From positions 4,291,626 through 4,355,625 of the forward strand of contig NC_057752.1 of the NCBI RefSeq assembly GCF_004010195.1: a DNA stretch of 64,000 bases, given 5' to 3'. The notes under the pieces were generated by a model. The model worked only from the letters and a program-made list of their open reading frames with translations. It did no database searches and had not been told where the DNA came from. The position numbers were made by a program, and so were the translations under genes. This document shows, in pieces, positions 1-64,000 of this stretch. Positions within the stretch are counted from its first letter, which is position 1. Each line of letters starts with the position of its first letter. This DNA is from Chiloscyllium plagiosum (lineage: Eukaryota).

Positions 1-1192
1 ACTCAGGCAGCCATTTTCTATTTGGAAAATGTTGAGCCAATCACAGTGAATCAGTTTTACCCACCAAGCTTGGGCCTGAGCCTTTTACTACACTCAGTGG
101 GAACTGAACCAACTGCTTCTCATAAGAGACCGGAACAGAAACTGTACCATTTATCTGGTATAGGTTCTCAGTCTAGCCGAGGTCTTATGCAAACTTAAGG
201 GTTGGAGTCCAGACTGAATCTTGTTGAAGACTGGTTTCACAAACCCTGATACAGCCACGCTGGTATCAACCTCTATTAGAACTGGGTGACCATTTAACCA
301 GGTGTGTATTTTGATTGGTTCTGATTTGGATGTTGCTAAGCAATGTAACTGTTCCAAACCAGATGTAGATGGATTTTCCAGGGTGTGCACTCTCCTGGTT
401 ACCAGCCTATTAGTTCTCTTACTCCATTTAGATCTCATGGGACTCTCTTGCTGTTTCGAGTCCACATACTGGCAGTAACTACAATGGTTTGTCGGCCTGG
501 ATCCTGAAGAAAACTTTTACCGTTTGGCCGAGGCTTGGCTTTATTTTGGGGCTTTGCTGTGGGCTGGCCTAGAGCCCCTCTGTTCAGGATATATCCTGAG
601 TGAGGCTACACAATTGCCTTCACTCAAGTGGCATTCCCCAAGTTCAGTCAGTGTGGCGAGGGTGCCCACCTCCATCGGAATAGCCTATAACTCATATACT
701 CCACTTGCTGCATGTTCTAAAGCCAGTTTGAAGTCCAGATGGGCTTCAGCTAGTAGGTGCTTTTGCATGGTTACATCATTAATACCACATACCAAACGGT
801 CTCTCAGCATCTCGTTCAGGGTTAAACCAAAGTCACATGCCTCTGCCAGGCATCTTAACTTGGTCAAAAATCCACAACACAGATTCCCCCGGTTCTCGAA
901 CTGCTGAGTAAAACTGATAGTGTCTCAAAATTACAGGAGGCCTGGGGTTGTAATATTCCTTAACTAAATCTGTCAACCCTTGAAAGGTGTTTGTATCTGG
1001 TGCCTCAGGGAAAGTTAGGCTCTGAACAAGTGATAAAGCTATGGGTTCCTCAAGTTGTCGGGAGAATTACTCGTTACTTTTCAATCTGCCTCAATGTCAT
1101 TTGCCCAGAAAGAAATAACACATTCTTTCCACGCAGTGGGTCCAGTCACTGATAGCAGGATCGAATGAGCCAAGTTTCCCAAGTAATAACAT
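1..1192 (-). mobile_element. Gypsy/Ty3 LTR retrotransposon internal relic (gag and aspartic protease), frameshifted
   Basis: Gag start MLLLGKLGSFDPAISDWTHCVERM (ATG at 1192), LAEACDFGLTLNEMLRDRLVCGIND, protease-like LNGHPVLIEVDTSVAVS. Confidence 0.85.
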
Positions 1193-1411
1193 GATGTCAG
1201 AAATGTTTACCCCAACTCAAAGATGACTGTTGCGAGTGATTTTCTTCAGGAGTGTATTTTCTTCTCTTGTCGCTGCAGAAATAACTCTATAGTGGCCTAT
1301 GTCCCGTCACCAAGTTCCCCTTTATTTACACGTGGAGAGTCTTCGACACTGATCCAGCTCCCTCAGAGTCAGCTTTCAGAGTGAGCAGAGCCTCTGACAC
1401 TCCTGTTTTAT

Positions 1412-4069
1412 TTTTCTTTTTTTTTAAGGATGTCTGATCCTCCTTTTTATTTGCCTTTTGTGTGTGTGTGCAGGTATGAGACACAGTGAAAGACACAAGG
1501 TGTACAAATCGTTATTCAATTTCCACCATCAGGGAGAAAGGAAACACCCGAGTGGCCAGTGACAAGCAGTGCCCTTCACATCAAAGGGCAATGCTGTCTG
1601 ATCAAAACAGTGAAGGGGAGGGTAGGGATCAAATCAACATAGAATTGGACGGGGAAATAATACACTCCACTCCCTGCGGTGCCCACCTCTCCCTGAACAA
1701 CTCCAGGGTGTTGGTCGACACCGCGTGCTCCTTCTCCAAGGACACCCGGGCTCTAACGTAACCGCGGAAGAGGGGCAGGCAGTCGGCCCTAACGACCCCC
1801 TCCACGGCCCGCTGCCTCGACCTGTTTATGGCCAGTTTGGCCAGACCCACGAGGAGGTCCTCAGACCTGCCCTCCCTCTTCCGTACCGGAGCTGAAGTGC
1901 AAGCAAAAGCAGAGAAGAAGGTTTTTAAGAAAGTCAAAAAGGGAGTGCAAACATCCATATCCCACATATACATGGTCCACAGACTCCACAGCGCCACACA
2001 ACAAGCAGTTGGGCTGGGAGTCCGTGAACCACCGCAATCTGCGGTTGCAGGGGACTGCTGCGTGCAGCACCCTCCACCCCAGATCCCCGAGAGAAAGGGG
2101 GAGGACTCCCGCGTAGAGAGCCCTCCATTGGGGATTCCCACCCCCCAATACTTTCCTGTTTGTTTTCCAGCACCCATGGTGTGTGTGTGTGCAGGTGTGA
2201 GACACAGTGAGAGACACAAAGTGCACGAATCTTTATTCAATTTCCACCACCAGGAAGATAGGAAAACACCCGGGTGGCCAGTGACAAACACTGCCCTTCA
2301 CATCAAAGGGCAATGCTGTGTGATCAAAACAGTGAGGGGGAGGGTAGGGACTAAATCAAAATAGAATTGGAGGGAGAAATAATGCACTCCACTCCCTGCG
2401 GCGCCCACACACCTGTTTATATATTTTTTTATTTTTGTCAGCAAGCCCCCACCCCTCCCACCTTCCAACCTCTAAGGAAGCCCGCCCCTACCCACCTTCC
2501 AGTTCTCGGTCCACCCCATGCCCCTTCCAGTTAATTCCCTGTTTATTTTTTTTTGTGCAGGTGTGAGACACAGTGAAAGACACAAAGTGACATTCCTGTT
2601 TAAATATTTTTTTTTCCAAATTCCACCACCAGGAAGATAGGAAAAACACCCGGGTGGCCAGTGACAAACACTGCCATTCACAGCAAGGGACAGTGCTGTG
2701 TGATCAAAACAGTGAAGGGGAGGGTAGGGACTAAATCAAAATAGAATTGGAGGGAGAAATGATGAACTCCACTCCCTGCGGCGCCCACCTCTCCCAGAAC
2801 AACTCCAGGGTGTTGGTGGACACCATGTGCTCCTTCTCCAAGGACACCCGGGCTCTAACGTAACCGCGGAAGAGGGGCAGGCAGTCGGCCCCCACGACCC
2901 CCTCCACGGCCCGCTGCCTGGAACTGTTGATGGCCAGTTTGGCCAGGCCCAGGAGCAGACCCACGAGGAGGTCTTCAGACCTGCCCTCCTTCCACCGTAC
3001 CGGGTGCCCAAAGANNNNNNNNNNNNNNNNNNNNNNNNNNNNNNNNNNNNNNNNNNNNNNNNNNNNNNNNNNNNNNNNNNNNNNNNNNNNNNNNNNNNNN
3101 NNNNNNNNNNNNNNNNNNNNNNNNNNNNNNNNNNNNNNNNNNNNNNNNNNNNNNNNNNNNNNNNNNNNNNNNNNNNNNNNNNNNNNNNNNNNNNNNNNNN
3201 NNNNNNNNNNNNNNNNNNNNNNNNNNNNNNNNNNNNNNNNNNNNNNNNNNNNNNNNNNNNNNNNNNNNNNNNNNNNNNNNNNNNNNNNNNNNNNNNNNNN
3301 NNNNNNNNNNNNNNNNNNNNNNNNNNNNNNNNNNNNNNNNNNNNNNNNNNNNNNNNNNNNNNNNNNNNNNNNNNNNNNNNNNNNNNNNNNNNNNNNNNNN
3401 NNNNNNNNNNNNNNNNNNNNNNNNNNNNNNNNNNNNNNNNNNNNNNNNNNNNNNNNNNNNNNNNNNNNNNNNNNNNNNNNNNNNNNNNNNNNNNNNNNNN
3501 NNNNNNNNNNNNNNNNNNNNNNNNNNNNNNNNNNNNNNNNNNNNNNNNNNNNNNNNNNNNNNNNNNNNNNNNNNNNNNNNNNNNNNNNNNNNNNNNNNNN
3601 NNNNNNNNNNNNNNNNNNNNNNNNNNNNNNNNNNNNNNNNNNNNNNNNNNNNNNNNNNNNNNNNNNNNNNNNNNNNNNNNNNNNNNNNNNNNNNNNNNNN
3701 NNNNNNNNNNNNNNNNNNNNNNNNNNNNNNNNNNNNNNNNNNNNNNNNNNNNNNNNNNNNNNNNNNNNNNNNNNNNNNNNNNNNNNNNNNNNNNNNNNNN
3801 NNNNNNNNNNNNNNNNNNNNNNNNNNNNNNNNNNNNNNNNNNNNNNNNNNNNNNNNNNNNNNNNNNNNNNNNNNNNNNNNNNNNNNNNNNNNNNNNNNNN
3901 NNNNNNNNNNNNNNNNNNNNNNNNNNNNNNNGGAGTCCGTGAACCACCGCAATCTGCAGTTGCAGGGGACCGCTGCGTGCAGCACCCTCCACCCCAGATC
4001 CCCGAGAGAAAGGGGGAGGACTCCCGCACAGAGAGCCCTCCACTGGGGATCCCCACCGCCCGGTACTTT
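1412..4069 (-). mobile_element. Tandem stack of 5'-truncated Tx1-clade non-LTR retrotransposon 3' fragments (contains N gap)
   Basis: ORF2 C-terminal zinc-finger region LGDLGWRVLHAAVPCNRRL...CLLCGAVESVDHVY...LLVGLAKLAINRSR; the same 3' UTR repeats at ~1460, ~2180 and ~2555; A-rich tails. Confidence 0.8.
3015..3931. other. Assembly gap (N run)
   Basis: Run of N. Confidence 1.
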
Positions 4070-5214
4070 CCTGTTTATAGCTGTCAGCCAGAGCTCCCTG
4101 ATTGGACCAGGTTAACAGCCCCAATCAGGGAACTCAGATTCTGACTGACCTCATTACAATCAGTACAATCACCTTCAAAAAACAGAGTTCTGCCAAAGAC
4201 ATCCCAAGGCACTTCATGTGCAGTCACTTGTTGTTATGTTGTCAAACACAACAGCCATTTTCCACATAGCTTGTGCCCCGCTTACAACCAGACAGTTGTG
4301 GCAGACATCACAACAATATTCACCAGGTCACTGGGCAAACTCACCTCTAGTCTTCAGATAACACTCTGAGATTCCTGAGAATGTGAGAACCGGGAGGTGA
4401 GGTAGACCATTCCAGTCCCTCAAGCCTGTTCTGTCTTCCAATATGATCACGGGTCAATCTCCATCTCAGAGTTCCATTTCCCCTCCGGCTAACCTGTATC
4501 CCTTGAGTCACTGAGAAAAAAATCTGAATTTCTGAATTCAAAAATGGGTCTATCCCACTGTTACGATCCCAGCTGATGCTCTTACCAGGCAAATCAGATC
4601 CCAGACTAATGCTTAACAGTTTATATCGTGTTTATTTCTGTTTAAAAAGGTGGCTTTTCACTGAAATACGAGCGTGCAATGTTGCAGATTTGATTTCAAC
4701 AATAAAACCAAAGTTTATTACACAAAGGAAGCAAAGATACCATAGAATAAAATGAGCTATTTATATAAAACACAAGTGGAAAGATTTTGAAAGTTTATTA
4801 TTCCACCTATCCCATTTATCTTTACAGCACACCAACACTAGAGACTCTTTTCTTCTCTATCACATCTATAGGGGTCGACAACTACCTGTTTCCAATTTCT
4901 GGTCTTGACAGTCTAATAGCTTCTTACTTGAGTAGTCACACAACTGTTTCAAATAACCCCTTCAGGGTTCAAAACAAATTTCTGGTCTGGAACTTTCAAA
5001 CTAAGCTCGTTACACTGAGGTAATCTTTTTCTTCCTCCTTCTAAACTATCGCCCTTCTTTTGAAGAAACTGTTCAGCCTATCCACCAGGGCATCTGCAAA
5101 CTGAAACCAAAAGGTTTTCCAAGCTATGGGTGTTTTCCAGAAGCAACAGAAAAAATTCTGGATCCAAAAACCTCAAACTCTTCAATGTTTACTTTGTCCA
5201 CTTGTAACTATTTG

Positions 5215-6380
5215 AGCATAAAAACAAGGAGCAAAAGGAGGCCACTCGGCCTGTTGTACCATTCTATAAGATCGCGGCTGATCTGATTTTAACCTCATCT
5301 CTACATTCCTGCCTATCCCCTGATAATCTTTCATCCCCCTTGGTCATCAAGAATCTATCTCCCTCTGCCTTAAACACATTGAAAGATTCTGCATCCACTG
5401 CTTTTTGAGGAAGGGAATTCCAAAGACTCTCATCCCTCAGAGACAAAAAAATGTTTCCTCAAATCTGTCTTAAATGGACGACCCCTTATTTCTAAATAAT
5501 GACCCCTCGTTTTCCCTGGAGCATCGGAGGCTGAGGGGGTGACCTTATAGAGGTTTATAAAATCATGAGGAGCATGGATAGGGTAAATAGACAAAGTTTT
5601 TTTCCCTGGGGTGGGGGAGTCCAGAACTAGAGGGCATAGGTTTAGGATGAGAGGCAAAAGATTTAAATGGGACCTAAGGGGCAACTTTTTCACGCAGAGG
5701 GTGGTGCATGTATGGAATGAGCTGCCAGAGGATGTGGTGGAGGCTGATACAATTACAGTATTTAAAAGGCGTCGGGATGGGTACATGAATAGGAAGGGTT
5801 TGGAGGGATATGGGCCAAGTGCTGGCAGGTGGGACTAGATTACATTAGGATATCTGGTCAGCATGGACAAGTTGGACCGAAGGGTCTGTTTCCGTGCTGT
5901 ACATCTCTACGACTGTATGACTCTAGTTCTAGATTTGCCCACAAGAATTTGAATTCATTCTAATTAATTCCAATGAGTAATTCACCCCCATCCTTTTCGC
6001 ATCCACCCGGTCGTCCCCCTCAGGATTTTATATGTTTCAATTAATTCATCTCTGACTCCTTGAAACTCCAGAGGATACAGGCCCAGCCTGTCCAGCCTTT
6101 CCTCACAGGTAATTCGTTCATTTTGGGTACAAACCACCCACTGGAACCTCTTGATCTGCCACAAAAGTTACATAGTGTCATAGAGTCATACAGCATGGAA
6201 ACCGACCCTTCGCTCGAACCAGTCTTCAAAGAACTCCGATAAATTATTTAAACATGTTATCTCTTTGACAAAACCAAGTTGGTTCTGCCTGATTGCAGAA
6301 CTTATCCAAGTGTCCTGTTATAATGTCTCTGATAATAGCTTCCAACATTTTCCCTATGACAGATGTTAAGCTAACAGGCC
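5215..6380. mobile_element. Older CR1 3' fragment (-) with a nested younger CR1/HER1 3' fragment (+, ~5508-5925)
   Basis: SLWNSLPQKAVDAESFNVFKAE on -; SRTRGHRF...FFTQRVVHVWNELPEDVVEA on +. Confidence 0.8.
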
Positions 6381-6856
6381 ATCTCAGCTCTCCCAAAGCA
6401 AACAGATTCTCATTCGTACCCCAGAAACCATTTCTCTAATATATTTTTCTTAAAACATTGCCTCAGAAAGCTTGATAAGTTAATCACTAAACTCCTTAAT
6501 ACGTACAGATGAAATTGCACATGCCACTAGTTAAAAGTCCAAATTCTAACATAAATTGTATTAAAATATAGATAAATCACATACCTTACATCACCCACCC
6601 TTAAATATATTCAATGATGAAGCATCTGCAATTCTCTAGGGTAAAAAAATCCAAACATTCACACCTTTCTGAATCAAAAAAGATACTTTCATCTCAGTCC
6701 TACCTGATCACCTCCTTACTTTAATGCTGTGGCCTTGTGTTCTAGGTTCCATCCCAGTATTTACCCTGTCAAGCCCCTTCAGAATCTAAACTCCTTGCAT
6801 GTGTCAATGTGACCACCTCTCGTTCTGCTAAGCGCCAGAGAATATCGAGACACTTA

Positions 6857-7208
6857 AGGCGAGGCAATGGTATTATCGCGGGACTGTTAATCCAGAGACC
6901 CAGCTAATGTTCCGGAGATCCGGGCTTGAATCCCACCACGGCAGATGGTGGAATGGTGGAATTTGAATTGAATAAATATCTGGGATTAAGACTCTCATGA
7001 TAACCATGAATGCATTGTCAATTGTGAGGAACACTCCATCTAGTTCACCAATGTCCTTCAGGGAAGGAAGCTGCTGTCCTTACCTGGTCTGGCCTACATG
7101 TGACTCCTGACCCACAGCAATGTGGTTGACTCTTAACTGCCCTGTGGGATGGGTAAGACATGCTGGCCTAGCCAGTGACACCCTCACCTTGTGAATGAAT
7201 AAAAGAAG
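6857..7208 (+). mobile_element. tRNA-derived SINE (family distinct from HE1)
   Basis: tRNA-like head with B-box-like GGCTTGAATCCC, 3' tail ...ccagtgacaccctcaccttgtgaatgaataaaa; related copy at ~28425-29100 (-). Confidence 0.6.
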
Positions 7209-7499
7209 AATTTGCTTAGTCTCTCATCATGGGACATCATCACAAGGTGCCAATCTGGTGAAAGTGTGTAGGACTGCCTGTCAGATAAGTTCATCCAAAA
7301 CTAAACATCGCAGAAATGTGAAATCAAAATAATCTCCTGGTCATGACCATTCACCTCTTGGTCTCACAATCACCTCTGATCTCAAATGGAATGACCACAG
7401 CCTTCCCATTGCTTAAGGTCCCTCCAAGGAGCTCAGTTATTCCTTTTGTATAAAACACTTCACTCTCCCCTCAGCAATTCATAACTTTATGGTCAGTGC

Positions 7500-7740
7500 C
7501 CGTCCAAATCTCAGTCCTTCTCCTTCTTAGGCAGTCTCTTGGGATTGAGAAAGGCTTGCTGCAACCAGTTTTGATGGGTACGTCCAAGCTGAAGGCACTG
7601 CCACATGTCGGGCAGCTGGTACTTGGAGGGTCAGGGAGCTGGGTTGTTTGGAAGTTTCTGTGCTTCTTCCAACAGCAGGATATTGCCTCTGCCCTTCCAC
7701 TATGAAGTCTATATGATGTCCAATGCCTTCCCAAGTGACC
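7500..7740 (-). mobile_element. Probable RTE-type LINE 3' fragment
   Basis: CPTCG zinc-finger remnant followed by GAA-rich tail (ccttctccttcttaggcagtctc on +). Confidence 0.45.
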
Positions 7741-8149
7741 CTTCCTGATTTAGGGTTGGAGTGATGAAAGGTGTGTGATTTATCAATATTAATATCTCTT
7801 TTTAGAGATTGGACTTCAAATCATGCTAGTTTATTTTTGTGAAGGGTTTAAAACTTACTTATGTCAGTCAGTCTTTCTCGAACCATGTTCCATACATCAG
7901 AGAGCAGGTAACTGCTGTCCCCCTGAAGTGTTAATGGAAGATTGCTCATAAGGAGAAGCAAGCATTGAGGGCCATTAGTTTGTTTTGGTTTGGGATAACC
8001 AAGGGTTGATTTCACCTACGCAACCCCAGAGACTGGAAGTTTTTGAGCAGTTATTGGAGGAGACAGGACTGGTCTCAGAAGCTAGTATAATTTCTCTTCT
8101 AGAAAAACATGTGAACAAACCAAACTAGTCCCGCTTGTTTTCTGAGATT

Positions 8150-9300
8150 ACAAAGGGATCTTGATCAAACGGGACAATGGGCTGAAAATGGCAGCTGGAG
8201 CTCAATCGAGAGAAATGCGAGGTATTGCCTTTTGGTTCAACAAACAGGGGCAGGACTTATACAATAAATTATAGGGCCATGGGTAAGTGTTGTAGGACAG
8301 AGGGACCTCAGGGTGCAGGTACATAATTGCTTGAAGTTTGCATCACATATGGACAGGGTGGTTAGTAATGCATTTGGCATGCTTGCCTTTGTTACTCTTC
8401 CCATTGAGTGCAGGCGTTGGTATGTTATGTTGAGGCTATACAGGAGTTTGGTGAGGCCTCCTTTTTTTCATAAAGTCCCTAGTGTGGAAGCCCATCAGCC
8501 CATTCAGCCCATCAAGTCCACACGGACCCTTCAAAGAGCATCCCACCTCCTTACCCTATCCCTGTAACCCTGCATTTCCCATGGCTGACCCACTTAGCCT
8601 GCACACAATGGGCAAAATAGCATGGTCAATCCACCTTAACCTGCACATCTTTGGACTGTGGGAGGAAACCCACACAGACGTGGGGAGAATATGCCAACTC
8701 CACTACCTGAGGCTGGAATCAAAGCTGGTTCCTGGTGCTGTGAGGCAGCAGTGCTAACCACTGAGCCCTCTCTTCTGGAGTACTGCGTCCAGTTCTGGTC
8801 ACCCAGTCATATGAAGAATATTATTAACCTGGAGAGGGCTCAGGATGTTGCCGGGTATGGAAGGTTTGAGTTATAAAGAGAGGCTGGATAGGCTGTGAAT
8901 TTTTTCAATGAAGCAAAGGAGGTTGAGAGGCAACCTGATAGAAGTTTATAAAATACTGAGTGGTAAAGTTAGAGTTAATGGTCGGTGTCTTTTCCCTAGG
9001 ATGGGGGATTTCAAGACTAGGGGGCACATTTTTAAGGTGATAGGAGAGAGATTTAAAAAAGACATGAGGGGCAGTGTTTTTACACAGAGGGTGGTTCACG
9101 GGTGGAATGAACTTCCTGAGGAAGTGATGGATGTGGGTACAGTTACAATGTTTAAAAGACCTTTGGATGAGTACATGAACAGGAAAGGTTTGGAGGGACA
9201 TGGGCCAGGAGCAGGCAGCTGGGACTAGTTTAGTTTGGGATTATGAGTCGGCATAGGCTGGATGGACCGAAGGGTCTGTTTCCGTGCTATGTGACTCTAT
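8150..9300 (+). mobile_element. CR1/HER1 LINE 3' fragment with nested HE1 SINE (-, ~8465-8770)
   Basis: YVMLRLYRSLVRP...LEYCVQFWSP...RRLRGNLIEVYKI...[12 protein letters not shown] interrupts the LVRP/LLEY junction. Confidence 0.85.
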
Positions 9301-10424
9301 AACAGTGGTCCAATATGGGACCAGTACATTCCTTTCCAAGTATTACTGTTTTCTTGTTACTGGTATTTACCTCTAGCAGGTAGGAGAGTTCAGAGAAGCT
9401 CAGTTACAGTGGTGTAAAGGTTTAGCATGTGAGACCTTCCAGACGAGTATGATTGGTTAAGAATCTGCAGATATTTGACAGCTCAGGAAAAAAGACCTCA
9501 CAGTTCACAAAAAAGAACTGGGAAGCATCATTTGAGTTGAACTTAAAAGTTTTGCGTTCAAGGGGCAAGCTGTCAGGATTTGATGCTGTCGGGTGATCGT
9601 GTCAGGAAGTGAGTGGTGCTTTGCCTTCTTATGAGCTTTAACGATCTTTCAATTGGCGTTCTACATTGAGATAGCTTGTTTGCTTTTCTTTCATGTAATA
9701 AACATCTGCTTTACTGTTAAAGAAAATCTGCAGCTTTGTGCACTGAGGAGTCCAGAACAGATTCAAAGTCGAAGGACGTGGGGTAGGACTGAGGTGAGGA
9801 GAGAGGTCTTCACCAAGAGGGTGGGGAGCCTGTGGAATTCTTTACTAGAGGAACCAGTTGAGGCCAAACCATTGAATGTTTTCGAGAAGGAGTGAGATAT
9901 AGCTCTTAGTGTTAAAGGGATCGAAGACTATGGGGGAGAAAACAGGAACAGGAAACTGAGATGCATGATCAGCCATGATCCAAATGGCCGACTCCTGCTC
10001 CCGTGTTTGTGTGTGTCTATAAGCATTGAAACAAGGTGGCGTACCCATTCATATCTGCACCTGTCATTTAGGTCCAACTGTCTTAAGGCTGCTTCAATAT
10101 AGCAGCTTTCTTTTCAATATCTTTCAACTCCATCCACTGCAACTGTAGCCACGGAACACAGCAACGTTCCCATGGCAACATCGCCTTAGCTTGAGTTAAA
10201 CACTCCTTCCTTTTGTGGAGTGAGGGTAAAAGTAAATGAAGAGACAATTTTGAAGTCTCGTCCTTAGGAATAAACAGGTTCACCGGAGTGATACCTGGGA
10301 TTGAAGGGCGTGTCTTCTGAGGAAACATACGACATTCTGTGAGGGTTGGCAGGGTGGATGCTGTGAGGTTGGTTTTTCATTTGAGGGGGGATTCCCCAAC
10401 AAGGGGGGTCACAATTTCTATGTA

Positions 10425-10730
10425 GGGAGGCACAGTGCACAATGGTTAGCACTGCTGCCTCACAGCACCAGGGACTCAGGCTCGATTCCAGCCTCGGGCG
10501 ACTGTCTGTGTGGAGTTTGGACATTCTCCCCGTGTCTGCGTGGGTTTCCTCTGGGTGCTCCAGTTTCCTCCCACAATCCAAAGATGTGCAGGTTAGGTGA
10601 ATTGGCCATGCTAAATTGCCCATAGTGTTTGATGCATTACTCAGAGGGAAATGGGTGTAGGTGGGTTACTCTTTGGAGGGTCGGTGTGGACTTGTTGGGC
10701 TGAAGGGCCTACACAGTAGGGAATCTAATC
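10425..10730 (+). mobile_element. HE1-type V-SINE
   Basis: tRNA head tggttagcactgctgcctcacagc, V core tgtgtggagttt...gggtttcctc, CR1-like tail. Confidence 0.85.
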
Positions 10731-11151
10731 CAAGGGAGTCTCCCAGTCAAGGCAGAGATGAGGAAGATTTTATGTAACTCAGAGGATCACTAGAGTTTAG
10801 AATTCTCTTGCCCAAGTTGGTCAGTAAACACACGCAAGACTCAGTTTGATCATCTGGGGAGTCGAGGATTATTGATGGCAGACAGGAAAGTGGAGTAATG
10901 GCCACACTGAGAGCTCACTAAATGAAACAGCAGGTTCAACGGGATCCTAAAGGCAAAAATGGGTCAGCAGCAAATCCTGGCCTTGCCTGTGATACTCACT
11001 TCCAATGAAAAAGAAAATGCCCCAGGTAAACATCATTAATAATAGCTCATAACTGGGACTCAATTTGTGATGATGGCACATGGAGTGGAGTGGCTCAACT
11101 TGGCTGTGATGGTGAGTTAGCTTTAAATGAGTCTCCCCCACCCAAACGTAC

Positions 11152-11690
11152 AGTCAGAGAGCTGTACTGCACGGAAACAGACTCTTCGGTCCAACTCGTC
11201 CATGCTGACCAGATATCCCAACCTAATCTAGTCCCACTTGCTAGTACTTGGCCCATATCCCTCTGAACCCTTCCTATTCATATTCCCATCCAGATGCCTT
11301 TTAAATATTGTAATTGTACCAGCCTCCACCACTTCCTCTGGAAGCTCATTCCATGCACGTACCACCCTCTGTGTGAAAAAAGTTACCTCTTAGGTCCCTT
11401 TTCCCTTTCCCCTCTCACCTTTAACCTATGCCCTCTAGTTCTGGACTCTGCTACTTTGGGAAAAAGCCATTCATTCACCCGATTTATATCCCTTGTGGTT
11501 CTATAATGTCACCCCTCAGCCTCCGACGTTCCAGGGAAAATAGTCCCATTCTATTCAGGCTCTCCCGATAGCTCAAACCTTCCAACCCTGGCAACATCCT
11601 TCCAAACCTTTTCAGAACTCTTTCAAGTTTCACAACATTCTTCCAATGGGAAGGAAACCAGAATTGAACACAGTATTCCAAAAGTGGCTA
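11152..11690 (-). mobile_element. CR1/HER1 3' fragment
   Basis: EYCVQFWFPSHWKNVVKLERVLKRFGRMLPGLEGLSYRESL plus characteristic 3' UTR. Confidence 0.85.
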
Positions 11691-11914
11691 TTGAACTGAA
11701 CTAAGAAAGTCTCTGTTCCTTCCTCTATCATGTGTTTATCTAGCTTCCCCTCAAATACATCAGTGTGGCTTGCCTCAACCACTCATTGCAGCAGTGATTT
11801 CCACCGCCTATGTACCTTGATGACACAGTCTCAAACTAGGCTGCCAGACGTATGATACAGTCTGGCGAGGGAAATGTAACTTTATTTTTAACATAGACTG
11901 TGTATGAGCTCCAA

Positions 11915-12560
11915 AGAATTCCTACAGTGGGGAAGCAAGCCATTCAACCCATCAAGTCCACACTGCCCCACCAAAGAGCATCCCACCGAAACCCACTCCC
12001 GAGCCTATAACCCAACATTTCCCATGGCTAACCCACCGAGCCTTCATATCCCTAACACTATGGGCAATTCAGCATGGCCAATCCACTCTAACCTGCACAT
12101 CCCTGGGCACGATGGGACAATTTAGCATGGCCAATCCACTCTAACCTGCACATCCCTGGGCACTATGGGGCAATTCAGCTTGGCCAATCCACCCTAACCT
12201 GCACATGCCTGGGCACTATGGGGCAATTCAGCATGGCCAATCCACCCTAACCTGCACATCCCTGGGCACTATGGGACAATTTAGCATGGCCAATCCACCC
12301 TAACCTAAACATCCCTGGACACTGTGGGACAATTTAGCATGGCCACTCCACCCTAACCTGCACATCCCTGGGCACTATGGGACAATTTAGCATGGCCAAT
12401 CCACCCTAACCTGCACGTCTTTGACTGTGAGAGGATACCCACTCAGACATGGGGAGAATGTGCAAACTGCACACAAACAGTCATCCGAGGCTGGAATTGA
12501 ACCGAGGTCCCCAAGGTTGTGAGGTAGCAGTGCTAACCACTGAGCCACCATGCCACCCAA
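11915..12560 (-). mobile_element. HE1 SINE with internal tandem expansion
   Basis: HE1 head at ~12560, tail at ~11915. Confidence 0.85.
12055..12420. repeat. 53-bp minisatellite, about 7 copies, inside an HE1 SINE
   Basis: agc(a/t)tggcc recurs at 12071, 12124, 12177, 12230, 12283, 12336, 12389. Confidence 0.95.
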
Positions 12561-13802
12561 AATTACAAAGAGAATAAAGCCACAAGATTCTGTGGTTTTG
12601 AACAAACAACAATAGTAAACACTATGATGCAGCATTAGATCTACAATTCTGTTTGACAATATATAGACAACATATATTCTATCACCCAGAATTCATGAGG
12701 TAAATATGAAAGTAGATAGTGATCAAACACTCTACAGCGCACATCAAATTGCAAATACGATCAAAACAGATCCCACAGATTTCTCAGCAACTCCTCCCAG
12801 ATATTAATGACACAGTGGGTACTGAAACCTCATGAAACCTCACAAGTAATCACAATTTTTTATTGTTGCCAATCTAGCCTTAAAACCCCCTCTCAAGCGA
12901 TATTTACCTCAACTACCTCAACGACTGCCCCCTTTCTGGTTGACCTCCCTCTTTTCCTGGATCCACACTCCCCTGGACTCTAAAACCACACTTTCATCCA
13001 CATACATGAGCATAACATCAGCTCGACTTCGACAACCAAACTCACCGAGTCAGTTCTGGCCCTAACTCTTTCACAAGCCTCCAGTTTTGCCTGGTTATAT
13101 CAAGCAAATCCTGCTTGTGAGGTTTTTACACGACCTTAGCTGCACTGGAGTATTGATGATTCGCCTGAGCCCCTCACAGTTTCTCCCAGCACTGAGTCAG
13201 CAACCTTCCTACTTTGCCAGTTCCTCATGACTTCTTCTGAATCCTAATTCCAACACTTAGCTGCCTACTAACAGCTGGAAGCTCTCCTGAGTTTGTTCTA
13301 AGAGCACAGCGCCATCTAACTCTTCTTAACCTCTCATTGAGTTACCATGTAGTTCAGTTGCCTTCCCAACAGCACAGATTTTTAAAAATGTTACACCGAA
13401 CATGGAAACTGTTCTCGGTCTTCGTCTTTCTCTTAATTTTTTTGAATTTATTGATTTTTCTCCAAAAAATGACAGCAGAACAAGGTGCAATCACAAGCAA
13501 TAAACAACTGTAAACAAAACCCTGCCTCACCCACCCCACAACATACACCTCCCCCAAAATATAAAGGAAAAAAAATGACAAACATCCCTAATAAATACAA
13601 GCATACACAACGCACAAGACCATAATAAATTGGAGCAACAGAAAGATAACTGCATTAGCAAAAGTAGAAGAAAAATACAAGAAATACAGAAGATACCTCA
13701 GTATGGAGCAGTTAAAAAGGCAACACCCTTAACATATGAATGAAATGGGTTCCAGATTTTTGTAAATTTGTTAGAGGAGCCAGATAAGGATAATCTAATA
13801 GA

Positions 13803-14645
13803 GTCATAGAGTCATACAGATGTACAGCACTGAGACAGACCCTCCAACTCGTCCATGCCGACCAGCTATCCCAACCGAACTAGCACCCGGCCCATATTCC
13901 TCTAAACCCTTCCTATTCATGTGCCCATCCAGATGCCTTTTAAATGGTGCAACTGTACCGGCCTCCATCACTTCCTCTGGCAGCTCATTCCATATACGTA
14001 CCACCCTCTGTGTGAAATCGTTGCTCCTTACGTCTCTTTTATATCTTTCCCCTCTCACTCTAAACCTATGCCCTCTAGTATGGACTCCCCAACCTTAGGG
14101 AAAAGACCTTGTCTATTTATCCTATCCATGCCCCTCATGATTTTATAAACCTCTATAAGGTCACCCCTCAGCCTCTGACGCTCCAGAGAAAACAGCCACA
14201 GCCTGTTCAGCCTCTCCCTATAGCTCAAATCCTCCAACCTTGGCAACATCCTTGTAAATGTTTTCTGAACCCTTTCAAGTTTCACAATATCTTTCCAATA
14301 GGAAGGAGACCAGAATTGCATGCAATATTCCAACAGTGGCCTAACCAATGTCCTGTACAGCCACAACATGACCTTCCAATTCCTGTACTCAATACTCTGA
14401 CCAATAAAGGAAAGCACACCAAACGCCTTCTTCACTATCCTATCTACCTGTGACTCCATTTTCAAGGAGCTATGAACCTGCACTCCAAGGTCTCTTTGTT
14501 CAACAACACTCCCTCAGGCCTTACCATTAAGCGTATAAGTTCTATTCTGATTTGTTTTCCCAAAATGCAGCACCTTGCATTTATCTAAATTAAACTCCAA
14601 CTGCCACTTCTCAGCCCATTGGCCCATTTGATCAAGATCCTGTTG
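13803..14645 (-). mobile_element. CR1/HER1 3' fragment nested in L1
   Basis: LYRTLVRPLLEYCMQFWSPSY...[13 protein letters not shown]. Confidence 0.9.
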
Positions 14646-14646
14646 A

Positions 14647-15160
14647 TCGGAAAGATGTTGTGAAACTTGAAAGGGTTGAGAAAAGATTTACAAGGATGTT
14701 GCCAGGGTTGGAGGGTTTGAGCTATAGGGAGGAGCTGAATAGTCTAGGGCTGTTTTACCTGGAGTGCCGGAGGCTGAGGGGTGACCTTATAGAGGTTTAC
14801 AAAATCATGAGGGGTATGGATAGGATAAATAGACAAAGCCTTTTCCCTGGGGTCGGGGAGTCCAGAACTAGAGGGCATAGGTTTAAGGTGAGAGAGAGGA
14901 AAGATATAAAAAAGACATAAGGGGCAACTTTTTCATGCAGAGGGTGGTACGTGTATGGAATGAGCTGCCAGAGGAAGTGGTGGAGGCTGGTACAATTGCA
15001 ACATTTAAAAGGCATCTGGATGGGTATATGAATAGGAAGGGCTTCGAGGGATATGGGCCAAGTGCTGGCAAATGGGCCTAGATTAGGTTAGGATATCTGG
15101 TCAGCATGGACAAGTGGACTAAAGGGTATGTTTCCATGCTGTACATCTCTCTGACTCTAA
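14647..15160 (+). mobile_element. CR1/HER1 3' fragment, inverted relative to the adjacent copy
   Basis: [21 protein letters not shown]...SRTRGHRFKV plus 3' UTR. Confidence 0.9.
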
Positions 15161-16124
15161 GTGGCTTTTAGGAACTGAAAACGTATCAACTAATTGTTGA
15201 AAGGATGCAAAAAAAAACACCATCAGTATATGAATTGTTCACATTAATTATTCCTAACTTAGCCCAACCACTGCCCACTAAAGATGGGGGAGAAATATGA
15301 TTTGCTGTCAACAGTGCATTTGTAAAAAAATTGACTGAAAGCCAATGTGGCGTGTAAATTGAAACCAAATTTTAAGACAGGATAAATTGAGGTAGATGAA
15401 AGGAGAGGTGAATGTAATAAAGCCTTCAATGATACCGGGTGGGTGGAATTTGTCTCAATAGTCAACCATATTGGAAGAGCATCAAGATTCTCATATTGGA
15501 GCCAATCGTTCAAATTGCGAATGTTTGCTGCCCAATAATAAAACAAAATATTGAGGAACGCCATTCCATCTTCGACCTTTGTCACAACTGTTTTCGTAAC
15601 CTAGGATTTTTTAAATTCCAAATAAATTCAAGAATGAGACTATCTACTTTACAGAAAAATTAAAGAGGGGGAGAAATTGGAATGCATTGAAATAAATAAG
15701 ACAATCGTGGAAAAATATTCATTTCAATGGAATTAATTCTAGCAGCAACAAACAAATTAAGGAGAGACCATCGTTTGAAGTCTCATCTAATTTGTACCAT
15801 AGAGTTATAGAGATGCACAGCATGGCAGCAGACCCTTCAGTCCAACTCGTCCATAACGGTTTAAAACATTTCCTGTACAAATTACCTAGCATACACCAAG
15901 ATAAGCAAAACCAGAGTTGGAAGTTTTAAATGGTAAATTATCTAGTGGGTATTCCCTGGCAGACTTTATTGATGGCAAGTATCTCACTTGTTCTTAAATT
16001 CAATTTATACCCAGGAATCTTACTGAAAAATTATAAAACTGAAAGTGCGTTGGGAATGGAGAGAGCTAAGTTTGAGACAAATAGCAAAAGATCATCTAGA
16101 TAGTGGCCAACCTTTAACTCCAAA

Positions 16125-16812
16125 GAGAAAGTGAGGATTGCAGATGCTGGAGACAAGAGCTGAAAAATGTGTTGCTGGAAAAGCACAGCAGGTCAGGCAG
16201 CATCCGAGGAGCAGGAGAATCGACGTTTCGGGCATAAGCCCTTCTTCAGGAATGAAGCTGGTGTGCCAAGCAGGCTAAGATAAAAGGTGTGGTGGGGTGG
16301 ACTTTGGGAGAGGGGCGCTGCGAATATGATAGGTAGAAGGAGGTGAGGGTGAGGGTGATAGGCCAGAGAGGGGCTGGGGACGGAGAGGTCGGGAAGAGGA
16401 TTGCGGGTCAAGAGGGCGGTGCTGAATCCAGGGGTTGGGACTGAGATAAGGTGGGGGGAGGGGAAATGAGGAAGCTGGAGAAATCTACATTCATCCCGTG
16501 TGGTTGGAGGGTTCGTAGGCGGAAGATGAGGCGCTCTTCATTGATCCGGGAGCATAGAGGGATGAAGGTGAGACCTCTGCTGAGGACTTCTTCAAAGACC
16601 ACAACTTCCCTCTGACATGGTCAATGATGGTGTGGTGGTGCAGGTGAATTTGCGACGGATATGGAAGGATCCATTGGGGCCTTGGAGGGAGGTGAAGGGG
16701 GAGGTGTGGGCGCAAGTTTTGCACTTCTTGCGGTTGCAGGGGAAGATGCCGGGAGTGGAGGTTGGGTTGGTGGGGGATGTGGACCTGACGAGGGAGTCGC
16801 GGAGGGAGTGTC
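16125..16812 (-). mobile_element. Penelope-like element fragment (GIY-YIG region plus terminal repeat) nested in L1
   Basis: PGIFPCNRKKCKTCAH cysteine motif and ERLIFRLRTLQPHGMN on -; terminus with a hammerhead core. Confidence 0.8.
16217..16254 (-). ncRNA. Minimal hammerhead ribozyme motif in Penelope terminal repeat
   Basis: Minus strand CUGAAGA-A-GGGC(UUAU)GCCC-GAAAC-GUC; predicted cleavage after GUC between 16222 and 16221. Confidence 0.65.
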
Positions 16813-19800
16813 AAAGGACAGCCTTGTCTAGAAATAATCAGAATTCATGTTATTGGGCCTAACAGAGGACTATGGTGATGCAGTTTGATCCAAGAAATAC
16901 ATTTTTCCCCAAAGCCAAATTCCTCCAAAATAAAAGAAAAGATTCCACCCTATCAAAGGCTTTTTCAGCGTCTAAAGATATCAAAGCCTCAGGGAGAGTG
17001 GATGGGGAAAAACTGTAAACAACGTTAAAGTCCCGCGTAGGATTAAAAAAGGAGTGCCTGTTGCAAATGAATCCAGTTTGATCCAAGGACATGATAGTTG
17101 GAAGGATGGTTTCCAAACATCGGGTTAATAGCTTTGACAATCATTTAAAGTCAACATTTCACAGATTTATAGGACAATATGAACCACACAATAAGGAATC
17201 TTTGCCTTTCTTTAAAAGCAAAGAAATTGATGTCCGAGTTAAACTTTGAGGAAGAGAGCCAGAATTAAACGCTTCAACAAACACATCTGCCAAAAGCAGC
17301 GCCAGCTTTCTCCAAAATGTTTTATAAAACTCAGCTGGAAAACCATCGGCTCCAGGACTTTTACCACTATGCAGTGATCTAGCCGCAGCCTCCAGTTCTA
17401 TTGCGGTGACTGGTTTTTCCAATTCCTTTGCCACATTTGGATCAATAGTAGGAACATTATTTTTATCAAAACAGGTCTCAAAATCTGCTGTAGCAGAAGA
17501 GCATTCAGATGAATAAAGTGGAACGTAAAATTCTTAATAAGTCTTGTTGATTTCTAATGGGTCTGACGTGACACCTGAATTAGCCTTAATTTGTGGGATT
17601 AATTGAGATGAAGACATTTGGCACATCTCATGTGCCAACAGTTTGCTACTTCTATCTCCTTGTTCATAACATTTCGACTTAGAGTGAAGTAAGAACTTGG
17701 TGGTGGATTGTGACATTACCACACCATACTCGGCCTGTAGGGATATTCATTCTTTATATACTTCTGAGGACTTAGAGATTGCATAAAGAGAGTCTAATTG
17801 AGCCAAACGTTGTGTGAACCATGCCGATTTCTCTTTCCTAAACCTATTCTAAGAGTAAGTGTGCATTGAGACTCCAAGGTGGATGTGTATTAAGAATGTT
17901 CGGAAAGCGAACATTCACAGAGACAGATGCATGGTCTGATAAAACAACTGAATCATACTTGCAACCAGAAATGGATGCAAGCAGTCTATTACCCACCAAA
18001 AATAAATCAGTATGTGTAAAAGTGTGATGGACGTGCAAAAAAAAAGAATATTCCTTTTTAGAGAGATGAAAGAACTGCCAGGGATCAACAATATTAAACT
18101 CTTCCATAAAAATTTTAATTATTTTGGACTGGGCACTTGGAACAGAGGAAGAATGGTCTAAGTGAAGATTCAACCAACAGTTAAAATCTCCTCCCGAGAT
18201 TAGCTGGTGTGAAGATAAATCCGGTTACATTGAAAGGGACCGTTTGAAAAAAACCTCATCATCCCATTTGGGAGCATCGACATTAGCCAAGATTACATTA
18301 ATATCAAAAATCTGTCCAGTAAACATAATATATCTGGCAGTAGAGTCAGAGATAGTTTTAGCATGGATGAGAGGAATAGATTTATGTTAAAAAATAGCAA
18401 CTCCTCTAGATCTGCTAGAAAAGGAGGAAATATACACTTGTCCAATTCAACCTTGTTTCAATTTAGGACTGTCTATATTTGTCACATTGGCTTCTTGTGA
18501 AAAAATTATATTAAGATGGCGTAAATAATGTGAAATCTTATTGCGTTTAATTGGGTTGTTCAGGCCTTTGCAGTTCAGACTGGCAAATTTAATGTCCCCA
18601 CTTACCAAGGGTGGTGAAGCATTAACCTGTGTTATATGTAATAATCACACGTAAAATTCCAAATGTGCAATAATAGATAAACAAATGTAAACCTTGTAAA
18701 AGTGAGGTATGTGCTGCCCCACCCCCATCCCCATCAGAACAAAACAAACTCCACCACCTGCCATAACAGTATCTCCCCCTATGATGGAATACCTGCCCAC
18801 CAACCCCTCTCCCACCCAGCAGAACCCCCTCCACATGGGTGTGTGCTCTCTTCCCCCATAGTTAAAAAAAACTGTCCTCTTTTGTAGCTCAAGCGAACTA
18901 CATGGTGACCTCGGGAAATATAGAAGTTAACTGTACAAAAACTACGAAGCAAAAATGAGTAAAAATGTAAATGTAATACAAAATACTGTACATAGTTAAA
19001 CAATTAAACTCTACATTCTTTGGTACCAATACAGCAACCTTTCAACAAAATAAAGTTTTGAATAAAAAAACATGCACTTCTTGGCGAATGAAGAATACCA
19101 AATCCAAGTCTCTAAACACAGCATACCGTCCATCTTCATCTCTTCAGAGGGAAATGTAGTCTTTGTCCATGGTAGTGTAAAGCTAATGGCTAGTCGGCCT
19201 AGTTAGGCCCAACCATCAATCCGGCTCTAGAACCGCGAGCTTTTTAAGGTTTATATTCACAAAGTCGATAGCCCGTCCCGGGTCATCAAACCTATGAGTT
19301 AGGCCACTCGGCAAAATGATATGTAATATCGCCGGATAACAAAGGCCAAATTTAATGCTAGGACATGAGGGTAGCTCCTTCTTTACCTTGGCAAAAGCTG
19401 CATGCTGCTTAGCCACAGTCGGGGGGAAATAGGGAAAAACATATACTCTTTTTCCATTATATTCAAGAGCAGAAGCATCTCCAGCACAGCATAGAATGTG
19501 ATTTCTCACTTGAAACTGGTTCACCCTGACGACCATAGGGCGAGATAACTCGCCTTCTTTCAGTTTAGCACGCAGCGTGTGATGAGCCCTGTCCAACACA
19601 GGTTTAGCCTCAAGTCTGAGCAAGTCCTGTAAATGTTGGGCCATAAATTCTGTGGGGCGAGGACCCTCCAATCCCTTCGGGTAAACCCACAAGTCAAATA
19701 TTATTCCACCTGGAGTGGGCTTCCAAGTCTTTTATTTATATTATTTCTTAGTCAGAGACTCAATCATCTGTTTTCCGGACTGTTTAAGTTCAGCAATTCT

Positions 19801-20899
19801 AACTGTGAAAATTCTCACTTTGCCCTCTCTGGCCTTTAGCCCAAGCACCTCAAGCAGTTTAATGGGTCAGTTATTGGAGCCCAGTGGTCTCCTGACTCCA
19901 CTCCACCTCCCTTAGCACTTGTCCAGATGTGTCTGAATATCATTTAATATATTTACACTATTTTAAAAACCTAATAGGTTATGAAACATCAGTTCTCTGC
20001 CTTAAACCATGTTGACTCTGCACAATCACATTATAATCTCAAGTGATTTCTGACAGATATCTTAATAATGGGTTCCATAATGTTACCAACATTTTCTTAA
20101 CCAGTTTAGAATTCCTTCTTTTCTCTATCATCTTTTCTCAAAAGGGGTGTTGTTTCTGCTACCTTCCAATTTACTGGGACTGTTCCAGAATTGTGGGAAT
20201 GTTGGAAGAACACAACCAATGCATGTCCCATCTCTGCAGCCCCCTCTTTTCGAACCCTAGACTGCAGACATTTGGTGTATTAGATTTGTCAGCTTCTAGT
20301 CAAATTAATTTCTCCATTTTTAAAAGAAATTACTAATGTCAGTTCCTCATTCTCATTAGTCCCTTAGCTCCCAACTATTTCTGGTATTTTTTCTGTTTTC
20401 TGCTATGAAGACAAATGCAAAATATTCTTTTAAAATCTCACTCATTGCTTTGTCCCCAGTATAACTTCACCTCGCTCAGCTTTTAAGGGACTCCTGCTTA
20501 CTTTTGCTATTCTCTTCCTTTTTATTGGTGTTTATCCCAACTTTTACAAACATTTTTATATTTATTGCTACTTCCTCACGATCAACATTTTAGTCAACAT
20601 TTGATGATTTTGAAAATTTTCCCAAACCGCCATTTTATTACTCTGCTTGACATCATTACAAGTCTCTCTTTATCTAATCCTATCCTTAATCTTTCATCAG
20701 TCATGGATGGATCTGCCTTCCACTGGAATCTTTCTCAATAAATCTATATTCATTGAAAAGCACAAACTATTTCTCTAAATTTTCATGATCTATTGTCATA
20801 TCTTTTAATCTAATTTTTCAATCTACCTTAGTCAACTCATGTTTCAAACCTATGTAATTAGTTTTACATCTAAGAATGTGTTTTTGAACTTTTAAAATT

Positions 20900-21985
20900 A
20901 TGTGTCATGGGAGGTGGGCATGACTGGCAAAGCTGGCATTTATTGTTCATCCCTAGTGAAGGTTGTGGTAAGCTATCTTCTTGAATCATCGCAGTTCATT
21001 TGGCATAGGTATACCCATAATGCTGTTAGGAAGTTCCAGGATTTTGACCCAGCGACAGTGAAGGATCGATGGTTTATTTCCAAATCAGGATGGCGAGTGG
21101 CTTGGAAGGGAACTTACAAGTGGTGGTGTCTCCATGTGTCTGCTGACCTTGTCCTTAAAGTTGATGGGGAGGCATGGGTTCGGCAGCAGCTGTCTGAGGA
21201 GATTTTGTAAGTTGCTGCAGAACATCTTTTGCTGCAGAACACCGTGGGCGGCACGGTGGCACAGTGGTTAGCACTGCTGCCTCACAGCGCCAGAGACCCG
21301 GGTTCAATTCCCGCCTCAGGCGACTGACTGTGTGGAGTTTGCACATTCTCCCCGTGTCTGCGTGGGTTTCCTCCGGGTGCTCCGGTTTCCTCCCACAGTC
21401 CAAAGATGTGCTGGTCAGGTGAATTGACCATGCTAAATTGCCCGTAGTGTTAGGTTTAAGGGGTAAATGTAGGGGTATGGGTGGGTTGCGCTTCGGCGGG
21501 TCGGTGTGGACTTGTTGGGCCGAAGGGCCTGTTTCCACACTGTGAGTAATCTAATCTAATCTTGCAAATAGTGACCATTGCTCCTACTGAGTGTCAGTGG
21601 TGGAGGGAGTGAATGTTGAACGTGGTGAATGTGGTGTCATTCAAGTAGGGGCTGCTTTGTCCTGGGTGGGGTCAAGCTTCTTGAGAGTTGTTGGAGCTGC
21701 ACCCATCCAGGCAAGTGGGGATTATTCCACCGCACTCCTGACTTGTGCCTTGTCGATGGTGGACAGGCTTTGGGGAGTCAGGTGGTGAGTTACTTGCCGC
21801 AGTATTCCCAGCCTCTTGGAGCCACTGTGTTTATGTGGCAAGTACAGTTCAGTTTGTGGTCAATGGTAACCCCCAGGATGTTGATCGTGGGAAGACTCAG
21901 TTTTAGTAATGCCATTGAATGGTCAAGGGCAGATGGTTAGATTCTCTCTTCTTGGAGATGGTCATTGCCTGGCAGTTATGGTGTT
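20900..21985 (-). mobile_element. Degraded non-LTR (CR1/L2 group) 3' fragment with a nested near-consensus HE1 SINE (+, 21244-21560)
   Basis: LINE tail resembles the tail of the SINE at 6857-7208; the HE1 copy ends in (TAATC)n. Confidence 0.7.
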
Positions 21986-22358
21986 ATAAAGGCAATAAAA
22001 CATTATTTCACATTGCTACCACTCTCCACAGAGCACCCCCTAGAATTTTTAAACAATGCAATCTGATTACATTCGATGAGATCTTTTGTAACTAATCTCT
22101 TAGACCTGGTTCTTCCCTTTTGAATCATTTTTTCAAACAACTTCCCCAGGACATCCCTGTGTTTTTATAACATGGAGACAAGAGCTAGGTCACTTGGGAA
22201 TTGAAGCAAATTCCCGAAGGGAATTCCTAAGTGGTTGTCTATGATTCTGCACATCTACCACTTTTCAAAATGCGAGGGAAGACATTGTCTCTCTGATGGG
22301 AGTTAATTGTAAAACAATTCCTGATGATAGTACACACACATAAAATGTTTCATCAAAT

Positions 22359-22364
22359 TTTATT
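22359..22364 (-). terminator. Polyadenylation signal (AATAAA) of krt8-like gene
   Basis: TTTATT on + strand about 175 nt downstream of the stop codon. Confidence 0.65.
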
Positions 22365-22538
22365 TCACGTTTGGTACCAGGAATGGTACAAAATCCTTCA
22401 TTCTTCCTTATTCTCAAGGTCCTTTAAAAGGACACTTGATGATGACTTAAGATACATTTTAACCAAGAACGGTTGAAATTCAAGAAATTGAAAATGATTG
22501 AAATGATAAGACATATCTTTCTCTAAAACACAAAGCTT

Positions 22539-22687
22539 TCATTTTCTTGGATAAAAGGGGGACTCGGAGAGTGTTCTTCCATCCTTGGTTTCGATGGTCT
22601 TGACAATGAGGGATTTGCTCACTCCACTTGTTTCCAGCCCACCACGGTTCAAGCTCTCGAGCTGGAGTTGTGGATGTCCATAACTTG
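22539..22687 (-). CDS. krt8: krt8-like exon 9 (tail end, TGA stop)
   Basis: ccccattcag|...[28 protein letters not shown]; resembles K8 C-terminal VVKKIETRDGKLVSES. Confidence 0.85.
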
Positions 22688-25600
22688 CTGAATGGGGACG
22701 GATTTAAACACATGAGCAAAGAGAAGGAGCAACAATTGCACTGAAAACATAACTTGCCTAAGCCACCCATTCATTATACTGAGCCTCTCAGCAGTTCCTG
22801 CGGTTGCAGATGTCTGCAGTGTTGCTAAGGGTTGGGGGACATAAATTGCGACTTTTTGTGTGGTCCATCAGATTTGACAGATTCCGTCCCACACCCGACC
22901 AATCTTTGTTTGTGAGCCCTGGCAGTATCTACAAAGAAGGCCTTTTGCTGTGGGATTCAAGGAGGGCTGGAGGACAGGGTGTGTCGATTGGACCAAGCTC
23001 TCTGGCTCAATGGGGGGGAGGGGGGCGGAGGAGTGTGTGTGTGTGTGTGTGTGTGTTACTGTTTGTGCGTGTGTGTCGATGTCTGTGTGTATGTCTGTGT
23101 GTTACTGTGTGTGTTACTGTGTGTGTTACTGTGTGTGTTACTGTGTGTGTGTGTGCTAGTCTGTCTCTGTCCATGTGTGTGTGTCTGTCTGTGTGTATAT
23201 GTGTCTGTGTGTATGCATCTGTGTGTGTATGTGTGTTACTATGTCTGTGTTGGTGTGTGTGCATCTATATCCATGTGTGTGTGTGTTATTATGTGTATGT
23301 GTGTCTCTGTCTGTGTTTTAATTTTATCTTTGATCTGCAATTATCTGTTTGGCAGGAAATGTTGAGTGGATTTGGTATGACTTCAATATAAAATCATCCA
23401 CTGTTTCTGGACTTGAGCACTGTATACAAATTTGGGAGTCACGAATCAATAAGGGAAAATGATTTTGCACTCTCCCCCCTCAAACTCTCTATGCTTGCAG
23501 CACAGATACCTCTTGCCACCCACCACTAAGCATATAACAACTTAACCCAGTCCCGCTCACAGCTCTTCACAGTGACTGCCATGCGCAGCAAAATGGATCT
23601 TGCTCTGCTCAAAGTGATTAGATTTTGGTAATAAAAATAACTTAGCAGTTCTCTTACTTTTGACTGAATGATGATAGGTGACATTCACTGGGGTTGACAG
23701 CCTGAAATCAGAGACAAAAGAATAACTGTTACTGGAATGAACACACAGGAACACCCAAGGCTGGCTTAAGGTAGGAGAAAGCTCACATCCCTCTAATCCT
23801 GCTGCTGGTGGATTCAACTGCACTTTGAAAAGCTTTAAACTCCGAGGTGGGAAATTCCCTTGGAGCTTCCCCATGCTTAGTGTGTCTTAACTCTGCAAGA
23901 ACAGCAGTGACCAATGCACTCCTGGTGTGGGTGAAGGGACAATGCCTCGGAGTGCTCTCCCTGCCAAGTGCTCAACCACTGACGTGAGTGGTGTCAAACT
24001 TCGAATCATTTTAAGGTCGGGGTATCAGCATCAAATTTGTAATGGGCTGGCAGGTACGTGCCATGACTAACATATAGTGCCCACTTGCTCCGTGCAATCC
24101 GAAGAATTAGAAGGAGAAGGCTGCTCAGCATTCTTACCAACAAGATCTTCAACCAGAGACTGGTCCAAAAAAGAATTTGTCCCATTATTTTGTTCCAAAA
24201 TTAGACAAAGTTTTTTGAATAAAGTAAAAAAAAAACACATTTCAAAATGCTGTCACTTGAAAAACTACAGAAGTTACTATTAAATTCAACCTCTCTCCAT
24301 TCTATTTCAAAATGCTTCATATTTACAATATATTTTCCATGTTAGGCATACAGCCAGAGGACAAAACATTATAAGTTGCAAATTTCAGGAAGTGTGATTG
24401 AAATAAGCTTATCTCTGTACACCATGTCCCATTCCAAGACGCCCCAGTTCAGTTCCAACAAACGGGATGTTCACAATACACACTCCCAGTCAGGTATACA
24501 GTCCAAGGGGACTCAATGGTGTCAAGCCTGTCAGTGTGCTATGGATAAGAACCCCCTTCCCCACAGCCTGAGCATCCAGGGCCTTCCTTCTTCCTGGTGG
24601 ATCCCACCCCCCCCACAGCCAACCGGAGTCGACAGCATCTTGTTTTATTCAAGATAAGCATCTTCAGCCCAATGCTGGGTCGCAACTGAGCCAGGGGAGT
24701 GGGATCTCTCGGCATGGGCTGGCACTAGCATTGGCTCTGCCTTCTGAGAGCTACCATGCTCTTGGCCAGACTGTACAAAGCTCAGGTGTAGCCACACTTG
24801 GAGTATTACGCACAGTTCTGGTTGCCACATTATTGGAAGGATGTGGGAGCGTTGGAAAGGGTTCAGAGGAGATTTACTAGGATGTTGCCTGGTATGGAGG
24901 GAAGGAAGGGTGTTAGAGGAAAGGCTGAAGGACTTGAGGTTGTTTTCGTTAGAGAGAAGAAGGTTAAGAGGTGACTTAATAGAGGCACACAAGATAATCA
25001 GAGGGTTAGATAAGGTGGACAGTAAGAGCCTTTTTCCTCAGATGGTGATGGCTAGCACTAGGGGGCATAGCTTTAAATTAAGGAGTGATAGGTATAGGAC
25101 AGTTGTCAGAGGTAGGTTCTTTACTCAGAGTGCAGTAAAAGCGTGGAATTCCCTGCCTGCAACAGGAGTAGACATGCCAAGTTTAAGGGCATATAAATGG
25201 GCATTGGTTAGTCATATGGATGAAAATGGAATAGTGTAGGTTAGATGGGCCTCAGGTTGGTTCTACAGGCCAGCAAAACAGTGAGGGCCAAAGGGCCTGT
25301 ACTGTGCTGGGATGTTCTATGCTCTGTGGTGTCGTTTGGCTTGTGTGAGGTAGGCTTGTGTGACAAGGCTGCCGAGGCCGAATTGGAAACGGCAGGAACC
25401 CAATGCAACTCGAACCTCGGCTGCTTCCTGCTGGGTTCCATTCGACCTACACTGGAAGCCCAACATATATATCTCTCTTGCTCCCTTTCTCTCTCTCTCT
25501 ACCCAGCCCTAGGGTCATACTATGCAGTGCTCTTAAACAGGATCCATCTTTTGTGTATCCCAGAACATAGCCTTCTAGAAAAGTGCCAAACTTAGTCAAC

Positions 25601-28600
25601 GCAACCAGATAAAGAGGTACTCAAAGCACTAACCTGTTCTCTTCGCCTTCCAGCAATTTTTTGTAAGTGGCAATTTCGATGTCCAGGGCAAGCTTAGTGT
25701 TCATCAGGTCCTGGTACTCTCGTACCTGGCGGATCATCTCCTTATTAGCCTTCTCTATGGCTTCGTGCAATTCAGTGATCCTTTTGTTAATTTCTGAAAG
25801 GGCCAGCTCTCCACGGCCCTCTGCTTCGACAATGGCTGCCTCTAGCTGGTCTTTCTGTAACACATGGGAAACGGTCAGTACTAAGTGAGCCAGACCCCAA
25901 CTTACAGTAGATGGATAGGATGCACTGCACAGTGTGGGGAGGTAACATTTCCATCAAACCAAAAATACAGCGGACACAAGACTTTTGATTCTCTGCAAAG
26001 CAATCTTACTTGTTTGTTCAGAGCCTGGATTTCAGAATTAAGTCGCCCAACTTGTCTTTGCATGTCTGAAATCTCAGTCTTCATTATGCGGAGATTGTCT
26101 GCATGCTTTCCAGAATTTTTCTTCATGTCGCTGAACTAAAATGAAGAAGCATTATTAACATAACATCCATAATTATTCTTTAATTGCGTCCAACGCAACA
26201 ATAAAAGGTGGTCGGTAAGGAGCTCTAGTGGTACAACAGTAGTGTCCCTTCTGCTAGACGGGAGACCTGAGTTCAGGTCTCACCTGCTCCAGATGTGTAC
26301 AATAACATCTCTAAACAGGTCAATGAAGGAAACATCTAAAGGTGGTCAATGAGCTAACAGTTGTGATGGAGGGTCTGCATCTAAACATCATCATATTTTG
26401 TTCTTTGTTGGTTATGATAGACCTGCATTATCTGTGCTGCTTCGAATTGCAAATATGCCTTTCCTTTTCATTCATCCTAATGATTTCCTTAATTACTTTC
26501 TTTATTGAATGGCCATGGACAATAGAGCAGGAGGTCATTAGGGTTGCTTCCACACAAAAAAAAAACAAGGCAAAGGAAATCAAAGGTTTTGCTTTTGGAA
26601 TGTCAGAGGACAATAAAATGGAGGAAAGCACAGAGTCCTGGTTGTGGGAGGTAACTTACAAACTGAAAGTTAGAAAGCCTCCTTCACTGTCTACTAAGAT
26701 GACAAAGGTTGGAAGGTTTGAGTTATAAAGAAAGGCTGGATAGGCTGGGACTTTTTTCACTGGAGCGTAGGAGGATGAGGATAGAAGTTTATAAAATCAT
26801 GAGGGGTATAGATAGAGTTAATGGTTGGTGTCTTTTCTCCAGGATTTCAAGACTAGGGGGCACATTGTTAAGGTGAGAGGGGAGAGATTTAAAAAAAGAC
26901 ATGAGGGGCCAAGTTTTTACACAGAACGGGGCTCATGTGTGAAATGAACTCCCTGAGGAAGTGGTGGACGTGGGTGTGAAGAAGCTGCTCCTTTAACAAG
27001 GTTACATTGTCCTTGGCTTTTGTTTTCACGGAGGTCGTAAAAGCAGCGATTCCAAAACGTCCAGGTTTGAATGATTTTACGGCCAGTTAGTTAATAGATG
27101 CTGCCTCAGGCAAAAGGCTTTTAAGTTTAAAATAAAACATGTACAACGAAAGGGGAGTGGCCAGCTCTCCCAGCTCAGCTTTCCTCTGGATTGATTTGGT
27201 TTTTGGATTTCTGGCTGTTCACTGAAAGCAGTCAGTGAGGCTACTGATCCAAGACACAGCTCCATGGAAGAGGGTGTCCCACGCTGCCATCTCTCTCTCT
27301 CTCCTGTCAGACCCAGTGTTTGATTTTACCTTTTTTTGCCAAGGAGTGTTTATGGGGAATGTTGCAGGAATTTGGAACAGCTTCGTTACGTTGGGATAAT
27401 TTGTTGGGTTTTCAGAAAGGTTACGTTATTCCATATTCTGTTCTCTTTTGTTGATGTTTCATTCGGTAACCTTGTAAATAAATTCTGGTTTATTTAAAAC
27501 TGAGTGGTCTGACCAGCTGCATCCCTCCTGGAAGATCCACATTACCCCTGCTTAAAGCAACCCGCAAAGTTAAGGTCTGGGCTACTTTCTTGAAATGTTT
27601 TGAGGGGGGCTGGCCTGGTCCAGAACATGGGTACAATTACAACATTTGGATAAGTACATGAATAAAACAGGTTTGGAGGGAGGTTGGACTAGCTTAGTCA
27701 GGGATTATGCTTGGGCTGAAGGGTCTGTTTCCATGCTGTATGACTCTATGTCATTGTGTCACCACAGTCCTACCAGACCATAGGGCCTGCTCCCTCATTA
27801 GAGAGAGAGAGAGAGAGAAGTGACTGGTGCTGATTTAACCCAAGGGCCACCAGACCTCAGGCAAGGGAAGAGTTTGAGAAGGAGAATCCTTCATGGTAAC
27901 CTCAAACTAGTGATGGGAATTGAACCCATGCTGTTAGTGTCACACTGCTCTGTAAACCAACAATCCAGCCAACTGAGCTAAACTGATTCCCTGTTTGACT
28001 TGATTTTTTTAAAAAACGCACATTTTGTTGAAGCTTTTTGTCTTACACTCATCAGGACAATTTGCAAGGATATCAATCCCGGGGAAAAGCAGCATTTTTA
28101 CTGAATGAGGGGAGAGTGCCTATTCATTGGTAAGTGATAGAGGCCTTGCCATGGAGAATGCACCCATTAATACTGATTAACAGTTAACAGCCAGAGTCTG
28201 TTAGACATTTTGAACCAGGCATGCTGAGTCGAACTAGTCAGGGATATGCCCTGAGTAATGAACCTGTGACTGGCCATCACCTATTTTGTTGAGTCGAAAC
28301 AAGCATGGTATATGTACATGTTCTCTATGTCTGCAAAGACAGGGCCTTGTGTATTAATATGTGTAGTTTCCAGTACACACTAGTGGGCCACTTTGTGAGC
28401 CCGAATGACAATTGCAATTTTTTTCTTCTTTATTCATTCATGGGATGTGGGCGTCACTGGTTAGGCCAGCATTTAGAGCAGCATGGAAACAGACACTTGG
28501 TCAAACCTGTCCATGCTGACCAGACATTCTAACCTAGTCCAATCCCATTTGCCAGCACTTGGCCCATATCCCTCTAAGGCCTTCCTAATCATGTACCCAT

Positions 28601-31600
28601 CCAGATGCCTTTTCAATGTTGCAATTGTACCAGCCTCCACCACTTCTTCTGGCAGCTCATTCCATAACGTGCCACCCTCTGTGTGAAAAAGTTGCCCCTC
28701 CAGTCCCTTTTATATCTTTCCCCTCTCACCCTAAATCTATGCCCTCTACTTCTGGACTCTCCCACACTAGGGAAAAGACTTTGCCTATTTATCCTATCTA
28801 TGCTCCTCATGATTTTATAAACCTCTATAAGGTCACCCCTCAGCCCCCGATGCTCCAGGGAAAACAGCCCCAGCCTATTCAGCCTCTCCCTATAGCTCAA
28901 ATCCTCCAACCCTGGCAACATCCTTGTAAGTCTTTCTTGAACCCTTTCAAGTTCACCATATCCTTCTTATACTGCCCATCCCTAACTGCCCAGAGGACAG
29001 TTAAGAGTAAACCACATTGCTGTGGGTCTGGAGTTACATGTAGGCCAGACCATGGAAGGATGGCAGTTTCTTTCCCTGAAGGATATTAATGAACCTTTGG
29101 TTGTCAGTGTAATTCTTCATGCACTTGAGATTTTCCAGCAAATGTTGTGCAATTGCAAAACCACATCCGATGATAGATGCTGTTTTGCAAGGCAAGATGC
29201 GTTGGGTATAGTCAGGACCCCTGCTGGCTTATTACATTAATCTTCATTATAATTATCATAAACTGAAAACATTAACAAAGATTGAATAGGCTGGGGTGCT
29301 TGGTTGAAATTCCACCATGAGACAGCAACAAAAAACACAAATGTGTCTGCAGGAGACTCTCCCCATATTATTCATTGCGCAAGCTGCAAATAGTAGTATT
29401 GTCTCTTTCTCAATCACAGTATCTTAGAAGGCACTTGTGCCAGTGCTGGTGCCTGCTGTCTTAAAAATGGATATATCTCGTCTTTAACAGAGTTTGTCAT
29501 GCATTACCTTGTTTTCCCATGAGGTCACAGTATCTTGGCGCATTTTAACCACCATTCCTTCATATTGAGAGCGGACATCATTGAGGATACTGGAGAGGTC
29601 CAGTTTACGGCTGGTGTCAACCTCCAGAGTAACAGCAGTGTTCTTGATCTGGGCCTGCAGATCATGGATCTCCTGGGCAGGAAAGAAAGATGGACTTGCG
29701 TTTAACAATGCCCATGTCCCAATTAACAGTTCCAACTCTTGTTTCAACAAAAAACAGAAAGACAGATCGTATTTGTATTGTACACCCAGGTGAAGGTTGT
29801 GTCAACAGGGCTAATTGGAAAATATGGTTAGAAAGGTCACTTTTGTTGGGAGTGTTATTTGGATACTGACTTGAGAAATGACAGCAAAAGCTCCACATTA
29901 CACAGGAGTTCTTCACACAGCCTAATCCCCTTCTGGGTTTCTGAACTCCTTTCTCTTAAATCCTCTGCCCACAGCGCCATGATCTCAGCCATGATTAGGG
30001 TTCAGCAAGTTCCTGAATCCACCTCAGCTGGTTTGGGGATCAAACCCTGTGCAGTCAGCGCCAGTCTGAACTACATCCATGCCGTCCACAAAACAACTTG
30101 TTCTTTACCTCGTCAAATATATCCTTCAGGAAATTGATTTCATCGGTAAGGCTCTCCAGCTTAGCCTCCAGTTCCACCTTGTTGAGATAGCTTTCATCGA
30201 CATCCTGCAAGACAATTCAAAACCAAATAGACGAGCTCAAAAAACCCCAGAGTTTTACATTGAATTATTGTGTAGAAAGGAGGGGGGTTGGAGAAGATTT
30301 TGAACAGTCTTAATTACTCCGCGTTCCCATCATTCAATTGTCACCTCACTTCTCTCAAAGCTGTTTGTCCGAATTGAAGACCAGTCCCTAATTGAAGACC
30401 AGTTTCGCTCTTAATAGATGTGTGTCTTGATTTTCTTCAGTGACGTAGGTGTGGTGAGTCAGGATGGGTGCTCATTCTATAGCTCCAGCCTTGACCTCAG
30501 TCAATGTTCAAGCATCTTTTTCATTTAGATGCGGATTGCCCGCTGAATGTTAACTGGGAGCCCATCCCTGGGCTGCTGGTGGGGATGGGAAGAGGCGGAG
30601 ATGGGGAAAATGGCAACAGGATTGCCAATGCTTGTTAATGGACCGAATCAGCTCTCCATTGCTCACACAGCAGAGGCCTTGACTCAAACTGGAAAACTCC
30701 ATCTCTCTCTCTCCATTAATGTGTCTGCTGTGCCTATTGAAGCAGTTATCACAGCTCCCACCTCCTAGCAGTGCTGGATAAATGTGTTCCAATGAAGTGC
30801 AAGCTATATCCGACATATATGAAGGGGCAATGAACTCTGATGCCACATCATGATTGTAACCTTATTTAAACACCTCTCTTCACCCACATCTGAGGAGGCA
30901 TTTGTGACATGGGCATAGGTGATGCCAGGAAAATCTGCCCACCTTAGAAATGGATGGGGGGGTTCAGTACAAAAGGTTCTCACTCCAAGTTACCTGCCTG
31001 GCTGCTAGTAATATATCCTGTCACCCTGAAAATCTCTTCCAAGTGCCCTACAGACATGTTTCGCGGGCGGGCAGGCGGGGTGGGGGGAGCCCATCTTTGC
31101 AGAGATGGTTTGTATTGGCATTTAGCTTGAACCCACCTTCTTGATCATTACAAATTCATTTTCCCTTTCTGTACGCAAATTGATTTCGTCTTCATACCTT
31201 GGGAAGAGAGAGAGAGAAACACATTATCATCAATAGCTGTTGAGATGAGCTGTCTGTAGAATTACCAGAATTACTGTCGAGCCATAGAATGGTCACAGCA
31301 CAGAAGGTGGCCATCTGGCCCATTGCGCTCTGCAGGAACAGCGCAGCTTGTCCCCCTTCCACTCTCACGCCCTTGCCCCATCGCCCTGGACACATTCTCT
31401 TTGAGTAATTAGCCCTTTCTCTTTTGAAAGCCTTGATTGAATCTGCCTCCGTTGCACACTCAGGCAGAGTATTGCTCAATAAATATACAGTTAACAGATT
31501 GCTAGCACTCTCTGCCCAATGTCAAGGCTTTAAAGCCCAAGCCAATGTGGGTCAGACACAGTCAAACTTCACCGGCACCCTCCATTTGAGTTGCAGCCCT

Positions 31601-34348
31601 CCACATTTCCTTTCCACAGGAGGTTTGCAGTGTAGAACTGTCTGGTAATGATGGGCTGTCGCACATTATATTAAAGGCAAGTCATTGTTAGTACCATCAA
31701 ACTGACAGGAACCCAAGTAACAGATTTGAAGATGACATGGCTAACTCTAACAAGACATCAAGGCATTCCCCACAAAGTGTTACATTTTTCATACACTTCA
31801 GGATACAAATGGATTTTATGCTTGCATTTTCCTATCTACCTGGCATTCCACACTTTTTCTTAAAATACGATGCCACTGGTAACAAAGTTATGTGCAACTG
31901 ATCATGAAATGCTGTAAATTGTAAATGCCCCAAGTCCCAATCACCTGTCACCCCAAACCTGCACTGGCATCCAGTCTTAAAACGATCATCTTTGCTTTTA
32001 AATCCCCCCATGGCCTTGCCCCTTTCCCATCTCTCTAATCTCCTCCAGCTCTGTAATCTCTAATTCTGGCCTCTTGAGCAAGCTCCTAATCTTAACTGCT
32101 TCAACACTGTGCCTTCAACTGCCTGGGTCCCAGGTTCTGGAATTCTCCCTCTAAGGCTCTCTACCTGACTTTCCCCTTTTAAGACATCCCTTAAACTTGA
32201 CCGCTTTTGCTCATCTGAGCTCAGATCGCCTTCCTTGGCTTCTTATTCGATAGTTTTATAACATTCCTTTCAAGCACCTTGAAACATTTTATTAGGTTTA
32301 AGACATTATGCAGCTATAAACTCGTGTAAGTAGTTTAACTTCAAACCTTTGCACTCTGCTTATTCGCAATGGTCAAAGAATTTGTTTTTAATCTTTGAAT
32401 GCCAGTTCCCCGGCAGCACCATCGGGGGACGAAGTGAGCTACAAGGTCCCAAGATTCAATCCCAGATTTCTGCTGAACTGCCTAATCTCCCCTCGACTCT
32501 AGAGGTTCAGCCGTTGTCTTCAGCATCTCAGGGTAGGGGAAGAGAGGGAATAACAAAGTAGATGACAGATCCTGCCCCTGATCTCTGCCTCCTGATCACT
32601 GCAGGACAAAAACTGTCAAAGGGATGTCCACTTGCAGCTGAGTGGCCAGCCAGCACCCATTGGCTGAACTCACATGGCCACTTGGGTGATGTGCTAGAGG
32701 GACATTTGATGCTTTCTGTTCTTGTGTAATTGCAGTTGAAACTAATTCCACAAGGAACAGTCTATTTGGGCCCCTCGAACCCGTTCCACCATTCAAGAAG
32801 ATCACGGCTGACCTTTGACCTCACATCCACTTGCCCCACTCTCTCCCTCAGAGTCTGAAAATCTATCGCTATTGTTCTGGAATATCAACGGAGCTTCTGC
32901 AGCCTGCGATCCTTCACCCTATACTGCCTCTCCAGACAAGAACAAATAGCATTTTATCAGTCAAGTCCTGTCGGTCCATGCCTTTACATCAGCACTTGTT
33001 AGGGCTAGTTAATAATAAATGAATATTGCCAGTTCGGAGTCACCTGGTCTTTGGATTTTGGAGTTTACAATGTTCAGAAAGCTGTGTAGATGACATCACA
33101 ACAGCCAAGTGATATTAAACTCCAAACCATGAACCATCCATTACAAGGTCCATTCACTGGTGCTTTATTACACAAGCATTTTGGTGATTGTTAGTGCATC
33201 TTGGGACTTTTGAATTCTGTTATCCGAGTAAAGTGTAACATACTCATGTAAAATTCCTTGGTGCACAGTCTTAATGCAGTTGTACCGTTCAATGTGATTG
33301 GGGTCAACTAATCCAGGGCAAAGGCAAATTCAACCTCGAATGTGGCTTTGAGACTTGTTTGGTGATGTATCAGCTACAGCCTACCCTCTGAGGAAGATGA
33401 TAGTCAGCTCACGTTCCACACCACAGACTCCGGCCCCAGGCTAGCACTCCGAGCCGGCACTCAGGGAATGCTGCACTGTCAGAGGTGCCAATCATTCGGA
33501 TGAGACTTCAAACCTGAGGCTATGTCTGACATCTCAGGTGGATGTAAAATAGCGCATTGCACTAACTGAAGTACAGCAGCAGGCTCTCCCCAGAATCCTG
33601 ACCAAGACTTACCACCCAACCATCATCAGCAAACTGATCCCACATCGCATGGTCTTTCTGAGAGTCTGCTATGTGCTTTTCAGTGGCAGCATTTGCCTCT
33701 AAAAGTAAAGCATTCTGCCAGTTCTCGAATTCTAAAGGAGCTTTATGTAACTTCCTTCATTCACTCGAACACATTTAGGCCATCTAGATACGAAATAGGA
33801 CACGTTACGTTCACCATTTTCATGGGCAGTCATGTGAACCAGCTCCTACCTTCACACCAGTGGGCTGTGCCAAATCAGGTAACCTTGGCATAACTCATAC
33901 TGGCAGGAAGCTCTGTCCCCCATTGTGCCCACTGACCTATCTTAGTTTCCCATCTGGCAACACTTTGAACATTCCCCATGCTCCCCCCCCCCCACCCCGA
34001 TTGATCACGACAGGAAGCAGATGTGCATGAACGCCCACTGAGTACAGGAGGAGTCTCAATTACGATGAAGAGGTAGCAATGTGCCACAGGTAGAATGCTG
34101 ACACTTGTTTCGGTTTATGCCCAATTTCTCAACCTCAGTCAGTGTCTTCAGGGCAGGAGTTAAGCCAATTGTTAAGAAGGGTTTGGAGGGATACGGGCCA
34201 AGTGCTGGCAAAGGGAACTAGATTAATTTCGGATATCTGGTCAGCATGGATGAGTTAGACTGAAGGGTCTTTTCCATGCTGTACATCTCTAGGAATCTAA
34301 TTCCTACCTTTAAGTTAAACTTTAAGCTTGTTTCACTCATTCTCAGAG

Positions 34349-34386
<38 letters not shown>

Positions 34387-37300
34387 CTTTGAGATTTTGT
34401 TTAAATCTCACTTTTTGACAAAGCTTTTGGTCACTTCCTTCTCCCTTCGAGGAGCACTGGTTTGGTGCCTCCATACCTGGTACAAATGGACAAAGCTTGT
34501 GCCACATGTGCTCTGTCTGTTTCCACCTCAAAACGTTACAATCAGCGTCAATACATGCCAGGCGACACTGACTTGTCTATCACAAATGGCCTCCCACTTG
34601 AAACACACTGGCATTTCAGATGCCCAGCTTGGCCCCTATCAAAGAGAGTGCCAGCCAGAGTGCCAGTGAAAGTTTGGCAGCAAGTGCCTAGACAACAGAG
34701 TGGCATGATGGCTCAGTGGTTAGCACTGCTACCTCACAGCACCAGGGACCTGGGTTTGACTTCAGCCTCGGGTGACTGTGTGGAGTTTGCACATTCTCCC
34801 CGTGTCTGCGGGGGTTTCCTCCCACAGGCAAGAGATGTGCAGGCCAGGTGAGTTGGCCATGCGAAATTGCCCATAGTGTTAGGTGCATTAGTCAGAGGGA
34901 AAATGGGTCTGGATGGGTTACTCTTCGGAGGGTCAGTGTGGACTGAAGAGCCTGTTTCCACATTGTAGGGAATCTAATCTAAACATTTTCAGGCCAGTGC
35001 TGTCTTGCTAACAGTTAGAATTCAGCTTTCAGTTGCTTTAGACGGGAGTGTTTAAAATGCAGTAAAGTAGCAGCATCGTTTGAGACCTTGGGGATGGTCA
35101 TCCTTTTTCGCTTCAGGCCCAGGTTAAAAAATAAAAAGTCCTACGCTCAGCATCATTCCAAGACATGGCCAACAGCAGCAGCAGTGAATTTCCAGTGGTG
35201 ATGGTGCAAGCACTAGAACCTCAGGCATCAGTGGCCCTTCAGGATGAGGGACTTTGTTTCATTTCAGTAAACATGAGGAAGGAAAGATGACATTACCCTA
35301 CCTCCTGTGTTCTTTTCCCCTAAATATATTGCTCATTGGGAGGGTGTACAATCAACTGAAGAGGAAAAGGCGAGCAAGCATATGAGCATGTGACCTGATG
35401 TTCTTACAACCGTGAATTGCAGCGAAAAGTGCAGAGGACCCTCCCCGAAGATCATTGTTATAAAACAACAAAGAACATTTTATGCAAAACCCATTAACCT
35501 GTCTGCTTCCAGGGAGAACTAATCTACTTGATGTCTGTAACTGGGGCTAACATAAGTAAACAGCTTTGTGCATAACATCCTATTGAGGGGAACAATTTCA
35601 ATCTCAGGTGACCCAGATCGTAACTCTAATCCAAGCTTGTGGATGAATTCAGTCTTAAAGCACCCTTTCCTTACGATAGAACTTACTGACTGAACAGTGA
35701 CACAGCTCACAACTCACCCCTCAGTAACAGCTGCTCTCTCTGGTGGGATAGGTCATGTCTCACCACCTGGACAGGTGAAACATGAACCCAAACTCTCTGG
35801 ACCAGAGGTAGGGACACTACCACTGAGCCTTGAGATCCCAACAACTCACCCATTGCATTTACACAGTAATTCAGTCAATTAGCTGCAGCTAATACTGATG
35901 CAGGCGTGCATACGGAGACTGGCGCATCAGTTAGCTGGTCAGTGACACAATTGGGTAGAGTCAGTTCCTGCACTGGCTGAGGTTACCAGGAAGGACTCTC
36001 CTTCTCAACCTCTCCCCTCATCTGAGGTGTGGTGACCCTCAGGTTAAACGGCACGGTGGTTAGCACTGCTGCCTGACAGTGCCAGGGTCCCGGGTTCAAT
36101 TCCTGCCTCAGGCAACTGTCTGTGTGGCGTTTGCACATTCTGCATGGGTATCCTCTGGTTTCCTCCCACAGTCCAAAGACGTGCAGGTTAGGTGAATTGG
36201 CCATGCTAAATTGCCTGTAGTGTTAAGTGAAGGGGTAAATGTAGGGGAATGGGTCTGGGTGGGTTGCTCTTTGGAGGGTCAGTGTGGACTTGTTGGGCCG
36301 AAGGGCCTGTTTCCACACTAAGTAACCTAATCTAAACCTCCCTCTGAGTAGAGTGCTGATTTGGGGGTGCCAGTGTTGGACTGGATTGGACAAAGTTAAA
36401 AATTACACAACACCAGGTTATAGTCCAACCAGTTTATTTGGAGGCACTAGCTTTCAGAGCACTGCTCCTTCATCAAGAGGTTGTTGTGCAGCCCTGTTGT
36501 CCAGGAGGACTACTGTGACTTTATCTTTAAAGGTAACCATTCAAATTAACTTTATCTTCTGGCTGGTTCTCATTACTCCTTGGAGGTATATTGACACAAG
36601 GAGTAATACTAAGAGAAATGATATAACTTCTCTTAAAAACAAAAAAAAATTACAAGCTGTGCACTCGGCCAAGACAGAAGAAAAAAATACAATGTTTAGA
36701 TTAAATTCCCTACAGTGTGGAAACAGGCCCTTCGGCCCAACAAGTCCACACCGACCCTCCAAAGAGCAACCCACCCCAGACGCATTCCCCTACTCTCACC
36801 CCTGACTACTGCACCTAACACTACGGGTAATTTACCTGACCTGCACATCTTTGGACTGTGGGAGGAAACCGGAGCACCAGAAGAAACCCATGCAGACACA
36901 GGGAGAACGCGCAAACTCCACACAGACAGTCGCCCAAGGTTGGAATTGAACCCAGGTCCCTGGTGCTGTGAGGCAGCAGTGCTAACCACTGTGCCACCGC
37001 GGATTGTGTCACAATGTGCCTCAGGAGACTTGGATGAAGGACCAGGAATAGGGTAACCAAACCAAAGTTAAAAATCACACAACACCAGGCTATAGTCCAA
37101 CGGGTTAATTTGGAAATACTAGCTTTTGAAGTGCTGCTCCTTCATCAGGTGGTGAGGAAGCTCGTGCTTCCAAATAAACCTGTTGGACTATAACCTGGTG
37201 CTGTGCGAGTTTTAACTTTGTCCACCCCAGTCCACCTCCACATCTTCACCAAAACAGTTTCTCCGCCTGATTAGCTTATAATGGATGCTGCTGGAAACCG

Positions 37301-40300
37301 CGTGGGTCCAAAGGGAAGAGATCTGATCCAACAGTACCAATGCTCTTCCCCAGGCTAGGGTCATGTATGAGGAATGATCGATGGAGATCGTGGTTGAGAC
37401 GCTTTGCTGGTTTTTGGTCAACCCTCCCTGACCCATGCTTTTCATGCCAGCACATTCAGCATCCTGACTGAGGAGACCAGCACAAGCTGTGGATTGAATC
37501 TGATAGCCTTGGGCACTTTACTTAGATGACTGAACAATCAAGAGAGACTTACCTCTTCAGAGCATTGCTGGTCCATAGTCAAATTGGACTGTTTTAGTTA
37601 TGGAGATTGCTGCATCTCTCTACTTGACAATAGGGACTACGTCTCCATGAAGCACTTCATTTGTGAGGATGCATTCTCACACATCCCTGAGACACAAAGG
37701 GTGGCACATAACTGCATGCCCTTTCGTTCTTTCAATGGTTGGAATGGTAGAATCCAATCATAAGTCCGGAGAAACGGTATACCAAGTGAAACATAAAAAG
37801 GGTCCACAAGCCTAAGCTTTGTTGCTACCTTCCCCAAAGCCCTGGTCAATTTTTTATCCCTCAGCAAAAAAACAAAATCACAAAAACACATTAGTCAATT
37901 GTCTCACTGCTGTTGGTGGAATCAACAGGCTGCCACCACCCCAACACTCCAAGAACGACTGGTGGTGCAGTGGTTAGCACTGCTGCCTCACAGCACTGGG
38001 AACCTGGTTTCAAGCCCACTCTCGGGCGACTGTTTGTGTGGCGTTTGCATATTCGCCCTGTGTCTGCGTGGGCTTGTTCCGGTTTCCTCCTACAGTCCAA
38101 AGATGTGCAGGTTAGGGTGGATTGGCCACGCTGAATTGCCCCATAGTGTCCAGGGATGTGCAGGTTAGGGTGGATTGGCTATGCTAAATTGCCCCATAGT
38201 GTTCAGGGATGTGCAGGCTGGGTGGGTTAGCCATGAGAAATGTGGGGTGGGGGGATGCCCTTTGGAGGGAGAGGGTGGACTCAATGCGCTGAACGATCTG
38301 CTCCCATACTGTCGGGATTCTATGACTGGACTTCCAAAGTGGCTGGGAGGTGTTTTGGGAATCTGAGGCTGTGATAGGAGCTCCCTATCATTTGGTAACA
38401 ATGCTGTTAGCGGATCTGCCTACCCGTGGTGTGCTACACTGTGGTGTGTGCTAATTCAGGTATCCCACATGACATTCCTGAGTTACTTCCTAGGGAAAAG
38501 TGGCAGAGGTGATTTCCTGCTGCCTTTTCAGTTTCTGAAGTATTGCCTTCTAGATGGGCTGCGAAGAAGACTAAGGAGCTTGTCCAACCACATGCCCAGT
38601 CTCCATTCATCAGGGCAGTCCAGAGCCGACTACCCATAACCATGGTCCACAACACTAGTGGGCACTTCTTCGAGATTTTAACTCCGTTTTAACAGAGAAC
38701 ATTCCAATCCTCACCCACCAGAGCTCTCAGGCTTGGGATTCCATAAAATGGTCCCTTTAAAATTTAGTTGCTGTGTACAGCTGATCCTTTCCCTCTGGGG
38801 AATCTTTCTATCTTTTGTTGCCTGTATAGTTCCTCGTATGCTGTTACATTGCTGTCTGTACACACAGTTTAACAGAAACAATGCGTTGTGGACTCAGCAG
38901 GCTGTTGACGGCGATGGTGCTCCGATATCTTTCAGGACAATACCTAACTCATGTAATGGTTCTCAATATTCTATTTGCAGTTTCTCTAGACTTCAGCTCC
39001 ATTCACTCCCCATAAATGAGGATCTAAGATTAGTTTAATCTGGTTTCATACAGACGTTCTGAAATAATAGATTTTTTTTAAAAAAAAGAATAGGCTAAAT
39101 CGCTTGAGCTTACTGTTCAAAGAATATTGTCCAAGTCTTCAGCTCAAAAAGAATTCCTCAGCCAAGCTGCTTAGAAACTGAATTAAAGAGGCATCATAGA
39201 ATCCCGACAATGTGAAAGCAAACCATTCTGCCCATCAAGTACACACCACCCTGCCAAAGAATTCCCACCAAGACCCACCCCATCCCTGTAACACTATGTT
39301 CACCCACCAAACCTGTATATTTTTAGACTGTGGAAGGAAACTGGGACCCTTGCAGACACAGGGAGAATAGATCAGTGGTTAACACTGCTGCCTCACAGCG
39401 CCAGGGACCTGGGTTCGATTCCAGCCTCGGGCGACTGTCTGTGTGTGGAGTTTGCACATTCTCCCCGTGTCTACATGGGTTTCCTCTGGGTGCTCCAGTT
39501 TCCTCCCACAATCCAAAGATGTGCAGGTTAGGTGAATTGACAGTGCTAGATTGCCCATAGTGTTCAGGGATACATAGGCTGGGTGCATTAGTCAGGGGTA
39601 AATATAGGGTAGGGGAATGGGTCTGGGCGAGTTACTCTTCAGACAGTCGGTGTGGACTTGTTGTATTGAAGGGTCTGTTTCCACATTGTAGGGATTCGAA
39701 AAGAAAACATACTGGGATCGAACCTGGGTCCCTGGCGCTGTGGGGCAGCAGTGCTAACCACGGAGTCACCGTGTGGCCCTGTGAATGAAGTTATGCTATC
39801 ATTTATTAAAGGTAAAGTCACTGGTTCTATTAGATTGGAGAGTCGCTCTCTTATTGGACAGAGGCAACTGAGGGTAACCACGCCTCAGGCGAGGGGAGAG
39901 GTTGAGGAGGAAAACCCATCAGAGTAGCGGGAATTGAACCCAACATGCTGGCGTGACCCTGCCTTGCAAACCAGCCCCCTCTTCAGCTGCATAAGGCAGT
40001 TTGATGAGCCCTATTTCTCATACTGTTGTATAGAATCATTGACTCTTACAGAACAGAAGGAGGCCATTCAGCCAATTGCACCTGTACTGGTTCTTTGAAA
40101 GAGTTTTCTAATTAGTGCCCACTTCTCTACTCTTTCCCCAAAGCCATTTCCACCCCCCATCCCACCCTTTTAAGGAAACATCCCATTCACCTTTTGAAAA
40201 AAAAATTACGTTTAAACCTGCTCTTGTGCAGGTAGCACAATCCAGAAACCCAACAGCTCCCTGCTTGAAGAAAAATTCATCGCCCATCTGCACCTTTTGC

Positions 40301-42315
40301 CAAAAGGAAGGTGGCCAGCACATGGCGTTGGTTTGGCAATCAAGACCACTGGGCACAGATACTGGTAAAACCGAAGCTCACATTTACTTAGAGTATCTTT
40401 GGGTTTAATTCAAGCACCTCCTTGGTTTCAGCTGTCGGTAGTATTCTGAGAGTCTCCTGTGAATGGAGCTCACAAAATGTGAATACGTCACCCTGTCCTT
40501 CTGAAACTTTAGCACGAGTCCTGGCTATCCCCTGGCCCAGTGGGATTGGCACCAATTTTTCAGCAACTGCTTGGAAGAGCTCTAAGGAAATTCTCCATGA
40601 CAATGACAGTAAATGAAGTAGTTATACCAGCCCTGAGATCAAGTTTTGTAACTAAGATTCTGTAACTAGATACCTTGGCACCTAAGATGGCGCCATAAGT
40701 GGTGACTTGTAAATTTTTCACTGCACTCATGCGAGTACATGTGACAATAAACTTAATTCGGTTCAATTCACACTTTGGCTGTCCTTCTCTGACAGATTCA
40801 TGGCCAATCCACACAAATACCTTGAACTCACCCAGAGATCCTGTGAAGGTGCGTGAGCAATTCACTTGGCCCGATTTTATAACAAGTTAAAATTAAACCA
40901 ATGGGCTAGCAGCTCTGCTTAAACAACAGGTACAGGAACTTCGTGTTTATAACTTACATTACGCTTCACAATTTGCATAATGTCCAAGGTGAAATTTCTG
41001 TTTCTCTCTCCTTCTCTACAACTCATGCAGAAATCTACTTTTTTCCAACTAAATCAGTTAAACAGGATCAAAGGCAAACTGGGGGCGATAGCCCCTGAAA
41101 GGCACTGTAACAAAAGGTCAAACATTTCAAAAGGAAACCGACAAATTCAAAGTGAACGGTCATTTTGAGGATTGATGGGGGGTGTCCCCTGAATTTGGAA
41201 GTTTATTCTAATCCAACTAAAATCTGAATTTCACTCTCTCCCCTCCTAAACGTAAACAGCCAGCAATTGTTAACACTTACTTGGTCTTGTAATCTTCCAC
41301 CATTCCCTGCATGCCTTCCAGTTCGGATTGCAGGCGAAGCTTTTCCTGGGCTAGGGTGTCGATCTGCTGCTTGAGGTTGTTGGAGTAAACTTGGAAGAGG
41401 CTGTCAATGTTGGAGCTACGCACACCTTTCTCATGCAGCAGTTTCCAGTGCATTTCCAACTGCTTGTTGCGGTGCTCCAGTGACCGCACCTTGAAAAAAT
41501 AAGGTCACGCATACTGCTTGACTCTTCAATTAAAAAAAAATGCAGAAATTGCTGGAGAAACTCAGCAGGTCTGGCAGCATCGCGAGTTTCTCCAGCAATT
41601 TCTATTTATGTTTCAGATTTTCAGCATCCACAACTCTGTTTTATTTGTTTTAAATGCACCTGTCTTCATTCCAGGGTTACGTGGGGGTCAAAGACAAAAC
41701 AGCAGCTGTCTCGGGCAGCAGTGGAAATAAATATCAAAAGGTGCTTCATAACGGTAGCCCATTTTTTTTCCGCCACTGTCAAACTCAATAGGGCGTCACC
41801 GCGAAAGAAGACGCCTCACATTATTACAGGTGCAATCGCCCTGAGGCTATTTGCTTTTCCACAGTTGCAAGTTTATGCAAACGTTATCCTTGTTTTGAAA
41901 AGCATCGATTGGTTTAAGGCTTTGAAAATGCGTTGGATTTCAGAGTCCAGCATTTTGTCACAGTTTAAGCGCGCTTCGTATTAATGTTGAATATTCTATG
42001 ATTTGATTCGAACTTTTTTTTTAAAACAAAAACGATTTCAGGCTTTACCTTGTCGATGAAAGAGGCGAACTGGTTATTCAGCCCTTTGATCTGTTCCTTC
42101 TCGCGGAGACGGAGCTCCTGGAGCGCCTGGCCGCCCTCGAAGCGGGGGTTCTCGGCAGGTATTTTGCCCAGACTAGGGACGTTGCCCAGTCGCTGAGCGC
42201 TCATGCCCAGGAACGGGCCACTCCGGACCATGCTGACCCGCTGCATGGACGAGCCGGGGGTGTACGACTGGCTGCTGAAGTGGGAACGGGAACGGAGCGA
42301 GCTACGGCCGGACAT
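22539..42315 (-). CDS. krt8: Type II keratin, keratin 8-like (445 aa); join complement(42315-42049, 41489-41281, 31197-31137, 30204-30109, 29672-29508, 26135-26010, 25854-25634, 23701-23658, 22687-22539)
   Basis: Nine GT-AG exons of 267/209/61/96/165/126/221/44/149 nt join into one open 1338-nt frame. Motifs: coil 1[17 protein letters not shown], helix termination [21 protein letters not shown]8-type tail [16 protein letters not shown]. The 209-nt exon 2 matches K8. Orthologue versus paralogue is not resolved. Confidence 0.9.
23034..23315. repeat. Degenerate (GT)n / (GTGTGTTACTGT)n microsatellite in krt8-like intron 8
   Basis: Direct inspection. Confidence 0.95.
23658..23701 (-). CDS. krt8: krt8-like exon 8 (tail)
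   Basis: 44 nt with phase 2 start and phase 1 end as in type II keratin exon 8; strong polypyrimidine tract ...gatttcag|(R)[14 protein letters not shown]|gtaaga; restores frame into exon 9. Confidence 0.75.
24780..25325 (+). mobile_element. CR1 3' fragment in krt8-like intron 7
   Basis: [27 protein letters not shown]...AWNSLP. Confidence 0.85.
25634..25854 (-). CDS. krt8: krt8-like exon 7 (coil 2B end)
   Basis: 221 nt, [19 protein letters not shown]...[29 protein letters not shown], ttacag|...|gttagt. Confidence 0.96.
26010..26135 (-). CDS. krt8: krt8-like exon 6
   Basis: 126 nt, [42 protein letters not shown], ttttag|...|gtaaga. Confidence 0.95.
26700..27750 (+). mobile_element. CR1/HER1 3' fragment interrupted by a solo LTR
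   Basis: CR1 sequence gtggtggacgTGGG resumes as TGGGtacaattac after the insert. Confidence 0.8.
26975..27627. mobile_element. Solo LTR (653 bp) with 4-bp target-site duplication
   Basis: TG...CA ends, TGGG duplicated at 26971-26974 and 27628-27631, internal AATAAA at 27478-27483. Confidence 0.8.
27752..27985 (-). mobile_element. Third tRNA-SINE family (related copies ~35930-36048 +, ~39800-39980 -, ~45985-46140 +)
   Basis: Shared ctcagttggctgga...gggttcaattccc...ccttctcaacctctccccttgcctgagg...ctctctaatgag. Confidence 0.6.
28475..28955 (-). mobile_element. CR1/HER1 3' fragment nested in a SINE
   Basis: [38 protein letters not shown]. Confidence 0.88.
29508..29672 (-). CDS. krt8: krt8-like exon 5
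   Basis: 165 nt, [38 protein letters not shown]...WENK, cccag|...|gtaatg. Confidence 0.95.
30109..30204 (-). CDS. krt8: krt8-like exon 4
   Basis: 96 nt, [32 protein letters not shown], ttgcag|...|gtaaag. Confidence 0.95.
31137..31197 (-). CDS. krt8: krt8-like exon 3
   Basis: 61 nt, [20 protein letters not shown], cccaag|...|gtgggt; too short for the ORF track. Confidence 0.95.
33440..33700 (+). mobile_element. Deu-domain SINE relic (SacSINE1/AmnSINE1-like)
   Basis: ctgcactgtcagaggtgcc...ttcggatgagac...ctcaggtggatgtaaaa matches the Deu core as recalled. Confidence 0.65.
34700..34980 (+). mobile_element. HE1 SINE
   Basis: tRNA head, V core, (TAATC) tail. Confidence 0.85.
36049..36335 (+). 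mobile_element. HE1 SINE
   Basis: tRNA head, V core, CR1-like tail. Confidence 0.85.
36697..37000 (-). mobile_element. HE1 SINE
   Basis: Reverse complement of HE1 head, core and tail. Confidence 0.85.
37063..37220. repeat. Inverted repeat (~63-bp arms) from a Penelope-type terminus
   Basis: Arms 37063-37125 and 37158-37220 are reverse complements with a few mismatches; single-arm relative at ~36365-36480. Confidence 0.75.
37960..38325 (+). mobile_element. HE1 SINE with a duplicated 53-bp internal unit
   Basis: gatgtgcagg recurs at 38102, 38155 and 38208. Confidence 0.85.
39195..39775. mobile_element. HE1 SINE (+, ~39372-39700) nested inside an opposite-strand HE1
   Basis: Minus-strand tail at ~39195-39365 and head at ~39710-39775 flank a plus-strand copy. 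Confidence 0.75.
41281..41489 (-). CDS. krt8: krt8-like exon 2
   Basis: ttttcaag|[12 protein letters not shown]...GMVEDYKTK|gtaagt, 209 nt. Confidence 0.95.
41544..41603. repeat. Perfect 20-bp inverted repeat with 20-nt loop in krt8-like intron 1
   Basis: AGAAATTGCTGGAGAAACTC (41544-41563) and GAGTTTCTCCAGCAATTTCT (41584-41603). Confidence 0.9.
42049..42315 (-). CDS. krt8: krt8-like exon 1 (head + start of coil 1A)
   Basis: ccactATG context; [18 protein letters not shown]...[18 protein letters not shown]; donor AAG|gtaaag. Confidence 0.92.
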
Positions 42316-42497
42316 AGTGGTCTCTTTTGTCTCTCCCTTGTTACAAGATCGGGGCAAAAAGCAACAGAAAGTTTGGATTAACTGCAAGAGCGGGGAAGCT
42401 AGGAAGAGGGTAGCAAAACAAAAAGGCCAGTATCAGAAACCCCTTTCTGATGTTTGCCCCGAAGGCAAGTGTGCTCCCGTTAGACGGCGTTGGACGG

Positions 42498-42608
42498 TAT
42501 ATAGGCAAATTCCTGGCGCTCTCATTGGCCAGAAACACTGTCTGAAATGGATTACCATGGTAACTGGACGCTACCTCAGGCCAATCGGCGATAGCCGGAA
42601 GGTATAAA
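42498..42608. promoter_or_regulatory. Bidirectional krt8/krt18 core promoter
   Basis: Minus-strand TATATA 42498-42503 and CCAAT 42524-42528; palindrome TTACCATGGTAA 42552-42563; plus-strand CCAAT 42581-42585, CCGGAAG 42595-42601 and TATAAA 42603-42608; CpG-rich surroundings. Confidence 0.75.
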
Positions 42609-42720
42609 GTGTCAGTACTTGCTGTGAGTTGGTTATTGATTCCCCTCCAGGTACTCCCTGCAACAAGTGCAGCTCCAAACACAACTTCCAAACCTCGCCG
42701 CCTCTCTTTCTCCCTCCAAG

Positions 42721-43092
42721 ATGAGTTTCCGAAATTATTCCTCGCTGTCCACCCACAGTGGTTCTATGTCCCTGCGGAGGTCCATGCCCCTGCAGTCCAG
42801 TGCGAGCAGCATCGCTGGCTTCGGCCACAGGATGTCGGTGAGCCGGGTATCGATGGCCCGGCCTGTGGGCATGGCCGCCGGGGCCAACTTCAGTGTCGGC
42901 GGGGTCAGCAACCAGAAGGAGGCCATGCAGAGCCTGAACGACCGGCTGGCCAGCTACCTGGAGAAAGTGCGCAGCTTGGAAGCGGCCAACGCCAAGCTGG
43001 AGGTGCAGATCAAGGAGCACTTGGAGTCCAGGGAAGCCAGCGTCCGAGACTGGGCCATCTACGAGAAGCCGCTCAGTGACCTCCGCAAAGAG
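42721..43092 (+). CDS. krt18: krt18-like exon 1
   Basis: ccaag[11 protein letters not shown]...LSDLRKE; donor GAG|gtaacg. Confidence 0.93.
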
Positions 43093-45417
43093 GTAACGTT
43101 TAGCTGGGGGGGGGGAGGGGGGCTGTCCTGGCACAGGGGGCACCATGAAAGGAGTGAGGGAGGGGAGAGGAAAGAGTTTCTCTCTTACACAATAGCTGAG
43201 GAAGAGGCTGCCAACCTCCCCGCACCAGTTCACTCTTAATTTATAATATTTATATGTATAAACGCAACACTTTAACCGATTTATTCTGTTCGATCCTTCA
43301 GGTCTATGAGATGACCATCGAAAATGCTCGTTTGGTACTTCAGATCGATAATGCTCGTCTGGCTGCTGACGATTTCAGGGTGAAGTGAGTTCTCTCTCTC
43401 CCTCTCTCTCATAGCCACACAAAGTTTAGTCAACGCTGTAAGTAGTTTCTAATCAACCAGTTCAGAGATCTTGTGTCAAGCAGCTGGGACTTGAACCTGG
43501 CTCAGAGGGCGGGCTGCTGTGTCATGCGAACCTCAGCATGTGCAATACCTTCCCCACACACCCTCCCCGCCCCCAACCCCAGCTCCTCTGACACGGCCTG
43601 TTTGTCTTTCCCCTGGACAGGTGGGAGTCTGAGCTGAGCATCAGGCAGTCTGTGGAGAACGACATCAACGGACTGCGCAAAGTCATTGACGACACCAACA
43701 TCGGGCGCCTGCAACTGGAGAGTGAGATCGAGTCTCTCAAGGAGGAGCTCATCTACATTCGGAAGAACCACGATGATGTAAGTTCCACCGAGATGTCCCT
43801 CGTTGACAATGAGTGGGTGTAGAATTCACCGGTGCTGAAAAGTCAATAGGATCCTGTAAGAAGGGAGATTGAAGTAAATGATTGGGAAATCAGATTATTG
43901 CTGTACAAGTAATTTCCGTGTGAGAACAATAATAGAGGTAAGCTAATAAAATATAAGGTGTTCAGTTATTGAAATGAGCTATGAAGTTTTGTCCCCCTTT
44001 TTGACTCTCCAAACGTTTGAGTTCTAGACATAGAGCACTTTGGTAAGAACGGAGTGGAAATTGTCTTTTCATTCTACAGGAAGTTAAAGCTCTGCGCTCC
44101 CAGGTCACTGGCTCCAGTGTGCAGGTTGAAGTGGACTCCCCTCAGGGCCCAGATCTGGCTAAGACCATTGCTGAGATCAGAAAGCAATATGAGGAGGTGG
44201 CACAGAAAAACAAGGATGATGCGGAGAACTGGTACAAGAGCCAGGTAAAGACGAAAAAAAAACCCCACGCCGTTCCACATCTTGTTTCACTGATAACATT
44301 TGATTCAATTGATCCCTCCAAGTAAACAGAATTGCAATTTGACCAAATATCCTCCAAATATAAGAGCTTGTGAATGCTGGTGAAAACTGGAAGCTTTAAA
44401 TGCATTTCTTATTGCAGATAGATAGCTACAAAATTGAAGTTGAACACAATGCTGAAGAACTGCAAGGTTCAAAGGCACAAGTCACTGAACTGCACCATCA
44501 GATACAGTCTCTGGATGTTGAGCTGGAGAGTCTCCTGAGCAAGGTAAGGACTCCATTGTGAACAGGTGTAACTCAAACCAAAGCCTCACCTCACATACTG
44601 CATGCAACACCAACTGATCTAATTGAAGGATCATGTCTGCTCCTTTTTTAAAAAATTCTGCCTGTATTTTTGTTTCATTTGAGAAAAACTCATTGGAAGG
44701 CACTCTCAAAGACACAGAACTGAGATATGACATGGAGCTGCAAAGCCTAAATGGCATGATTGCCAAACTGGAGGGAGATCTGTTTCAGATCCGGAGTGAT
44801 ATGCAGACCCAGGTCAGAGAATATGAAAACCTTTTGAACGTGAAGATGAAACTCGAGGCTGAAATAGCAACATACAAACACCTGCTGGATGGGGAAGATA
44901 TCAAGTAAGTAGCATCAGTGGAAAAAGTAATGACTATGACACAGTTGTGCATCCACAATCCACACCTATGTGTAATTGCTCTGAGCTGATTTATTTCTGT
45001 CTCACTTTTTTTCTTTCTCTTTTGTTCTTATAGCGCACTTGTTGAGTCAACCTCAGGTAAGACCATTTAATTCAGGAAATGTGTGCATGTAATTTTATCG
45101 TGTGCCTGTTATACACCCCATGGGATAGGTTTTCATCTGCTCCATACAGCTGGAAGTCTGCCCTGCTTGTCATTCTGTTGAAAGCTATGGTGGGGCGGTA
45201 GCAGGCCAATTCTACAAGGATGTGCGATTCATCCAGCGAGGATGGAAATCTATTGTATGTTAAGTTTCTTGTCTGCAAACGTACCTGCTCACAATTTGAT
45301 TCTTTTCCTTTTGCATGACCAGGTGCCACCTCACAAACTATCAAGAAGACTGTCGTCACCACTCAGAAACTCATGGATGGCAAAGTGATATCTGACGAGA
45401 CAGTCCGCATTAACTAA
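42721..45417 (+). CDS. krt18: Type I keratin, keratin 18-like (413 aa); join(42721-43092, 43302-43384, 43621-43777, 44080-44244, 44418-44543, 44684-44904, 45034-45056, 45323-45417)
   Basis: Eight exons of 372/83/157/165/126/221/23/95 nt join into one open 1242-nt frame. Motifs: [62 protein letters not shown] linker, [17 protein letters not shown], tail [21 protein letters not shown]. Confidence 0.93.
43302..43384 (+). CDS. krt18: krt18-like exon 2
   Basis: 83 nt, [28 protein letters not shown], cttcag|...|gtgagt. Confidence 0.96.
43621..43777 (+). CDS. krt18: krt18-like exon 3
   Basis: 157 nt, [52 protein letters not shown], gacag|...|gtaagt. Confidence 0.96.
44080..44244 (+). CDS. krt18: krt18-like exon 4
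   Basis: 165 nt, [39 protein letters not shown]...WYKSQ, ctacag|...|gtaaag. Confidence 0.96.
44418..44543 (+). CDS. krt18: krt18-like exon 5
   Basis: 126 nt, [42 protein letters not shown], ttgcag|...|gtaagg. Confidence 0.95.
44684..44904 (+). CDS. krt18: krt18-like exon 6
   Basis: 221 nt, [15 protein letters not shown]...[18 protein letters not shown]; acceptor is the rare GAG (catttgag|), donor |gtaagt. Confidence 0.9.
45034..45056 (+). CDS. krt18: krt18-like exon 7 (23-nt microexon)
   Basis: Long polypyrimidine tract, ttatag|c gca ctt gtt gag tca acc tca g|gtaaga; required to keep exon 8 in frame. Confidence 0.8.
45323..45417 (+). CDS. krt18: krt18-like exon 8 (tail, TAA stop)
   Basis: gaccag|[31 protein letters not shown]. 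Confidence 0.88.
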
Positions 45418-45523
45418 AAAGCACCAAGCTACATCTGCCCTCCAGTTGTCATGCCTGGTCACTTGTAGTTGCAGTGAGGAATGTAATAGTCTGGAGTTTG
45501 TTGGCTTGTTGAATATTATCAAA

Positions 45524-45529
45524 AATAAA
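45524..45529 (+). terminator. Polyadenylation signal (AATAAA) of krt18-like gene
   Basis: AATAAA about 107 nt after the stop, followed by T/GT-rich sequence. Confidence 0.7.
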
Positions 45530-46411
45530 GATACTCTTTGACTTTGAATCTTGACTTGTCTTTTTAAAGGGTAGCAGTAATCGTTGATATCTTGACAAAC
45601 CCAGCCAAAACATAAGTTGCGACGTAACAGCAAATAGTCAGGTGCAATGCACAGTAACAAACTACTTAAGCCATTGCCTTGATCAGAATTATCCAACCAT
45701 GGGGTGTGTAGACCAAATCCAGACCTCTGTCTGTGCTGTGATGTTTCATATTTTGATTCAGTCCCAACAGAATGACAGACTTTTATAGCACAAGGATGTT
45801 TGATAGACAAGGGACTCAATGGTTATGGAGTGCAGGTGGGATCCTACTGAATGGTGGAGCAGGCTCAAAGGGCCGAATGGCGTACTCCTACTCTTATTTT
45901 CCATGTATGTTGTTGGTAAACAGGCCTGTCAGTCTGGTGGTGCTTATGCCCCGCATGAAATCACTTTCCATCCCAGCATCAGAGACATGGCTCAGTTGGC
46001 TGGACAGCTGGTTTGCGATGCGGACTCGCCTTCTCAACCTTTCACCCTTGCCTGAGACACGGTGACCCTCAGGTTAAACAACCACCACCATGTTTATCTC
46101 TCTAATGAGAGAGCATCCCTCAGGGACAGCAGCGACTTTACCTTTTGTCCCATTTTTCCAGCACTTGACCCATAGCCTTCTACACTATGGCATTTCAGGT
46201 GTTCATTTCCATACATCTTCAATGGCAGGATGGTTCCTGCCTCTACCACCTTTTCAGGCAGTGAGTGCCACCACCCTCTGAATGGAAAAGAAATCTTCCT
46301 TATATCCCTTCTAAACTTTCTGCCCTTTACCTTAAATCTATGTCCCTGATTATTTACCCCTCTATTGTTTTCCCTATCTATTCTTTCTATGCCACTCAGA
46401 ACTTTATCCAG

Positions 46412-46725
46412 TTTAGATTATATTAGGTTCCCTACAGTGTGGAAACAGGTCCTTCAGCCCAACATGTCCACTCTGACCCTCCGAAGAGTAACCCACCCAG
46501 ACCCATTTCCCTCCGACTAATGCACCTAACACTATGGGCAATTTAACATGGCCCACTCACCTGGCCTGCACATCTTTGAACTGTGGGAGGAAACCGGAGC
46601 AACCGGATGAAACCCACGCAGACATGAGGAGAATGTGCAAACTCCACACAGACAGTCACCCGAGGCTGGAATCAAACCCGGGTCCCTGGTGCTGTGAGGC
46701 AGCAGGGCTAACCACTGAGCCATCG
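46412..46725 (-). mobile_element. HE1 SINE within degraded CR1 sequence
   Basis: HE1 head, core and tail on the minus strand. Confidence 0.85.
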
Positions 46726-47799
46726 TGCTCATTCCGGATCCTTCAGTGTTTTCTGCTCCAACAAAACAACACCAGCCTATCCAGACTCTCTTCATAGCTG
46801 AAAAGCTCCAACCCAGGCACTATCCTAGTGAATCTCTGCAGTGCGATCACATCCTTCCAAAATGTTTGGTCAAAGAGGTAGATTTGATGAAGCATTTTCA
46901 AGGAAGAGAGGGTAGAGGTCGAGGGAAGGGAACTCAAATCTTGGTGTCTAGACGGCTGATGACATGGCCGCTAACGGAATGAAGGAAATCAGGGATGCAC
47001 TAGAGACCGGAATCAGAAGAATGCAGGAGGCTGAAGGAGGCTTCTCCAAAAAGAAGGAAGCGAGCACAGTGGAATTGGAAGACATGAGCATTTAAAGATT
47101 GAGCCAGTGCTGGACTGGTTAGCAAGCACAGGAGTGATGGATGAATGGCACTCGGTGCCAGTTAGGATAAGAGCAGCAGTACATGAGTTTATAAAATTCA
47201 TTTTGGTCTCTGTCTTTACACTATTTTGTCTCTGCCTGTCAGGTCTTTGATTTGTTTTCTTTGCTTCTTGTTCTTCTTCATCTGTTTTTATCTTTCTTTC
47301 ACTTCTGCAACTGTGGACAGTTACAGTGCTGTTTGCCTACTACGTGGCCTATTGAGTTTACATCCTGTACAGTTCATGCTAGCAAACACCATTAACTGGA
47401 TTGCATCCTGGATTCCAACTAACTAGTTCACGAACAGATTTTAAAGATACAATCTGAATGATGCTTTCATCAAGTATTTTACAAATAGATTTTAATAAAA
47501 GCCAGTTTTTGCAAGTCTTTGTATCATTTATAATCATTCACCTATTATTCAATTGTGTGGCAGGGAGGAGGGCTACTTTAATTATATTTGTAAATATATT
47601 GCACCTTTCATAATGAAATGTCCCGAAGGGCTCCATCACTAGGCTCTTAAGCAGACCTTATTCCTTTCTCCCATTCTGGCAATCAGCTCTTCAATTAGCT
47701 GCTACACTGCAAGCTCTGGAAATCCCTCCTATAATCCTCTTCATAACGTCGCCTATCTCTCAACCTTAAAATGGACCACTTTGATGAAGTATTTGGTTC

Positions 47800-48310
47800 C
47801 CTGGTGACTCCATCCCATTCTCCCAGTTCCTCCATCTCCACCACACCTGTTGTGACGCTGCCACCTTCCACAGGGGAGGCCTCAGAAATGTCCACCTTTT
47901 TCCTAAACTGAGGATTCCCTGCTACTGTGGTGGACAGGGCCCTCAGCCGGGTCCGATCCATCTTCCACACATCTGCCCTCATCCCTTCCCTTCCCTGCCA
48001 CAACAACGATAGGGTCCCCTGGTCCTCACTTATGACCCCACCAGCTTCCACATCCAAAGGATTAAGCCGTCATTTCCAACAGGATGCTACCACCAGAAAC
48101 TTATTCCCCTCCCCTCCCTCCTTAGCCCTCCCGCAGAGACCATTTCCTCCAGGACACCCTGGTCCACCTCTCCTATATTCCCAACATCATCCCACACCCC
48201 CACAGCACTTCCCATGTAATCGCAGAAGATATAACGTCTGCCAGTTTACTTCCTCCCTCCTCAGTATCCCAGGCCCCAGGCACATCTTTCAGGTGAAGCA
48301 GTGATTTGTC
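47800..48310 (+). mobile_element. Penelope-like element fragment
   Basis: VVDRALSRVRSI...HNNDRVP...HFPCNRRRYNVCQFTSSLLSIPGPRHIFQVKQ, homologous to 16400-16810. Confidence 0.75.
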
Positions 48311-48829
48311 ATTCAACCTAATCTTTGGTTTGATTTATTATTATCACATACAGCAAAAAGTATTGTTTTTCAAGCTATCCAAACAAATCACACCTTCCAT
48401 AAGTACATCAGGGTAATCAAACATAATGCAGAATATAGTCTTCCAGCTACAGACAAGGTGCAGAGAAAGATGAACTCTAATATATGAAAAGTCTGTTCAG
48501 AAGTCTGATAACAGCGGGGAAGAAGCTTTTCTTGAATCTGTTGGTTCATGTGCATATAAACTGCCCTTAATGAAATATGGCTGACTCAATGATTGTCACA
48601 AAGGCTTGTAGGGTCCAGAAGGTTGGACTTGTGGCTTTAGTAACTCTGGTTATACAGTCAGGAGTCAAGTAGTTAACAGAAACCCCTAAGTCCTCCTTTT
48701 TGGTAGTTTCCAAAAGATTATGATGGTCATCTCACATTTGGAGCTACTACCTCTACCAATAGTGAAATGCTGGATTTTATCTATTTTAAAATCACCTTGC
48801 TGCCTTTAGGCTTGTCTTATTTTCAATCT

Positions 48830-48995
48830 TTTAGCAAGTTTTGAGAAAATTTGTAGCTCAGGCCGAGGTTCTGGATGTAGGTTTGCTGGCTGAGCTGGAA
48901 GGTTCATTTCCTGACGTTTCATCACCCTACTAGGTAACATCTTCAGTGAGCCTCCAGGAGAAGCACTGCTGATAATTCCTGCTTTCTATTTATAT
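48830..48995 (-). mobile_element. Penelope-type terminal repeat with hammerhead motif (48911-48950)
   Basis: Minus strand CUGAAGA-U-GUUACC(uaguag)GGUGAU-GAAAC-GUC. Confidence 0.6.
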
Positions 48996-49699
48996 GCATG
49001 GGTTTCCTCTGGGTGCTCCAGTTTCCTCCCACAGTCCAAAGATGTGCAGGCCAGGTGAATTGGCCATGCTAAATTGCCCATAGTGTTAGGTGCATTAGTT
49101 GGAGGGAAATGGGTCTGGGTGGGTTACTCTTCAGAGGGTCGGTGTGGATTGGTTGGGCCAAAGGGCCTGTTTCCATGCTGTAGGGGAATCTAATCAAATC
49201 CAATCCTGGCAGTGTGCTCCTTTCCCATCGCCACCACTGCCGTCGTTTCTGCATCAGCTGCTTCCGAGCTGGAGACCGTCACACTGCGGGGGTCTCGCAC
49301 CTCCTCCAGTGCTGGACATTGACTGATGGGTCCTTGCTCTGAGTCAACTGACAGATTCCATCTCGTCTTCTGACACCGCCACCCATGATTGAGCGGGGAT
49401 GAAGATACACAGGGCTCCGGCCTCCCACAGGAGGACGCCCCAGAGCAACCAAACCAAAATGAAATGACCGAGTTGGAAAGACAACAATGAAGCTGGTGTG
49501 GATGTGGCTGGATCTGCCACATGAACCCATGAGTGGCCGAACCCCACACTCAGGAACCGAGTACTATTGCCGCCGAGGACAGAGAGTCAGAGAGATGTAC
49601 AGCATGGAAACAGACCCTTCGGTCCAACCCGTCCATAGTGTACAGAAACATCTGCTTAACTCTCCCAAATGTTGCATTCATTTATACTGTATTTATATC

Positions 49700-50185
49700 T
49701 GACCCACCATCCTCCTTAAACCTGCGGTAATCCAAAACACAACTGCCCCGTCTTAATTTGCAGGAAAAGGCATTCATCTATCACCCCTGTTCTCGCTGAT
49801 ATGCAATTGCTCCCAGCGAAGCAGTGTCTTGGTTTTAAAATTCTCAACCTTGTTTTCAAATCCATGCATAGCCTCACCCCTCGCCATCCCTGTAATTTAC
49901 AAATGTACAACACTTTGGGATATCTGTACTGCTCTAAACATGGCCTGTTGAGTATTCCCAATATTTATAGACCTACCATTCGTGTTTGTGACATCAGTTG
50001 TCTGGACCACAAGCTCTGGAATTCTGTGTTCTCTCTTCTCTCCCTTCAGAGATATCTTAAAACCTACCATTTAAACCAGGCTTTCAGTCATCTGTCCTAA
50101 TACCACTTTCTGAAGCATGTGTCATACTTTGTGCTATAATGTTCCTATGAACTCTACATTAAAGGAGCTATATAAGTTGCTGTTG
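49700..50185 (+). mobile_element. Ancient L2-type LINE 3' relic (related relic at ~31940-32320)
   Basis: FKILNLVFKSMHSLTP...KLWNS...YLKTYHL, typical L2 ORF2 C-terminus. Confidence 0.6.
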
Positions 50186-50740
50186 TTTAGATGTCTTGTG
50201 TGCTCTCAATGCAGATCATTCAGTGTATGCTTTTATCATTTTGAGTCCAGTCCTGAAGAAGTTATACCCGAACCCGACTTCTCCACCTCCTGATGCTGCC
50301 TGGCTTGCTGTGTTCTTCCAGATTCCTGCTTGTCTACCTTGGATTCCAGCATGTGCAATTTTTTAGTCTCTTTATCATTTTCAAAGCAAAGTTGGAGCCA
50401 CCACAAAGGAGGATTTTGTCAGAAAGAAAATTCATACTGACTTGTATATTTTGATTACACAAGAATATTTAAAATCAGATTCAACTAATCAAATGGATTA
50501 TGATGGCGAATAATCTCACAAACATTTCACAAACATTAATTTTTTCCTCATTAATTATGCATCCTCAGATGTTTTTAGTCACTAATTCTAAGTTCAGTCA
50601 TTATGGATTCAGAGATGTTTTAACTAGCTATTAGTATGCTTTGATATAGTACGGATAGAATATGGTCATGTTAATAAGCTAGGAGGTAAAAACAATGACT
50701 GCAGATGCTGGAAACCAGATTCTGGATTAGTGGTGCTGGA

Positions 50741-51441
50741 NNNNNNNNNNNNNNNNNNNNNNNNNNNNNNNNNNNNNNNNNNNNNNNNNNNNNNNNNNNN
50801 NNNNNNNNNNNNNNNNNNNNNNNNNNNNNNNNNNNNNNNNNNNNNNNNNNNNNNNNNNNNNNNNNNNNNNNNNNNNNNNNNNNNNNNNNNNNNNNNNNNN
50901 NNNNNNNNNNNNNNNNNNNNNNNNNNNNNNNNNNNNNNNNNNNNNNNNNNNNNNNNNNNNNNNNNNNNNNNNNNNNNNNNNNNNNNNNNNNNNNNNNNNN
51001 NNNNNNNNNNNNNNNNNNNNNNNNNNNNNNNNNNNNNNNNNNNNNNNNNNNNNNNNNNNNNNNNNNNNNNNNNNNNNNNNNNNNNNNNNNNNNNNNNNNN
51101 NNNNNNNNNNNNNNNNNNNNNNNNNNNNNNNNNNNNNNNNNNNNNNNNNNNNNNNNNNNNNNNNNNNNNNNNNNNNNNNNNNNNNNNNNNNNNNNNNNNN
51201 NNNNNNNNNNNNNNNNNNNNNNNNNNNNNNNNNNNNNNNNNNNNNNNNNNNNNNNNNNNNNNNNNNNNNNNNNNNNNNNNNNNNNNNNNNNNNNNNNNNN
51301 NNNNNNNNNNNNNNNNNNNNNNNNNNNNNNNNNNNNNNNNNNNNNNNNNNNNNNNNNNNNNNNNNNNNNNNNNNNNNNNNNNNNNNNNNNNNNNNNNNNN
51401 NNNNNNNNNNNNNNNNNNNNNNNNNNNNNNNNNNNNNNNNN
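50741..51441. other. Assembly gap (N run)
   Basis: Run of N. Confidence 1.
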
Positions 51442-52592
51442 TTCAATTTCTCCATTAGTCTACCATGGGAAATCTTATCAAACGCCTTAATAAAGTCCAT
51501 GTATACCACATCTACCGCTTTCCCCTCATCAACCTCCTTCGTCACCTTTTCAAAGAATTCAATAAGGTTTGTGAGGCACGACTTGCCCTTCACAAAACCA
51601 TGCTGACTATCCTTGATCACATTATTCCTATCCAGATGTTCATAAATCCTATCCCTTACAATTCTCTCTAAGACTTTGCCCACAACAGAAGTGAGACTCA
51701 CTGGCCTATAGTTACTAGGGTTATCCCTACTCCCCTTTTTGAACAAGGGTACCACATTTGCTATCCTCCAGTCTTCTGGGACTACTCCTGTAGACAAAGA
51801 GGACATAAAAATTAAGGCCAATGGCTCTGCAATCTCCTCCCTTGCTTCCCAGAGAATCCTAGGATAAATGCCATCAGGCCCAGGGGACTTATCTATTTTC
51901 ACCTTTTCCAGGATTTCCAACACCTCTTCTCTACATACCTCACAGCCATCCATTCTACTTATTTGTGACTCAGTATTCACATCGACGACAATGCCCTGTT
52001 CCTGAGTAAATACTGAAGAAAAGTATTCATTCAGTGTCTCCCCAATCTCTTCCGCCTCTACACGCAACTTCCCACTACTATCCTTGTCTGGACCTATTCC
52101 TACCCTAGTCATTCTTTTATTCCTAATATACCTATAGAAAGCCTTAGGGTTTTCCCTAATCCTACCGACTAAGGACCTTTCATGTCCCCTCCTTGCTGCT
52201 CTTAGCTCTCTCTTCAGGTCCTTCCTGGCTACCCTATAACTCTCAATCGCCCCAATTGAACCTTCACGTCTCATCTTGGGATAGGCCGCCCTCTTCCATT
52301 TAACAAGGGATTCCAATTCCTTATTACACCACGGCTCCCTCGCATGACCCTTTCCTCCCTGCCTGACAGGTACATAATTATCAAGGACACTCAATAGTTG
52401 CTCCTTGAACAAGCTCCACATATCATTTACACTCTTGCCCTTGGAGTCTACTTTTCCAAGCCACACATCCTAAGTCACGCCTCACCGCATCATAATTTCC
52501 CTGACCCCAGCTATAACTCTTGCCCTGTAGTACACACTTATCCCTCTCCATCACGAGAGTAAAAATCACCGAATTATGGTCACTATCCCCAG
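51442..52592 (-). mobile_element. CR1 LINE ORF2 fragment with an open reading frame of about 340 aa running into an assembly gap
   Basis: NPKAFYRYI, LNEYFSSVFT, KSPGPDGIYPRIL, VPEDWRIANVVPLFKKG, NYRPVSLTS, QHGFVKGKSCLTNL, VYMDFIKAFDKI. Confidence 0.93.
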
Positions 52593-54642
52593 AGTTGATA
52601 TGGAGAAGATGTCTCTGTTAGGACCCGAGGGCACAGTCTCAGAGTGAAGAGCCCTTTAGAACTGCGATGGATTTGTTTGGCCGGAGGGTGATGAATCTGT
52701 GGAACTGATTGCTGCAGAAGGCTGTGGAGGCCAAACCACGGAGTGTATTTAAGACAGGGATAATAGATTCAAGGGTTATGGGGAGAAGTCAGGAGAACGG
52801 GGTTGAATAACATATCTGCCATGATCAAATAGTGGAGCAGACCTAATTCTGCTCCTGTATGGTCTTATATAGTCTTGCTGCAATTGTGTGGGGTTTTGGT
52901 GAGACCACATCTGAAAGACTCTGAGCAGTTTTGGTCTCCATATTTATGGAAGAATGTCAACACAATAGTGGTGACTCAGTTGGCAAAATGGTTCGAGTGT
53001 GGTTTTGGGGAACAGCAATGGTGCAGGTTTGGATCCCCATTCCAGCTATGATACACTTGGGACCTGCATCCTCATCGTACCCCAGCAACTGCAATTGACA
53101 AATCATGCCAAGAGGTCAGCTCAGAATGAAACATCAGCAGACAATGGTGCAGAGTATGCTCACCGTACTGGCCTTGCATTGGGAATGATGCAATGAACAA
53201 TCACAGGGATGAGGGGGTTGTCTTATAAGGAGAGGCTGAATAGATTAGCCCAATATTCTCTGGAGTTCAGAAAAGTGGTCTGGTTGGAACATAGACAATT
53301 CTGAGGTGGGGCTTGGCAGGATCGATACAGGCAGGTTGGCTGGAATTTTCCCAGACTCTGAATGGCATGGGGAGCGAGAATGAAGAAAATGAGAATCTCA
53401 ACATCAAGGAAAGAAAGGAGTCTGACTTTTTTGCTTACATTTTTAATGGCCGGGTGAGTCTCTTGCTAGTGAGGTCTCGTCTTGTGTCACCATGACGATT
53501 TTGGCCCAGCTCTGTGTGGTGGTTTCATAGACCAGTACAGTACAGAAATGGGCCTTTTGGCCCACGCCGTTGTGCCGAACATGACGACAATTTAAACTAA
53601 TCCCTTCTGCCTGCCCTTGCTCCATATCCCTCCATGCCTTGCATATTCCTGCGCTTAACCAAAAGCCCCTCAAACACCTCTATCGTATCTGCCTCCATCA
53701 CCACCCGTGGCAGCGCATTCCCTTCCAAAATCAAAGACTTCATATTTTCTCACCATATACTTCAATCTCCCCAAAAATAGTTGTAACCATGAGGATTGGG
53801 AGGATTTTGCAATTCAACAAAGGTGGACTGAATGGCGTACTCCTGTGCCTATGTTCATGGTTGAGGTTGATTGATTTTTGGCAATTAAGAATCATGAAGA
53901 TAATGTAGGAAGTGCAGTTGAGGCATACAATTGACTGAATAGTGGAATAGGTTCAAATGACCCTACTCAAGCTTCTATTTCTTATTCTATATTCAATGAG
54001 GGATCATTATTTGTGAAATGATAGCAGAATGTCATAGCCACTTTGAAAACATGTGGCATTTCATCATAACTGTGATTTTCAATGAAATACCTCCTGATGG
54101 GTTCAAAAAAAGGTTGATTTGAATTCATACTATTGGAATGTGTGTGGTGTTGGTCACTGTGTGTAGGTTCTGAGTGATATTTGTTTCTGTTAGGTGATAC
54201 CTCATGAGATGAACTTTCGTTACTCAGAACATCTCATATTTAAACCAGGTCTTGCGCAGTTGAGGTATACAATTGACTGAATGATGAAATAGGTTCAAGA
54301 CTCTATGACCTACTCCAGCTTCTATTTCTTATTTTATGCTACTTAGAGCATCTCATACCTAAACCAGATCTCATGTCGTCAACACTTAGCTGAGTCAACC
54401 TCCATGTCCCAAAACATTGTGATGAGCACCAGCTCATGTTCCCACATGCACTTACTGTTACCAGTGCCTAAAAGTAACAATAGCTGTCAAAAAAAAGTGA
54501 AAAATGGGAACACATTAAATTGCCCATCAAAGGAATTGGAGACACAAGTCCTAACTCTCCCATACTCTTGACAAGCTCATCTCATTCATGAGGTTCACTT
54601 CCAATTGCTTGATTCCATTGCCAACAACTGATCACCTATCAA

Positions 54643-54950
54643 AGTGGCTCAGTGGTTAGCATTGCTGCCTAAGGACCTGGGTTTGATTCCTGCCTTGGGT
54701 GGAGTTTGCACATTCTCCTCATGTCTGTGTGGATTTGCTCTGGGTGCTCCGGTTTCCTCCCACAATCCAAAGATGTGCAGGTTAGGGTGGATTGATCATG
54801 CTAAATTGCCCATAGTGTTCAGGGATGTGTAGGTTGGGTGCTTTAGTCTGGGTAATTGTAGAGTGGTAGGGGAATGGGTCTGGGTGGGTTACTCTTTGGA
54901 GGGTCAGTGTGGATGAGCTGAGCTGACGGGCCTGTAGGGATTCGATGATT
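54643..54950 (+). mobile_element. HE1 SINE
   Basis: HE1 head, V core and tail with small deletions. Confidence 0.8.
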
Positions 54951-54999
54951 CTATGTCGATTAACTCCTCTTCTGTGCACTTCTGATGGCTAATATTGCT

Positions 55000-55300
55000 C
55001 AGTGTTCACTCTCCTCAGGTACTGTCCCCTTCTTCATCAAATCTGCTGACATTCCCTTCCAACTTCAAAATAACGACCTCTGACCCCACTGACCTGGCAA
55101 TTGACCCCCCCATCTTCGAAGCTTGCCCTTCCTGCAACTGCATACCATTGAATCATTCCAATCAGGTTTCTATGCACTGAAGGAGCCTCTGTCAAACTCA
55201 CACCATGAAATGTGCTATGAGTATGACTGTGGGTACTACCCTTCCTCAGCATTCTCAAGCTCTCTGCAGCCTTTCACACCATTGGTCAAGCCAATGTCCT
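55000..55300 (+). mobile_element. Highly degraded L2-type RT relic
   Basis: IESFQSGF...ctctctgcagcctttcacacc (LSAAF-T-like); related relic at ~60200-60670. Confidence 0.5.
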
Positions 55301-56204
55301 CTCCCAGTTTCTCCCTCTTCCCTCTGATGTCCCCCAAGGATCCAACTGGTGGCACAGGACGAGGCAGACACAGCTCTGTCCCCAACCCAGGGTCTCCCGT
55401 TGTGTTGGGGCTCTGGGAGGGTACAAGAAAAGCCCCATGGCTCCAGTTTGGAGGTGGTGGTCGTGGGAGTGCTGATAACGGCAGAACTGAGAGCCGGAGC
55501 CCATTGCAGAGACTCCCCGAGAGAAGCAGCAGAGGAGGAACAGGAAGGGGAAAGAAAAACAAGTTCAAGTTTAGCAATGTCTTTTCATCTATTCAGTAAT
55601 TCAAATTGGCATGTGTTGACAACGAACACTGTTTATTGAATTTTTTAAGTAAATATGACAACAAATCAGAATCTGCAGTGTGCACCCCACCCCAACTGCC
55701 ATTTTTGATTTGTTGCCCACCCCTTGATGACCATCAACTGGAAATGCAGTGTCTGATTCCACAGAGACGCAGACGACACCCAACTCTATCCTTATAAGCG
55801 CCTATCCTGGTTCCTGCACTGCTTTTGATCCAATGGCTTGCTGCCAAGTCTGACATCTCATACTGGAGAAGCAGAAATATCTTTCTGCTAAATATGAGAT
55901 GCAGGGATAAACAAGATGAGAGTTGAGTCCTCGTGTCCTCACCCCTCTCTATCCGTTTCAACTTCTCCTGCCCCACAACCTCTCAAGAACATTACATTCC
56001 TCGAATTCTGTGCACTCCTGTGCACTCATGATTTCCTTCACCCTTCATCAGTGGCTGTGCTTTGAGCTGCCCACCCCTACCTGCCCTTCCTAAATCTTGC
56101 CTTCCTGAAGACACAGCTTGTGTGCTACCTATCTGCTTAGGTTTTTGGGCATCTGCTCAAATATCTCAGAACAGGACTGCTGGTATCAAATTATGTTCAA
56201 TACT

Positions 56205-56975
56205 TGGGGTGGCGCAGTGTCTCAGTGGTTAGTGCTGTTGCCTCACAGCGCCAGGGACTCGGGTTCCAATTCCTGCCTCGGGCGACTGTCTGTGTGGAGT
56301 TTGCATATTCTCTCTATGCCTGCATGGGTTTCCTCCAGGTGCTCCGGTTTCCTCCCACAGTCATAGGGAGAGGCTGAACAGGCTGGGGTTGTTTTCCCTG
56401 GACCGTCGGAGGCTGAGGAGTGACCTTACAGAGGTTTACAAGATTATGAGGGGCATGGATAGAGTAAATAGACAAAGTGTTTTCCCTGGGGTGGGGGAGT
56501 CCAGAACTAGAGGGCATAAGTTTAGGGTGAGAGGGAAAAGATATAAAAAAGACCTAAGGGGCAACTTTTTCACGCAGAGGGTGGTATGTGTATGGAATGA
56601 GCTGCCAGAGGATGTGGTGGAGGCTGGTACAATTGCAACATTTAAGAGGCATCTGGATGGGTATATGAATAGGAAGGGTTTAGAGGGATATGGGCCGGGT
56701 GCTGGCAGGTGGGACTAGATTGGGTTGGGATATCTGGTCGGCATGGACGGATTGGACCGAAGGGTCTGTTTCCATGCTATACATCTCTATGACTCTTTGT
56801 GCAGGTTAGATGAATTGGCCATGCAAAAATGCCCATAGTGTTCAGGGATGTGCAGGTTAGGTGTATTAGTCTGGGGTAAAGGTAGGGGAATGGGTCTGGG
56901 TGGGTTACTATTCAGAGTGTCGGTGTGAACTTGTTGGGCCGAAGGGCCTGTTTCCACACTGTAGGGATTCTATAT
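56205..56975 (+). mobile_element. HE1 SINE interrupted by a CR1/HER1 3' fragment (~56362-56796)
   Basis: HE1 breaks at cctcccacagtc and resumes at tgtgcaggttag; insert encodes FSLDRRRLRSDLTEVYKIM...WNELPEDV. Confidence 0.88.
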
Positions 56976-57459
56976 TTAATATTCACAGCTACAGAATCTT
57001 GGGGGTGTTTTGCAATGTTAAAGCACGAGCAGATCTTGAGCATTGATCCTGACAGTATTGACAAAGCAGGGAGAGACAAGAAAGGTTATGATGCATAAAA
57101 GTGAGGAACTAACCCCCATCACCCTGCTCCCTGAGGTTTCAAGGATTTCTGGTCAGACTGCATTCCACACTGATACATCATGAGTTTACCAAACATGTTA
57201 TCATGCAGCAGGAGGAGAGATAAGCAAACTCACCTGCCCCCAAAAAATGTCTCATACGCTGAATTCTTATTAAAACAGCGCTGCATGACCTTGCCTCAGT
57301 AATCAGTTTTAACACAATTGAACTTTTCACGGACACAATTTGGCTCCAGCACTGAGGACTGGGGATGGATTGTTCACACAGAAATGCTTTAAAAAGTGGA
57401 GAAAAGGCACACCATCTTGACTTTGTAAAACCCCCAGTTTAATGATTGCATCTGTGTCT

Positions 57460-57790
57460 TAATGAAAGAATTTGCATTTAAAAAGAGCATTTCATGACCT
57501 GAGGACACTCCAAAATATTCAGTGAACAGTTTTCTCGAAGTGCAATCACCGTTGCGACGTGGAAGGCACGGTGGCCAATTTGCACAGACCACGATCCCAC
57601 AAAATGCACAGATGACCTTTTCAGTGATGTTGACAGAGCAATAAATATTGCCCATGCTTTGAGGGAGAGCTCTGCTCTTTCTTTCCAAATACTATCATGA
57701 GATGCTTTACATTAAAGCGCAGATGGGGTCGTGGTTAACATTTCATCAAAGGACAGCAGCTTTGACTGTGCAGCACTCCCTCAGTGACTT
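57460..57790 (-). mobile_element. Deu-domain SINE relic
   Basis: Reverse complement of cactgagggagtgctgcacagtc...tttgatgaaatgttaacc...gagcagagctctcc...caatatttat. Confidence 0.6.
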
Positions 57791-57916
57791 CCTCTTAAAA
57801 TACAACAAAACCAAATGCATTTCTTAATTGTATTTCTTAATGCAAAAAATGATTTACACGTATTGGAGCCACCGTGAGGTTTTGATAACTGGATGAACCC
57901 CAATTGTACTTTGGCC

Positions 57917-58840
57917 ATAGAGTCATAGAGATGTACAGCACGGAAACAGACCCTTCGGTCCACCCGTCCATGCCGACCAGATATCCCAACCCAATCTAGT
58001 CCCACCTGCCAGCACCCAGCCCATATCCCTCCAAACCCTTCCTATTCGTATACCCATGTAAATGCCTCTTAAATGTTGCAATTGTACCAGCCTCCACCAC
58101 ATCCTCTGGCAGCTTATACTCGTACCACCCTCTGTGTGAAAAAGTTGCCCTTTAGGTCTCTTTTATATTTTCCCCCCCTCACCCTAAACCTATGCCCTCT
58201 AGTTCCGGACTCCCCGACCCCAGGGAAAAGACTTTGACTATTTATCCTATCCATGCCCCTCATAATTTTATAAAGCTCTATAAGGTCACCCCTCAGCCTC
58301 CGACGCTCGAGGGAAAACAGCCCAAGCCTGTTCAGCCTCTCCCTGTAGCTCAGATCGTCCAACCCTGGCAACATCCTTGTAAATCTTTTCTGAACCCTTT
58401 CAAGTTTCACAACATCTTTCCGATAGGAAGGAGACCAGAACTGCAATATTCCAACAGTGGCTTAACCAATGTCCTGTACAGCCGCAACATGACCACCCAA
58501 CTCCTGTACTCAATCCTCTGACCAATAAAGGAAAGCATACCACACGCCTTCTTCACTATCCTATCTACCTGCAACTCCACTTTCAAGGAGCTATGAACCT
58601 GCACTCCAAGGTCTCTTTGTTCAGCAACACTCCCTAGCACCTTACCATTAAGTGTTTCAGTCCTGCTAAAATTTGCTTTCCCAAAATGCAGCACCTTGCA
58701 TTTATCTGAATTAAACTCCATCTGCCACTTCTCAACCCATTGGCCCATCTGGTCAAGATCCTATTGTAATCTGAGGTAACCCTCTTCGCTGTCCACTACA
58801 CCTCCAATTTTGGTGTCATCTGCAAACTTACTATCTGTAG
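57917..58840 (-). mobile_element. CR1/HER1 3' fragment
   Basis: [37 protein letters not shown], 3' UTR. Confidence 0.92.
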
Positions 58841-58844
58841 CCGA

Positions 58845-59470
58845 AAGGTCTTAGACAGTGGTTTTTCCCCACTGCGCCTTGCTGGCAGCTGCCCCAGGCT
58901 TTACTGCGTCTCTCAGTACACAGTTCTGGACCTTGGAACGTGCCAGTCTGCAACTCTCAGATGAAGTAAACTCCTAGCTCTGGAAGGCCAACAAGTTTCA
59001 GGCAAACCAAAGAGTGTCTTTCACTTCTGGTCCTCCAGGTGCGATCGATGTTTGTCTTGCTGTGTGTCCAAGGATACAGATCGTAGAGCGCAGAGTCCTG
59101 CATGATAGAGCTGCTCGACAGAAGCCACTACATCTTTCTCTGGACTTCCTTTGTGAAGGCACCTTCCAGCAGGAGATGTGTGACAGTCTCTACCCTGCTC
59201 CAAGGACAGCGTGCAGTGGCGCAGACAGACCAGGCATTCAGGAAGGATCTGACAGGTAGTGCCCTTATCGTCACCAACCAAGCGATGTCTTGCTGCTTGT
59301 TGGAAAGTTCTGGTGATGAGGCATTCTGACAAAGAACTTCGACTGTCTGCCCAGGGAGCCACATGACAGGATCCACGCTCTCCTTTTCCCTCAGGGTCTC
59401 CCATTGGGAATTTGGCATGGAGGTTGCTACCCCCTGCAGTCCCGAGCAATAGATCGTTAAGATGATTCAT
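58845..59470 (-). mobile_element. Tx1-like LINE ORF2 C-terminal relic (different family from 1412-4069)
   Basis: QNASSPELSNKQQDIAWLVTIRALPVRSFL...ARCP...ETVTHLLLEGAF (zf-RVT-like). Confidence 0.7.
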
Positions 59471-60689
59471 GGACCCCTATGCAGTCTGTAATCTCTGCAG
59501 CCTAGGGAACTCCAGCTTTCATCTTTACATACGGTTGGAGAACCGGTAGCCACTTTTCCATCACCTGAATAGGCAGTTCCAAGTTTCTGGTTGCACATTA
59601 GCCCTGTGCTCTTGAGATGGGGCTTGAAGCCTCTTCAATCAATGGGCATTCAGATTTCTGGAGTGCAGCGTTCAACACTGGGAATTATTTTTTAATTTAA
59701 TAGGTTTCCTTTAAAATTAAAATGCTCTTTACAGTGAGTTAATAGTGCCCATTTCACATGAGATGCTTAATTGGGTTTATTGGCATCAAAAGAGGATATT
59801 TCTCGTTGATGTATTCCCTCCTCACGATAACCTGTAAATGCTTCTATACAACCACGTACCCTTTGAAGGTTTTGTATTTATGACATTCTCCTCCTCATTA
59901 TCGATCTACAGCCAATCTTCAAAATCCAAACTGATCCATTTAATGAGATATTAGAGTTTATCCTAAATTAGCACAACAGCAGAAACATTACAACGGCTAT
60001 ACAGTTTTGCATTGTGCCATCCATCCAAACTACGTGCTAAACTTTGAATATGTGTAATAAAATGTAAAGCATAGGGTTTAAGATTACTAATGTACTTTGC
60101 TGTTGAGAAACCGCAACGGTCAACCATGGAATGCCAAAGTGAGTGTCTCTTGAATGAGACATTGATATTACACCATGCTGTCACTACTTTGTCCAGGAAA
60201 TGCACTTCCTGCATCCTTTAAATCCATTTTCATTTCAATATCAACTACCCAGTTTCCTTTCCTGGTCTCATGTTGTCTGATATTGTAAATGGTTCTCTCT
60301 CCTCAGCTACTGTTCCTCTCCCATTCAAAACCAATGTCATCAGCCCCACTCTTACCTCACAAGAACCTAGCCTTAACCCCTCTGCTTTGCAAACCAACAA
60401 TCATCTCCAACTCCTGTCAAAAGTTCTTAATATGGGATCACTTTTCAAAGCTGCGTCCATCGTTCCCATAACTTTGTACTCGGAACCCTTCGATCAGGTT
60501 TCCACCCTTGTCACAGCATTGAAAAGACCCTGAATCAAAGTCACAGATAATAATGCGCTGGGATTGTGGTCAGGTTAAACTGTCCCTCCCCATCCTTTCC
60601 GATCTGCCTTGGGTCTTTGACCTGGCTGACCTCACCATCTTCATTCAATGCCTCTTTACTATTGTCCTGTTGGACTGCCCTTACCTTGA

Positions 60690-61000
60690 ATCATAGAATC
60701 TCCACGGCCCATCACGTCCCCACCGACTGTCCGAAGAGCATCCCACCCATGCCCAAACCCGTAACCTATCCTTGCATTCCCCATGCTAATACACCTAGTT
60801 TGCACATCCCTGGATCCTATGGGCAAATTAGCACGGCCAAACCACCCCAATCTATATATTTGGACTGTGGGAGGAAACCGGAGCACCCGGAGGAAACCCA
60901 CACAGACACAGGGAGAATGTGCAAACTCCATACAGACAGTTGCTTGAGGCTGAAATCGAACCCAGATCCCTGATGCTGTGAGGCAGCAGTGCTAACCACT
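60690..61000 (-). mobile_element. HE1 SINE
   Basis: HE1 head and core on the minus strand. Confidence 0.82.
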
Positions 61001-61117
61001 TAGTTCCACTCTTGGCAGAATGTCTGCTTCAGTAGACTCACGACTTGAGTCTGCCCTACAGGGTACCATTTCTTGGTTTGTCTTTTCCATTTGCCTCTGC
61101 TATTATAGATCCATAAA

Positions 61118-61707
61118 GTCATAGAACTGTACTGCATGGAAACAGACCCTTCGGTCCAACTCGTCCATGCCGACCAGATATCCCAACCCAATCTAGTCCC
61201 ACCTGCCAGCACTTGGCCCATATCCCTCCAAACCTTTCCTATTCATATACCCATCCAGGTGCCTTTTAAATGCTGTAATTGTACCAGCCTCCACCACTTC
61301 CTCTGGCAGCTCATTCCATACACATACCCCTCTCTGCGTGAAAAGGTTGCCCCTTAGGTCTCTTTGATGATATCTTTCCCCTCTCACTTTAAACCTATGC
61401 CCTCTAATTCTGGACTCCCCTACCCCAGGGAAAAGACTTTGTCTATTTACCCCATCCACACCCCTCATGATTTTGTAAATCTCTACAAGGTCACCCCTCA
61501 GCGTCCGATGCTCCAGGGAAAACAGCCCCAGCCTGTTCAGCGTCTCCCTGTAGCTCAAATCCTCCAACCCTGGCAACATTCTTATAAATCTTTTTTGAAC
61601 CCTTTGAAGTTTCACAACATCCTTCCGATAGGAAGGAGACCAGAATTGCACACAATATTCCAACAGTGGCCTAACCAATGTCTTGTACAGCCGCAACATG
61701 ACCTCCC
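61118..61707 (-). mobile_element. CR1/HER1 3' fragment
   Basis: 168-aa ORF2 C-terminus MLRLYKTLVRPLLEYCVQFWSP...GPSAGRWD. Confidence 0.92.
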
Positions 61708-63589
61708 TTGCTCACTGATGCTCAATGAATCACTCTTTACAGAACGCCTCCAATTCACCTTCTGCTCCACCCTTGGTGCTGATGTTCAGGAAGGTCTGAG
61801 TGAGTAAGACAGGTTGGTCCGGCCTAGTTATCCATGTGGCTTAAGGGTCTGAGCTGGAGCCTGCAGTGGGTGGCAGCAATGAGTGTGCAAATGGGGGCAA
61901 TGAATAAAAGGCAGCATATACAATGGAAATAGCAAGGAATTTCATCGAAATGTGAGAATCACAGGCCACACAATGTAGAAGCAGAAATTTGTGTGTGCCA
62001 ATCGAAACGTCAGTTGTTAGTGTCTTATGGATACAAGAGTGCCCTGTTGTGATTGGAGATGAGGGTTGTGCAGAGGTGGAGGGAAGATTTGACGTATTAT
62101 GGGGAAATGTCATTCACATGTTGTGTGATGAGGAGTCTTACCTCGGCAGCCCTAATAAAGTCATGAAATATTGAAGCCAGCACTGTGGCCTGGTTCTGGG
62201 AATGATGTTGGTGGCATCAACTTGCGTAGCCACCTCTCTCCCTGGGTTGCTGTTTTACTTGGTGTAAAGGGAACAGGGCATCCTTCCTAGCGCTGACCTT
62301 ATCAATAAGTAACTCCAACGCAGGGTCCTAAGTTTGAGATTAGGTCTGCTGCTTCACAGGTTCCTCTTTAAGAAACCACTAGCCCACCAGATTCTAAACC
62401 AGCGAGCTGCCTCATGTTTTATCTCACCAGGGCCGAATGCTCACCACTTATACTTCAACACAGTCCAAATCCATTCGGGCCTCTCACTGGCACCTGAAGG
62501 ACATACAATGATCACAAATGTCACTGTATGCCAGTGAAATGAAAAGCAGGTTGCTATACTGAGATTACAGTGGGATGCAAAATTTATTGTCACTTCAGCA
62601 GCAGGATAGATCGACAATTTTATTGTGGGGAAGAAACTGAGGTGTGTAAACACGTTTCTTTCGTGGTGTTGGCTTTAGATTCTTCTCAGGGCGAGGACGT
62701 AAATCGAAATATATTATAAATGCACTCCCCATAATAAAGTGAATGGGGAATTCAGGACAAAATGCCTTTTTTCAGATGACAATCTGGAAGTCACTGCTGC
62801 AGCAAGTAGATAAGGTGAATCGTTTAGATGCATTTAAAGAGAAACTGGAGGGAGAAAGATACAAAAGGATATGTTGACAGGGTGAGATGTCGTAAACAGA
62901 ATGGGAGGAGACTCATGCAAAGCACAAGTGTTGGCATGGACCAGTTGGGACCAATAGCCTGTTTCCACGCTGTAAACTCTGTGGTTTGGTATGAATACAG
63001 ACTCAGCTCATGTGGCATCAAACCGGGAACCGTGCTAGGATCTGGTCTGAATACCTCAGTGCCTTACTCGGTCGCACACTAAAGCAAGTTGCACAGGATC
63101 TCTTGTAAAGAAGCATTTGTTCAACAGGCTGGAAACGAGACTCAAGCAAAACGAGTGACAGAGTGCTGGCTGCTTCCAAAGTGTAATATGTTGGTGAAAG
63201 GGTAAAAGATGAGTTTACATTGATGATGCATTATTTAATCACTGTGTGAAACTAGTCTATGGTCCATGTGTTACAGGTAGGATAACAACCACTTAGTGTA
63301 GAATTACAAAGCTGAAACACATTCAAGTGACTTGAATGGCATTGTGACAGCCCAGTTCATTTCCAAATTCTGGCGTGAGCTTTCGATCATTGCCTTCTTA
63401 TTTATTTATGCACCTTTTATAAGTTCTGCTATTTTCTTCCTCACTCTCCTTCTGCCATATGCCATTCCCGGGTGAAATTGATGATCTTTTTGTTTCATTC
63501 ACTCGTGTATATGTAACCACAATCTTTCTTGTCCTCAATCAAAAATTCAAAATGGCTGTAGGCTGGGAAGGGAAGGCAGTTGTGGGTCA

Positions 63590-63915
63590 ATTGGTCAGAA
63601 GGTCATGGGTTTAAATAGCCTTCCATAGACTTGGCAGCAGCATCCAGGCTCAGGCATCAGTGCGGTCCTGAGGGTGTGCTACACAGTTAGGGATGTGAAC
63701 TTTCGGATGAGATGTTAAACTGAAGCCTCATTTGGCAATCTCGAGTAAAAGATCTCCTAGTGTCATTTCAAAGAAAACCAGAAGAGTTCTCTTTGGTGTT
63801 TTGGCCAATATTTATCCCTCAGTCAAAATCAATAACGCAGATTATTGGCCATTAACACATTGCTCTTTGTGGGAGTTTGCTGTGCTCAAGTTCGCCAGGG
63901 TTCAGGCAACCTTTC
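63590..63915 (+). mobile_element. Deu-domain SINE relic
   Basis: tttcggatgagatgttaaactga...taaaagatc...gagttctc...ggccaatatttatccctca...tgtgggagtttgctgtg. Confidence 0.7.
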
Positions 63916-64000
63916 TCCACCACACAGCAAGGAAGGCCCCGAGGGAACTCACCCCATTGTTCGGAGCAAGGATTCAAATCTTTACCAGCTGATCTGTTTT

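Follow-up and report, generated by a model that had tools for sequence, protein, structure and literature searches.

Repeated insertion of a Tx1L-related LINE at one position in the putative core promoter of a Gypsy-type LTR across related genomes

Near the left end of a 64,000-nucleotide stretch of Chiloscyllium plagiosum DNA (contig NC_057752.1, positions 4,291,626 to 4,355,625; hereafter the window), a long terminal repeat (LTR) is split by an array of truncated fragments that resemble the LINE Tx1, which raises the question of whether a Tx1-type element repeatedly selects one position in the promoter of another retroelement. The site is real: within the promoter region of a Gypsy LTR, insertions of a Tx1L-related LINE recur at this position, and they do so in more than one related genome. 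Read along the minus strand, on which all features of the locus lie, the order is the U3 part of the LTR, a target copy, piece F, an assembly gap, insert E, a target copy, insert D, a target copy, insert C, a target copy, insert B, a target copy, insert A, a target copy, and the R-U5 part of the LTR. All inserts of the array share one orientation.

The U3 part of this short LTR (4077–4158) holds a pair of inverted CCAAT boxes (4091–4135, a self-inverted match) and stops three bases into the TATA box, with TATAAA beginning at 4079. Its start, previously put at 4167, would lie at 4158 as judged by the TG...CA ends. The R-U5 part (1277–1396) contains an initiator-like TCACTCT (1384–1378) and an AATAAA (1326–1321), and the end of the LTR family is deduced from loose ends at 1302 in three sequencing runs. 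When the halves are rejoined, the initiator-like A follows the TATA box at a distance of 29 bases, the usual Pol II spacing. With its CCAAT, TATA, and initiator-like motifs, the LTR carries a putative Pol II core promoter, in which the inserts separate the CCAAT and TATA boxes from the initiator-like motif.

Beyond the R-U5 part, a decayed gag and protease region (44–1216), interrupted by stops and frameshifts, exits the left end of the window. The gag piece matches the N terminus of two proteins, P0077 (E 3e-25) and P0082 (E 1e-18), both of which have the order RT-RNase H-integrase and one of which, P0082, also has a protease domain ahead of the RT. Because the gag relatives have this domain order, the host is identified as the 5′ LTR of a Gypsy-type element. 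Close protein matches are found in Hemiscyllium and Rhincodon gene models. The protease-like piece had no match in the PDB, and Pfam named none of the 11 pieces from the window except for one sub-threshold match; the pol region of the host lies outside the window. Given the stops and frameshifts in gag, the host element may have been dead before the insertions.

The six junctions of the array all carry the motif CCTGTTT (AAACAGG on the minus strand), with starts at 1402, 2155, 2412, 2538, 2595, and 4070, and the motif overlaps the TATA box of the LTR; on both points, an earlier reading made from the sequence only was correct. The six copies on one strand of the array's 1,779 non-N bases compare with about 0.21 expected, and the probability of at least six is about 1e-7 for this motif, which was chosen post hoc; the whole window contains 27 copies versus 14.5 expected. 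The sequence-only reading had also placed A-rich tails before five of the copies, which is the case for four of the five: the last 15 bases before the motif include 13, 11, 10, and 10 A's at these four and only 4 at 2155. A seventh copy in the array (1821–1827) lies inside insert A's own ORF2 and not at a junction, and insert E lacks the target core at the matching position. The 7-mer was rejected as a sufficient target, with eight of the 19 copies past 4890 lying within another abundant repeat (21528, 34951, 36306, 36721, 46443, 49166, 56947, and 62958) and none of the 19 preceded by a tail.

Each insert is indeed flanked by a copy of the target, as had been claimed, with a duplication that is longer than the 7-base motif. 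The 7-base core is followed by AAAGT in the left copy (4065–4076), AATGT in the copy between E and D (2590–2601), GAATT between D and C (2533–2544), TGTGT between C and B (2407–2418), and AAAGT, as in the left copy, between B and A (2150–2161); the right copy (1397–1408) runs on into the R region of the LTR. When the five post-core bases before each insert are compared with the AGTGT continuation, 12 of 20 positions match (P = 0.001) in a tally that counts A and F once; the D/C copy is the weakest, matching at one of five positions. The duplication is thus about 12 bases, composed of an exact 7-base core and a loose five-base end, and an approximately fixed five-base stretch follows the core at all five upstream junctions.

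From the U3 side, the first unit is piece F (3932–4064), a 5′-truncated stretch of Tx1-type ORF2 that corresponds to residues 1112–1158 of Xenopus Tx1 ORF2 (45%, E 1e-6, tblastn). It is followed by an assembly gap of 917 N (3015–3931). Piece F and insert E may be the two ends of one element, which would need about 139 bases between them, or F may be a unit of its own; an extra unit like A would take about 892. Insert E (2602–3014) comprises the ORF2 C terminus (41% to Tx1 ORF2 residues 1206–1291, tblastn) and a partial 3′ UTR, and it ends at the AATAAA position of the family, followed by an A9 tail. A joint from 3014 to 1892 is present in 462 reads. Insert D (2545–2589) consists of 35 bases of Tx1 3′ UTR, identical to B at 35 of 36 positions and to A at 37 of 39, and an A9 tail. 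Insert B (2162–2406) contains the last ORF2 codons and a 3′ UTR with an AATAAA, ends at a family-internal A-tract, and has a short tail; its UTR folds slightly better than shuffled sequences (z −1.8). Insert A (1409–2149) has about 170 codons of a decayed ORF2 C terminus, with a frameshift, a 12-base deletion, and a stop at 1629, followed by the 3′ UTR, about 45 bases of other origin, and an A-rich tail. These 45 or so bases (within 1409–1459) match neither the longer UTR of the family nor the rest of the window and are possibly a further tiny insert.

Pieces A, B, D, E, and F represent one family, 90.6–97% identical pairwise where they overlap, and A, B, D, and E have different 3′ end points and, where visible, different 5′ breaks. 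The array had been described as about five Tx1-type 3′ fragments. Four of the inserts do belong to the Tx1 family, and the stretch 2437–2532 is instead an unrelated repeat. This repeat forms insert C (2419–2532), which is composed of 96 bases of a purine-rich, 5′-truncated repeat and an A-rich tail. Insert C matches no Tx1 copy and no other part of the array, and Rfam assigned nothing to it at the gathering score; Rfam returned three matches, each under that score. The repeat extends past 2532 in 250 reads, with a depth of about 360 in one run, X22. Copies of the motif come after Tx1 ends at four different points and after one sequence of another kind, and the idea that the motif is the element's own 3′ end was rejected. 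So was the idea that it is the element's own sequence at the 5′ break of A and F, where 647 reads run upstream with ORF letters that lack the motif.

The relationship of the family to Tx1 is seen in the C-terminal region of its ORF2. An 85-residue piece of insert A matches Xenopus Tx1 ORF2 (P0074 = P14381; 46% over 84 residues, E 3e-18) and had no L1 match in a PDB search. A bridge protein, P0001, matches Tx1L with an E value of 1.5e-138 (41% over 99% of P0001) and human L1 ORF2 with an E value of about 1e-6, over residues 9–181 only. In this C-terminal region, the predicted ORF2 of the array family lies nearer Tx1L than L1; the available text of PMC3747384 places Tx1 itself within the L1 clade. 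Traits of the Tx1 clade that are present include 5′ truncation, an A-rich tail (weak for B), and target duplication. The window holds no endonuclease or RT domain of the array's Tx1 family, both domains lying upstream of every break, and protein searches found no full-length ORF2 of the family. Another protein, P0073, is a gene model of repetitive sequence that does not truly match insert A, and it was rejected as a relative. Pattern scans of viral_contigs and metagenome_contigs yielded no copies, none of 166 pattern matches in a protein scan of metagenome_contigs was confirmed, and 72 retrieved proteins contained no convincing LTR- or C-derived piece, with four marginal rows that overran from the ORF.

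Other retroelement remnants and ORFs are visible in the window. On the plus strand, 59400–59579 is an old remnant of another Tx1-like ORF2 (33% to Xenopus Tx1, 47% to P0001) that has no blastn match to the array family. On the minus strand, a decayed L1-clade element (16889–19731) retains ORF1-, endonuclease-, and RT-like pieces, and an RT frame at 50727–52469, which we take to be CR1-like, is interrupted by a 701-N gap. Two divergent ORFs at 41965–43374 presumably resemble first exons of keratin or other intermediate-filament genes.

Sequencing reads from related species show the site in both empty and filled form. Four of 24 listed runs, from three related species (one of them represented by two runs), were compared with 1100–3014: X22, which consists of raw reads, and X1, X6, and X9, which consist of contigs. 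In each of the four, the sequences that carry the LTR half up to 1408 run on with U3-like sequence (363 reads in X22; 86, 84, and 87 contigs in X1, X6, and X9, respectively), and the X22 read consensus matches window positions 4077–4106 at 28 of 30 bases. Because the LTR halves are contiguous in these reads, the empty site has one copy of the motif, and the earlier claim that removal of the inserts rejoins an LTR promoter is upheld by reads that join both halves. A filled site joining 1425 to 2167, which contains the LTR half, the target, a T-run, and a B-type end, is present in 10 reads with eight different starts in X22 and in three contigs in X9, and this joint was found in neither X1 nor X6. 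In X6, one contig joins 1378 to 2180 and contains a variant LTR, the target, and a D- or A-type end. In X9, a head-to-tail pair with a target-like spacer joins 2983 to 2182. These filled junctions are examples and not rates, as they come from the 15 of 885 joints and the 24 of 5,360 loose ends that were listed; no insertion at 1821–1827 is among those 15 joints. Separate filled junctions in the reads of three organisms confirm that the site is used beyond the locus in the window. No run contained more than 0.49 of the words of the window stretch, and the array itself therefore rests on the assembly.

The reads also bear on how closely the family is tied to the LTR. The family UTR runs on past the ends seen in the window (2,246 reads for position 2167, 447 for 2182, and 408 for 1461), and these run-on reads share one longer end; the depth at 2179 is 3,329. 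All four visible Tx1 3′ ends in the array are short of the family's usual end. The 82 reads over 2162 were not counted toward the short ends, because read-through reads might align there. Read continuations cover 30 letters, and the flank of the usual 3′ end falls beyond them. In X22, the depth of the Tx1 UTR is about 6,270 (about 4,985 plus 1,283) versus about 1,080 for the LTR, which suggests that Tx1 ends outnumber the LTR by about 6:1, a ratio in which the decayed copy of the LTR may be under-represented. In the reads, the majority of LTR sites appear empty, with 10 filled and 363 empty-type reads. Given this ratio and the mostly empty LTR sites, a Tx1 family confined to the LTR is not an easy reading of the data. 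In Kojima 2015 (PMC4494074), as far as its available text goes, a family counts as target-specific when more than 20% of its flanks are one kind of sequence. What is observed is repeated insertion at one position and in one orientation, at six junctions here and at the 1425/2167 and 1378/2180 joints elsewhere.

The likely explanation, in our view, is target-primed reverse transcription by a LINE of the Tx1 clade that strongly prefers one core-promoter site of the short Gypsy LTR. We infer the enzyme, the nick positions, and the order of events as follows. A Tx1-type endonuclease would cut the TATA box at its T/A step, nicking the antisense strand; the T-ended strand would prime on the A-rich end of an RNA, and the second strand would be cut about 12 bases further on, duplicating the site. 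Each insertion would leave two usable copies of the target, such that inserts could stack head to tail, all oriented alike. This machinery may sometimes copy another poly(A) RNA, as in the case of insert C. The endonuclease of Xenopus Tx1 is described as sequence-specific in the accessible part of PMC1950540. Besides the depth ratio and the short 3′ ends, two observations weigh against this explanation: the nick site resembles a generic L1 site, and one junction matches the continuation at only one of five positions.

The first of these observations leads to an alternative in which the site is a generic hot spot, where a low-specificity endonuclease of the L1 type would have hit the TATA box once and later inserts would have landed in the poly(A) tails of earlier ones, duplicating the bases downstream. 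The T-tract/A step at the site resembles the L1 consensus TTTT/AA, as given in the available text of PMC1950540, and the depth ratio of about 6:1, with LTRs mostly empty, also favors this alternative. Landing in tails does not readily account for the nearly constant end point of the duplications at the five upstream junctions, nor for first hits at the same LTR position in other genomes. The window has 11.8 TAAA per kb, and two further TAAA in the LTR carry no insert at this locus. We regard a generic hot spot as unlikely. In a different division of labor, targeting would be the work of an enzyme from a separate Tx1 or L1 family (or from a subfamily) that has relaxed RNA choice and takes any poly(A) RNA in trans. 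The RNAs so loaded would include prematurely ended transcripts of the array's abundant Tx1 family as well as insert C, which is unrelated and yet has the same junction pattern. The short ends of all four visible Tx1 copies fit this picture, given that at least 2,246 of 3,329 reads at the end of B run on. In the available text of Kojima 2015 (PMC4494074), trans mobilization into the target of a Tx1 element is proposed for SINEU elements. Four or five of the five or six inserts, however, belong to one Tx1 family, as a preference for RNA in cis predicts, and long ends linked to the target would be beyond the reach of 30-letter read continuations. We consider loading in trans very unlikely as the main explanation.

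The remaining alternative is that the array arose mainly by DNA-level tandem duplication of one insertion or by misassembly. It draws on the pair A and F, which have identical five junction bases and an identical 5′ break, on the 917-N gap, which fits one more A-like unit (892 bases), and on the absence of the array locus from every run compared. A and F differ at nine of 145 positions, however, and are no closer to each other than B is to E (93.8% identical); at 6% apart, they were rejected as a recent duplication or an allelic overlap. The units also differ in both ends and in their tails, and one is unrelated, such that duplication would explain the A/F pair only, and for the array as a whole it is highly improbable. 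The two identical 5′ junctions do mean that not every unit of the array is independent. The shared junction points to an old duplication or to homology-guided 5′ joining, in which a resident junction would have been copied, and not to two separate truncations. Homology-guided 5′ joining is a mechanism known from L1 and R2.

A strong site preference of a Tx1-clade LINE has precedents among targeted elements, and the supposition that this kind of targeting had not been described finds no support. The available text of Kojima 2015 (PMC4494074) names two crocodilian families, Tx1-8_Crp and Tx1-4_AMi, that prefer specific LTR retrotransposons, and other Tx1 families that target Mariner and Harbinger transposons. 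The shark Tx1 inserts are likewise found in an LTR retrotransposon; the host differs in being a shark, and the main text of that paper names neither the LTR elements nor the positions (PMC4494074). By analogy, the array appears to work like these crocodilian families and would extend a known habit to sharks. It also resembles SINEU-3 and Tx1-Mar in Mariner-N4_AMi, in which tandem inserts sandwich a duplicated target and other RNAs are found at the same site, according to the same text (PMC4494074). In that system (PMC4494074), the inserts lie in a Mariner DNA transposon and the duplication measures 16 bases, whereas the shark array lies in a putative LTR core promoter and has a duplication of about 12 bases. 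Tx1L of Xenopus laevis, the closest named protein, similarly has another transposon, Tx1D, as its target; as described in the accessible parts of PMC1950540 and PMC6719617, that target is a piggyBac-type DNA transposon with AGTT after the nick, whereas the bases after the presumed nick in the shark array are AT-rich. With mammalian L1 (TTTT/AA), the array shares 5′ truncation and would share a T-tract/A nick, poly(A) priming, and trans-mobilized RNAs. L1 is promiscuous, and its duplication lengths vary. A literature search that covered few subscription journals and did not include Repbase found no shark Tx1 at an LTR TATA box.

A more far-reaching version of targeted insertion can be proposed, in which a Tx1 lineage without a promoter of its own lives on Gypsy LTR promoters, being transcribed under the CCAAT and TATA boxes while the LTR is cut off from its start site, an arrangement conserved across several shark species. 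The endonuclease would cut in the TATA box, possibly guided by promoter-bound proteins, which would place a full-length insert immediately beneath the CCAAT and TATA boxes, and the regenerating site would keep an ordered record of other poly(A) RNAs and of Tx1 transcripts with short ends. Transcription from the flank of the target has been proposed for SINEU-3 and Tx1-Mar in the available text of Kojima 2015 (PMC4494074). All copies in the array are 5′-truncated and gain nothing from the LTR promoter, and we hold this version to be quite improbable. If it is true, the LINE both silences and exploits an LTR retrotransposon. The position in the TATA box makes it testable whether transposon-targeting LINEs borrow the promoter of their target. 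If specificity for the site holds across the family, a vertebrate APE-type endonuclease would have a new, short, and well-defined target, which would be useful for studies of target change in Tx1 elements and for site-directed insertion tools.

Follow-up and report, generated by a model that had tools for sequence, protein, structure and literature searches.

The window analysed here, a 64,000-nucleotide stretch of Chiloscyllium plagiosum DNA, carries two genes that, judged from sequence, are orthologues of the keratin genes K8 and K18, lying as neighbours with their 5' ends facing each other. Their gene models are given below.

22539..42315, minus strand: krt8, type II keratin, nine coding exons, 445 amino acids, GT-AG introns, open frame
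42315-42049, 41489-41281, 31197-31137, 30204-30109 and 29672-29508, minus strand: krt8 coding exons 1-5
26135-26010, 25854-25634, 23701-23658 and 22687-22539, minus strand: krt8 coding exons 6-9
22364, minus strand: krt8 polyA signal AATAAA
42721..45417, plus strand: krt18, type I keratin, eight coding exons, 413 amino acids, GT-AG introns
42721-43092, 43302-43384, 43621-43777 and 44080-44244, plus strand: krt18 coding exons 1-4
44418-44543, 44684-44904, 45034-45056 and 45323-45417, plus strand: krt18 coding exons 5-8
45524, plus strand: krt18 polyA signal AATAAA

The krt8 protein is identical at 445/445 residues to XP_043537741.1 (K8-like) and the krt18 protein at 413/413 to XP_043537743.1, both from the C. 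plagiosum RefSeq set, and these RefSeq models start at the same two ATGs, located at 42315-42313 on the minus strand (krt8) and at 42721-42723 on the plus strand (krt18). In the catshark Scyliorhinus stellaris, K8 (O57610) shares 381 of 443 positions with krt8 and K18 (O57611) shares 320 of 413 with krt18. The first-pass annotation had named the two genes as the chains of a keratin heterodimer, and the RefSeq identity together with the catshark matches bears this out. Within a 35-row K18 tree, with an open root and without any krt18.2 sequence, all 14 sequences from sharks and rays fall into a single clade (support 100/100) that joins lungfish, coelacanth and ray-finned K18 at 97/93, and the tetrapod K18s fall outside this group. 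The bony-fish sequences that best match krt18 carry the names krt18a.1 or K18, and K8 was assigned by sequence identity.

Among sharks with RefSeq accessions for both genes, the two lie on scaffolds of the same size in 7/7 species and have near-consecutive accession numbers in 5/7, a pattern that suggests krt8-krt18 adjacency and holds no information on distance. The catshark S. canicula model XP_038642259.1, a 952-residue RefSeq read-through, combines K8 and another type II keratin in one protein and, as a sequence model, indicates that a type II gene adjoins krt8 downstream in that species. Together with the names of the best bony-fish matches, this model leans towards cluster 2 (krt18.1) over subcluster 4 (krt18.2), as a tentative placement of the pair. 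No keratin beyond krt8 and krt18 turned up in the 64-kb window, and no type II gene within the 22 kb downstream of krt8. A metagenome scan with K8 returned one locus from 289 pattern matches, distant (35%) and unspliced. The lengths of krt8 and krt18 are very unequal for a co-regulated pair, with primary transcripts of 19.8 kb and 2.7 kb, respectively, that is, about sevenfold. Intron 2 of krt8 (41280-31198, minus strand) spans about 10 kb and is repeat-rich, and the whole krt18 gene is almost without self-repeats. At three of the 15 introns (41490, 31198 and 44683) the acceptor reads AAG or GAG instead of YAG.

The distance between the start codons, first put at about 405 bp, is exactly 405 nt, and the following features were placed in and around this spacer.

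42316..42720, no strand: spacer between the start codons, 405 nt, GC 0.50, CpG observed/expected (o/e) 0.56
42316..42472, minus strand: 5' leader predicted for krt8, free of ATGs over about 157 nt, start taken from the TATA position
42498..42503, minus strand: krt8-side TATA-like element TATATA, a palindromic hexamer
42510..42513, minus strand: krt8-side GGAA, weak, between CCAAT and TATA
42522..42530, minus strand: krt8-side CCAAT box of NF-Y type, core 42528-42524, fits the published 9-mer pattern
42551..42564, no strand: RFX X-box-like 14-mer containing a perfect 12-bp palindrome (42552-42563)
42579..42587, plus strand: krt18-side CCAAT box of NF-Y type, core 42581-42585, fits the published 9-mer pattern
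42595..42601, plus strand: krt18-side GGAA in ETS-like context, core 42597-42600, ends 2 nt before the TATA box
42603..42609, plus strand: krt18-side TATA box TATAAA, hexamer 42603-42608, fits the published pattern
42634..42720, plus strand: 5' leader predicted for krt18, free of ATGs over about 87 nt, with a pyrimidine tract and AG at its end
41001..44000, no strand: CpG-enriched region over both first exons

On each strand the order CCAAT, GGAA, TATA runs outward as had been described, with CCAAT-TATA gaps of 20 nt (minus) and 17 nt (plus). The two CCAAT boxes lie 57 nt from each other, and the TATA elements, reported as about 100 bp apart, are separated by 100 nt from first T to first T. 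The mirror symmetry claimed for the spacer holds for this motif order but not for the sequence itself, as the reverse-complemented left half aligns to the right half with a score of 15 against a shuffle mean of 16.7, a score reached by 1,649 of 2,000 shuffles, and the only sequence shared between the halves is a 10-nt CCAAT context. This shuffle-level alignment rules out a sequence-level inverted repeat or an ancient inverted duplication of the spacer. The GGAA 4-mer is present on both sides; the ETS name attached to it is weak and fits the plus copy only, and by the general consensus we take the plus copy as ETS-like and the minus copy, which has a poor flank, as ETS or TEAD-like. Around the krt8-side TATA, 11 of 13 positions repeat the krt18 TATA context in direct orientation. 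Against the published pattern TATA[AT]A[AGT] (PMC2559893), the krt18 element fits on its own sense strand, whereas the krt8-side element reaches 6/7 on minus, its seventh base being C, and 7/7 on plus; a strict double TATA is therefore absent.

All motif statistics are post hoc, the patterns having been picked after the sequence was seen. With this qualification, when the spacer was dinucleotide-shuffled 50,000 times, both CCAAT-TATA modules occurred at once in 0 shuffles and either alone in 175; with a looser gap of 10-70 nt, both appeared in 1 of 50,000 shuffles, and there not divergently. A CCAAT-10..40-TATAWA module is found at three sites in the 64-kb window, two of these in the spacer, and with an extended CCAAT context at two sites, both in the spacer. 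The chance of GGAA in both CCAAT-TATA gaps is about 0.6% against the window background. Support that does not depend on motifs comes from the CpG o/e peak: the five top 1-kb tiles of the window all fall in 41001-44000 (0.90-0.55, against a median of 0.32), and 500-nt windows with GC of at least 0.5 and o/e of at least 0.6 cover the spacer, which thus has CpG-island character. The window's top CpG o/e lies in krt8 intron 1 (41500-42000) despite low GC, and this segment is a candidate intronic enhancer. No copies of the spacer were found elsewhere in the 64-kb window, and no Rfam family in the spacer at gathering level; the single match to a non-coding RNA, which reaches 19.7 bits where the gathering score is 50, was set aside as chance.

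A TATA box sits at about -30 from the start of transcription, and starts are therefore predicted near 42472 (minus) and 42633 (plus), about 160 nt apart. The predicted leaders contain no ATG, and the rest of the spacer contains five (three on plus, two on minus). Motif geometry, CpG enrichment and these ATG-free predicted leaders give good support to the compact divergent promoter that had been proposed, with start sites that are predictions. We also scored splice sites, with an acceptor matrix built from the 15 real introns of krt8 and krt18. An acceptor-like site before the krt18 ATG (42701-42723, plus strand; 20 nt) scores 11.7, within the top 0.6% of 4,096 plus-strand AGs, and real acceptors range from -0.4 to 14.4 on the same matrix (leave-one-out); this site could take a minor upstream exon. 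Other acceptor-like sites lie at 42651 (plus) and 42381 (minus), while the best plus-strand donors in the spacer score at most 5.0, as compared with 4.1-11.8 for real donors. Hairpins in the predicted krt8 leader were also considered and rejected (z 0.05).

New in this analysis is an X-box-like 14-mer on the symmetry axis between the CCAAT boxes, its centre at 42557.5 being 3-4.5 nt off the CCAAT midpoint (42554.5) and the TATA midpoint (42553). The palindrome inside it is the only perfect 12-bp one in the spacer, and 811 of 10,000 spacer shuffles produce a 12-bp palindrome of any kind; perfect palindromes of at least 12 bp number 14 in the window. The 14-mer also fits, with one mismatch, a stricter pattern that we take to represent the X-box; allowing at most one mismatch, this pattern turned up in 1 of 10,000 shuffles and at two sites in the window. 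On the plus strand the 14-mer fully matches the RFX X-box consensus RYYRYYN(1-3)RRNRAC (PMC4168999), and it agrees at 11/14 positions, by eye, with a second published motif quoted in the same source. The window contains 35 sites that fit the loose consensus, which corresponds to about 3% for a gap of 52 nt. Because loose matches and chance palindromes are common, this candidate RFX site appears to be a fair lead rather than a proven site. A second strong X-box-like 14-mer lies at 10166-10179, 12 kb past the krt8 3' end.

In the literature searched, no link was found between RFX and the regulation of these keratins. NF-Y does co-occur genome-wide with RFX5 and with double CCAAT boxes (PMC4889920). 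The spacer resembles the X-Y module of MHC class II genes, where RFX5 and NF-Y cooperate, in having an X-box-like site near a CCAAT box (PMC4889920); unlike that module, it has one X-box-like site between two outward-pointing CCAAT boxes, with RFX and NF-Y as candidate factors. The MHC class II geometry itself was rejected, as the distances from the X-box to the middle A of the CCAAT boxes, read off the sequence, are 19 and 25 nt against a fixed 29 nt. The 57 nt between the CCAAT boxes lie outside the double-CCAAT spacings of 24-28 or 35-37 (PMC4889920).

In mammals, the main starts of KRT8 and KRT18 are tens of kb apart. COL4A1 and COL4A2, like the present pair, lie head to head and encode obligate partner chains, and they share a very short promoter; unlike the present pair, they are TATA-less, their chains assemble at a 2:1 ratio, and the short spacer is kept in mammals. 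Unlike this keratin pair, histone genes lack introns and are driven by the cell cycle. The closest tested layout is that of medaka H2A/H3, with 352-371 nt between ATGs compared with 405 nt here, and the dual activity of the medaka histone fragments was validated (PMC11676430). Histone pairs of medaka (PMC11676430) and human (PMC2559893) share with the spacer a GC content of about 50%, TATA and CCAAT/NF-Y motifs, and products that are partner subunits, but they usually have TATA on one side only, as in 2/3 medaka fragments (PMC11676430). TATA at both ends is rare: among 1,369 human bidirectional pairs, it was found at both starts in 1, and CCAAT at both in 100 (PMC2559893, Yang and Elnitski). 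Divergent mRNA-mRNA blocks of less than 300 nt have, as predicted here, opposite core promoters in one nucleosome-depleted region, with separate PICs at its edges in human (bioRxiv 10.1101/055731). Such human blocks are mostly TATA-less, with 90% in CpG islands and TATA at -30 in 1.2%, whereas the present case is a tissue-restricted structural pair with TATA-like elements. By analogy, then, the spacer may be placed with the histone-type or COL4A1/A2-type bidirectional promoters, which it resembles in geometry and CpG content, with start sites and function that are predicted; it is not a strict double-TATA promoter.

The gene arrangement itself is known. The head-to-head krt18/krt8 array was described from lamprey and elephant shark to tetrapods by Kimura and Nikaido (bioRxiv 10.1101/2020.05.06.063123), with the same genes in the same orientation as here and a species set without an elasmobranch. 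They proposed it as the ancestral keratin pair, so the ancestral arrangement suggested in the first-pass annotation agrees with a published proposal and is not a new idea. The words 'promoter', 'bidirectional' and 'intergenic' have 0 uses in the main text of that preprint, whose separate supplementary coordinate files may show spacer lengths, and the passages seen of a zebrafish krt8/krt18a.1 paper (PMC11394277) hold nothing on gene spacing. Among the matches listed in the open-access literature, nothing describes a krt8/krt18 promoter that is compact or serves both genes. As judged from its sequence, the spacer is an unusually tidy divergent promoter candidate at this known arrangement.

Starting from the gene models, motif positions and CpG enrichment observed, we consider it reasonably probable that the spacer works as one open promoter region with two outward-facing core promoters and the central X-box-like palindrome as a shared activator site. 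Each side would consist of a CCAAT box followed by a TATA element, with predicted starts about 160 nt apart. NF-Y bound to both CCAAT boxes would keep the region nucleosome-free, and each TATA would position its own pre-initiation complex, with starts near 42472 and 42633, so placed that each gene would have its near CCAAT box at about -53 and the far one at about -107. An RFX-family dimer on the palindrome would be orientation-neutral and may therefore act on both genes, and krt8 and krt18 would thus switch on together from a region opened by NF-Y and served by a shared RFX dimer. What is predicted is joint on/off switching and not equal output; epithelial specificity would probably come from enhancers outside the spacer, and it would be the removal of unpaired chains by degradation, as happens in mice, and not the promoter that brings the two proteins to 1:1. 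Several observations count against this explanation, namely the better fit of the krt8-side TATA on plus and its direct repetition of the krt18 TATA context, X-box/CCAAT spacings that are off the known ones, the acceptor-like site at the krt18 ATG and the post hoc nature of the motif statistics.

The evidence has to be weighed against three other readings. Two independent TATA/CCAAT promoters, each with its own enhancers, may simply be packed side by side with a central palindrome that arose by chance. Each side does have a complete CCAAT-TATA set, the halves are without sequence-level symmetry, and perfect palindromes and loose X-box matches recur in the window (14 and 35, as above); moreover, human KRT8 and KRT18 are co-expressed without such a spacer and have a common distal enhancer (PMC8733776, PMC7039683). 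With only about 160 nt between the predicted starts, however, one nucleosome-free region must serve both, and the X-box-like site lies less than 5 nt from the symmetry axis, so that we regard full independence as rather unlikely. A main krt18 start further upstream, with a leader spliced to the ATG, or a left TATA read plusward, would mean that one of the two modules is not a real core promoter. In human, one KRT18 variant includes a non-coding exon upstream, and this reading would also account for the score of 11.7 at the krt18 ATG, the further acceptor-like sites at 42651 (plus) and 42381 (minus), and the left TATA passing the published pattern on plus only. Yet acceptors are mimicked by pyrimidine-rich leaders, the plus-strand donors of the spacer are weak (at most 5.0 against 4.1-11.8), a plus start near 42528 would bring in two upstream ATGs (42547 and 42557) that open short frames, and the left CCAAT is placed where a minus-strand promoter needs one; we hold an upstream start to be unlikely.

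The strict form of the earlier proposal, one switch by which the output of both chains is held at 1:1, draws on the symmetric motif order and the palindromic central site. The balance of K8 and K18 does matter, because an excess of K8 over K18 causes aggregates in mouse liver (PMC2171301). Protein parity is, however, kept at another level in the mouse: degradation of the unpaired keratin partner sets K8:K18 at 1:1 (PMC2171301), the protein stays equimolar in K18 heterozygotes, and livers lacking K18 show unchanged K8 mRNA (PMC2132680). Human KRT8 and KRT18 expression is correlated (rho 0.89) with ratios that differ by tissue (PMC8733776), and a distal enhancer is common to both genes (PMC7039683). 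Considering also that the two TATA elements fit unequally and that one primary transcript is about seven times as long as the other, we find 1:1 enforcement by the promoter unsupported and highly improbable. For the joint switching that we favour, a published marker table of dogfish skin holds observations on both sides. There, krt8 and krt18 (names as annotated in the source) are both key genes in two clusters, which counts for it; the four key genes of one epithelial cluster include krt8 without krt18, and another cluster carries the label krt8++ (PMC13558645), and these krt8-only and krt8++ clusters count against it.

A krt8-like gene was located on the X chromosome in 13/13 elasmobranchs examined (bioRxiv 10.1101/2025.02.26.637739), and the shark X is homologous to part of human chromosome 12 (bioRxiv 10.1101/2022.10.17.512540). 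The krt8-krt18 pair described here is likely that X-linked locus. Orthologues of krt8 and krt18 lie on small scaffolds, of 12-20 Mb in several sharks. The X of C. plagiosum is without global dosage compensation (PMC11406177); no keratin entry that would bear on male and female expression of the pair was found in two supplements of that paper. It can be speculated, as a doubtful extension of the shared-promoter reading, that elasmobranchs have retained, on an uncompensated X, the founding pair's ancestral control, a conserved 160-nt switch of the order TATA-CCAAT-[X-box]-CCAAT-TATA whose single RFX site, with an NF-Y site on either side, turns on K8 and K18 at the same time, and that mammals later split the promoters for shared enhancers. 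If true, both chains would halve together in males, because the X lacks global dosage compensation. A shared promoter would also lock the two genes together and so give a concrete reason for the lone type I keratin staying beside krt8 in the type II cluster; a 2022 review noted the position of krt18 as an exception and called the persistence of the clusters unexplained (PMC8733776). A 160-nt two-way promoter could further serve as a dual-expression cassette. The significance is limited in that the gene arrangement is known and keratin stoichiometry needs no such switch.

The surroundings of the pair in the window contain many SINE-like copies and LINE-like reading-frame fragments at 14055-14513, 19216-19731, 56233-56718 and 61193-61711, which, by resemblance, we take to be a CR1-like tail and L1-like ORF1. 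Assembly gaps are present at 3015-3931 and 50741-51441. In krt8 intron 1, a perfect 20-nt inverted repeat with a 20-nt loop (41544-41603) is possibly the remnant of a small mobile element, because related sequence occurs elsewhere in the window.
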